A model generated the notes under the pieces. The model saw only the letters and a program-made list of their open reading frames with translations, was not told the DNA's origin and made no database searches. A stretch of DNA of 58,616 nucleotides, the filler included, from Dugesia japonica (taxonomy: Eukaryota): the NCBI GenBank assembly GCA_001938525.1. It is 6 parts of 6 records of this genome, joined end to end, with 100 filler letters (N's around TTAATTAATTAA, not from the genome) between each part and the next. Parts side by side here need not be neighbours in the genome. Positions count along the whole stretch, not along the records: positions 9,624 to 17,742 come from MQRL01595837.1; positions 17,843 to 27,275 come from MQRL01636682.1; positions 27,376 to 36,815 come from MQRL01642352.1; 3 more parts are not named here. One strand, 5' to 3'. Position numbers and translations under genes: made by a program. This document shows, piece by piece, positions 1 to 58,616 of this stretch (positions within the stretch are counted from its first letter, which is position 1; each line of letters opens with the position of its first letter).

Positions 1-70
1 TAATGAAATCTCAAATCCGATCAATAGTTAAGTCCAACAATTATTCTCACAATAATTGTAATTATAAAAT
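1..70 (+). repeat. 3' module of the hammerhead-associated dispersed repeat family
   Basis: ...CGATCAA...CAACAATTATTCTCACAATAATTGTAATTATAAAAT. Near-identical copies lie at ~11690-11740, 13770-13825, 14635-14730(-), 28115-28170(-) and 28626-28700. Confidence 0.85.
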
Positions 71-74
71 ACAA

Positions 75-1160
75 AGGAATGTAAAACATTGTCTTGAATT
101 TAAATCTATGCGACGGTGGTTTTTATACTTATGCAATACCACACCTTTCCGATTTAGCTATTTTTTCTATATTTATTCACTTATCAGTCAGTTTCACCTT
201 GTAATCGGTTAGTTGGTGACAATACTCATTGGAGTTAGTGATTTTATTGCTAGGCAGTAGTTCATAATAGATTATACCTTTTCTGTCTTAACAAACTGAA
301 AACCAATTTTTTTTTGGGATTAATCTTTGCTTTAGGTTGGTGAATTGGAGAAACCATGATTTCTTTAGTTTAATATTTTTTTTAAACGATCCATTTTCAG
401 AATCTGCTATTAGCCTTTTAAAATGGATATTTCTCGTTCTGTTTCAAGTGCAAATTACAAGCAGAAATGATCTCATTAATGTTTGCTTCTGTCAATTTAC
501 AAGATACCAAAGTATTATAACGATAGATATATCCCAGTTTTGCAATGCGAGTTACGACAAATGAACTTCCTGACTTATTTTTGACATCTCTAATGTTGTT
601 GACATCTCAGTGTTGTTCTGAAATGTCTTTTTTCAAGTTATGCTCATTATTAGTGCTATCTGGGTGTTTCAATGAAAAATCACCGGCTTTTAATTTATGA
701 GTTGCACATTTTTCTTTGTGTTTGGGTTGCATTTTTTCCTTTACGAAAGTAAAAAAGAATAATATGGCAAACGGGCTCATTATCATCGAACATTTTGAAG
801 CTTGTTTACTTATTATTAAAATTAGCTATATATTTCAAAATGTAAAACAAAATTACGATGTATAGAAAGAAAATTTTGAAATCTTGATAAAAAATAATCA
901 CCTCAAAATAGCATTTAAATTTTAAAATAACTAAAAACCGAACGAACTTTCTGATCAACCTAATATCTATATTAACAATCTATCTTGTATTAGTTGTATT
1001 TCTTAAGCATGACTTCAAACAAAACATTTGTTTATATTTTTTAAAAAGCGTTTATTTTTACTTAAAAATTTTTCAAAATTGATTACTAAGATGCATAGGA
1101 TATGCATATCTACTTTTTATATTGGTCTTTCCCGACCTTTTGTTCATGTGGGTAGCTGTT
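75..1160 (-). mobile_element. Degenerate mariner (Tc1/mariner) element: transposase remnant plus 5' terminal region
   Basis: The minus strand gives MFDDNEPVCHIILFYFRKGKNATQT, ISACNLHLKQNEKYPF, KGIIYYELLPSNKITNSNEYCHQL and NRKGVVLH, with stops and frameshifts. The terminus CAGCTACCCACA is at ~1148-1159. Confidence 0.8.
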
Positions 1161-1189
1161 ACATATCGTTTAAAATTTTGGCGAAAACG

Positions 1190-1420
1190 ACTAACACTTT
1201 AAAAACGTGTAAATTTGAAAAAGCCTCCATTATGGATCTGCCCTTGCAATTTTATGCAGAGCCTGTAAAAGCTATTGGGAGCCCTAGGTAATGCATATTT
1301 AAACTTATATTTTGTAGTCCCCACCCAATAAAAAGCTGTGGTCAAAAAAGTTTCATGACCATATCCTCTATAATGGTCTGATTGTATGTATTTATTTTTG
1401 GAATGAAACGACTTCAATTA
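1190..1420 (-). mobile_element. Possible Penelope-like RT fragment
   Basis: Frameshifted PRAPNSFYRL..LHK..KGRSIMEAF resembles the PLE 'P.FYgLPKiHK..gRPIv' motif and the KGRSIVNAF of the PLE at ~56500. Confidence 0.4.
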
Positions 1421-1994
1421 GCGGGTTAATTTTACTATTTTCGGTCTCTTAATTGATATCCAACTATTTTTCTGTTATGAAATATTCGCTATATTGATTT
1501 TTCTTTCTAACATTTCTTGTGAAAACGTTAATGCTTTTGTGTTTCATATGATAAAGAAATTTCAGTTGAATTACATCAAAACTATCCGTCTAGTTTGTTA
1601 AGTGAATCATCACAAATCAAAAGCAGAGATCTCTCATCTATTTCTGTGAGAAGCAAAGGAAGTTTGCTCACATTTTGAGCTAAATAATCACCTTCAACTT
1701 GTGCTGGTAAGGGTACTAAGCCAGTCACCGATAAATTAATTCAAAAATCTCAAATTGTTGAAAGTTACCAGTAATGTGATAACTGAATTACCGTTCTGAG
1801 TACAAGTAAGGCACAAGGGATATTATCACCACGAGTTGCATCCGTCTAACTTAAGTTGCAGTTACAGTTTGGTTTTTTGAACGCAGAACTATCCGGGCTT
1901 TATGAGACACTGGTTACTGACGATGGGTTAGTTTAGATTGCTTACGAAGGCAAAGAAAATAACACCTAATTTGTAATTTACGCTGGAAAGAAAG

Positions 1995-2790
1995 AGATAC
2001 GGTCACAGAAACCAATGACACAATTTTGATGAAAACAGTTGTTGACATTGCAATTTATGTATCCACAGCACAAGAAAAGTGACGAAGTGAGATACACTTG
2101 ATAAACTGACTGAACAATTGCATGAAAGCTTATACTGGATTATTTGAAGTGCTCTGTATTTACGATTTCTGTGCATTTGTAAGGTAAACATTATGTTTTC
2201 CAGTTAAATTGATCAAAGCACAAAATTATTCTCATGCAATCCATGTAAATAAAGTGTTTTACGTGGCCAAAATCATACATTTGGAAGAGTTGTCTAAAAT
2301 GCTGGGATCAGCCGAAGTTTACTTCATCAGGTAGGACAACAAATTTTGAGGATCTATTGACCTAATTTCATGTTCATGCATGTTGAATACCCTGTTAGTT
2401 TACCGGACCATGACTGTGTTGTAGCTGCTGCTCATAAATTAATCCATTAGTTTATGCAGGAATTATTATTGTTGCTAATAGCTACTCTGGGATCACATAC
2501 ATAGCACTCTTCTTCTACTACTCTCATTTATGCTTGTAACTTTGAGAATCTCCTGACTTTTGTTGAATTTCAAGACCTCAAACTGTAAAACCCGTTTTTA
2601 TACCCACGGTAGATGGTGGTTTAGATGAAAGCCCAAGATACCAGAAGATTATTACAGTTGTCGTTCATAACTTTGTCAGACACCACTTTGATGCCATATT
2701 CATTGGTATTAATGCACCTGGATGAACCATTTTCAACCCGATTGAATGAATGCAGAAAGACACTGGTGGAAATTGTGAGTATGTTGAATC
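1995..2790 (+). mobile_element. Zator-like (TP36/Transposase_36-related) DDE transposase pseudogene
   Basis: Frameshifted peptides PVKLIKAQN, MHVEYPVSLPDHDCVVAAAHKLI, YSGITYIAL and TVDGGLDESPRYQKII..FDAIFIGINAPG*TIFNPIE match the DGGPDENPRY / NAPGRSAFN.VER motifs. Confidence 0.7.
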
Positions 2791-2873
2791 AACAGATTTG
2801 AAACTTCTTAATGACGACCTGATTTGCAAAAATCAGAAATGGCGGGGTGTACATTTGAGGTTATGATTGTGGA

Positions 2874-3220
2874 ATGTAAAACAAAATAACGATGTATAGA
2901 AATAAAATAATTGTGATATTGAAATTTGGAATAATAATAATATTTAAATTTTAAACTTAAAATCGTACGAACTTTCTGATCAATCTAATATTTTAACATC
3001 TATATCACTATGAATGTTTAATAACGCTAAATTTAACAATCTATTTTGTATTAGTCATATTTCTTAAGTAAGCACGACTTCAAACCAAATAATTGTTTAT
3101 ATTTTTTAGAAAGCGATTATTTTTACTTAAAAAAAAATTTATTACTAAGATGCATAGGATATGTATATCCCTTATTTTACACTGGGCCTTCCCGACCTTA
3201 TATTCTTGTGGGTAGCTGTA
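2874..3220 (-). mobile_element. Second copy of the mariner 5' terminal region (repeat of 839-1160)
   Basis: Aligns with 839-1160 over ~330 bp and ends GGGTAGCTG|TA, i.e. a TIR followed by a TA target site. Confidence 0.8.
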
Positions 3221-3229
3221 GCCAAACAA

Positions 3230-3760
3230 CTGATAGTTCAAAAGTTACAGTACGAATCAGATGGAAGTGCACACAACTTTTCGTCTCTTTTTACCACTGA
3301 CTTTAAATATAAAAAATCTGTCATGATCAGATGGTTTGTTCCAGATAATACCATATGACTTGTACTTTTCTTCAGTGCAGTTTGTATTGTCTTGAAGAAT
3401 ATGCAAGGCATGCTCTCATTATTTTTCATCGGCGATCTTGCTTTGCAATCTTTATGCAGTACATGAACAACACCCAATAAGAGTAGCCGCTCTTCGGCAA
3501 CGTGAAATTATGATAATAATTACCTTCATGAATAAAGCCAAATCTGTATAGTGGATAGATGAAGATGATCTAGAATTAACAGGTTTAGTGCTCCATGAAC
3601 GCAATATTGCTGCTGGAAATCTTCCAGTTTTCCCGATTGATACTCACTTTTTGATACCGTGGCAATCCCCAATGTATTAGAAATAATAATTGACAATATA
3701 AACGTTTTTTTTTGGTAGTTTAGCATGCGAACAAGTATACCATCTTTGTTTGAAATCATA
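3230..3760 (-). mobile_element. Highly decayed mariner-like fragments
   Basis: FLYLKSVVKRDEKLC resembles FL..ivTgDEKW, but similarity is otherwise weak. Confidence 0.3.
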
Positions 3761-5504
3761 ATTCTTGATTCTCAAATTGTTTACCACGGGTTACAACTTG
3801 TAATTTTGTACACATTTATTTATAGTGTAATATTTTTTAAATTTATATTTATATTATTTACATTTTTCTATTATCATATTATTTTTCTTATAACCTCGTT
3901 TTCGTGTCTTTTTTTGTCCGGCTGATTCAAAAAAATCAAAATTTATACCACTTTCAGATCAACTTCAGCCGTCAAATTAAGTGATCAACAATGTTTTGGA
4001 TGACAATATATTATTAATTTGTTTCTTGGATACTTCAATATTTATTCCCTTGCAATCGATGTATGACTTTATTCAAAAATGTGTTGGTTGAAAGAATTTT
4101 TAAATAAAATTATTAAAAAGATAGTATATCTAGCTCTGCTAGACTAGCAGCATACCTTCCTCCAGCAATAGTATGTATAAGGAGGGCGGATCGGACTAAC
4201 ATTTCGTAATATTTAATGGGAATCAAAAGAACCGTACGGGAAATTTTTAACTAATATTTGTGTGACGTCATATTTGAATGATACCATAGAGAGGGTGACT
4301 TCCAGGTCATTCCAAAGTAAATACTTACTTTGATTTTATTTGGGTCAATTAGATTGATAGAAGCTCATTAATTCTGAATTGTTTAATTTTATTTTGTTCA
4401 TTTTTGAATTCAAAAATTTATTTCTATGTACACATTGCATTAAAAACAAATATGTTTCAGTGCCAATTCTATATTTTTGATAAAGAATTCTTGTCGCAAT
4501 TATTTGTTTGAAGTATGTACTTCACTGATTAAAACTAGTATCCTGTTTCTCAGCAACAAATTACAGATGAGTGCGGTTTACCTGCACACTTAATGTTTTT
4601 CAATATTGACATTACAATTAGAATATTATTAAATGTTAAATAAAACAATTTAATAAATTCTAAATTTATTGCTTTTAAATCTAATTTTCTTATTTAAGTT
4701 TATTATTCTGTATATTTGTAAATTGACTTTAAAAAATAGATTTGTTTAACAGAAATAATTTTGATATATTAATAAAATAGGAATAATGAAATAATAGAAG
4801 AGTGAAATAACAATAATTATTCTGAATACTATTGGACTATGCATAATACAAACACAAAAATGAAAAGAAGATAATTAATACATTTGTTTATCGATTGTTT
4901 TGTAATTGTTAAGTTAAATAAATCCTTTTATAACCGTAATTAAAGGCAAAAATGCTATATTAAATATTATCTATACATGATCATAAAAAGGTGGTAAAAT
5001 CAATAGGTAAAACACCAAAGGGAAGTCAAGATAACAGAGATAATACTCATACTTTCGAATCGAATCGAACCCTATATGGTTCGAATGAACTAATCAAAGT
5101 ATTAGCTATAAAGGAGAAAAATGTGACTAAGTGGATTTTGGAAAATATTAAGAACATAACTGGAATTGAAAGTAAAATCGTAACCAAGAGAAATAATCGT
5201 GAATAACAGTATAAACAAAGATTTTGATAACAATTATTGTAAATACTGACTGTGAGGAGAATATTCTGGAAAGATCAAGTTGAAATTTATAAATAGATAA
5301 AAAGTTAAATTTCTAGCATGAGAGAGCCTATTGATGGAGTTCCACATAGGCTGCGCAAGTTTAATGCAGACGAAGAATAACATGACCTAGCTAAAGCTCT
5401 GCGAAGAATTTAGTCTAGTGTTCCTTCTCTAGATTTTCAGAATGGAGTTGGTGGCCCGTAGTTGTAACTTGTGTGAGGGTTCGTGAGCATTGCCATTTTG
5501 TATA

Positions 5505-5805
5505 ATAATAAATAAATAATTTTGTAAATAATAAATTTTGAAAATACAAACAAATAGATAATAATAGATAATAAGATTTAATAAGATATAGTAGTAAATA
5601 GTAATATAATAATAGTGAAATAAACTGTGCAAATATAAAAATAAAAATAAATATATGAATAACATAAAAATTATAATAATCAGAATAATATTAAATATTG
5701 ATAATTTAATAAATAGTAATAGGAATAATGTTAATAATAAAAAATAAAATGATAAATTATTATAAATAATGATATCATAAATATAGGTATAATAATGAAA
5801 TTTAA
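5505..5805. repeat. AT-rich (AAT-like) low-complexity tract
   Basis: Nearly pure A/T. The ORF 5429-5821 is a compositional artefact. Confidence 0.8.
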
Positions 5806-6339
5806 TTGGACTTTGTTTCAAGCCATGGTTTTTTTAATTGAGCCTTGTCTCAAATTTTGACAAATGACTCAGTGTTGAGTTGTTGAGGTGAGTAGCAAAA
5901 TGTCCAAATTTGGTGATGTTTACGTTCAGTTTGAAATCACTTAATTTGGACATTTCCTATCTGATGCATGCAATTTGATTGGTTGTACAATTCTCTAAAT
6001 TGCAACCACATAATCATTTTGCGTGCAGTAAATTACAAGCAGTTAAAATAGTGAAAAAAATTAGTTACAGTTGAAATAATTGAACAAAAAATTTATTGAT
6101 TTCGTGGAATTAATTATTTAAAAGGTATATTTTAATTTATTTTAAAATTCATTAGGGAACTATTTCTTCAATCAATTTGATTGTAAAGAAATAATATTTG
6201 ATCAAAAGAGATCAACTTAACGGATAAAATCTTTTAACTTAAAATCAAAAAAAAGAGACGCAGATTTTTATACAATCTGGACGGTAGCTTTTAAGTAAAT
6301 AATTTCTTTCCAGCTAATTCATTTTTTTATTATTCGTCT

Positions 6340-8088
6340 TGTCAAGACGGTGACGACAGACGACTCGATATTTTTGGCAATTAGCTTGTATTAACTCTGT
6401 CTTCATAAGTATAACCCCTAGTAACTAAATTTAGTAACTAATTTACCGCTAGTAAATTAATTGTTATTGATTTAAAATATTCATTGTATTATTGAAAATA
6501 AATCTTTGAAGTTTATTTTGTTCATTCAAAAATTTATATATTATTTTATTACATTAATAACAATAATACGTATTATAAAGAATTTTAAAGACAGATTGAA
6601 ATAATTAATTTCCTTCCAAACTCTCTTAATTTACCGCAACCGGAAATTCACTGATTTTGAACTCAGATACGAGCACTCAGTGTAAGGAATATTAAAATCA
6701 CTTTTATTTACCAAAAACGCAACCTACATTTATTGAACCTCACACTTGTAACCCGTAGTTCCAGTGCGGGCTCGCATTCTTTTGGTTTTTGTTCACACTT
6801 CATAATACTTGCTTTAATTTATGAGGCAAACTTAACCCTTATTGCTTTATTAGTGATTGGCGATCGTGACGTGTCTGAATTTTAATCTTGCAACTATATC
6901 CACCTATTATTACTCGCAACCCTATCCCATCTTCCATAGTTTATAATTTTGTGAGTCGGAATAAAGAAAATCAAGCTTCTTGTTCATAATTCATTCCAAT
7001 GTTTATTATCATGTTATTATCGTGGGTCAGTGTTGGCATCAAGTCATACTCATACACTACCTTTATTATCAACACCATCATTAACCCTACTCAAGTTAGT
7101 TATATATCGCCATTAATTAATATTACTATCACTTATAATCTTATTTTCGTTAATCCCCAACATTAACTATCATTATTTATTAACTAATATTATTTCTCAT
7201 AGTTATCATTATTAACGCTATTAATATTATTATTACCGCTATAATTATTATTAGTCTTATCGTTATTATATCGTCTTTAAAAATTAAAAGTTGTTACTGA
7301 GAGTTATTTATTACTAATAAATTCAAAAAGGAGATGTAATTTTATTATTTCCTTGTTATTATAATCGTAACGTTTTGATTTTACAATTAAAATTCATTAT
7401 TATAGCTCATTATGAACTGAAATTAATGAAACACTAATTAAACATTACTATAATGATTCATAATCACAAAATTTAATTAGTCATTTTAGCTATTTATCAA
7501 TTTTGTTAGCAAATCGCAATCAATTTAATATTGTTTAATTATAAACATTATCAATGGTTAAATTCATTACTACTAAGCAAAAAGAAACCATGAAATTAAG
7601 GTTATATTATCATTAATTACATTATAATGCAAAATTTACATAAACTAATTAAAACTAACATGGACTGCATATCGACTTGGAGTAAGCACAGAGCGCGATT
7701 AGAAATCACCTTGGCAACCCGATTGAATTGATTTATCTATTACTTTATTTATTTATTATGTATCCAATTAATAATTTATCCAATTACTTATTAACACTAG
7801 AATTTTCCTCTCCATTTTCACACTTGTGTAATCGGTATTTTATTTTATGTCATTTGTACTCCTAGACTGTACTATCTTTATCCACTACACTCTCCCTCGG
7901 ACACTTTGTGATTTAATTATATTCTGGGCCCTCCATATTCCATTCCTAGATTTCTAAATTTTTGATGCTATGTTGTTTTTAAAAAGATTGCCTGGTAACC
8001 TACTAACCACAGAAATTTGTGATCTTTTCCTACATCCCGATCCCCCATTCCCGAGTTCAGCGAGACTATGCTAAATCTCGTCTTGACA
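6340..8088. mobile_element. Putative long LTR (TG...CA) with 10-bp terminal inverted repeats
   Basis: Begins TGTCAAGACG (6340) and ends CGTCTTGACA (8079-8088). The interior is non-coding and no TSD is seen. Confidence 0.5.
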
Positions 8089-8367
8089 GAAAGTTCTTAT
8101 TGAAACTGGCTCTTATTTTTGTCAAATATGTGATATGACTATAATAATTTAGTGTCGAGTGGCTGCTTCGATAAAAACTACTTTATTTAGTGAATTCTTT
8201 AATTTCATCATGTTTCGGTTAACTTTGGCATGTTTGTTTTAAACATTTTATTTGCATCATTTATCATTTAATAAATTCTTTTATTTTAATGAATTTATCG
8301 TTTATGTGATTCAACATTAAGTGCTAACAACGATCGTTTCTCAAAATATATTAATTCATTTACAGGA

Positions 8368-8847
8368 TTACACTGCCGATTCTACTACCTCTTCTGTCTC
8401 CAGCTTCTCTAAATGAGCTGTAAGCACAGGCATTGTATGTTCGATTTGTTGACAGATTCTTCTACCGGCCTGATTATGGGCGAGGAGATTGTTTTTCAGC
8501 ACCGTCTGACGATCCGTGATGGTTGGGACTCGTCTTAAATGCTCCGATTCACGAAACAACAAATTTGCTAGTCCGGAGTTCTGTTGTTGTCGACCCTTCT
8601 CCTGATAATTGAGATGTTCTTGTAACTGTTCAACATGAGCTCACAGCCTCCGTATTTTCTCCTTTTGTTCCTGGATTTCGATGTTTCGTGTTCTTATTTT
8701 ATCGTCAGATTCCCACCAGGGGTCTTGATCTGTTCCTGCTTCATTCCATGAATCATATAGAATCGGCATATCATTGCATTTTCTGGAAGTAAACGACCAT
8801 CCATTCAGCGATTTCTTGGCCTCTGATAGATTNATTCTTCTTGACAT
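8368..8847 (-). pseudogene. Interrupted coiled-coil ORF, possibly a retroelement gag N-terminus
   Basis: ORFs 8641-8847 and 8368-8562 lie in one frame separated by a single stop. The stretch is GC-richer than its flanks and Q/E/R-rich. Confidence 0.35.
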
Positions 8848-9523
8848 CTAAATCACAACAATTCATCTTTAAATAATAATCAGTTGCATTTATTCACGAG
8901 TGAAATCGTTAATTCCTTTACTCTACAATCGATCTCTCATATAACTATTGTTATTTCAGCGAAACAGGAGTAAGAATTCCTCGGTGAGAATTTAGTACCT
9001 TATTGTTCTCAGGGAATTTTACTTCCTCCTTCGCTAAGCGCCTATTATTATTAGGCTAGATTTTAAGTAGCGGCATTCGGTTTAAATTATTAGTTAAAGT
9101 CTCGATCAAAATCAATTATCATATCGTTAACCAAATAGTACATTATAAGATGAGTTCCTTATCCAAATTAAACAGAAGAAAATTTTTTAATTTAAACATT
9201 TCATATAACCAAAATAATTATTCAAAATATCAATAACCTAATCATAAATAATAATTAAAATCATAATTCAAATATTTTATCTAACCGAAATTACATAAAT
9301 AATTATTCCAAATATCTATAAGTTAGCAATAGTAAAATAATAACTGAAATAATAACTAAATAAAAGTATCCAGAAATATTAACCGGATTTATTGAAAATA
9401 CAATTATAAATATTCTAAAATTATATTCTATTTACTGAAATAATCATGGTAGACAAATCTTCATAGTTCCTAACCTATAATTTATTATTACATTATCAGT
9501 TCATTAAAACAAAGATATCTTAT

Positions 9524-9623
9524 NNNNNNNNNNNNNNNNNNNNNNNNNNNNNNNNNNNNNNNNNNNNTTAATTAATTAANNNNNNNNNNNNNNNNNNNNN
9601 NNNNNNNNNNNNNNNNNNNNNNN
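9524..9623. other. Artificial contig-joining spacer (44N + TTAATTAATTAA + 44N)
   Basis: Exactly 100 bp. The 12-mer gives stops in all six frames, and the same construct recurs five times. Confidence 0.97.
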
Positions 9624-11556
9624 AAGTGCTTGTAAACAATGAATTTAAACAGATATTTTGAATATTAATTACATCATATTTTTTATTTTTAGACCAATAA
9701 AATCAGTATAAAAAACTACATATACATGCCAGTTAAATTTTAAGGGAATTTATGGGAAAAGTCAAATTTGTTGAAATTTTCAAGTTTTTTAATTCAAATT
9801 TAATTTTTTGAGAAAATTCAGATTAACACTTTACGTTGTTTAAATAATATGAAAATTTAAAATTTTTAAAATGAACTTTTTTTGGAAATCCTGGAGTGTT
9901 CAAAATTTTTGAAAAAGTATTTTCTATATGTCAGATTTCGAAGATTTTTAAACAATACTGCTAATAATCTTTGCTGATTCATAATATGTTAACCTAAAGT
10001 CACCAAAATTAATACTCGATGAAATAAATGAGGTTTTGTCACGAAAAAAATTGGTTTCGTGTATTTTTTGGCAACTTTTTATATTTTATCATAAAAAACT
10101 AATAAATGAATTATTTATTAATCGTTAGATAATTTTAAAATTTGTGGCTTTTTATTGAAAATAATCCATATATTTGATTGAATAAATTAAGTATAATGAA
10201 TTAATTAATTTTTAAAGTGTAATTTCATTAAAACTATGCTTTTGTGAGTAAATTTGATTGTTTTGAAAAAATTTTTTAAAGGTAATTTTGAAAATTAATT
10301 AAAAATTTTTATTGTTAAATTAAAATTATTAAAGCAAATTTATTAAGTATTGAAAATTTAAAAAAAACTTGTAACTATTCATTAAAAATATCCCATATAA
10401 TTAATTTAATAAATAATTTTCAAATAATTATCAGTGCTGGGTTTTGAAAACTCATCGAATCATTAACATAAGAATTCAAATTCATTACAACGATTTATTA
10501 ATATAACAAAACTAATAACAACACTGATTGAGTTTTTAAACAAATTAAATTCTTGTTTTAAGCTAGTAATCGTTTCTTAAGATTTTTAAAAATCTATTTA
10601 AAGTCATTTGATTTTTTTATTAAGATTTTTAAAATAAATTTTCAGTTTATTGATTAAAATTTTAATTTCAAAATTTAAAAAAATTACTTCTTAGTCATTG
10701 GATTTTTTATTCAGATTTTAAAATAAATTTTCAATCTATTTGTTAAAATTTAATTTCAGAAAACAATTACTTATTTGTCATTTAATATTTATTTCAATTA
10801 AAATCTTTTTCAAAAAAGATTTCAAGAAAAACAATCACCAACCACACAAAAGTTTCAACTTTACTTGCCGCTTAAATAGCCAAATTCTGAACCACTTAAT
10901 CTATAATGTAATAATTTCGTCGACGAAATTTAATCTTATTATGTAATGCACACAAAAGTGTGCCACCACCTATTTACATCAGAAACTTTTGAAATACTTA
11001 TGTAATAATTTTTGCTCGCCGGGAGAGTGGTTTTGGTGCAGTGCACCACAATCATCTTACTTCTAAACATTATCTAAACATCACGATAAAGAATAATAAA
11101 TTTTATTCTTATGTTTTTCGTCATTTCGCATGTTTTCTAACTTTTTCAAAATTAATTTAAGTAATTTGTTGTAACGAAAAATATTTTCTTAGGTGTGTAG
11201 TGACTATAAAAGTTTGCCCATCATTGCTTTTTATGATTTCAAATAAATAAAATAAATTTAGTCTATATTCTATGATTTCACCAAAATCTTTTCTATAACG
11301 TTCAAAATTTGCAGATTCTATAATAATCCATAAAACAACTAAATATTTATTTCATTAAATTCCATTTATAGATCAAATCAATAGCCAAAGAGATGAATTT
11401 GCCATGTAAAATCGTAATTGGTCATTTATTTTGTCTAAAAAGTGAGGTTTTTTAATTAATTACAGTTTTCATTTAAATAAATATTTTTTAAATTGATTTT
11501 TTATTCATTTAAAAAAAAGCCTTGATCAAAATTGTTTTTTATTGATATTTGATAAA

Positions 11557-11591
11557 AATTCTATATTTCGACCTTGTCTTCATCAGGAATT
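11557..11591 (-). ncRNA. Minimal type-I hammerhead ribozyme (intact core)
   Basis: Minus strand reads AATTC-CTGATGA-A-GAC(AAG)GTC-GAAA-TA-TA^GAATT. Stem I is AATTC/GAATT, stem II is GAC/GTC, and stem III is the palindrome ATAT. Confidence 0.85.
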
Positions 11592-12349
11592 GACTTTTTT
11601 GACGACTAAAAAATATCGAATTGTTATCAAATATCAATAAAAAAAACAAAAATTTTGAGCGAAGATTTTATTTTAAATGAATTCTATAAAACGATCAATT
11701 TGCTTATTATTATTCTCGCAATAATTGCAATTTTAAAATTTTTTTTTATATTGAAATACTTAAATTTGAAATAAAATTATTATTGATGATTTATTGACAT
11801 TATTTCTTTTCAAAGAAATTTAATTTGACAGTTTTTATCGTATATATTCTTAATCAGTGAAATATTCTTTATCGAATAGTACATGAATTATTAAATTTGG
11901 ATGAAACTTGAAAAAATTATTTTAATTTGTGTGGGTTAAACATCCTCAGGATTTTGGACCATGTTTTTTCAAATTTTCTGTCAAAATTAAGTTTGATGAT
12001 TTTAAATGATGTTTTCCTTGGTCAGTGAAAGATTATCTATCGAAAAATTTATGTTTCAATATGATTACTATATTCAATTATCTAAAATCCAAACATCGCT
12101 TCTAAGTTAATTGGTTGAGTGTACGATTTTGCATTGATTGGTTCAGCACTTGTGATTATTTTGTGTTTTATATGTGCGCATCCTACATCTCATTTTCTTT
12201 ATTTTCAATTATGTTCGTTGATTTTTGATATTCAAAGTATTTAAGTATTTAAGTATCAATCGCTCTCAATTAATAATTTGTCTCCAAAATTTTGCTTTAA
12301 TATTACAAATGTAATTTTCAACTTTTACATACGTTTTACTATAGACTTT

Positions 12350-12870
12350 TCGTACACGCTGGTATCCAAAAATCTTCTGCGTTTCTATTCCTCCAATTAT
12401 ATCTGGTGTCACTCTTTCTGCAACTAAGAAAGTAACCTATTTGCAAACTTCATCAATTATCACTCCAGTTCTAACTTTATCAACAACTTTAAGTGTACTA
12501 TTATTTGCACAACACAATCTTTCATTACTCATTTCTAAATAAACTTCTCGTAATTTATTTAAACAACTCAAACTCAAAACGTTAATTCCAGCGTTTATAA
12601 CTAATATTCATTCAACTTTATTTCTTTGAGTAACACTTTGTCTTCTTTGCCATTTATGGTACAAAATATTTGTTCTGATTTAATTATTCTTAATTAATTA
12701 TTTTATTTTTCTAGCGTCCCAAAAGTTTTAGAACACTTTAGAAATATGACCCCACATTTTGACTCCTTGAGAATAATTAATCACTTCATTTAACAAAGGA
12801 ATGGCTCCAACCAACTCTTCTGCTAGTGGAGCCCTGCTTTTTGGGTACTGTCTTCAAAAATCCTCTTTCT
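12350..12870 (-). mobile_element. Decayed Gypsy pol fragments
   Basis: PK.RAPL..VGA (integrase-like) and INYSQGVKNVG (RNase H end-like). Confidence 0.35.
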
Positions 12871-13183
12871 ATATTTCCTCATATCGTTCCATTGTATTTT
12901 ATAATATCTTGACATATTTATTGAATTTGTTTATGAATATAATGGATTTCAGTAGTTGCATAAGTTATTTATTTCAGGTTATTTCATATTTGAAATATGG
13001 TTTTAATTAGTTTTTGATATAGATATTTCAAAGAACTCAATTCAAGATTTTTCTCGATCTCTGTTTCTTGAATATTTCAAAAAAATGAATTTTAATTAGC
13101 TTACAAATATTTTGAAAAACAAATTTCGTTATTTAAAATTTATTTGCGAAGATCAAAATGATATTCTTCTATTTTCATAGATG

Positions 13184-13216
13184 GTTCAATATTTTGGCTA
13201 TGCCTTCTTCAGGAAC
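13184..13216 (-). ncRNA. Minimal hammerhead ribozyme, degenerate (G12A)
   Basis: GTTC-CTGAAGA-A-GGC(ATA)GCC-AAAA-TA-TT-GAAC. The catalytic GAAA is mutated to AAAA. Confidence 0.7.
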
Positions 13217-13413
13217 AACTATTGCTCAATTCATTCTGGTTATAAATGTTTAAATAGAAACACAATCTACATTAATCTAATTAAAATTAATTTTCATTGG
13301 ATACTAATCATAATATTAAATTTCAAATTTATTAAACATATTTTCGGTAAAATGGTGCAAACCATAAATAAATTTCTTTTTAGTAATTTCAATTTTAAAA
13401 TTTATTTTCTATA

Positions 13414-13449
13414 GTTCCTGAAGAAGGCATAACTGAAATATTCTTGAAC
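13414..13449 (+). ncRNA. Minimal hammerhead ribozyme, degenerate stem II
   Basis: GTTC-CTGAAGA-A-GGC(ATA)ACT-GAAA-TATTC-TT-GAAC. Confidence 0.65.
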
Positions 13450-13646
13450 CATCTATGAAAATAGAAAACATTGTTTTGATCTTTCCAATTGAAAATAAAT
13501 TTTAAATAACGAAATTTGTTTTTCAAAATATTTGTTTAATATAAAGATCAGTGGTAAAGTTAATTTTAAGAAAATAAAATTTAAAATGTAAATTTTAAAA
13601 TACTAAAAATAAATTCAACTAACTTGGTAATTATAATTAATTATTT

Positions 13647-13765
13647 AATTCATTTAATATAAAAGCTTTGATCAAAATTTTGGTTTTTTTTATTGATATC
13701 GAATTTTTATCTATTTTCAATAAAAAATACAAAATGTTGATCAAAGCTTTTATATTAAATGAATT
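13647..13765. repeat. Fold-back palindrome of the hammerhead-family downstream module
   Basis: AATTCATTTAATATAAAAGCTTTGATCAA ... TTGATCAAAGCTTTTATATTAAATGAATT. Confidence 0.8.
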
Positions 13766-13981
13766 CTATAAAACGATCAATGGTTATGTCCAACAATTAT
13801 TCATGCAATAATTGCAATTGTAAAATAATTATTTAATGTTGTGGAATTTTAAAAAAATGTTTTCATATTCANAATGAGAATTTTCAAATATTTCTGAAAA
13901 ATTTATTGTTGCTCACTTCTTTTCAAAAATCAATAAACCAATAGTTTTATAAAAGACTTTCTACTAATTCCAATGTTTTAG

Positions 13982-14235
13982 GTCGGAAAAATGAAAAATT
14001 TAAAGGTGAATTGATTGGATCAGGAGGATTTGGGGAAGTTTACAAATATAAAATACCAAATACAGATCGTGAAATTGCTATCAAACGAACAGAATTTAGT
14101 TCTAAAGATACAAAGAATATTGAAGGAAATATAAACAAATATGCATCTCGGATTCGACATAAAAATATTGTTCAATATTTTGGTGCTTTCATAAAATCTG
14201 TGGAACTTTATATTTATATGGAGCATATTCCTGGG
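13982..14235 (+). CDS. Exon of a Ser/Thr protein kinase (STE11/MAP3K MEKK2/3-like N-lobe)
   Basis: AG|...LIGSGGFGEVY..REIAIK..HKNIVQYFG..IYMEHIPG|GTAAC covers subdomains I-V and is bounded by splice sites. Confidence 0.85.
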
Positions 14236-14533
14236 GTAACTTTATTTACTATATCATTGATTAATTGGTTTCATTTGTTAATATACTCATAACAAGAATA
14301 ATGATAGTAAACATGATCACGCATATATTCCTCCAAAATACTTTGTTCAGGAAAATTCATAACAATTCAAACACTTTTCTTTAAAATATTATTTTTTGAA
14401 TAATTTTCTCTAAATTGACTATTAAAATATAAAATTATCAATAAACGACAATCAGAGTAAACTTCTTTTAGGTAAAGTTTAATTTCACCAATTTACAATA
14501 ACCATAGTTACAATTTAAATGAAAATTATAAAT

Positions 14534-14632
14534 TATGAATAAATAAAAGTATTGAATAAAAAGTATGAATAAATAAAAGTATTGAATAAAAAGTATGAAT
14601 AAATAAAAGTATTGAATAAAAAGTATGAATAA
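14534..14632 (+). repeat. 30-bp tandem repeat x3.3
   Basis: (TATGAATAAATAAAAGTATTGAATAAAAAG)3. Confidence 0.95.
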
Positions 14633-16258
14633 TAGTATTGTAATTACAAGAATTATTGTAAGAATAATTGTGGGGCAATTAGTTATTGATCGTATTTGAG
14701 ATTTCATTAAATTAAAAGCTTCGAACAAAATCCTGTTTATTTTATATTTATGTTAGTTTTTGTTAGTATTTCTAGCCAATTAGATAGGTTTAATCGATTA
14801 CGTAACAATATCAAACAGTCCAAATTTAGGTATAGTTTATTATGCAATCGACACATGCCCATAATGCAATCAAAATAATATTTCAAATTTATCACGCCAT
14901 CATTATAAGCGCATGACACTACTAACTTTATTAGTTAATTTCCTACTGACCTCTCGCGGAAAAAAATACTGGTGGTGTCAAATGGTGTAGTGGTTATCGT
15001 GGATGCATTGATTAGCAATTTTTGATACGATCAGAATTTTGAACAGATAATTTCTATTTTTTTTATTATTTTATTTTAATTAATGGTGGAATATTCTAGA
15101 AATTTTAAATTTTGTTTTAATATTTATTCAATTTTTAAAAAAAAATTTTTCCGAGATATTGTAATATTGGTGTAGAGTGGTATTGTAGGTGCACATTTTA
15201 TATCGTTATGGTATAAGTAAGGACAGGTTGAAAAAACGAAATTTGAGTCAAATGATGTATGTGTAGATTTTATTAATTTTTATGTTTTGAGGTTGGATTT
15301 GTGCTAGTCTAAGAAATAGAACTATACATTGCTTAAAAGAATTATGCCTAAAATGCGCCTGTTGGCTTTTAAAATGTGAGTACATGACACCGGGGCAATA
15401 AGTTTTTGCACTTTTATCGAAAAAGTGGTTTGTAGTTGTGTTAGCTCGATGAATTGTGATGAATTTGATATTGTTCGAAATGGAAGGTATTTATGCAAGT
15501 GATGGTAATTGTTTTGATGTGGTTTGTTGGATTATTAATTATTTCTTTGGAAAATAAAGGTTAATAATTAGTGTATATAGGGAAAGAATATATTTTTCGA
15601 GTTAAGATTTATTGTGTCGTAAAAACATGGTTGGATTCATATGAAATTTTTCTGGGTGTGTGAACTTTTTAAATATCATAGTGTAGCGGAGCGTAGGAGT
15701 TTAAAGATGTTTATTCGAGCAGTCTTGATATTTTGATTTCGGCCATCTTTTTGTTTAAAGCACTTGTTTATATGTGTTGCATGTATGTAACATTCATGTT
15801 ACAAGAGCAAGTTACATGTATATTTTATTGGTTTGGGCAGTCTAAAAATTCCCATGAATGTGACCTTAGGATGCATATGTGCTGCATTCTTATTATAATT
15901 ATTCAATGCGAAAAGAAAAAACTATATACAATAATAAACATTTATTGATGCAAATAAATTTATTATTAATTCTTCTTCTTTGATTTTTTGTTCATCTAAA
16001 TGATTATTTATTGGTTCCAGATATTTTTCTGCCTAATCTGGAATCAATTACAATATTTACAAACATATGCAAGTATATAAAGAGAAATGTTTATAAGTAA
16101 TTCATAATTTTAAAAATGTTATACTTAAAGAACATCTCAATCCAACAATATAAAATTATCAAGCAAATAAAAATATGCAACAAAGATAATAAAGATTACC
16201 AGAATCCAAATGATTGATACAAAATTGAATCAATCATGAATTAAAGCGATGCATTGAA

Positions 16259-16700
16259 AGTAAGTAGATATGAGCGCACCAAACCAGGGCCCCTCGAGGG
16301 AGGGGGCCTAACCCCACCATACCCCCGATGAGTCATCAAATTTTTATGGAGGTGGGTGATGAGTCATATGGTGCCCCTTAAAAAATTTTGGAGGGGGGTC
16401 ATGGGGTACCCCCAATAAATTTTTTAAAATTTTCCTTTTTTACAATTTTTTTTTTAATTTTTTATTAAAATTTTTTTTTTGAATTTTTTTTATAAAAGTT
16501 TTTTTTTGTTTTTCGATGAGTCTTAATTTTTTGAAAATATTTCTGTCAGAACAGAGACATCATACCTCCCCCTAACCCCCACCCTACCCCCACCCTCCGG
16601 TCATTTTGAATTTTGTTTTGATGAGTCATACTTTTTTTCGAAAATTTTTCTATGTCAGAACAAAGAATATACCCTCCCACCCTCACGAAAACACAACTTT
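16259..16700 (+). mobile_element. Putative Polinton/Maverick terminal region
   Basis: Starts AGTAAGTAG. It has G/C homopolymer tracts and repeated GATGAGTCAT motifs in an otherwise extreme-AT background. The family assignment is inference. Confidence 0.35.
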
Positions 16701-16974
16701 TTTTTGTTTAAATAAATTTTAAATAAGTTTTAATAATTGTTTTTTTTTTGTTTTTTTTTAATAATAGTATTTTTTTTATTTAAATAAATTTTTGCTTTTA
16801 TTTTTAATAATTTTTTTTTAAATTTTTTTCATTAATTTTTAATTAAATATTTTTTTTTAAATTTTGTTTTAATTTTATTTAATTATTTTTTAGGAATTTT
16901 TAAAATTTTTATTTTTAAATTTTTCTCTAGTTTTTTTTTCTTTTGTCATATTTTTTTAAATTTGTCGAATTTTT

Positions 16975-17120
16975 AAATTTGATACACTACTAAAATGTGA
17001 CTAAAGAAAACAAAATATTTGGTTACATTAAAAAATTTTTTTTTTATTTTTATTTTTATTATTTTTTTTAAATTTGATACACTACTAAAGAAAACAAAAT
17101 ATCTGGTTACATTAAAAAAA
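16975..17120 (+). repeat. Local duplication (2 copies)
   Basis: AAATTTGATACACTACTAAA...GAAAACAAAATATYTGGTTACATTAAAAAA occurs twice. Confidence 0.8.
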
Positions 17121-17742
17121 ATTTTTTTTTAATTTTTTAATTTACCAACTAAACATTATATAATCACAAACCAAAATAATGGATTTTTTTTATTTGAAAT
17201 TTTTTTTATTTAAAAATTTTTTTTGTTGGTAAGTTTAGTTTATTTGAAATTTTTTTTTTAGAAAATTATTTTTCTTATTATTATTTTTGTATTTAAAAAT
17301 ATTATTGAGTGACACATCAATGTGTCTTTATTTAAACTGCTTACCAAATACATTTCTATATTCTTTTTTNTTTGCATTTCGAAATAAAATCGCGTTTTAA
17401 AATTAAATTATTTTGATTACATAATCGATTACGTTCTAATTAAATTAAAGTTTATTGTTTTGATACAATTTAGACAAATAATTTTTTTTGGTGGGACATT
17501 TATGCAATTTGTAAAATAATTCATTGATTTCTGTAATTTATAAAAATTATTTTTTGTAGACTTCTATTTAATTTATTAAATATTTCACGACTTCTATGTA
17601 ATTTTTTTTTAAAAATTGGAATGAGTTCCATGTAATTTTGGTAATATTATAACTATCATCTAATTAATACAATTGAAATATCTATGTAAGATAACACACA
17701 TAAAAGACAATTATGAGCAAATTTATTTAAATCACACACACA

Positions 17743-17842
17743 NNNNNNNNNNNNNNNNNNNNNNNNNNNNNNNNNNNNNNNNNNNNTTAATTAATTAANN
17801 NNNNNNNNNNNNNNNNNNNNNNNNNNNNNNNNNNNNNNNNNN
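17743..17842. other. Artificial contig-joining spacer
   Basis: 44N-TTAATTAATTAA-44N. Confidence 0.97.
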
Positions 17843-19895
17843 AATAAACATTATGGAAGAATCTTGTGTTCTAACTTATACAATTACACTTATTTTTAAT
17901 TCTAATTAAAAGGTTTAACTATAAATTCAGTCTCTTTGGTTCTGTCAGAAAAAATTAATTGCATGGTCAAATTTGTTGAGATTTAAAATTTTATATTATT
18001 TTGAAATTTTTAAGTTAATGTAAAATAATGTGAATTTTAAATATTAAAAAAAGGTTTAATTTTAAAATATTTAAAAATAAATAAGAAAAAATTNNNNNNN
18101 NNNNNNNNNNNNNNNNNNNNNNNNNNNNNNNNNNNNNNNNNNNNNNNNNNNNNNNNNNNNNNNNNNNNNNNNNNAAGTTAAATATGAAAGAATAAAATTA
18201 ATAAAATTGAAACTAATGAAATTAATTTAAAAGTAATAAAATAATTTTTCAAAAAGAATATTTAAATTTTATAATCAAAAAATTTTCAAAGTTAAAGTTG
18301 AGTTTCAAATTGCTTAGCTTATTTAATTTGACATAGCCAATTTAAATTTTTATCTGTTTTTTTTAATAAATATTTCATGAATACTAAAACTCTGGAATAT
18401 AGAAGTGAGTGTCTTAGACTCTCCTAACATGTTCAATTATAAGTTTATGGAGAGTTAACAGAGATTATATTTTCAATAAAGATTATCGAATATTTATCAT
18501 TCATTAAAATACTTTTATGAACATTCAAAAACTTCAGTAAATTGTCCTATAAATATATCACTATTGGATGAAACCGAATCCAACTGAACTAAGAAGGATA
18601 ACTTTATTTGTCAATTAAATTATAGTTTTAACGCATTGCACTCCAAATTATTAACAATATTGACAGCAGTCTCTAAGGACCCCCGTGGTTCTCAACTTGT
18701 AAGAATTACCATTTTCACAAAATTAGAGGTTTAACGAATTAAATGGGGAAATATAATTATTTCTAAAATTGAAGGTAGCGAGGACATAATAAGTTGGTAA
18801 ACCAGTGATTTAGATAATTCTTTTAAACGTCATTAAAGATCTCCATTTTGGAAAATAGTTTGTATTATTTTTTTCGTTTAAAATGCCATATAATTGCATG
18901 ACTATCTATAAATAAAATCTTATCTTTTTATTCGTTTTATAGTATTCAGGGCCGGATGAGGAGTGGGTAGTGCAAACCGGGCAACCGTCCAGGGCGTCAA
19001 AATGTATTTGTAAAATCAAGCTACTTAAATATATAGAATCCAAAGTTTGAATTGCCATTGATACCAACTTTTTTCTATTTAAATGTTATCATCAAATTAG
19101 TTAAGTTACGACCGAAATGGCATAAATCCATAAAACAATATGTATTTCTGGAAGGAAAGTTCTACATTATATTAACTATTATTATTAGTTAAATTCAAAG
19201 TCTCACAAGTCTCCATAAATTGTTCATTGATTATTACAAGTCTTTTATTAAAATGAAAAATGATAAAGCACAATTCACAATATTCAAACAAATAATCTGA
19301 GAAATCNNNNNAAATATTTTTCAGAAATATTGATTTTTTAAATTCAAAAATACTTTTATTTTACATATCTTTATTTATTTTTAACCTAATTCTATAAAAT
19401 TATTTTTTTAATTTTCTAATTCACTATAATATAAAATATCGACTTTCATTTTAAAATGTCTTTATTATATATATTTAATTATTTTTAACGTAATTTTACA
19501 AAATAATTTTTATAATTTTATAATTCGACATAATATAATATATAGAATTTATTCAATTAATTTATATTGTAAAAAACCTGTTCTATATTTTAAAAGTTTA
19601 AAAAAACCAATTTTAATATTATAAATAAAAATATCAGATATTTGAAATCACAATTATAATATTTTCTAAAATTTAAGAAATTCTGTATTAGAGTTGAAAT
19701 ATACTTTAAATGACTACTGGCCTGGGTTACGCTAATGCAATTTTATATTAATTTTCAAAAATGGAGAACGGAAGGTGAGGGCGCCAAAAGATGTTTTTAC
19801 TCAGGGCACCTGAAAAGCGTAATCCGACGCTAACAATAGTTTTAAATAGTGAAAAATTGAATTCTGTAATTTGTAAATTTAAAACGTAAATATAC

Positions 19896-20038
19896 TGTGG
19901 ATGACGAAAATTTCCAATGCATGAATTAAAATCTCCTACAGTACTCCACAACATGACAAAACTGTCATGACTGGCCGACACAATGTGAAAATCATCAACT
20001 CTAATAGCTGATATTTCTTTAAAATGGCCCGATAAATT
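19896..20038 (-). CDS. FBXW10: FBXW10/CDRT1-like WD40 protein, exon
   Basis: TAG|NLSGHFKEISAIRVDDFHIVSASHDSFVMLWSTVGDFNSCIGNFRHP|GTA. It is in phase with the previous exon across a 44-nt intron. Confidence 0.8.
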
Positions 20039-20082
20039 CTACAGTTATAAATAAAAAACTAAAAAAATATCTAAATCAATAC

Positions 20083-20231
20083 TTTAATGTGATCTCCATT
20101 TTGAATATTCCAAACCTTAATTAGTCCAGATAAATCGCCAGATATGCATAACTTATTTGAAATAGCAACAGCTGTTACTGGATGCTTGTGCCTCATTGTA
20201 GCAAAACTATGTTTGTCTTGGTAACGCCATA
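20083..20231 (-). CDS. FBXW10: FBXW10/CDRT1-like WD40 protein, exon
   Basis: CAG|(L)WRYQDKHSFATMRHKHPVTAVAISNKLCISGDLSGLIKVWNIQNGDHIK|GTATT. The phase matches the exon ending at 24053. Confidence 0.82.
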
Positions 20232-20699
20232 CTGAAAATTATTAACCAATAATGTGTGCTAATGAAATGATTTTCTTAATAAAAATTAGATTAAATAAAT
20301 CAAATTGATAAAATTGATTATGATAATAATAATATGATAATAATCGATGAAATTTATAGTAATTTTACGACAAAATAGAAAAATATGTAAAATAATAATT
20401 AATAAGATAATTCACTTGTGAATTCAAACTTTAATCCAGTGGTTCTCAAACTTCTTTGGTTTCACAATNNNNNNNNNNNNNNNATATTCGTGCACCTTTT
20501 CAACTCATGCATGACATAATAATTTGTATGTTTCTTTTGTCATCACGAATTTTTATTTTCTTGGTTAAATCTTTTTTCAGAAATATTTATTTGATCCTCT
20601 TTTTCCTTTTTGATTGTGTTCAGTACTCGTGTTTTAATCTTCCTTTTCTTGGCATCTTCATGTGACTTTTGACATTATACACATACTTTACATCTTGGT

Positions 20700-21990
20700 C
20701 TAGATAACATATTAGAATTACTATGTTGAATTCCTGTTCTGTATTCTAATGCCAGTTCTGGCATTGTGACGTGATTAGTTTCTTCGTGGTCATCATGAAA
20801 GTTAGAGCTTTATGATCTATTCTAAGAGTAAATCTTTTTTACCGAACAAGTAATATTTGAAATGTATGCAGAAATAATAAAAAAGCCAATAACTCGTTTC
20901 GTGTGATCAGTATCCCTTTTCATGACACGTCATTGAGTGTCATTCAGACGAAACCACTCTCTTTCTTCTTTAGCTTTGTATGGCAATACAACCCCAATTG
21001 TATCGAAATTGACAGCTGTATCCAATAAAAATCCTTTGTTTATATCTGGATAACACAATATTGGCGCAGTCATTAGAGCTTTTTTCAGACCCCCAAAATT
21101 AAAGTTTATTTCATTGGTTCATTCTAATTTCTTGTCCCTTGGTCCGCTACATAACTGTTCTAAGATACTTGATTTTCTTGTATAATTTTCTGTAAATTTT
21201 TTGTAATTTCCTGTAGTAATTACAAATTCCGAAGAAACTTCGTAACTTCTTCACACAGTTAGGTTAGCTAAATGTTTTTATTACTTCTATTTTAGATGGA
21301 TCGGTTATAACACCATCACAGCTAATTATATGCCCAAGAGATTTAATTTTGCTTGAAGAAACTGACACTTTTTCGAATTTATTCTTAAACCAGCCTTCAT
21401 TATTTCCGTCAATACTCTGTCAATCACTTCATAGTGTTTATCTTTATTGTTCGTAAATATCAGAACGTGATCAAGATATACCATAGCTTCATTGATTTCA
21501 CCTACCACTTTTGTCATCATCTCCTGAAAAGCTCCTAGAGCCGCTGTGATACCAAATGACATTCTGTTAAAACAATATTGTCCGTGCTTTGTTGAAAACG
21601 CCGTTTTATCTTGAGTTTCTTCTTCAAGCTCTACCTGATAGTACGCATTTCTTAAATTTATTGAACTGAAATATTTTGTTCTATCCCACTTCTCCAGTAT
21701 TTCATTGACGATAGGCATCGGAAAGTCTTGTTTTTCTGTTATTGCATTAAGTTGTCTAAAATCCAAACATATTATTATGTCATTCTTTTCCTTTTTCCAA
21801 ACACAGATCAATGGGGTATTCCATTGGACGCTTAAACTTTGTTCGCGGTTAAGTGAGATATCTGATTTATAAATGAACTGCAAAGTCATTGGCGGTGGAA
21901 AGTATCAAAAGTAATCTCCTCACGGTACTTCTAAAACCGCTTCACATTCCCTTATTAAACCACGGATCCCAGTTTTAGAACCACTATTAT
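20700..21990 (-). mobile_element. Gypsy LTR-retrotransposon remnant (RT + RNase H), intronic
   Basis: ORF 21326-21889 has CLDFRQLN, FSSINLRNAYYQ, TAFST and YLDH (catalytic D lost). Downstream are APILCYPD and IDHKAL. A PBS-like TGGTTCTAAAACTGGGATCC lies at ~21964-21983. Confidence 0.9.
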
Positions 21991-24052
21991 AAAAGATAAC
22001 CAAAAAAGACAATTGAATTTAATATTCCAATAAAAACGAATAAATCAAATATTAAATAAAATAAAACCATTTATTGAAAAACAAAATATTTTACTAAAAC
22101 AATTAATTGAGTTTAAAATTAAATTAAACCAATGAGTAAAAACAGATAGTCCAACGAATATGTAAATCGCAGAGACAAAAACATCACTGTTATAAGAGTA
22201 ATTCATAGATGATGCATATCTGGGAGAATTTTTTAATTTAAATAATTTGGTTTATATTATAGAGCATTATATTAAAATTAACTCTTGAAATATTTTTAAA
22301 AATTATTTAGAATATATTATATTAAAAAAGTATATTAGAGATTTTTAAAAAAGAAAACATTTTTTGTCTAAAGTTTTTTTGAAAATTTAATTTGGTTTAA
22401 TTATTTTTTATATATTGTATTACATAAAAATTATTTTGAATAAAAATCTTTTAAATTATAGTAGGAATATTTTTTGAAATATTTATAGGAAGAAAAATGT
22501 TACCTTATTTTTAAAAATAATAAAAATTATTTGGTAAATTATTTTGAAAGATTATTGAAATGTATTTTTGTTTGTTTAAAAAGAAAATCGATATTTTTCA
22601 ATATAAATTTGATATTCTAAGATATGGATTATTTGTTTAAATATGATGGATTATTCTTACATNTTTCTAACTTTAATAAAACAATTGTGATAGTGAATAA
22701 AAATGATGGATAATTGTGAAGTTTTTAATTTAACTAATAACTGTTATGACAAAAATCTAATTAAAGTTAAATACAAATAATTGCTTACTATTCACATGCG
22801 ATTATTCTTGGGTTGTAATTAGAAAATTCTATTTACACTTTGAAAACCACGATAGAATGATCAAGTAAGTAATCCGCGGAAATTTCACATCATTTGAATA
22901 AACAAATTCAATTTCAATGTACAAATGCATTTAGAAGGTTTTTGGAAAGCTTTAATCGAGTGTTCACCTCATTTCGGTGGTCGCAAAATTAAAGTTTAAC
23001 CGAGTTAATTCCCTCAGAAATTTGTATAATTGAAACTGCCAGTACGACAGCAATCCAATTCTATACTATTTAAACGAAAAATCAGAAATCCAGAAGTAAA
23101 AGTGAATTTCTATTTTAAAAACCAGAATTATAACTAACAATTAAACATTTATTTTACATTAATTTTTTTTTCATTTGTCTTCTGAGTTTGGTCTAAATTA
23201 ACATTTTAGCCTCAAGAAAAATATTAGCCCAAAGAAAATTCTCAGTAAAATTATATTCTCGCTAAATAATAATGATTCTCAACGAGAATATCCTTTAAGT
23301 CAGGGGTGAGCAATTGTTTTGACGTGAGGGCCACATTGTGGATTCAGAGTAAAATGAAGGGCAGCACATAAAAATGATAAGTATCGAATTAACTTTACAC
23401 TTCGCAAAATTTTATATTATAACACGATACTAAAAACAAAAAAGCCTTACTCATATATCTAGGTGCGTTTGTCATAATGAAAATTTTTGGATATGTCTTC
23501 GATCGCGTCAAGGAAAAAATTTTTGTTTATGTAAGATTTACGTAAGTGTATTGACGGGTCTTTATTTGAGTACTCCTGTTCTAAATGAAGGGGTATCATA
23601 TGAATAATAAGGTTATTAAAAGTCACTATTTTCTAGTTTAATAAAATAATGTTCAATAAGAAATATGACCGGTATTTATTATATCATGGTACTGGCAATG
23701 TTTTTCATGAATAGGTTTTGTCAGTTACTCTCCCATTTAAAGTTACAAAAAGTAACTTATTACTGTATTATATTGTGATCAACCCAAAGCTTCTAACGAT
23801 CTAAAAACAGAGTGACTCTAAACAAAATTGACGCGCGCCCGTACTTTTTCAATAAGAGTCATCGAAACTGATGAAAATACCGGATAAATAATTCCTAGGT
23901 ATAGTGAGATTATTATAAAGATTAAATAAATTTTAAATAATAGCGATATCATACCTCAACATTATAAAAAGAAACTTTTTCTCATTTATTTGTGAAAATA
24001 TAGTAAATTTTGAAGTTTAAATATTTTACATAACAAATTCAAATCCACATAC

Positions 24053-24450
24053 ATTTACAAGTGCCATCAAAACTTCCAGATGCAAAAATTTCTTCACCAA
24101 TATCCAAATCTGATATTGTTGCTGAATGTCCATTATAAATTTTCAAGCATTTACCAGTTATTGAATCCCATCTTCTAATTGTCGTATCATAACTTCCAGA
24201 TAACACTTCCAAATCTTTATGACTAATAATAGTATTATCAGAATTAACAGCAAATTTCTTTCGAGATATTATTGTATTTGGCTTANNNNNNNNNNNNNNN
24301 NNNNNNNNNNNNNNNNNNTGTCCTCGGATACGATTTTTCATTAATTCTGATTGATTTCTTTTTTTATCAATAAATTGAATAATTTTGTTAGCGCCAGCTA
24401 CAGCTACTAATTGCCCTCCGTTATATGAAATAGTGCGCATTAGATATTTG
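24053..24450 (-). CDS. FBXW10: FBXW10/CDRT1-like WD40 protein, exon (contains N gap 24286-24318)
   Basis: AAG|(S)KYLMRTISYNGGQLVAVAG...SGSYDTTIRRWD..GKCLKIYNGH..SGSFDGTCK|GTATGT. Confidence 0.85.
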
Positions 24451-24879
24451 CTTTTAGAAGAACTTAAATAAATAATATTGTAATATTAAGTTGTTATAAA
24501 ACATTAAGTTAATAAATTTGGTTATAGTTAATGCATAATGATGTTAGCTGCAGGACTAATNNNNNNNNNNNNNNNNNNNNNNNNNNNNNNNNNNNNNNNN
24601 NNNNNNNNNNNNNNNNNNNNNNNNNNNNNNNNNNNNNNNNNNNNNNNNNNNNNNNNNNNNNNNNNNNNNNNNNNNNNNNNNNNNNNNNNNNNNNNNNNNN
24701 NNNNNNNNNNNNNNNNNNNNNNNAAAAAAAACAAAATGTTTATAATTTTTAAATTTTTAAATTAAATATTGATAACTGGTTTAATTTTATGAGCAAGAAC
24801 TTGGATATTTTTTTATTCTTAAATCTCTAGATACACTCAATTGTTTATACTCTCATTCAATATCATTAGTAATTCTTAG

Positions 24880-25190
24880 ACAAGAAATTTGTAAACAGTT
24901 TAATTGGACGGATTACAAATCCACAGAAAACCTTTTTGGTAAATTGTCATACAATAAGTTTTTGACCAAATGCTTCAAAGAGGTGTCAAATATTTGATGA
25001 CAGCATCCAGAAGATAAAAAATTCTGGACAAAATTTTGGACTTTTAATATCCGATGCAGCATCTTTTATGGTAGCTGCTGGCAAGACTTTAAAAATGTTC
25101 CATCAAAAGCTTATATATGCAACTTGCATTACTCATTTACTATACAATTGTGCGTTGAGAATTAAGTCACATTACAATTATGTTGATTGC
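24880..25190 (+). mobile_element. hAT-related (DUF659/CGGBP-type) transposase fragment
   Basis: LLISDAASFMVAAGKTLKMFHQKLIYATCITHLLYNCALRIK shows the D..A.yM..A and CxxH motifs. Confidence 0.7.
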
Positions 25191-25208
25191 TAGNNNNNNN
25201 NNNNNNNA

Positions 25209-26150
25209 GCCTTTCTTACTGTGTTTATAATTTCCTAACAATGATTGAAAAAATTAATAAGAACATCGTATATCCTTACCACGAAGAAAATAGCAAAAGG
25301 AAGATGAAAATTATATCAGAATAAAATTGCATTCAAAGAAACGACTATTTGTCATTTATGCAAAAAGAATATAGTTAAACTGGTTCGAGGGCATGAAAAT
25401 TTCACGGAAGAATACTTGGGTGCGGCATGCTCAAAATGTTATTTGAGTAAAGAATCTGATATGAATTCTCTATAGTCTTATAATCTGAGAGGTTATGATT
25501 TACATCATATTTCGAAATATTGTCTCAGTTAATTTTCTGATTGGAATATTTCTTGTATAAAACAACAAACGATAAATTCTTTTGTTTGATGGTGCACCTG
25601 AAAAAAATAACTAAAGTTCATTGATTTATAAATTTATCAACTCTTCGTTAAATGCTGCAATGAAAACAATTAAAACAACTCTACTAACAACAAAGGAGTT
25701 TAGTGATAATCCAATTATTATATCAAAAGAGATTTTCCTATATGAAATGGCAATAAGTTTACAAATACTAGAAAAAACACTAACAATGCAACCAATATGA
25801 AAAGCGGTCAATGAAAAATCATATCAGAAAACATTGGGAGTGTAAAAAATAATCGGATGTACGAATTTATTGAATTTTATGCTGGTTTATTTAAAATTGG
25901 ACGTCTTTTTGTTGACTGATTTCTTTCAACAATTCCGAGTCAAGTCTTTAAATCACAATAACGTGGAACTACTTACATTCTTTGAAATACCAGGAACTTT
26001 ACAAGATCCAATATAATTATTACTGGACAACGATATGTACATTTTCTTTGAAGGCGGAATCAGACGGGGTCTCAACTTTGTGCTTTCAGTTGAAAACACT
26101 GATTAATTATACGTAGATATCAATAATCGATACGGATTGGCATTAAGCTT
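25209..26150 (+). mobile_element. Polinton/Maverick-type family-B DNA polymerase pseudogene
   Basis: CHLC..VRGH..TEEYLGAACSKC (endonuclease VII-like Zn site), YNLRGYDLHHI, IFPYE, YLKLDVFLLTDFFQQFR, MYIFFEGGIRRG and YVDINNRYGLALS. Confidence 0.8.
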
Positions 26151-26261
26151 AATCCAGGATTATCTCGATTATAAATAAAAGAAATTTCTAAAAAACCATA
26201 AATACAATTAATTGTTTCCAGGAAAATATTTCACGTTGAACAATTTAGTTTAATTATTTAC

Positions 26262-26551
26262 CTTTCAAATATCATCAAAACACTATAACTTCCACAGAAT
26301 ACATTTCTTTCTTCTATTATTATGTTCTTTGTTATAATATCCTTATAGGCTACATCCATACTGTAGACTTGTCTAGAAAGCAATATTTGTGTATCATTTG
26401 TCAAATCATTTTGATTAGATTTTTCATGTAATTCTTCGGAAGGTTTCTTATTTTCAATATACATAATTGTATGAGTTTGCGGATTTAAATGAGGAACTGT
26501 AACATCTGTATCTCTTGCAAATCTTGGATCCGCTGGAGTTGAAGATACTGA
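26262..26551 (-). CDS. FBXW10: FBXW10/CDRT1-like protein, exon
   Basis: TAG|SVSSTPADPRFARDTDVTVP...AYKDIITKNIIIEERNVFCGSYSVL..|GTAAA. EERNVFCG.Y is recalled as characteristic of FBXW10. Confidence 0.82.
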
Positions 26552-27201
26552 CTAAATATAAATAATTTTGTTATATTTTATTATATATTTGTACAGAAAA
26601 CTACGGTTATGATAAAAAAAATCTAATAAAAATACAATTTATGCCACACTTTATCTAATAATGTCACAATTTATTTCAAAGTTTATAATACAATTTATAT
26701 AATTCATACTATAATTTATACTATACAATGTATATTATAATTTATGCTAAAGTTTATACTATTTATATAGCAGTTTGCATTGCATACACTGACGAATATG
26801 CATCTTATCAACTTTCATCTGCAACATAATAACTGAGTCAGTTTTTAATTAATCGCTTAACTAAAAAATGCTTATCAAGCTTGAATGTATCATAAAATTA
26901 TAATTCATAATGTCATTGTGAGTATATATCATTGTATGTATGCGATAGAAACTTGCATACTACTAATATAATTTATGTAATTTAAACAACAACATATACT
27001 ATAAGACTTATGAGTTATAAGTTATACAATAATTTATGCTGTAATTTATACTAAAATTTAACCTACAATTTTATAATTAATTAAACTTATAAATTAAAGT
27101 ATGAATTAAGTATAAATTTTATACGTCAATTTATAATACAGGTTTTGGCAGAAATATATTTAAAAATTTTCAAAATATATGTAAAATTTGTTTAAATTTA
27201 C

Positions 27202-27275
27202 ATGACATGGCACACTTTCAAAAAATGAATACATCGAAAGAACAAACGTTATCCAATGATATTGATGATACTCAA
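27202..27275 (-). CDS. Possible upstream FBXW10-like exon (truncated by contig end)
   Basis: Open frame EYHQYHWITFVLSMYSFFESVPCH|GTAAAT, in a phase compatible with the next exon. Confidence 0.3.
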
Positions 27276-27375
27276 NNNNNNNNNNNNNNNNNNNNNNNNN
27301 NNNNNNNNNNNNNNNNNNNTTAATTAATTAANNNNNNNNNNNNNNNNNNNNNNNNNNNNNNNNNNNNNNNNNNNN
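27276..27375. other. Artificial contig-joining spacer
   Basis: 44N-TTAATTAATTAA-44N. Confidence 0.97.
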
Positions 27376-27407
27376 ATACATATTACATGGAATTTTAATA
27401 TTTTCAG

Positions 27408-27433
27408 CTTCTACAAACAAGAAATATGGAAAA
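27408..27433 (+). CDS. DZANK1: DZANK1 probable micro-exon
   Basis: CAG|..STNKKYGK|GTTAA followed by a 50-nt intron, in phase with 27484. Confidence 0.45.
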
Positions 27434-27483
27434 GTTAATAAAAATTTCTATATTCCTTATTTAAATTGATATCCATTTAATAG

Positions 27484-27650
27484 ATGCCCGAATATCTTTC
27501 TAATTTGAATTTGGAGAATACCAATGATATTAATACAAGTTTGGTTAAATTTCATAAAAAAGAAGTTGAAGATGATAAAATTCCAACAAAACCATTAACA
27601 GATTCTAGTTATTTATCAATGAGATTGCAACGGGAAACCGATTTTTTAAA
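27484..27650 (+). CDS. DZANK1: Double zinc ribbon and ankyrin repeat protein 1, exon
   Basis: TAG|MPEY...SMRLQRETDFLK|GT. RxQRETDFLKC is a DZANK1 motif. Confidence 0.85.
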
Positions 27651-27700
27651 GTTTTTTCCCTTCTTATTGTTATTTATTTATCTTCGGTTTCGCTACATAG

Positions 27701-27914
27701 ATGTATATATTGCCTTGCACCAAGACCGAGTGATCCCTATTCGAAGTTTTGTAATAATTGCGGTCAAGCCATTCCTCCATTACCTCAATCACGTTTACCA
27801 CCACCCGAAAACGGTCAATTAGGTATGTGTATTCATTGCAGATCTACTGTTCCGATGAATATATTCAATTGTTTGGTTTGTGAAGCTCCACTAAATATAC
27901 AAAATCAACCTCAG
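27701..27914 (+). CDS. DZANK1: Double zinc ribbon and ankyrin repeat protein 1, exon
   Basis: After a 50-nt intron: CIYCLAPRPSDPYSKFCNNCGQAIPPLPQSRLPPPENGQLGMCIHCRSTVPMNIFNCLVCEAPLNIQNQPQ|GTTAGT, with four CxxC pairs. Confidence 0.92.
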
Positions 27915-28114
27915 GTTAGTAGTCATTTGTTAATTTTAATAAAGTTTATCGTTTATTTAATTTACAATTAATTTCCAAACGCATAAACAACTTTAATAGT
28001 GAATTTATTTACTGTCTGCAGTAAATTAAAATTTTTAAACGGTTCCATTACAAAATGTATTCATACAAAATATATTAGACATAATATTGATAAAATATAT
28101 TGAACAAAATATAT

Positions 28115-28500
28115 TGATTTTATAATTACAATTATTGCGAGAATAATTGTTGTCGTAACCGTTGATCGTTTTTCAGAATTCGTTAAAATAAAAGCTTCGA
28201 TCAAAATTTGTTTTTTTTTGGTTTTTGATAGTAATTCTATTTCATTAAAATAAGATAAAGCTTCGATCAAAACAAAATTTATTTGTAAAAAAGTTCAAAT
28301 TTTCGACAATAGTCTTCTTCAGGAACATGTTGGCTTCTTGAGATATTCAATGTAATAGATCTTTGTTACTAAATTCTTAAAATTTTATTGGTTTATTTTT
28401 TTAAAATTTAATGATTTTAATTTTTTATTTTTTTAAAATTTAATGATTTTTTATTTTTAAATCAACTCAAAAAATTTTCAAAAAAAATTTTTTTGATAAT
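28115..28500 (-). mobile_element. Most complete copy of the non-coding hammerhead-bearing repeat (PLE/retrozyme-like), in a DZANK1 intron
   Basis: It has an upstream module (shared with 36916-37151), then the hammerhead, a duplicated TTTTGATCGAAGCTTT module and the 3' CAACAATTATTCTCGCAATAATTGTAATT module. Confidence 0.7.
28293..28326 (-). ncRNA. Minimal type-I hammerhead ribozyme (intact core)
   Basis: GTTC-CTGAAGA-A-GAC(TATT)GTC-GAAA-AT-TT^GAAC, with the palindrome AATT as stem III. Confidence 0.85.
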
Positions 28501-28859
28501 TTTTTACCAGAAAATCATCATATTACATGGAAAACATTAGGAACAGGCTACATTTCTACCCTTCACAGAAAGAAANNNNNNNNNNNNNNNNNNNNNNNNN
28601 NNNNNNNNNNNNNNNNNNNNNNNNNATCTTATTTTAATGAAATCTCAAATGCGATCAAATACGATCAACAATTATTCTCACAATAATTGTAATTATAAAA
28701 TCATTTTTATAATTCGACAAATTTAATTTTTTTTTAATTTCAATATTAGAGTAGGATTTATTTTTTGATTTAGATTCCTTTGTATTTTTGTAATCGGTAT
28801 TTTTAATTCCTGAATTTTCGTGAGAATTCATGAATTCATGAGAATTTTGAATATATTGA

Positions 28860-30745
28860 TGTTTATCATGTTTTCAATTGATTTTCAAATTTTTTTAAAA
28901 AGCTATAGATGCAGGTAATATCAGAATCGTTAACATTGAAAATTTAGTTATCAAGATTTTTTGTTAAAATCTTATTTTTTATTAAAATATCAATTGATAG
29001 CCATTGATAATTTAAAGTTTAAAATTCTTAATTTAAGATATTCCACATGATGTTCATACTTTGGATCAATAGTATTCAAGATGTTCAAGAACATGAGATC
29101 TGTGGATTCAGAATTAATATTGAAAATTAATTCAATAATTTTGGAGTCTGAACGAATTTTAATTTTTTTTGGCATTTCTAATTTTAATCCAGTAAGATAA
29201 TTTACGTTTTCGGAGTGATAAAATTGCTTCTCATTGGTCAGAGATAAAATTTTTTATCTTCTGATAAATCACGATTATAATTTTCTGAATTTTTAATTGA
29301 TGCTTTCAAAAAAAAATAATATCAAATTGAAATTTTCAAAATTATTAGTTTTTAAAATATTGCAATTAAAGAGTTTTTATTATTTTTTTAGTGATAGATT
29401 TTTTAAAATGTAGAATTTCTAACCTCTGACATTCTAAAGATAATGACAATTTAAAATTTATTGAACGATATAAAAGCTTCAAGGCTTCAGCATTATTATT
29501 AAAGATTAGTTCAGTTATATTTGAGTCTCTGAATATTTTCAACTCGTTCAGAATGTCCATTTTCAATCCATATAGGTAATTAAGGTTCTCAATTTGATTG
29601 AGCAATATGTTGTCACTAGTAGAAGATTCCTTTTATGGTTTCAGGTAATTGTATTATTGAGAATTCGTGGATTTTTTATAATGAAGTTGATGTCTAATGA
29701 GGTGAGGCTCTTTACAAACGTTTCAGTTTCTGCAGGTTTAATAATTTCATCGAAGTTTATAAAGTTGCCTAAGATTTCGTATAGAAGGTCTTTAAGTTTT
29801 CTTACTTGAATATCACAGTCAGTAGTTTAATTATTGAGAATGAATTTGAAAAAAATCTTTAGATATTTGTTCATCCTTAAAGTTTTTTCTATTCATAATT
29901 TCTTCGCATTTTGTGAGTAGATTGTTGGTTTTGAGGATTTTAAATTTGAAGTTTTCGATAAAATTAATGGTTTCTTGAAAGAGAAAAGGTTTATCTTCTT
30001 CGCTGATGTTAAAGAATTTATCGAATAAAGATTTGTTGTAGAATTCATTAGTAGAGGAAAAATTAGCAGTATTTTCTCTGGTGGATGTTAGATCAATGAA
30101 GTGAGTTTTATTTAAGTTGCTTTGGTGGGTAGGTAACGTGTAAATTGAATTGCTGGTATTGAATTTGTTCATATTTTCCAGATTATTGGATTGATTGTGA
30201 GTGTTGGAGATATTTCGAAATTTCCAAGCAACAGGTGCATTTTAAATATTCATAAGAATATTAATACAGTTATGCATCTGATACGTTTTTAAATCATTGA
30301 GTTCATTGTGAGTAAGTGTCATTTTGAAATTTCATAGCATCAGGTCTATGAGAAATATCAGAAAGACTATACATTTTTGAAGCTGATTGAATTCATTGTT
30401 GGAAATGGAGTCGTTTTGGATTTTTTTAGCATCTGGTCCGTGACATATCAGTAAGTAGATTTATACATTTTTGAAACTGGTGTCTTTTTAAATCATTGAA
30501 TTGATTTTGACTTGGGGGGCTATTTTGGATTTTAATAGCAGCATAATCGTGATAAATTTTCCTCCAAAACGCTATTGCATTTTTCCAACTGATTGATTTC
30601 TAAATTGTTGTTTATTTAAATATCCGCACTAGTAATTTTTATTTCATCGCACAAGCCTTGAATGTCATCGTGAAGTAAATCGCATAACATAGATATCGAA
30701 AATTTTTTTCTAGTTTGTTCGTCGGCAGCTTTCACTAAAATTAGT
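28860..30745 (-). pseudogene. Long interrupted ORF of unknown, probably retroelement, origin with internal repeats
   Basis: Consecutive minus-strand ORF pieces (29831-30172, 29366-29605, 28990-29175) include a duplicated peptide unit and ~90-bp repeats at 30240-30620. Confidence 0.45.
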
Positions 30746-31016
30746 CGAAAATAAATGCTAAACTATTCTCAAGATAAATATGTAATTTTCATTTTTATTA
30801 AATTATGGTTTGACACCTATTTTAAACCATCTCGAATTTCGTACCAGTTCACGCAAACAATAAACGAAAAGCAATTTAATTAGAATTAAAACCCTATTTT
30901 TCATCTCACATCTGCCGCCTCTGCAGCCGATAATTATAAAACAAGATCGTGACATACAGATCACCTTTTGACATGCACATAAAACAATATCACAAAAGTC
31001 AATAGCTAATGATTTA

Positions 31017-31416
31017 TTAACATCCAGGTGTCCTCAGCTCCATCAGTTCTTGAATTATTTGGGCTTCCTTGGCTTCCATTTCCTCGTCCGAAGCGCCAAC
31101 CAGTGATCGAATATTTGTTATCTGTAACTCGACCCTCTCAGTCGACTCCTGTTCCATGCATGTTCCTTCCGAGGGCGCCTGGTCCCTTTTTCGTTGATAG
31201 TTGGAAATTTGTAGATGATGATAGATCTGTAACTTTGCTAGAATCGCCTGCAAATTCCTGACCTCCAAATCCCACTTATCCTTCTAGTGTACCAACATTG
31301 CTTGCACCTCGGACCATTGTATGGTAGATAGAGGTAGATAGAGGTAGCCATCTTCATCAATGTGCGGCAGCATATAACATTCGTTGTTCCAACGAATCTC
31401 CAGAGGTTCAGCCATC
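31017..31416 (-). pseudogene. Interrupted coiled-coil ORF (MAEPLEIRW...), possibly a gag N-terminus
   Basis: A GC-richer frame with one internal stop, E/Q-rich. Confidence 0.3.
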
Positions 31417-32007
31417 TATCATGAAATCAAGAAAAATATTCATCTGTGTAAAAATAAAATAAATGTGGTTAACAAAATAATGACTGCAATCATTTTAAGG
31501 CTTCTTCGGCCTGTGGACTATCATTTCTTCTCCCGCTTCTATAACACTGACCACAAAATATGATTACCAAGAGCAGCCATCTTTTCTCGTCCTTACCAAT
31601 GACTCTAGAAAGAATTTCCCTATCCATCTGTCCGATTTATGAGATTCAGCATGTAGTTCACTTGATGATTTTATCAAATAATTGATTTGATTCAACGTAC
31701 AAAAAATAACAAGAATGGAGAGCATGGACTTATAATAAATCTACTCAAATTTTATTTTATACCAATTAATGATGTACAAGCTAAGCTTTATAATAAATTG
31801 ATTCAAAGATTTTCGATGAAATAAATAAGCTTAGTAAAAATGATAAAATACGAATTGATAATTAGAACACTTTTACTCAATAATTCTTGATGAAATAACT
31901 AAGAATTTAACTTAATGAAAATTAATAAAGTATGAATCAAGAATTAGCATAATTTCATTCAACGTTTTTAATCAAAAAAATAAAAATTAGTAAAGTTGTG
32001 ACATGGA

Positions 32008-33410
32008 AACATTCGCAGCCAAATGGTTTTTTTTCATAAAAATTGAGCTCCCATCCNNNNNNNNNNNNNNNNNNNNNNNNNNNNNNNNNNNNNNNNNNNN
32101 NNNNNNNNNNNNNNNNNNNNNNNNNNNNNNNNNNNNNNNNNNNNNNNNNNNNNNNNNNNNNNNNNNNNNNNNNNNNNNNNNNNNNNNNNNNNNNNNNNNN
32201 NNNNNNNNNNNNNNNNNNNNNNNNNNNNNNNNNNNNNNNNNNNNNNNNNNNNNNNNNNNNNNNNNNNNNNNNNNNNNNNNNNNNNNNNNNNNNNNNNNNN
32301 NNNNNNNNNNNNNNNNNNNNNNNNNNNNNNNNNNNNNNNNNNNNNNNNNNNNNNNNNNNNNNNNNNNNNNNNNNNNNNNNNNNNNNNNNNNNNNNNNNNN
32401 NNNNNNNNNNNNNNNNNNNNNNNNNNNNNNNNNNNNNNNNNNNNNNNNNNNNNNNNNNNNNNNNNNNNNNNNNNNNNNNNNNNNNNNNNNNNNNNNNNNN
32501 NNNNNNNNNNNNNNNNNNNNNNNNNNNNNNNNNNNNNNNNNNNNNNNNNNNNNNNNNNNNNNNNNNNNNNNNNNNNNNNNNNNNNNNNNNNNNNNNNNNN
32601 NNNNNNNNNNNNNNNNNNNNNNNNNNNNNNNNNNNNNNNNNNNNNNNNNNNNNNNNNNNNNNNNNNNNNNNNNNNNNNNNNNNNNNNNNNNNNNNNNNNN
32701 NNNNNNNNNNNNNNNNNNNNNNNNNNNNNNNNNNNNNACATTCGCAGCCAAATGGTTTTTTTCATAAAAATTGAGCTCCCATCCGATTATACGTTTAACT
32801 ATCATGACATTCCTCGTTATCGTCAGCATTTCCCTTACAAATAATTTTCTCGGCCTCCTTCGTGCACCGTTTACATGGACTTTCTTGATCTCAGTACAAT
32901 CAGGTCAGCTCATTTCCGGCTATAAATTTCAGCATCTTCCAAACTCATTTCGTCGACAATTTGTGTCGAAATACACTCCTTTTCTCTATCACAATTTTAC
33001 ACCTAGGTTATTTATTTGTCCAAGTCACTATGCGTTGGAATATTCTCGAATAGATTATCATTATCGCTCAGTACTTTCGGCGGGTAACAATTCATTTGGT
33101 CTGACAATCTTGTTTTGAACAATATTTCATTGGGATTTTTAAATTCAATCGTGCAATTCTCATTTAATAGGCATTTTTTCAACCAATTTCTAGAGCATAT
33201 CACTTTCTTGGAGCATGTTTTCATTTCACGCATCTCCTGACTGGACACATTTCCCATGGCACAACACAATACTCCAGTAGGTTTTCATAGCATAATGGTT
33301 TTCTTCACTTTTACTTATCCGTTTCCTTGAACCATTTTCCATCCATGATGTTATCGCTTATGGGAGCTCGATCAGCTGGCTATTTTTGGCACACTCGGAT
33401 CAGATATATT
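32008..33410. mobile_element. Unclassified DNA-transposon-like remnant
   Basis: GAGCTCCCAT (32773) is inverted at ~33360. A 49-bp sequence is duplicated on both sides of the 681-N gap. Confidence 0.3.
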
Positions 33411-33564
33411 ATTGTGTCATGTTGTTTCCGATGTTTTCCTTGACAAATGAATTAGTTTTCGTTACAGATAGTATGGATGATAACTGATAAAATGTAATAG
33501 TTTTTTGGAAAAATATATTTTTAAAGTAATGTTGCAAATGTTAATCAAAACAAGTATAAAAATT

Positions 33565-34495
33565 AACGATTTTCATCTCTGTAATTGGATTTTATTCTAT
33601 GAAGATTAATTTTTGAGACTAGTCCCAAATGTTTGCTGGTCATATTAGTAATATAAGTACAAACAATAATACAATCGGCCATTTTTAAATCTATACTTAA
33701 AAAATAATACGATATTGCCGTAAAAATTTCATGACCAGTGGTATGAACCTTGAATTCCAAGCAGTTTAAATACTCTTCCTTAATTTCATTTTCATCCCAA
33801 TCTACATATATCCGTAGACTCATCTAATTGAAGAGCATATATTTTGGATTCTTTAATTTTTTTATTAGTTGCTGCTCAACATCTTCGCTCATCATGATTA
33901 TGCGTCTCGCAACTGTGTCATTTGAAAGTGGTATTTTTTTATTTTCCTTGCAAATTTATCACCAAACATTAATTGACAGGCATTGACCATGCAAGGCAAA
34001 TTAGATTTTCTCCTATAGTGAAATATTTTTTCGATTTAACAATTTGAAGTGATATAAAAAAAGAAGCTTTGAGAGCTAACTCATTTTCAGTTCCAAGTGA
34101 TGTATATTTTAGAACTGTTTTCTGAGATTTCAGTTCATTTTCTTTTCCTTTAATAAAAATCCTTTGGCTTACTTTGGTATTTTGGATGTTTGGTTTCCAA
34201 ATGTCTTTTAAGTTTTGCCGGAGCCATAACACTATTAGCTAAAACTTCTGAAAAAACAACACATTTTGGACAATCGTCAATTTTTGTGAATCCATATGCT
34301 AAGTATGAAGGATCATATTTTCAAAGCTTTCTTTTATTTTCAGATAAAGAGGTTACATCAATGTTTAAATCAGTTGTTGATTCTTGACGCTGTGCTGTAC
34401 TTTGCGTCGAACTACTTTGAGTCGCTGTTAAAGCATTTTTGGGTTGATTACTTTCCTCAGCATTCTCAATAGTATTTTTGATAAAAAAATCCATT
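33565..34495 (-). mobile_element. hAT Buster/Charlie (ZBED5/SCAND3-type) transposase pseudogene
   Basis: KYDPSYLAYGF..PKCVV..LANSVMAPAKLKRHLETKH, ALKASF, FTIGENLI, IPLSNDTVARRI, YALQLDES and TTGHEIF. Confidence 0.9.
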
Positions 34496-34900
34496 TTACG
34501 TTGCCTTCTCATAATATGGTGATGTAAGTAAATGCCGGAATCGTTCCTGTGTTGTAAGCTTTGGATCTTCTTTGATAAGAGTCAAAAGAGCTTTGTTATC
34601 CAAATTTGTAGAACTTTTTCCGCGGAACACAGTTTGATAAATACAACTGTAAGCGATTTCCCAATTCCTGTGTTGTAAGCTTTGGATCTTCTTTGTTATC
34701 CAAATTTTTAGAACTTTTCCCTCTACTTTCAGATAGATCAAAATTCCTCACTCTTGAAATTTCGTAACCATCTTTGACATTGATTTAGTGTCAACTCTGA
34801 ATCTGAAAAAACAGTTGAAATTTTTTTAAAAGCAGTTGATCCTTTTCTGAACTCGCATAACAAACAATGTCGAATATGAGCTTATGCAGCTGTCATTTAA
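34496..34900 (-). mobile_element. Mariner N-terminal fragment with internal duplication
   Basis: HIRHCLLCEFRKG and LIKEDPKLTTQE. TTCCTGTGTTGTAAGCTTTGGATCTTCTTTG is repeated at ~34543 and ~34665. Confidence 0.75.
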
Positions 34901-35379
34901 AAATCAATTTTCTTGAATGATTTCAAATATAGATATGAAATTATTAAACGCAAAATATTAAAATGCTAAAACAAAATATCGGAAAACATTTTACAATATT
35001 ACTCCAATAGTGAGATACTTGTTCTCGATAATTATTATATTACTATAATTACTAAGTAGTAATTATACAAGCCAAAAATTTCTACAGTAAAAATTTAAAT
35101 ATCAAGTAAACCAAACGTTCCTGCAGTTTTTGTTTATCAAACTATGAAAGTCAAATAAAATTTAAGACATAAATTTAATAATAAGATTTTATTNATCTAC
35201 ATAGTGGCCGTTATAATGACCAACATTTTCTCAATGGGACACAAGTTTTTAAATTTGAATTTTCTTCAATAGAATTTTTAAGTCATTGTTACAGTTGACT
35301 TAAGATCATCCGAAACATTCTTCATCTTCAACTGCCTGTATCGCTTGACACCTGATTATACTCAAAGCAATCATGTTCG

Positions 35380-35523
35380 TATTTTAACAAAATCGGCAGA
35401 CATTTTAAAATTAAAAAATAGAAATTCAAGTTTATATATTTCATTATTTTTGTTATAATGAAACATTTTCTATAATAATTTCTATTTTTTAATTTTAAAA
35501 TGTCTGCCGATTTTGTTAAAATA
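35380..35523. repeat. Perfect 47-bp inverted repeat with 50-bp loop (MITE-like)
   Basis: 35380-35426 is the exact reverse complement of 35477-35523, with TA at both ends. Confidence 0.9.
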
Positions 35524-35829
35524 GGTTGAGCTTCTGATGAATTTTTCTTTAACTTAAATTCATATAATAAACATGTTATAATTTGCGCCGTTGTCAGTGT
35601 CTGTTATATAACGTTTTATATTATTCAAACAAACCTAAAATAACAAAATAATGTTTTATTTTAATAAAAGCTTGCCTGTGTTATTATTATTTATCAATAA
35701 ATATAAAAATATTGATCGAAAACTAAATATCTTTTTGCTTTAAAGTTTGTATATGAAAAAGCGACAATACTTTCCCCTCAATCTCAAAGCAACATTTTCA
35801 ATCCTTCTGTCGCGATATTGGTTCTTGGC

Positions 35830-36740
35830 AGGTCGTTAACTACACGTTCATATTGATTCCAAATGCTAATAAGAAACCGAGGTTGCATTTTGTACACTGA
35901 AAAATCAAAACTAATGCAGCGCACATAGATTTCAATTTGCGGTGCATTTCGTCAATTTCTGCCGTCATAGTTTCACCTTGATATAAAAAGTTGTAATGAA
36001 CCAGACCGGCTGTGTACCATCAAACTGTCACCATTGCCTTCTTATGATGCAATTTCGGCTTTTGAAAATGATATGCTGCTTTGCCTTTGTCCAACCATTG
36101 CGATGCTCGCTTTCAATGGTTTTATACAATCCATTTTTCGTCGCAAGTCACAATGCAAACAAGAAATGGATTGGTTTTACAGATTCGCCGATCAGATCTC
36201 GTACGAAAAATCGTTTAATTCATGTGGAACCAATTTATCGAGCTTCTGTACTTTTCTAAGTTGACGGAGATGGTATAAAGCTGTTACATGGCTTACGCCT
36301 AAATTCTTCCCAAGCCCCCGAGTTGTTACGCGTGGACCTGCTTCGATCATTACCTCCAAATTGTCCTTGCTAACTTATAGACGTCCCCGACCTTCAATGC
36401 TCTCATCTCCACTCCTGAATTTTTAAAACCAAAATTGCACAGTTTCATTGCCAAATGCGTTGTTGACTTTCCGAGTCGTCTCTTCTGCTTTAGATCCCAG
36501 TTTAAATTCGTATAGGAATATTGCTCGTATTTGATATTTATCTAACATATCTTCCAAAAATAATATTTCACAATAAAATAGTAATAAAAATAAAATATTA
36601 CTTGTATAATGTAGAATTGAATATCCGCTTAAAAATGACATATAGATTAATATATTAAAACAAATTTTCTTTTCAAATGTTCTTTTAAATAATTAATGGC
36701 CAAAGTAATATTTTATAAAACCGCAATTATTTTCTTTATA
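35830..36740 (-). mobile_element. Degenerate mariner (Hsmar1/SETMAR-like)
   Basis: QIRAIFLYEFKLG, KLDKLVPHEL, IVTCDEKWI and KAMVTV. A TIR-like AAAACCGCAATTA is at ~36717-36729. Confidence 0.9.
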
Positions 36741-36815
36741 TATACGGTTTCCTTCACGTTGCAGATTATTATTGATGTTTCGCTGGCAATATTTACTGAC
36801 AGCAGACATTGTCAA

Positions 36816-36915
36816 NNNNNNNNNNNNNNNNNNNNNNNNNNNNNNNNNNNNNNNNNNNNTTAATTAATTAANNNNNNNNNNNNNNNNNNNNNNNNNNNNN
36901 NNNNNNNNNNNNNNN
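36816..36915. other. Artificial contig-joining spacer
   Basis: 44N-TTAATTAATTAA-44N. Confidence 0.97.
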
Positions 36916-37285
36916 TTTTAAAAATTTTCAAAAAAAATACAAAAATTTAAAATTAAAAAATTCTAAGTATAATATATCTAAATTATCTACAAAGACTTTT
37001 TTGTATTAATCAAATAAATTTTTTTGAAATTTTTTGAAATTTTTTGAGTTGATTTAAAAATAAGAATTAAATTCATTAAAATTAAAAGGTAAAAAAAATA
37101 AACCAATAAAATTTCGATAAAATTTAAAGAATTTAGTAACAAAGATCTATTNNNNNNNNNNNNNNNNNNNNNNNNNNNNNNNNNNNNNNNNNNNNNNNNN
37201 NNNNNNNNNNNNNNNNNNNNNNNNNNNCTTTTTTACAAATAAATTTTATTTTGATCGAAGCTTTTTCTTATTTTAATGAAATCTA
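36916..37285 (+). repeat. Another copy of the hammerhead-bearing repeat; the ribozyme position falls in an N gap
   Basis: Both flanks of gap 37152-37227 match the reverse complements of the flanks of 28293-28355. Confidence 0.75.
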
Positions 37286-37776
37286 AATATTTATTGTCCA
37301 GGTATATATTCTCGTGCTTTTTTTGCAAGTAATGCTGGTCTGGAAACCCAACATCAAGATTCAAAATACAAATGTTGAAACTGAAAGTTGTAGCAAGTAC
37401 AATAAATAAACAAAATATAAAAAAAAGAAGGAATGAAGACTGAGATAAGTAAAAGAACCGAATCAAATAATAAATTACACAACGGAATACTAAGAATTAG
37501 AAAAAATATAGATGTCATCAAAGCATATAAAGCAGTTATCAGTCGAAATTAAAAAACATTTAAAATACAGGTTATGAATAAAATAAGCAAAAAAGCGTAA
37601 TAAACAAGATCTAAATAAAAGAAAAAGTGTTATTGAGTTAAAAGCTATAACCAACCAAGAAAATAATCAAACATCCTATGGAAACATAAATATATTTCAT
37701 AAATCAAGAAAACAGAAAAATAATCATCAAAAAAAACTTGAAAATAAAGAGTTCCATCAAAACATCAAAATGAGGT

Positions 37777-38311
37777 TGTTAAATGAGTTTGGAGTACTCA
37801 TCGGATAATTAATGTCAAAACTAGTTTCCATAAACGATTTATTCACAAAACAAAACTATATCCATCACTATTTGTTTATTGGAACAAATTAAAACTCTAT
37901 GTTTTAATTGGAAATCATATTTCAATAAATTAAAATTTTAGATAAAATTTTTACTTATATATATGAAATTTTCATTTAAAATATTTCCGAACATTTTAAA
38001 TAAAATAATCATTTGTCATTAAATTCTCATTTAAATTCTGTCTGAAATTTCAAATAAAATAATCATTTGTTATTAAAATTTCATTTAAAATATTTCAGTA
38101 ATTTGAAATAAAATTGTCATTTCTAATAATCTAGAATAAATTGTGTATAAAAATATTTAAATTAATCTTTAAATTATTCATATTTTTTGTACGAAAAATT
38201 TAATTTAATATTTACTTTTTTCTTATTTGATTTCTGACTTTCAATTTTTCAAAAAAAACATTTTAAGAAAATGATCAAAAAATTCAACTCGCTTTTCAAA
38301 ACATACTCACA
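37777..38311 (-). mobile_element. Solo LTR (Gypsy), ~535 bp
   Basis: Minus strand reads TGTGAGTATG...CTCATTTAACA, homologous to the LTRs at 41037 and 42012. Flanks GAGGT/GAGAT form a 4/5 TSD. Confidence 0.8.
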
Positions 38312-39029
38312 GAGATAAATATAGAAGTAGATAAAAAATTAATAAACATTTNNNNNNNNNNNNNNNNNNNNNNNNNNNNNNNNNNNNNNAAAGGGTGGAA
38401 AGAAGCAAAAAAGAAATGGGACAGAATAATTCATCAATCCAGTAAAACCACTGAAACAGTTAAACAATTAATTATTGAACAAAACTATTGAAGAAATTAG
38501 AAAATAAAGAAATTAGTATTTCCTACGAAAATAAAACAAAAATAAAATTTAGTACTTTTGGAAACAGAATTATCGTCTCAGTGTAAAATCATATTAATAA
38601 GAAATTGAATCATTAATAATAAGAAATAATTTATTTGGAAAATAATTATTTGACTTCGTCAAATGATGAACGTCAAAGACGCGGTTAAAAAGAATCAAAG
38701 GAAATCCCGAACAAACGAATTGGGAGATATTCGAATATTTTCAACAAGTTAAAAACCTTTTTACAGCTCAGGTAAAAAGGATTGAAAATATCAGCTTATC
38801 AGAATGTTTCATGTGTATGGATAATGATATGGGAATAGAAAATAAGTTATTTTTTTCGAAAAATATTTTTTTAAAAAAGGCATTAGATTAATATTTAAAA
38901 AATCTATTAGATGTTGAAAATCATTGCAAATAAACAGTTTTAAAGATCGAGAAAATACAGAACAAGAAAGTTCTAATGTTATTACATAAGAAAAGTACAT
39001 AAAATTTGTTAGAACTCCAAAAAAATAAA

Positions 39030-39225
39030 TTTTGCAACAGCTAACGACAATTGTGAACCAGCTCGTGAATTTGGTGTCAATGAAAAGTAAATAATGGAAA
39101 AAGAAATAAATTAAATATTCCCCAAATTTTATTCTTATTAGGTCGGCTAATATGCGAGCCATTTATTTTGGACAGTATTTTAAACCAAATTTGGGGGATC
39201 GGCTTATATGCGAGTATATACGGTA
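39030..39225 (+). mobile_element. pogo/Tc2-like remnant and 3' terminus
   Basis: FATANDNCEPAREFGVNEK (Brinker-type HTH-like), then TCGGCT(A/T)ATATGCGAG twice, ending TATATACGG|TA. Confidence 0.6.
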
Positions 39226-41036
39226 AGTGGATTTAAAATATCAACTACGCAGAATGCACCTTGAAAATGTAAGCCACTTCGAAGCCAATATAAGTTTGAA
39301 AAATGTGCTACTGAAACAATCTTGTATATAATATATCAACAACTGCAAAGAATGTTTATTTAAAGCATGCTATAAATCTTTGGAGTTCACTTGCGCGCTG
39401 ATTATGAATCTATACTGGTTTCTTACAAAGTTGCTGTCAAAATTTGGTTGAATGCGATCTTAAATGTTGAACCTAGTTATTGATAATAATAATTTTCTGA
39501 ATAAAACATAAATATAATTAAATATAAAATATAATCGAGCTTACAAATAGTCGAAAATTCTTTAACTATTGATAAAAAAGAGTGCTGCAAATATTTTGAT
39601 AAATAAAAGTCGATTAGTAAAAGTTAATAAGTTGAATAGAACACTCTTGAATTATGAAAGTGAATATTTTGACATGTTAAATTTTGGCGAATTTTATTTA
39701 TTGGGTAGATGCTAGTAATTTTTTATTATTTCTGATATCCTAAAAAATTTTGTTTTCAGTTTTAGAATAAAACTAAACCTTGTGTAAATTTTGTATTATA
39801 ATTTAACAAAAATTTTAACATGTCGTTTTTAAATTATTTTTTTCAAATTAATTTTGGTAAAGTAATTTTGAATAATTATATCAAAACTTTTTCAACAAAT
39901 CACTTTTTGAATGTTTCATATATTACAATGAAATGAAAATTGCTAATCAAATTTTAATTATTATTAATGAAACCGGAAAACATTAAATAACTTTTAAAGA
40001 TGAAATAGAAATGTTAAATAGCCGTTGTTTAAATTCTTTAAAATTAATTTCGATTAAAAGTAATATGTACATTATTCATAAAATCTTTTTATTTAAAAAT
40101 ATTTAAATTTTAGATGAAAATTTAGTACTTATTAATTATCAATCATTCATTATTTGGCTTTAATTTCCTGGGTGGGTAAATCGACTTAAGTCGATATTAT
40201 TTTTTGTTTAACACGTTCAAAGGGTAAATAAAATCATTTAGCATTAGCATTTAAAAGCTGATTTTTGAAATTAGTAAAATAGCAAACGTAATTTTTTATT
40301 TTTTTGTTAGTTTAAAATTTTGCAATTATTTCCATAACTGAAATAAATTTGGTAAATATCTATATCAAATTAAAAATTTTAGTTTTAAGAAAATAATTTT
40401 TCTTAACATTTAGAAGTGAGTTCTTCCATGATTTATTTATTTTATGTAGGACAGTATAATAGTAGAAACCGACTAATTTATAGACTCTTTTAAATCAATT
40501 TTCGAAATGGTACGGACGATCTGATTTGAAATCAAACATCACCTTGAATTCCTTATTTCAACAATTTCTGTTAATGAAATATTAGGGCTATTGAAAATTT
40601 TTTCAAATAAAGATAATTCATGATTTTATAAAATATTTAATTAATCCTAATAATGTTTTAGTTTTTCAATAAATATTAAAGTTTTTATTTTACTACAGAA
40701 ATTACTAGAGACCAACACTTTATCAATAAAGTTTATTTTACTTTGTATGAAAGCAACAAAAACCGCCAACTAATATAAATGTCATCTGTATATGTGTGGA
40801 ATGAATCAAGGGATTAATTTTATCAAATATACTGCTGGATATTAGTTTTAAGACGTGGGCAACTGTGAGCTAGTATTAGGCTCATTGGAATCTCGCAAAC
40901 ACATTATTTTTTATAAAAATTTGATTACATATTTAAGAAAATTTATATTTTTATAAAAATTCATTTATATTTATTAATAAATATAATTTTACATTAAATT
41001 GACATTTTAATAATTCTGCGTTTAAAATGTGATGTC

Positions 41037-42425
41037 TGTGAGTATGTTTTGAAAAGCGAGTTAAAATTTTTTGTGGTTGGTGATCATTATTCATTAAATC
41101 TTTTTATTTAAAAATATTTAAATTTTTGATGAAAATTTTAGTATTTGTTTTTAAATTTCATATGACGAATTAATAATAGAGTAAAAATGTTGTGTAAAAT
41201 TTAATATTTGAAAAATGATCACCAATTAAAACATGAGATTATAATTTGTTTGAATAAACAAATAGGGTTGAATAAAGTTTGGTTTTGTGAATAAATTTTA
41301 TATTAAAATGAATTTTGACATTCTAATTGCTTTTTTCGAATAATCTTTAATAAACTGGCGATGGTAATTGCAAATTCCAAAAAGCTTCTCATCTTTCTAA
41401 CGCATTTTGTTTTACCAAAATCCTTATTTGCTTCTATTTTTGTTAAATCTGTTTTGACCTCTTCGTTACTGATAACGTGTCCCAAATATTTGATCTCGTT
41501 TTGCAGGAATTGACATTTTTAGATTGGCAATTTTAATTTGGTGGACAACAAGAAATTAGAGTTAATNGTGGAAGAACATTTGAGTTTAATTTTTAAATCA
41601 ATATTTAAATCAATTAAAGATTTTGCAGCCGAACATTGAATTACCCTCAGGTTTTTGAGTCCGTATCATCATAACACAAATGGACAAATCGAGAGGCAGT
41701 TTAGAACTATGTGACATATAATAAATGCGACACCTAAAGAAAGGAAAACCTCAGATTGGGCTGATGTATTGCCGGAGATAGAATTTACCTTGAATGCTAC
41801 AAAATAGAAGACCACCGGAAAAATCCTGCTGAAATAGTATTTGGAAGTGATGAGGTCTTAGTGAAAGTTGAAACAATCAACAAGAAGCAAGATCATTTTG
41901 AAGGACCCTATAAGATCAAAGGAAAGGTTCACGACAGATGTTACATCCTGAAGATACTAACGGACAAAGTCTCGAAAGAAAGAAGATCAAAAAAATGTTT
42001 AAAATGGGAGATCTGAGTATATTTTTAAAAGCGAGCTGGGATTTTTGATGGTTGGTTATTTAACATAAAATCTTTTTATTTAAAAATGTTTAAATTGTAG
42101 ATGAAAATTTAAACATCGTATGAGTTTTTTTTAAAAATGCGATTGAAATTTTAAATAACGTTTGAGTATTTGTTTTAAAATTGTGAATGAAAATTTAAAT
42201 AACGTATGAGTGTTTGTTTTAAAATTTCAAATGATAATTTAATATTAAAGTAAAAATTTCGTGTAAAATTTAATATTTGATAAATGATCACCAATTAAAA
42301 CATGAGATTTTAATTTGTTTGAATAAACAAATAGTGTTGAATATAGTTTTGTTTTTTGAATAAATTTTCTATGGAATTGAGTTTTGACATTAATGATCCG
42401 ACGAGTATTTCAAACTCATCTAACA
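41037..42425 (+). mobile_element. Rearranged Gypsy element: partial LTR, inverted RT piece, integrase remnant, PPT, LTR
   Basis: LTRs start at 41037 and 42012. Minus-strand CQFLQNEIKYLGHVIS lies at 41303-41520. The plus strand has SPYHHNTNGQIERQFRT and EGPYKI, and a purine tract precedes 42012. Confidence 0.85.
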
Positions 42426-43460
42426 GTATCTTTCAATTTTTTGATATAAAAAACATGCTTTGAAACTTGAATCATCTGTATACGGTTAATTAAAGGTATT
42501 TGCTAATATTATTTTAAATTAGATATTTATTGCGGTGTAATCAGAGCCAAAAATTTACAATTAAAAATATATTCTTATGGGTTTGGCAAGTTTACAAATT
42601 ATACTGTTTGAAATACATTTTAACGCTTAGAACTTTTTAGGAACTAAAACGAATTTAAAATTATTTTAATTTAAATATTGTTACATAAAATTGTTTTATG
42701 AAAAAATTTTGTAAATATTTTTAAAGCTTTATTATAAATTTAAAATATTGATAATAATTTTTCGATAAAATATATTTATAAATCTTTGTAAAAATTTTAA
42801 TCTAAAATTTTTTGAAGCTGTTACAATATTTATTGACTATTCGAATTAAAGGAAAACAAAATTTTTCATAATCAACTGGTTAAAATTAAAACTTTTATAA
42901 AAGACTTTAAAAATAGTGCTTTATAGATCTTAAAATATGGAAATCAACTAAAAATTGGAAAAAAACCTATACATAGAGAAAATAAAATAGGTAAAGTTAC
43001 CAAAATCTTTTTTGACAATTAAAATTATTAGGAAATTTAATTCCCAATGGAACATTTCATTGGGAAATACATATTATACTATTCCCTTACATAAAGACTC
43101 GTGGGAGAAAACAGTATTTTCCACGGTTTGTATTGTTTCACAAGAATGATATAACAGCAGTTTCAGAAACGTTTCCAGAATTAATAAGAAAGGCTTTAGG
43201 GACGTTGAAATATTTAAAAGATTTGGAATGGCACTAGAATATTGCCTAAATTTTAAAAAGGATTCAAGAATAAGATTGAGAAAAAAACTCATTTGTTACG
43301 AAAAAGTAAAAAGAACAAACATGAAGTTAGAACTAGTTAAAACATTGTCATCTATCTTAATAATTAAATAATTATAATCAAATACTAAAATTATTTATTT
43401 AATTAAACGTCCGCTCGTTATACGTATTGTTCAAAAGTCCCTCTTTCTAAATTTTCATAA

Positions 43461-45420
43461 CTCACCCCTCCTTGAAAACGACTTACATCTTTTTAGCCAC
43501 TCTATTCTCCTGGTTTTCAAACCATTTGAATGCTTGATTTAAACTTTGGCGTGCTAACTCTAATCTCACTATATGATATGGTTTTTTATACTGAAAATCA
43601 TTATTTTTCCATTTTGTGGTTCTACTTGCTCGAATGACAACTCTCCCTCTTTTTAATATCTTTGTCCATAGTTTTGCCCCTCTTTCTCTTAAAATCCATC
43701 ATTTTATCTGCTGCATCATCCAAAGTTTGTCTCACTTTTCTGTTTAGCTTGTCATATCTTCGAGATTGTTACTTCACTGGCATGAAAATTTATCTTCCGA
43801 TCAAATACGATTTTGAATGGTGAGAATTTGGTGGACCCTTGACCTATTGCGTTATCGCTGAATTCTACTCTTGACAAAAGAGTGTTCCAATTTTTCTTGA
43901 TACATTTTCCTTTCAGTGATGTCGTAATCATATCGTACGAATCATCCGTTCTACCAAACATTTCGACTGATGCTGATATCGGTATCAAAACTCCTGCCTT
44001 ATTCAAAGTTCTCTAATTTCTTTGCTATAACATGGCTCCTGAACACCATTCCACTATTTGTAAGGAAATTACTCGGTTTGCCAAAACGATGTATTCATGA
44101 GTTCAAAATTATTCCAAAAAAGGTTTCTGAAATGATTTTCAAAACTGCTGATAAGCTATCTAATTTACAATCATATATTTCCTTTCCGACCTGCCCTGTT
44201 CAATATGTGCTATATCCATTACAATTTGTTTTAAATATTCTGGAACTATAGCTTGTTTTATCTGACAAAGCTTCATTCGTTTTTTTCCAGCTGCGCTCAT
44301 TGCATGTCCTAGAAACACCAATTCATTTTGATAAAAATTAAATTCATGTGTTTATTCTCAAGTGAGAGACCATAAGCTCGCAGAAAATTATCTCTAACAT
44401 ATCATTATGATCTACTATAAATATTCCGTGCACCAATTTATCGTCCGAATTTACAATAACCCTTTTAAAAACCAATACTTCAATTATGTCGTGCATCACT
44501 TTCTGGAATGTAGTCGGCGCTGTAGCTAATCCGAACTGCATCTTATTGAACCTCAACTAACCTTCTTTTGTACTAAATGCAGTGACATCCCTTGATATCT
44601 CCACCAAATCCACCTGGTGATATGCTTGTCCCAGATCTATGAATGAAAAGATTTTAGAGCCTAATATTACAGTTTTACCACATTTATTAATAAACTTGTA
44701 CATTCAGGGTTGATGACGGATGGAATTATTCTTTCAAGGGCATTGATATTATCTGTTTTCATGGCCTCCTCAACAAAAACTTTGTGTCTCGTGAAATCTC
44801 TCCTCCTGGGGTTCTGGAATCTCCAAGCTCCTGTTAAAATAGTATCTTGATATGTATTTTATTGATAATCTGAATTCCTTCCTCGTTTATGTTCTATTTT
44901 CCGTCATCAAAATTTTGCAATTCTCTCATATAACCTTTCTCAATTTTATGGCTTTCATACTCTCACTGTTCCTAATGCGATAATTACTTGTTAGAAAATA
45001 ACTCGCATGTAGTCTCTGTACACTCCATTTGACATGATTTCTGTTAAACTTCACTGTGTGAGCATAACTCGTCTTTTGTATCAAGCAAACATCTTCATTA
45101 CCAGCCACTCGTTGATAACATTCTTTATCTTCGTAAATTTTTGCGACAGATCTCACCTCAGTGATGTTAATATCTAGACGCGTCGTCAGTGCTTCTCTAA
45201 AATTCTTATTCTTTAATTTCCTTGACAGTACATCATTAACAATTTTATTCGTCATCAACCCTGAATTCACAACCTTATTAATCAAATTTTTTACACGAAT
45301 CTCAAAGGTTGCAAGTCTTTTGTCAGTTTTCTGCCTAACCATTGATAGTACCAAAATCAGCTCCGAAAAATGATTTTTTAAACTTATAACGTATTCATAA
45401 ACCATCTCTTTGCATCATCC
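43461..45420 (-). mobile_element. Deleted Gypsy element (gag, RT, integrase, PPT)
   Basis: Gag-like ORF 44926-45405, then FIDLGQAYHQ and RFNKMQFGLATAPTTFQ, then integrase FSPFKIVF. The PPT AAGGAGGGGTGAG is at 43461-43473. Confidence 0.85.
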
Positions 45421-46689
45421 GTCGTGACTCCATCACATTCGTAATATTTCTACTAAAATTCAGCTTCATCTGACCATAAAAAATAAATGTTACCCAAAAT
45501 ACACATATCAAACAAAATATGATAGTTTCAAGATTTTTAGTATTGCGTCAATGTACATATTAATGTAAATATAATTTAAAATATATCGAGTATGAATAAA
45601 TTAGTGTCATCACTGTAAGGAAAAGTTAAAAGGGTTTAAGTTTTACTGTAAGTCTATTAAGGAAATTGTAATCGTAAAAAATAAAAAAAAAATTATTTTG
45701 AATTTTGTTACTTCGAGATAGATCACATTGAAATACTATATATTGTTGTTGATAGCACATTGATACGCCAGTTATTATTTAGAATATATCGCCATAACAA
45801 TTAAATTAATAATTGCAAGTAAATAAAGATGTTAGAAGACTGTTTAATTACAATGATATTTATTGATGACAATCTAGAAAAGGAGGAATAAATATATATG
45901 CAACTATGATTCGAGCAATCAACCTTAATCAGCAAACAAACAATGACCTGTTATGTAACATGATATATATAATAACTCACAGTCAAACATTAATTATGCA
46001 ACATACAATTTTAATAGTGACTTATAATAATTATAAAATATCCTTTCAAACCACACAAATTATTATGGTTTATTGTACATGGANGTGTCACTTGATTATT
46101 ATTCTGAAAATTATTTCACTGTTGAGAGACAAATATGAAGATTTTGATTTACCTGTAGTATTTGAAAAGTTGTAGGTCTGACAGATCTAAATTATTTTGA
46201 AGTGAAAAGTGCTTTTGATAGTCTTTATCATGCACATCAGGTATTCTCATGTTGAAGTCGCCAAAGCTGTTTTAAAGACTTATGAACAAGGCTCTCGATT
46301 AAATCTTGTAGATAAACTATAAACATTTTCTTCACATCGAATTTTATTTTTGTCTTTTTTNTTATTATTTTAAGTAAAACTTGAAGCATTTATACTTCGT
46401 AATTAATGATAAATTTTAAAAAATAAATACTTATTTTTTAGTTGGTACATGGAATAAGATTGATAATTTAAAATGATAAAACCTCTAAAATAGAAAGAAA
46501 TACTAAGTTCAAAAGTGTTTAAACCAGCAAAACAATTATGCAAACCTTTGAAAAAACTACACTTATGAAATGTGGAAAAATAAGGCCCGGTCAAGAAATT
46601 TCAACATGACCAAAACATACTTAAACCTCTAAAATCATATGCATACACAACTCTTATCGTTTTATTAATTATTGAGATATATTATTAAA

Positions 46690-46934
46690 ACGTTGGCAGC
46701 CGATTACAAGTTAACTCGTATGTCGAAGCTGGTTTTTTAGTGTCATTATGTTGTGGAATGTTTCTTTCTTTGTCTACAAAAACCAACAACAATATAACTC
46801 ATGTAATCAAGAAAGCAATTAGAAATTATCTGTATTCAATATATTACCAATAAATGTTTTATATTACAATTAATTATATAAAATCATTTGGCGTGGATGT
46901 TTTTGAAAATGTCGCGCTGCAGCGAACGTGTTAA
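46690..46934 (+). mobile_element. Possible piggyBac-like terminus
   Basis: Ends GCAGCGAACGTG|TTAA. Confidence 0.35.
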
Positions 46935-47364
46935 TTTGTGATATCTAAAGCATTCTTCGAAAATTTGAATAAATACTTGTCAGTAATATAGAATAGACGA
47001 AAATTACAATTTATTAAAAAATACACAAAGACTAACAATGTTCAAATCAAAAAATTTACATATTAATAGATAATTCTTTAAATAATCAAACAAAAATAAT
47101 GCACATAATAAAAATTATCTAAGATTTTCATAACATCATTAATTTTGATCAAGTAAATATACAAAATATATAACGAAAGAGAATTATAAAATTTTAAAAG
47201 AAAAGCAACAAAATGATTCAATAATTGATTGTTTTATTTAGACATTTTAATAATAATTCGATTGAAACAATTTAGGTGAGATAAAGCGAATTGCCATTAT
47301 TGTTTTCTTTCGGAAATGTAAATATTATAGTGACACTTGATTCAGAATTGAATAGCTAATTGCT

Positions 47365-47517
47365 TTATGCCACATAATCATTTCCAGGCGGATAGCTTTT
47401 AGGATTGGGTAGATGTCCTGGTGATCGATTGTCATGGCGAGTAGGAGACCACATGGCAGAATGAGATGGTGGAGACATACATGACTCAGTGACATCGTGT
47501 CCTCGACGATTATTAAT
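47365..47517 (-). CDS. Probable terminal exon of an unidentified gene (Ser/Pro-rich tail)
   Basis: TTTAG|INNRRGHDVTESCMSPPSHSAMWSPTRHDNRSPGHLPNPKSYPPGNDYVA*. A GC-richer island with a good acceptor site. Confidence 0.5.
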   Translation of the reverse strand: MNNRRGHDVTESCMSPPSHSAMWSPTRHDNRSPGHLPNPKSYPPGNDYVA

Positions 47518-48407
47518 CTAAAGATAAAATTAGGCATTCAATAAAAATTTATATGCGCACAACTTTATAATTGTTTGAACATTACTATCAATATTTATTA
47601 TGCATATCATTCAAGTGAAAGTAATATGAGTAAATTTCGTTATCAAAAATAAATAATTTTTGAAAAGAATTAATTTATAACTAATTTGAAAATATGAAAT
47701 GCAAAATTTGCAAATTTTTTCAAGTTAATAGTTGGTGGTGATTTTACTAACGACTTAATATATTGTAATCTAAGGCGAACTAAATCTAATTCCTTAAAAT
47801 AAATTTGAAATCCTCTTATTAATAAACATTTAGTTCTGGATTAAAATATAACCAATAACAATCTGTGCTAAATTCACTAAACCACAATTTTTACAATAAT
47901 ATTTTAAAATAATTATTTTATTACCAAATACCTAGTGAAAAATTGTTTGCATAAATCCGTTTTCTCTTTTTTTCCATTCTTATAATTTTATTCGTATAGT
48001 TTGATTTGAATTTAAAATGTTAAAAACTACATTGCTAAACATTGAGAATATGATGAGTTTGATTGGAAAACAGGTTTGTTATCACACAGTTACTAAATAA
48101 AGATTGAATTCAAATACTATAGGATTATAGCTGACTTATAGTAAATAATAAATCAAGTGGACATATTTTTAATATTTAATAACATGGATAAATTTACGTA
48201 AAATTTCAAAAAAATAATAATGAATGAAATATTCAGTGCAACTAATTATTACATCATATAACTGAAATATGAAGTAATATAAACATGAATTAAATTAAGT
48301 ATTGTAATGTATAATAATATGATAATAATTTAATACAATAAAAACTGCATATAACAATTACCAATGTTTATTGTGATTATACAGTATTAAGTAGATATAT
48401 GTATGTT

Positions 48408-48563
48408 ATAATAATAATAATAATAATAATAATAATNNNNNNNNNNNNNNNNNNNNNNNNNNNNNNNNNNNNNNNNNNNNNNNNNNNNNNNNNNNNNNNN
48501 NNNNNNNNNNNNNNNNNNNNNNNNNNNNNNNNNNNNNNNNNNNNNNNATTATTATTATTATTA
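48408..48563. repeat. (AAT)n / (ATT)n microsatellite around a gap
   Basis: ATAATA.. before the Ns and ATTATT.. after them. Confidence 0.85.
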
Positions 48564-49091
48564 GTTAAATTGAGAACTTCAATTAACCATAATTTTACTC
48601 AATATCACAATTGTTTTATTAAAGTTAAAAAGATGCAAGAATAATTCATATTATTTAAACAAATAACCCATATCAGAGAATATAAAATTTATATTTAAAA
48701 ATATAAACTTTCTTTTTAAAACAAAAAAAATACACAAAGGATATATTTTAATAATCTTTCAAAATAAGTTTATAATTTTTCAAAAAAATTTTTCAGTTAA
48801 TTTTTCAAATAATTTTTTACTATTTTTACAAATCAGTGATATAAATATTTCAAAATACTACTACTATAATTTAAAAGATATTTTTATTCCAAATAATTTT
48901 TTACAATACAAAATTTAAAAATTATTTAAACCAAATTAAATTTTCAAAAAAAATTTTCGACAAAAAATGTCTTCTAGTTTAAAATATCTTATAGACTCTA
49001 TTTAATGTAAAATATTGTAAATAATTTTTTAAAATATTTCAAGAATTTTAATATAATACTATATAACATATACCAAATTATTTAAATTAAA

Positions 49092-49191
49092 NNNNNNNNN
49101 NNNNNNNNNNNNNNNNNNNNNNNNNNNNNNNNNNNTTAATTAATTAANNNNNNNNNNNNNNNNNNNNNNNNNNNNNNNNNNNNNNNNNNNN
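49092..49191. other. Artificial contig-joining spacer
   Basis: 44N-TTAATTAATTAA-44N. Confidence 0.97.
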
Positions 49192-50013
49192 CCTTTAGTA
49201 ATTCATTCTGTTTTTCAAGCAATTTTTCCAAAACTCTTTCTAAATGAGCACAATAGATGTCGGGGGTTAATATTTCTTTCATTTTTAGAAACTTGTGATG
49301 AATAATTCTTTCACAAGTCTACGAAATACACAGTAATAGCTTTTTTTAGAATAGGACAGCCTTGTGGCTACTGATTTGTAGGATTTTATACACTNATGTT
49401 TTCTGTTAGGATTTAAATTCATTATCCACTTTTCGTTTCAAATCAAAATTCTGTCGAAGAAGGGCTCAATTTATAGCTGATTAAAATGAGAAGTGCATAT
49501 TGTCAATCGTTGGAATCTATTCTCTGGTGTCAAGTCATGTATATCCCATTTGCTTAATTTCCATCTCTTTCCAATTTGATTGTATTTTCGTTGACATTAA
49601 ATGTCAAACTAAGTTCCTGAAATATCAGACTGTTTTGATTGTCTTTGTTCATTGAAAATGATTTCTCAAATCTAGGTGCATCTTACAGACTTTCATCACC
49701 TGAAATAAACTTTTCGAACCAATTACGAGCAGTTCTTTTCTTTACTGGCTCTTTTCCAAATGCAAAACAAATCTTTTGGTAGGTTTCTGTGACATTAGAC
49801 CCAAGGTTAAATTCATATGATAAGCAGATTTGAATGATTGATTTTAACTTATAAAAAATTTCAAATATGAAATTATAATATTTTAAATATAAAAAATTAT
49901 TATTGATTTAAGGTAATATATTATAACAAATTGTTTTCTTAAGAAAAAAATATTAAATTATTTAATGAAATGTAAATTTGAAAAATCGGCAATAACTTAT
50001 TTGTATACTTAAT
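49192..50013 (-). mobile_element. Degenerate mariner (5' half)
   Basis: ERTARNWFEKFISGDESL*DAPR. A TIR-like CGGCAATAACTTATTTGTATACTTAATA is at ~49987-50014. Confidence 0.75.
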
Positions 50014-50551
50014 ATTTCCTGTGTTTATAATCTCTTATTTAGGTGCGAAGATACAAACTGAAAATGACAATCTTTCATTAATGTTTTTATCCCAGAATTG
50101 GGATGGGGGATCTATGATGATGAATTCCTTTGAACGAGAATCCAGCAAAGATCTAGGAACAGTGATAATGAGAATTTTAGTTGATAAACAAATCAGTTCG
50201 GATTTAGGATCACTATTGTTAAAAAGAGGTCAAAACATTTTGGAAAATATGTGGGCAGAAAAAATGAACGATTTAATTTCGGCATTGATTTTCTTGATGC
50301 ATTTGTAAATTTTAATATTTTTTGTTTAGAATTTTTTGGTTGGTAGTTTCTCTTGTGGGAATATTGGGCAATTCGATATTAACCCTCTTTATAATGATGA
50401 CAATGAATTGGTGTCAGCTATTTTCAATTACAGTCAAATTCCATTGTCGTTAGTGTTAGTATTTAAATTATTTTGAACTTTTATAGATGGGTAAATTCTC
50501 TTATTGATATAATTTAATCTGTAATTAATTAATATAATCCAGAAAGTTATT

Positions 50552-51112
50552 TTGCATAATTTGCTACCCAAGTTTGGCTGTCGAATGCGAATTCACGTGG
50601 ACTGTGGACGGTCTTTCGAATCAAAGGCAATGGACGAATTTTCCAAGAGATGGAACGTAGAATTATGTTTTTTGAGCCCGTACCACCATTATACGGATGG
50701 ACAAATCGAGAGACAGTTCAGGACAGTACGGGATTTGTTAAATGCAACATTAGAAGACAGAAAGAGTACAGATTGGNNNNNNNNNNNNCCAGAAATAGAA
50801 TTTGCATTAAATTCGACGTGGCAAAAATCTATAAATACCAGTCCAGCGGAATTTATCTTTGGGAAAAAAATAGCAAGGGAAATTTGGAACCAACAAGTAG
50901 CAGAGAAGACGTCAACAAAGACGACAACCAAAAGAACTTTCGAAGATGGAGAGGAAGTGTTAGTAAGAAGCGAAAGCAGGAACAAAGACCAGGAGCGTTT
51001 TGAGGGGCCTTACCAGGTAGTAAAAAAAGTACACGATCGAAGATACTTATTGAAGAGAGATGACGGGAGACGAATAGAAAAGTTAAAGAAATTTTTTCGA
51101 AGGGGGATATGA
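50552..51112 (+). mobile_element. Gypsy integrase C-terminal part followed by PPT (same family as 41580-42000)
   Basis: RIHVDCGRSFES, SPYHHYTDGQIERQFRT, SPAEFIFG and FEGPYQV. The PPT GAAGGGGGA is at 51099-51107. Confidence 0.9.
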
Positions 51113-51382
51113 GATATTATTTAAAATTGAAAATCAGAATTAAAATAAATGATATTAAATTAATGTTTAATATCGTTGTTTTAATATTCAGTTTTTCAGA
51201 TTAGTTTAATTTTTGAATTAATATATTTTATGAATTTGTCTTCGGATTTTAATCAAGTTAACATGTAGATTTATTGTATCTATTGTAATTAACTAAAAGA
51301 AATACTTTCACACAAAAATATCTTCACTTTTATCGTATTTTCTTAATAATTTAATTCAAATTAATTTACATTAAAAATATTT

Positions 51383-51780
51383 TAACACATTTATGACCGC
51401 ATACCCATCGATGGGTCACCCCTCTACAACAATACCAGCCCGTGTGCTCATGGGTGGGCACACGACATGTTTTACTTGGGGGCCGTTTTTACACCAGTGT
51501 GCATGATTTAAATACAATTTATGTACAGAAGCCGATTCGCCGGTCCCTCGAAGAGATACTGTATATAATAATGTCTATTTCAAATTATTGCACACTAAAA
51601 AAATATTTTAAAAAATAATATACTTAATTCACAATGAACAAAATGCCGATCCATATGCGAGAAATACGATATTTCAGTGCGGTCTTCAACGTGCTAGAGA
51701 AAAATTTCAAATGCATAACAATTAACGTTGTCTTAATCTATTCTCACATCCGTGTCTTTAAGAGTATTTGTGATCTTCTC
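51383..51780 (+). mobile_element. Possible piggyBac-like left end
   Basis: TTAA|CACATTTATGACCG followed by the palindrome ACCCATCGATGGGT. Confidence 0.35.
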
Positions 51781-51789
51781 GACGTTTCC

Positions 51790-52180
51790 TTCAAAGCTTT
51801 TCTGGAATGTACCGTCTGTTATGAATTTTCCCTTTTATCTTTTATAGTCCTTCAAATCAGTTCTGATTCTTATTTCTTGTCTCAACGTTTAATAAAACCT
51901 TTTCACCATTCCTGAATTGTCTCTTAGTAGTTATTTCTTTATCTGACTCTTTGTATATCTACCCTGTACCATTTTCCTCTACTTGTCTTTTTCACATATG
52001 ATTTCCAATGGACTCTTCCGGATTTTTTTTATTGTGGCGTTCAAATTGAATTCTATCTCGGGTAACACGTTCGCCCAATTCGAGATTTGCCTTTCTTTAA
52101 GTGTAGCATTAATCATGTAATGCATAATTCAGAACTTCCTCATAATTTTTCCATTTGTCTTACGTAGGTATGAGCATCAA
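51790..52180 (-). mobile_element. Gypsy integrase fragment
   Basis: MINATLKERQISNWANVLPEIEFNLNAT and SPLEII. Confidence 0.7.
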
Positions 52181-52198
52181 TTATATTTAAATATTTCT

Positions 52199-53572
52199 GG
52201 TCTAAAAAAAGTGGGGAAAGGGTTTTTTCCTACACATTTTCAGTTTAACTTTGAATAAATAATAAATTTTTACTCTAGATAACAATTAAAATGGCAGGTT
52301 TTACAGACATTTTACAGTTTTTAGTTGTTTTACGCAGTATTTAAAATAAATATAGCTATCTATTTCATCGTACACGGTTTTTAGATAACATGGAATGTGT
52401 CTATAAAATTTCGTGATGATTCTCGTAATAGTTGTATTGCAACCTAGTTTTTCACAATTCCTACTTTGTAAGATTATGGAAAATTTGCGTTTAGAAATTC
52501 ATGCAAACATAAATTTTTGGTTAAACTTGAATTGAGTAGCGTTCAAATCATTGATGTGTTACAAAAGGTTTATACGGATGATTCTCCAAATTTGAGTCGC
52601 ATTTATGAGTTGATTAAATATTTCAAAGAAGGCCGAAAGAATCTCAGTGATAACCAGTGCTTGGGACACAAGTCAACATTGACCAATGTTGAAATGATAT
52701 CCAAAATCCAGTTATTGTTGGATGAAGACCGGCGAATTACTATTGATGAGATAGCTAGGAATTTGGAGATCATTTATGGATCAGTTTATGCCATATTGAA
52801 TGATCATTTGAACTATCAAAGCTTTCAGCACGATGGATGCCAAAGGCGTTGCGCCAGCAACACTTAGTTCAAAGAGCTGAAGTGGCCAAGGTCATTTTTT
52901 TAACAGAATCAGATGAATGCAGAAAATCTATTTCATAGAATTATAACTTGATATGAGAAATGAATCTATCAATATGATCCTGAATCGAAATTACAATCAA
53001 AGTAGTAGTTACAAGTTGCACCCGTTAAATTCAAATCCGAGTGGTCATTCAAGAAGATTATATCCATGGTTTTCTGGTATGCTAATGTAGTTATCCTGAT
53101 TGACTTTTAAAAGAAAAAAAGACAGTCACGTCATTTTATTATATAACATTGTTACAAAAGTTTAAGGCCGGAATATGGCAAAAACGCCCTAGAAAACTCA
53201 ATCAGCTGATTCTTTTCCATCATGCAATGCGCCAGCCCATGTATCACTTCAATCAAGGGATGTCTCAATGAAATTCGGATGGGAAATTTTATCTCAGCCA
53301 CCTTATAGTCCAGAATGGGCTCCATGTGATTATTGTTTATTCCAAAATCTAAAGAAGGATATCAAAGAAATAAGATGGGAATCTATAAATGATGCCGCGA
53401 AATCAGTTTCTGCTTTTTAANNNTCTGCTTTTTAAAGGAATTGTCTAGAAAATTGGAAACACCAGGTACAAAAGTATTTTGATGTAAAGGTTCGTACATT
53501 GAAAAATATTATATTATTTACTGTTGTGGCGTTTTATGTGTAATTTTTTCTGTTTTTTTTACTAACCCTCGT
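52199..53572 (+). mobile_element. Near full-length degenerate mariner (DD34D)
   Basis: MENLRLEIHANI.FLVKL, LLDEDRRITIDEIA, WMPKAL, YQYDPESKLQS, NAPAH and PPYSPEWAPCDY. The right TIR ends ...ACTAACCCTCGTG. Confidence 0.92.
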
Positions 53573-53812
53573 GTGTGTGTGTGTTACAGTGTAATTTTTG
53601 TGATAATAAATAACTTTTATGCTGTATTCGATTTCTAAGTCTAGCAATGCTTATGGTGAGATTTTTATGATATGATTTATGAAAATTTAAAATCTCTTCT
53701 AAGATTTGTAGTCAATTCACAGAATTTCTCGCTAGCAAAATTTTTAAAATTAAAATAACTTTTTATTTTCTTTAATTTATAATTATTTTTCATTATTTCA
53801 ACTTTGCCGTAG

Positions 53813-53856
53813 TTGCATGTAAATAGCTCAGAGGCGCCAGGTGGAGAATCCCTTCT
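53813..53856 (+). CDS. Possible small upstream exon of the LYST-like gene
   Basis: TAG|LHVNSSEAPGGESL|GTATGT, with a phase matching 54038. Confidence 0.4.
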
Positions 53857-54037
53857 GTATGTCTTCATTTATTAATAATTTTTCAATAACATAATTCCAA
53901 ATCTAAATAAAAACATATATAAAAATACAAAAACAAAGTAATCGAAACTGAGGAAATTTAAGAAAACATCAAACTTTACATTTTTTATTTAGTCGACAAA
54001 AATGGGATTTTTTAAAATTATTTCACTAATTATTTAG

Positions 54038-54179
54038 TGGTATACCCAAATCAAGAAAAGAAGAGTTTTCATCTTCAGTCGGAAAATGTTTTAACAAATA
54101 TTTCTTGATAAAAACTTCAATCGATTCTGCAGTGGAAAATTTAGGTGGTGTTCGATTGTTAGTGTTTTGGTTGGCTAAA
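54038..54179 (+). CDS. LYST: LYST-like BEACH-family protein, exon
   Basis: TAG|..SIDSAVENLGGVRLLVFWLAK|GTA resembles LYST 'IGG..IFVFLFARVVE'. Confidence 0.6.
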
Positions 54180-54229
54180 GTACTTTACAAAATAATTATT
54201 AATAATGATTTTATTTTTTTGAATAACAG

Positions 54230-54400
54230 ACAGTTGAAAATAACGATGAAAAATGTACACGATGGATATTGAAATTAATTTTGCTATTGATTAGAAAATC
54301 AATATTTCTCGCTTGTCAAAATATTCAAGAGAAAGGTTATTCTGATCTACTACAAATATTTAAATCTTTCAAAATGAAACTCAGTTACGAAATTATTAAT
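54230..54400 (+). CDS. LYST: LYST-like BEACH-family protein, exon
   Basis: After a 50-nt intron: TVENNDEKCTRWILKLILLLIRK..EKGYSDLLQIFKSFKMKLSYEIIN|GTAAGT. Confidence 0.62.
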
Positions 54401-55449
54401 GTAAGTTTGATTGAATCTACTTATTATTTAATAGTAGATAATAATAATCATTTTGTGTTACTGATAACTTACTGGAAAAAAATGAATATGAATACATGTA
54501 AATAAATATTTTTGAATTTACAATTTCATTCTAGACAAATTAAAGTTTAAAGCCAATTTTCTTTTCAATAAAATATTATAAACAATCAAAACGAATTTAA
54601 AAATGTCAAAACAAAAACCATTACTTTTCAGTGTTTTTTAGTTTTACAAATGTACCAAATTTTGAATTCGAACTGTTTGGAAAATCGTCTGAAGACAATT
54701 TATTTTTCAATATCAAAGCAATTAATTTTAGACATGTTATTTGACAAAATTAAAGGATAACATTACAATAAGGCCTTAATTTGCCTAGTTAATTCTGCCC
54801 AGATAACATTTTACAGTATTTTGAATCACCATTTTTCTCATTGGTATCTTTCTCTGATTTTGGTTTTGAATCCAAATTCTGAGAAGGAACTCCATTTTTA
54901 ATATAACTGAACTTTTCACCTTTGTTATTTGCTTGGTTTGTATAGGCGTATAACTCTCTTATTTGATCATCATCTCGATTAGAAATTGTGATTATAATAG
55001 TATATGCTGAATCAATATTTCTTCCAAAACCAAAATCTGGAGAAAAATTCCAGATTTCAAACGTTTTAAAACTTCCAATTTCAGTTACAAATTTGTTTTA
55101 ACAATTTTTATTCATTTTAATTATTTTATAATAATTTATTTAAATGTAGCAATAATATTTCAAAATTAATTTCTTTTTATTTGAAAATCGATTCATTGAA
55201 ATAATTGGTCAATAATACATTTTATATTAATTTGAACAATGTAAAATATACATAAACATTAAAGTGCCCAGAAATGAATTTGAAAGTCAATTAATTTCTC
55301 CAAAATGAATTTAATATTATCATTTATACTATTTGAAAATGAAACTAAACGAAATTTTAAAATAACTTTCTTTAACAATTGCAACGACGCAAATCGTGGT
55401 GTTAGTGTATAGTATTGTATTCATAGATAAATATTTCGATACAATTTTA

Positions 55450-56620
55450 TTTTGGTTGCTGATATTTAAGAATGTATTTTTTTCAACTTGAGAGAAATCA
55501 ATTTCATTTCTTCATTTGAAAATGTCTCTCAGCTCAAATTCTTTCACCTTTAATTATACTAGTTTTCTCGCTGGTGGTCGCATTACTACTAGGTAATATA
55601 TGTCTACTGTGAAATGGTTTCATATATAATTGGGTAGTTAATATGTCATCAGGTTTCTTTTGGATTAAAGTGTCCAGAAATGAATTNNNNNNNNNNNNNN
55701 NNNNNNNNNNNNNNNNNNNNNNNNNNNNNNNNNNNNNNNGGCTAATTCTAAAATGTTCTCTAAAGGAGAATTAGTTACAAAGAAAATATCATCTATGTAT
55801 CTAAACCAGTGTCTCGCAAACTTTTTTAGTCTGCAGCACACCAAAATATAAAATTATTCCAACGGCATACCAAATTCTTTTTTCATTCCTTCTGCTTTAA
55901 ATACTTGTCCATATTATGTATTATACACTGTATATTAACTTAAAAATCTAAATTTTTTCTAGATTCTAGAAAGGAATTAATATTTTGGTATGTCGCAGAC
56001 TAAAATATTATAGAACTTTATTAAATTTTAAAATCTCTTGCGGCACACAGTTTGTGAGACACTGATCTAAACCATAGATGGATTTTCTTGTTTAATTTAA
56101 GAATTATTTGATTTTCAATGAAGTTCATGAAAATTATTGCTAGAATTGGAGATAAATTATTATCCATTGCAAGACCACCTTTTTGTTTAAAAAGTTGTTC
56201 TCCGATGAAAATGCTATCAGAGAAGAGCCACAAATTGATAAGACATTTGAAATCATTTTTGGTGATCTCTTGTATCTTTGTATCTTTCAAAGAAATCACT
56301 TACAATATCAATGATATTTTCAGGTCCTGCAATTGGAATTGATCCATATTCATCATCACTCTTTCAGTCATAATTTTTAATTCGTTCGATAGACTCGTAA
56401 CTATTCTTTAAATGTGCTGCAATTAAACTTAATAGTGATTTTAATATATCTGCCATAAGTTAGCATAATGCAGTTGAAAGAGTATCAAAAGCGTTGACAA
56501 TAGATCTTCCTTTCATTGTTGTTTTGTGGTCTTTCGGAACAGTTGACTGTTAAAAGATTTTATTGGGTCTTCATATTTTTCTGCTCGTATTATTAATACC
56601 TATATTATTTGCCGAAAACT
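55450..56620 (-). mobile_element. Penelope-like element reverse transcriptase pseudogene
   Basis: PKDHK..KGRSIV, HLKNS, FKQKGGLAMDNNLSPILA, WFR|YIDD, FLDTLI, LYMKP and IIKGE. Confidence 0.88.
55807..56064. mobile_element. 258-bp hAT MITE
   Basis: TIRs are CAGTGTCTCGCAAACT / AGTTTGTGAGACACTG (15/16 match). The perfect 8-bp TSD ATCTAAAC lies at 55799-55806 and 56065-56072. Confidence 0.95.
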
Positions 56621-58616
56621 TTAAATAGTAGATTGCGAATATTTTCTGCAACGGATGTTCCCGCTCCGATGACACAGTTCTTTCCGCATGATTCTATCTT
56701 GGGTTGTTTTTAATTGTGATGTTTAGTTGGTTATTAATAACGTTATTTTTAATGTAAATACTGTCTTATGAATTTGTCTAGTAATTTTATTAAGATTTTC
56801 TTTTATCAATTTCTGAAAAAAACTATCCATAAATTTAGTAAATTTTAAATTATCTTATTCTGACCATTTTCTATTCAATAGCAGTAAATGTTTTACCACA
56901 GCAATATTTACATCTGCACTCAATGCTTTTTAATCGAGAATGAAGAAATAGTTACAAACGGTACTATGTTTAAATACAAAAAAATAATTACAAGGGCANN
57001 NNNNNNNNNNNNNNNTTTGACTACAACGTCGGAGGTTAAAGGAAACGCTTCTTGGTGTTTAAATATTTAAATCATAATAAATAAAAATTTCCATAAAATT
57101 TTTTTAAAAAAATTTACCTTTTTTATTTTTAAATTTCCGATTAAAAATTTTTTTCTTTTTAAATTTTAAATTTGTAAAACTTTAATTTTTGAAATCTATA
57201 GCTCTCCTAATATATGAAATATATGCTTAAATGGTGGAGCCCAATCAAGTTTTGTTTGGTGAATTGTTGACAATAGTTTCTAATAGTTTAGACAAGGTAA
57301 AGTTAAAATATTCCATTATATTGCTATTACACGCTAATTTTTCTTTTATCTGTATTATATCTGAGCTATATAAAGAACAGCTTGATTATATCTCAAGATA
57401 ATAAATAAATAAAGTACAAAAAATGTTCTGGCTTCAATATTTATTAATATGAATATTGGTTTTGATATCCATTTAATTCAATTATCATTACTCATTTTTA
57501 TTATTCATTCAATCATTTTTTTATTGAGAAAATAATTAAAAAACCTTGATAATCAATCACATCAAAACTAACGGATAACTCCTAATGGTATGACTATTCC
57601 TAATAATATGACTATTTTTTCAATAATCATACTAATAAATAGTATGACCATTGTTTTAATAATTGTTATAATATTTTAAATCCAAAAAGTATGACCAAAT
57701 TTAATGAAAATTCACAAAAAACTTGTTTTTGTTCATAATATTTAATAGTATGAGTCATAGATCAATTAACTTTTTCATTACCAAATTAAATTTTATTGGG
57801 AGAGAATCTAGTTAGTGATAGATTTTAAACCGAAAATAACACACTAAATGCGTAAAACATCAGGTTTCATTCATGTTGTGTGATTGTCATGATGTGTTCA
57901 ATCACGCAAACCAAACAATGAGCATATATTTGTATTCTTGAACAAAATAAATATTCACTAACCCAATTTCAGATATAAAGGATAATGAAAGGGTAAATAA
58001 ACAATGTGAACAAATAGCTAATAAAATATTAAATTTAATTCAACTTGTCTATAATTTTATTTTCTAATAATTTATTTTCTCAAAAATTAATTGTTTATAA
58101 AATAATCAACTGAGATTTAATTTTATTTAAATTACTTATAAGTTTTCAACAAAAATAAAATTTTCTACTTCAATCGTCTCATTGATTAAATTCAAATTAA
58201 AATTTGATCGATAAAGTAATAAAGAATTTAATTGAATTGTAAATTATTTTATGTAAAAAGTACAAAAAAAAAANNNNNNNNNNNNNNNNNNNNNNNNNNN
58301 NNNNNNNNNNNNNNNNNNNNNNNNNNNNNNNNNNNNNNNNNNNNNNNNNNNNNNNNNNNNNNNNNNNNNNNNNNNNNNNNNNNNNNNNNNNNNNNNNNNN
58401 NNNNNNNNNNNNNNNNNNNNNNNNNNNNNNNTATTTCCATTATAATTATTATTTCTATTATTCGTATTGGTAAAGCTTTTATTTCTGTTTCTTAAATCTT
58501 CAACCTTTTTAATATTAGTTATTCAAGCCATGTATATGTCGTTAATCCTAATGAATCTTTCAATATTCTTTTGACAAATATGATTTCTGCAGATGTATAG
58601 TTGAGATTTTTTTTTT

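What the first reader, a model, noticed from the sequence alone, without database searches (positions are those of the whole stretch)
11557..28326. Family of minimal hammerhead ribozymes with compensatory covariation in a non-coding dispersed repeat (retrozyme/PLE-like system)
Seen: four copies (11557-11591 -, 13184-13216 -, 13414-13449 +, 28293-28326 -) on two different contigs share stemI-CUGA(U/A)GA-A-stemII-GAAA-stemIII-UH-stemI'. The stems covary: I is AATTC/GAATT vs GTTC/GAAC, II is GAC/GTC vs GGC/GCC, and III is the palindrome ATAT vs AATT. Known: Penelope-like elements and retrozymes carry minimal type-I hammerheads whose palindromic stem III favours dimeric cleavage, and an extra nt after A9 is a tolerated variant. 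Inference: this is an abundant non-autonomous self-cleaving RNA family, perhaps mobilised by PLE RT of the kind decayed at 55450-56620.
Basis: partly seen in the sequence, partly recalled or inferred. Interest (0 to 1): 0.85.

Follow-up and report, generated by a model that had tools for sequence, protein, structure and literature searches.

The report
Penelope retrotransposon ends carrying minimal hammerheads
The four small hammerhead-ribozyme motifs are real (two intact, two decayed), but they sit in short, likely dead end-pieces of a very common Penelope-like jumping gene, a kind described in 2014, and nothing here shows a separate self-cleaving RNA family.

Summary
All four motifs lie at the stated coordinates. 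Two are intact minimal type-I hammerheads (11557-11591, 28293-28326). One has G12 changed to A; one has a broken stem II and a 3-nt insert. The intact pair exceeds chance (0.005 expected per window). The three double changes are real but rest on four related copies.

The carrier repeat is not simply non-coding. About 51 nt past the predicted cut lies an ATG, and the repeat's tail translates to the N-terminus of an 843-aa RT plus GIY-YIG Penelope-like protein (P0004). The C-terminus of that endonuclease lies 175 nt from copy 4, and the decayed RT at 55416-56540 matches it at 45-91%.

Arms end just past the ATG (4 of 10) or at codon 22 (6 of 10). They form inverted pairs with a one-sided tail (3 of 3 assessable), one with a 12-bp target duplication. 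This is published Penelope pLTR anatomy. About 29,000 contigs per run match. RNA reads cross the predicted cut with no pile-up of ends.

Verdict: new member of a known kind, likely inert stubs, not a tandem retrozyme. The scan found this kind before on other genomes.

The parts
11557..11591 (-). Copy 1: intact minimal hammerhead (stem I 5 bp, stem II 3 bp, extra A after A9, palindrome AUAU, A17); in the inverted arm of insertion A
11504..11556 (-). Rest of inverted arm A; ends just past the ATG at 11508, no tail
11613..11738 (+). Direct arm of insertion A: starts at the helix III palindrome, ATG at 11677, carries the tail
13103..13216 (-). Copy 2 (13184-13216, natural G12A) and its 3' flank; inverted partner of copy 3; a more distant subfamily not tied to P0004
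13414..13535 (+). Copy 3 (13414-13449, broken stem II, 3-nt insert) and its 3' flank
13638..13837 (.). Insertion B: inverted arm 13647-13699 (-, no tail), direct arm 13696-13824 (+, starts at the palindrome, ATG 13759, 22 open codons), 12-bp target duplication at 13638-13649 and 13826-13837; holds only the 3' end of the hammerhead
28293..28326 (-). Copy 4: intact minimal hammerhead (stem I 4 bp, stem II 3 bp, palindrome AAUU, U17)
28239..28292 (-). Spacer from copy 4 to the ATG at 28245; arm ends at 28239 without tail
28327..28500 (-). Sequence upstream of copy 4, shared with the copy at 37025-37151; inferred 3' UTR part of the pLTR
28118..28238 (-). Second pLTR stub with tail, abutting copy 4's arm; element end at 28117/28118
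28501..28575 (+). C-terminal piece of the GIY-YIG endonuclease, 80% identical to P0004 residues 800-824 (E 8e-8); start of the direct arm of insertion C
28626..28699 (+). Tail of the direct arm of insertion C, after a 50-N gap; ATG at 28637
37025..37282 (+). Fifth pLTR copy, close to copy 4 on both sides; a 76-N run lies where the hammerhead would be; ends without tail
14638..14757 (-). pLTR stub with tail, no recognisable hammerhead
1..68 (+). Tail at the window's start; 12 of 18 residues identical to the P0004 N-terminus
55416..56540 (-). Decayed Penelope-like RT (stops, frameshifts, MITE insert); six pieces, 45-91% identical to P0004

Best explanation
The motifs of copies 1 and 4 are minimal hammerheads in the pseudo-LTR of a high-copy, endonuclease-bearing Penelope-like retrotransposon, and the window's copies are likely dead, 5'-truncated insertion stubs that probably do not cleave. 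Shown: the order hammerhead, about 51 nt, ATG, 22 codons matching the start of an RT plus GIY-YIG protein; two element ends about 60 nt apart; inverted arm pairs with a one-sided tail; a target duplication; an endonuclease end beside copy 4. Inferred from published Penelope work: the element's protein nicks AT-rich DNA and starts reverse transcription inside its own RNA at two sites near the ORF start. That gives arms with and without the tail, and early termination with fold-back gives the inverted stubs. In full-length tandem elements the hammerhead would cleave weakly, as a dimer through the palindrome or with help from the element's protein. After insertion the motif likely decays like its flanks. 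Copies 2 and 3 likely come from a related Penelope family whose ORF I did not find.
For: P0004 is an 843-aa RT plus GIY-YIG protein. Its residues 1-18 score 72 and 68 on two tail copies, above all 1000 shuffled queries (max 51); 5 of the 6 tail copies rank in the top 6 of 109,970 positions. Its residues 800-824 match 28501-28575 at 80%. In RNA run X22, 204 reads leave the window at 28239 and continue with the ORF start, and 18 reads skip 28153-28238 straight into the tail (tables 5 and 7). Both DNA-like runs show a sharp end at 28117/28118 with mixed AT-rich flanks (331+336 and 311+334 contigs, agreement 0.44-0.46), and X2 shows a second set at 28183 (282 contigs). 4 of 10 arms end just past the ATG and 6 of 10 at codon 22; in 3 of 3 assessable two-armed insertions only the direct arm has the tail. 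12-bp duplication at insertion B. All four traits that Cervera and de la Pena list for min-HHRs are met. Arkhipova 2013 describes the same pLTR, tail, ORF-start and inversion layout. Copies 2 and 3 differ by 3 of 33 letters plus an indel in the motif, against 4 of 80 plus 3 gaps downstream, so the motif is not protected after insertion.
Against: No single record shows ORF end, UTR and hammerhead on one strand; the 50-N gap at 28576-28625 hides it, and the DNA of P0004 could not be fetched. Copies 2 and 3 match none of the 41 Penelope-like proteins tried. One tail copy (14638-14757) is not in the top 15 of the N-terminus scan. A convincing target duplication was found at only 1 of 5 boundary pairs tested. 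The GIY-YIG Pfam score (21.6) is just under its cut-off of 22.6. Stem II (3 bp) is shorter and the tail (about 60 nt) longer than typical. Only 15 of 62 joints were shown, so tandem derivatives elsewhere in the genome are not excluded.
Confidence: 0.9

Rival explanations
1. A non-autonomous retrozyme family: tandem hammerhead repeats that self-cleave, circularise and are copied in trans by the Penelope RT.
For: High copy number and presence in RNA. A 2026 preprint argues that animal retrozymes derive from Penelope pLTRs. One contig in X1 has a joint from 28329 to 28294 with 24 letters between, which could be a short direct repeat of the motif (table 5c; kind of joint not shown).
Against: No tandem of the unit in the window. 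Copies are inverted pairs with different junctions and include ORF pieces. Retrozyme hammerheads are canonical and sit in 150-450 bp tandems (passages). No pile-up of read ends.
Confidence: 0.06
2. [quoted passage not shown]
For: 3 of 3 tailed arms of the copy-1 subfamily with a visible 5' end (11613, 13696, 28238) begin within 5 nt of the predicted cut.
Against: In the copy-4 subfamily, summed contig depth does not fall at the cut (1.71M to 1.79M in X2) and RNA reads cross it. The palindrome itself offers microhomology for fold-back. The arm at 28238 may have been cut short by a later insertion. In an Anolis element cleavage was not needed in vitro and no RNA-seq ends were found at the cut.
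Confidence: 0.12
3. Chance look-alikes of the short hammerhead core in AT-rich DNA.
For: Rfam finds nothing; the stems are short (-2.0 and -4.6 kcal/mol for the two intact copies); the copies are related, so not independent.
Against: 0.005 perfect motifs expected per window against 2 seen; paired double changes between subfamilies; the motif sits where Penelope elements carry it.
Confidence: 0.01

Closest known systems
Minimal hammerheads (min-HHRs) in pLTRs of metazoan Penelope-like elements (Cervera and de la Pena 2014, PMC4209133; parts 1-3 of 4 of the text and parts 1-2 of 3 of the supplement read)
   Same: Type-I layout, CUGANGA core, extra nucleotide after position 9, G10.1-C11.1 pair, palindrome at 15.2-16.2, helix I of 4-5 bp, mostly single truncated copies, pairs on opposite strands 100-700 bp apart. 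The Nematostella (2) and Crassostrea rows of Fig. S3 are close in sequence.
   Different: Stem II is 3 bp, at the short end (the C. briggsae row also has 3 bp). This exact family is not among the 56 rows of Fig. S3.
Insertion units of EN+ Penelope-like elements with inverted pLTR and optional tail (Arkhipova et al. 2013, PMC3846280, passages; Craig et al. 2021, PMC8557442, passages and section 11)
   Same: pLTR overlapping the ORF start, extended to 22 codons by the tail; adjacent inverted 5'-truncated copy; tail on one side only; target duplication of about 10 bp; palindrome at the inversion junction; assembly gaps at such structures.
   Different: The pLTR proper ends 2-3 codons into the ORF (12 in Pen2a_Av) and the tail is about 60 nt (30-40 typical).
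Poseidon element PAc of Anolis carolinensis (Frangieh et al. 2024, PMC11167929; parts 1-2 of 4 read)
   Same: Hammerhead at the pLTR-ORF junction; two element ends near the ORF start; an AC-rich stem-loop near the end (a 9-bp hairpin here); AT-rich targets; no RNA-seq ends at the cut.
   Different: In PAc the start codon lies inside the hammerhead and priming is 111-118 nt into the ORF; here the ATG is about 51 nt after the cut and the ends lie about 6-9 and 66 nt into the ORF. No biochemistry here, and the hairpin shows 0 of 9 pairs with double changes.
Non-LTR retrozymes of animals (Cervera and de la Pena 2020, PMC7229834, passages; Li et al. 2026 preprint, parts 1 and 3 of 5)
   Same: Type-I hammerhead in a short, AT-rich, high-copy repeat linked to Penelope elements.
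   Different: No head-to-tail tandem in the window, minimal rather than canonical motif, ORF pieces attached, circles not shown.
Nematis and Hydra clades of Penelope-like elements (Craig et al. 2021)
   Same: P0004 has a C-terminal GIY-YIG, a cysteine linker before it (CxCX5C as in Hydra, spacing like the Nematis rows seen in the supplement) and DKT in place of DKG.
   Different: P0004 appears to keep the CCHH motif that the Hydra clade lacks, and its RT core differs by eye from the Hydra rows seen. No tree was built, so the clade is open.

Membership tests
Penelope min-HHR | Intact catalytic core CUGANGA / GAAA / UH in type-I order | tested here: met
   Met in 2 of 4 copies; copy 2 has G12A, copy 3 has broken stems
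Penelope min-HHR | [quoted passage not shown] | tested here: met
   4 of 4
Penelope min-HHR | G10.1-C11.1 pair | tested here: met
   G-C in 3 of 4, G-U in copy 3
Penelope min-HHR | Palindromic 15.1-16.1 in place of helix III | tested here: met
   4 of 4
Penelope min-HHR | Families with compensatory changes | tested here: inconclusive
   3 of 10 pairs with double changes in only 4 related copies; no genome held for more copies
Penelope min-HHR | Weak self-cleavage as dimer or with protein help | not testable with these tools
   Needs a bench assay; RNA reads show no pile-up of ends
EN+ Penelope-like element | One ORF with RT and C-terminal GIY-YIG | tested here: met
   P0004 (GIY-YIG 21.6 bits against cut-off 22.6, E 2.8e-4); both its ends and its RT match the window
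EN+ Penelope-like element | pLTR overlaps the ORF start; optional tail | tested here: met
   met for the copy-1 and copy-4 subfamilies, not shown for copies 2 and 3
EN+ Penelope-like element | Adjacent inverted 5'-truncated copy | tested here: met
   4 inverted arm pairs: A, B, C and copies 2/3
EN+ Penelope-like element | Target-site duplication | tested here: inconclusive
   12 bp at insertion B; only short or low-complexity matches at the other 4 boundary pairs
EN+ Penelope-like element | Full ORF flanked by two direct pLTRs | not testable with these tools
   No full copy in the window, no genome held, DNA of P0004 not available
Non-LTR retrozyme | Head-to-tail tandem of 150-450 bp hammerhead units | tested here: not met
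   None in the window; rest of the genome not examined
Non-LTR retrozyme | No protein-coding sequence | tested here: not met
   ORF start and endonuclease end attached
Non-LTR retrozyme | Canonical hammerhead with loop 1-loop 2 contacts | tested here: not met
   Minimal motif; no Rfam match
Non-LTR retrozyme | Abundant circular RNA | tested here: inconclusive
   The runs laid were oligo-dT and cDNA libraries, which would miss circles
Hydra clade of PLEs | CCHH motif absent from the endonuclease | tested here: not met
   P0004 shows CxxC before YIG and two later histidines, by eye
Nematis clade of PLEs | Placement in the RT tree | not tested
   No reference set held; motif resemblance only

The most novel reading that the evidence does not exclude
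In the copy-1 subfamily the hammerhead cuts the element's RNA in vivo and the cut end becomes the fold-back junction: 3 of 3 tailed arms with a visible 5' end start within 5 nt of the cut. A genome with thousands of such junctions would give the first genomic record of what the Penelope hammerhead does, which Craig et al. 2021 call unclear.
Probability: 0.12. Interest if true: 0.55.

Novelty: new member of a known kind. Interest (0 to 1): 0.16.

Why it matters
As found, it matters little: it is one more Penelope family with the hammerhead that such elements are known to carry. It has modest use as a test case. The family is very abundant, has a near-intact protein on record (P0004), two clear element ends and at least two hammerhead subfamilies. 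So junction positions could be counted genome-wide to ask whether cleavage shapes insertions, which is still open.

Tried and rejected
Rfam cmscan of the whole window at E up to 10: 0 matches; minimal motifs fall below the models. No whole genome is held, so the genome-wide scan and R-scape test could not be run. An exact pattern for this motif found 0 matches in metagenome contigs and 0 in viral contigs. The search for related loci with P0004 gave 2 loci with only a 27% GIY-YIG match; neither shows a hammerhead core. The look-up of sequencing runs: no RNA holder listed on record for 9700-13860; the RNA runs laid were added by species label. RNA run X21 gave depth 2-3 over the motif and mostly poly-T artefacts, so it is uninformative. 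None of the 40 shown variant rows lies inside 28293-28329, but 130 rows were not shown, so I do not count this as proof of core conservation. Summed contig depth was not turned into a copy number, as the tool warns. Free co-folding of two copies did not give the helix III dimer; energy models do not capture it, so this is no evidence either way. The tail hairpin has no compensatory change. The organism was not identified; a search for Penelope, hammerhead and planarian listed 3 papers, none read. Three paper searches and a search of one supplement for two short tail motifs (0 hits) did not show this family, but Repbase and Dfam were not available, so it may already be catalogued. Supplements of the 2026 preprint were not seen.
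Full report
Setting. The window is six AT-rich contigs (about 25% G+C) joined by 100-nt spacers. It comes from an animal: it holds a double-zinc-ribbon gene with relatives at 68-89% local identity. I did not identify the organism, and no whole genome is held. Copies 1-3 are on the second contig and copy 4 on the fourth.

The motifs. All four are at the stated places. A descriptor after the published minimal hammerhead finds two perfect motifs, copies 1 and 4. It finds copy 2 with one mismatch, G12 to A, and does not find copy 3, which has a C-A mismatch in stem II and a 3-nt insert. In 575 simulated windows the mean was 0.005 perfect and 0.049 near-perfect motifs. For copies 2 and 4 the hammerhead fold is the predicted minimum-energy fold of the motif alone; with 30-nt flanks it survives only for copy 4. 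Three of ten pairs change on both sides. That is three events among four related sequences: real, but no statistical proof. Rfam finds nothing.

The carrier. Self-comparison shows the motifs at the 5' end of a dispersed unit with further, truncated copies at 1-70, 11613-11748, 13641-13835, 14638-14757, 28103-28271, 28629-28703 and 37030-37282. A search with the decayed RT returned P0004, an 843-aa protein with RT and C-terminal GIY-YIG, 85% identical to the query piece. Laid back on the window, P0004 matches three kinds of place: the decayed RT at 55416-56540 (six pieces, 45-91%), the endonuclease end at 28501-28575 (80%, E 8e-8), and, with its first 18 residues, the tail of the repeat. The last match is short, so I tested it. 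Five of six tail copies rank in the top six of 109,970 positions, and the best two (72 and 68) beat all 1000 shuffled queries, maximum 51. An ATG, intact in 9 of 10 arms, lies 51-53 nt after the predicted cut in copies 4 and 1 and is in frame with that N-terminus; two tails still read 22 open codons that match it closely.

Insertion anatomy. Of 10 arms aligned, 4 end a few letters past the ATG and 6 end at codon 22, about 60 nt further. In insertions A, B and C the inverted arm lacks the tail and the direct arm has it. B is flanked by a 12-bp duplication; the other four boundary pairs tested gave nothing convincing. Arkhipova et al. 2013 describe this layout: a pLTR that includes the first codons, a tail extending it to 22 residues, an adjacent inverted pLTR, a 9-bp duplication (passages). 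Craig et al. 2021 give it as typical (passages). Frangieh et al. 2024 explain the tail as the stretch between two internal priming sites near the ORF start, in an AC-rich stem-loop. A 9-bp hairpin lies about 15 nt before the long end here, without compensatory changes.

Genome-wide view from reads (stretch 28060-28575, 80% likeness). 29,561 and 28,571 contigs of two DNA-like runs lay on 516 bases, so the family is very abundant; the tool warns against reading a copy number from depth. Hundreds of contigs end at 28117/28118 in mixed AT-rich sequence, which marks the long end; 282 contigs of X2 leave near 28183, which fits the short end. In the oligo-dT RNA run X22 (a quarter read, 3064 records, 94% running on into other loci), 204 reads continue from copy 4's spacer into the ORF start. 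This ties hammerhead and ORF together in other copies. Reads lie on both strands and cross the predicted cut with level depth (578 and 554 in the neighbouring bins). No place shows a pile-up of ends. This fits passive transcription of many dead copies; it does not show that this locus is expressed, and such a library would miss circles. Another 100 reads share the motif but have a different upstream sequence, so more subfamilies exist.

How it likely works. Shown: anatomy, coding link, two ends, abundance. Inferred from published work: the element's protein nicks AT-rich DNA, primes inside its own RNA, often stops early and folds back. The stubs so made carry one hammerhead each. None has a same-strand neighbour for the dimer that minimal motifs need; a single motif of this class did not cleave in vitro. 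In the pair 2/3 the motif has decayed as fast as its flank. So the window's copies are most likely inert.

Against, and open. No record shows ORF end, UTR and hammerhead on one strand. Copies 2 and 3 share the motif, the inversion and a short downstream word with the others but match none of 41 proteins. Tandem derivatives elsewhere are not excluded. One point is odd: the three tailed arms of the copy-1 subfamily whose 5' end is visible all begin within 5 nt of the cut. This could record cleavage, but the palindrome offers a ready fold-back site and the copy-4 subfamily shows no such break.

Comparison and verdict. It works like, and is a member of, the Penelope minimal hammerhead class of 2014; the four traits listed there are met in the intact copies. 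It fails three tested features of non-LTR retrozymes. P0004 mixes a Hydra-like DKT and linker with a kept CCHH motif; its clade is untested. Earlier notes of this scan reached the same reading on other genomes; I had stated mine before seeing them. New member of a known kind; interest 0.16.

Noticed in passing
window 55807-56064: A 258-bp element with near-perfect 16-bp terminal inverted repeats and an 8-bp target duplication sits inside the Penelope RT, just before its YIDD motif. An 8-bp duplication suggests a hAT-type MITE (recalled).
   Followed up: partly
window 21326-21904 (-), 44926-45414 (-), 50525-51112 (+), about 12340-12560 (-): Pieces of LTR retrotransposons: RT (Pfam RVT_1, E 2.7e-24); gag-like, integrase-like and protease-like pieces judged by eye only.
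   Followed up: no
window 52472-52867 (+): ORF that looks by eye like the N-terminal DNA-binding part of a mariner-type transposase; Pfam gave only a weak unrelated hit.
   Followed up: no
window 13945-14292 (+), 27484-27971 (+), 19748-20038 (-), 24039-24485 (-): Host exons: a protein kinase (PF00069, E 4.8e-12), a double-zinc-ribbon gene (PF12773; the DZANK1 name is recalled), and WD40-like pieces.
   Followed up: partly
window 13402-13414 (+) and 13217-13224 (-): Just upstream of copies 3 and 2 is a pyrimidine run or TAG that looks like a 3' splice site; in Drosophila virilis Penelope an intron ends at helix I.
   Followed up: no
P0004: The protein combines DKT and a CxCX5C linker (Hydra-clade traits) with an apparently intact CCHH motif; about 15 close unnamed relatives share the linker. 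It may be a poorly described Penelope subclade.
   Followed up: partly
window 28329 to 28294, run X1: One contig joins these places with 24 other letters between; it could be a short tandem of the hammerhead at one locus (table 5c).
   Followed up: no
window 40055-42425, 37777-37925, 22324-22702, 48593-49002: Other dispersed and inverted repeat families unrelated to the hammerhead unit.
   Followed up: no
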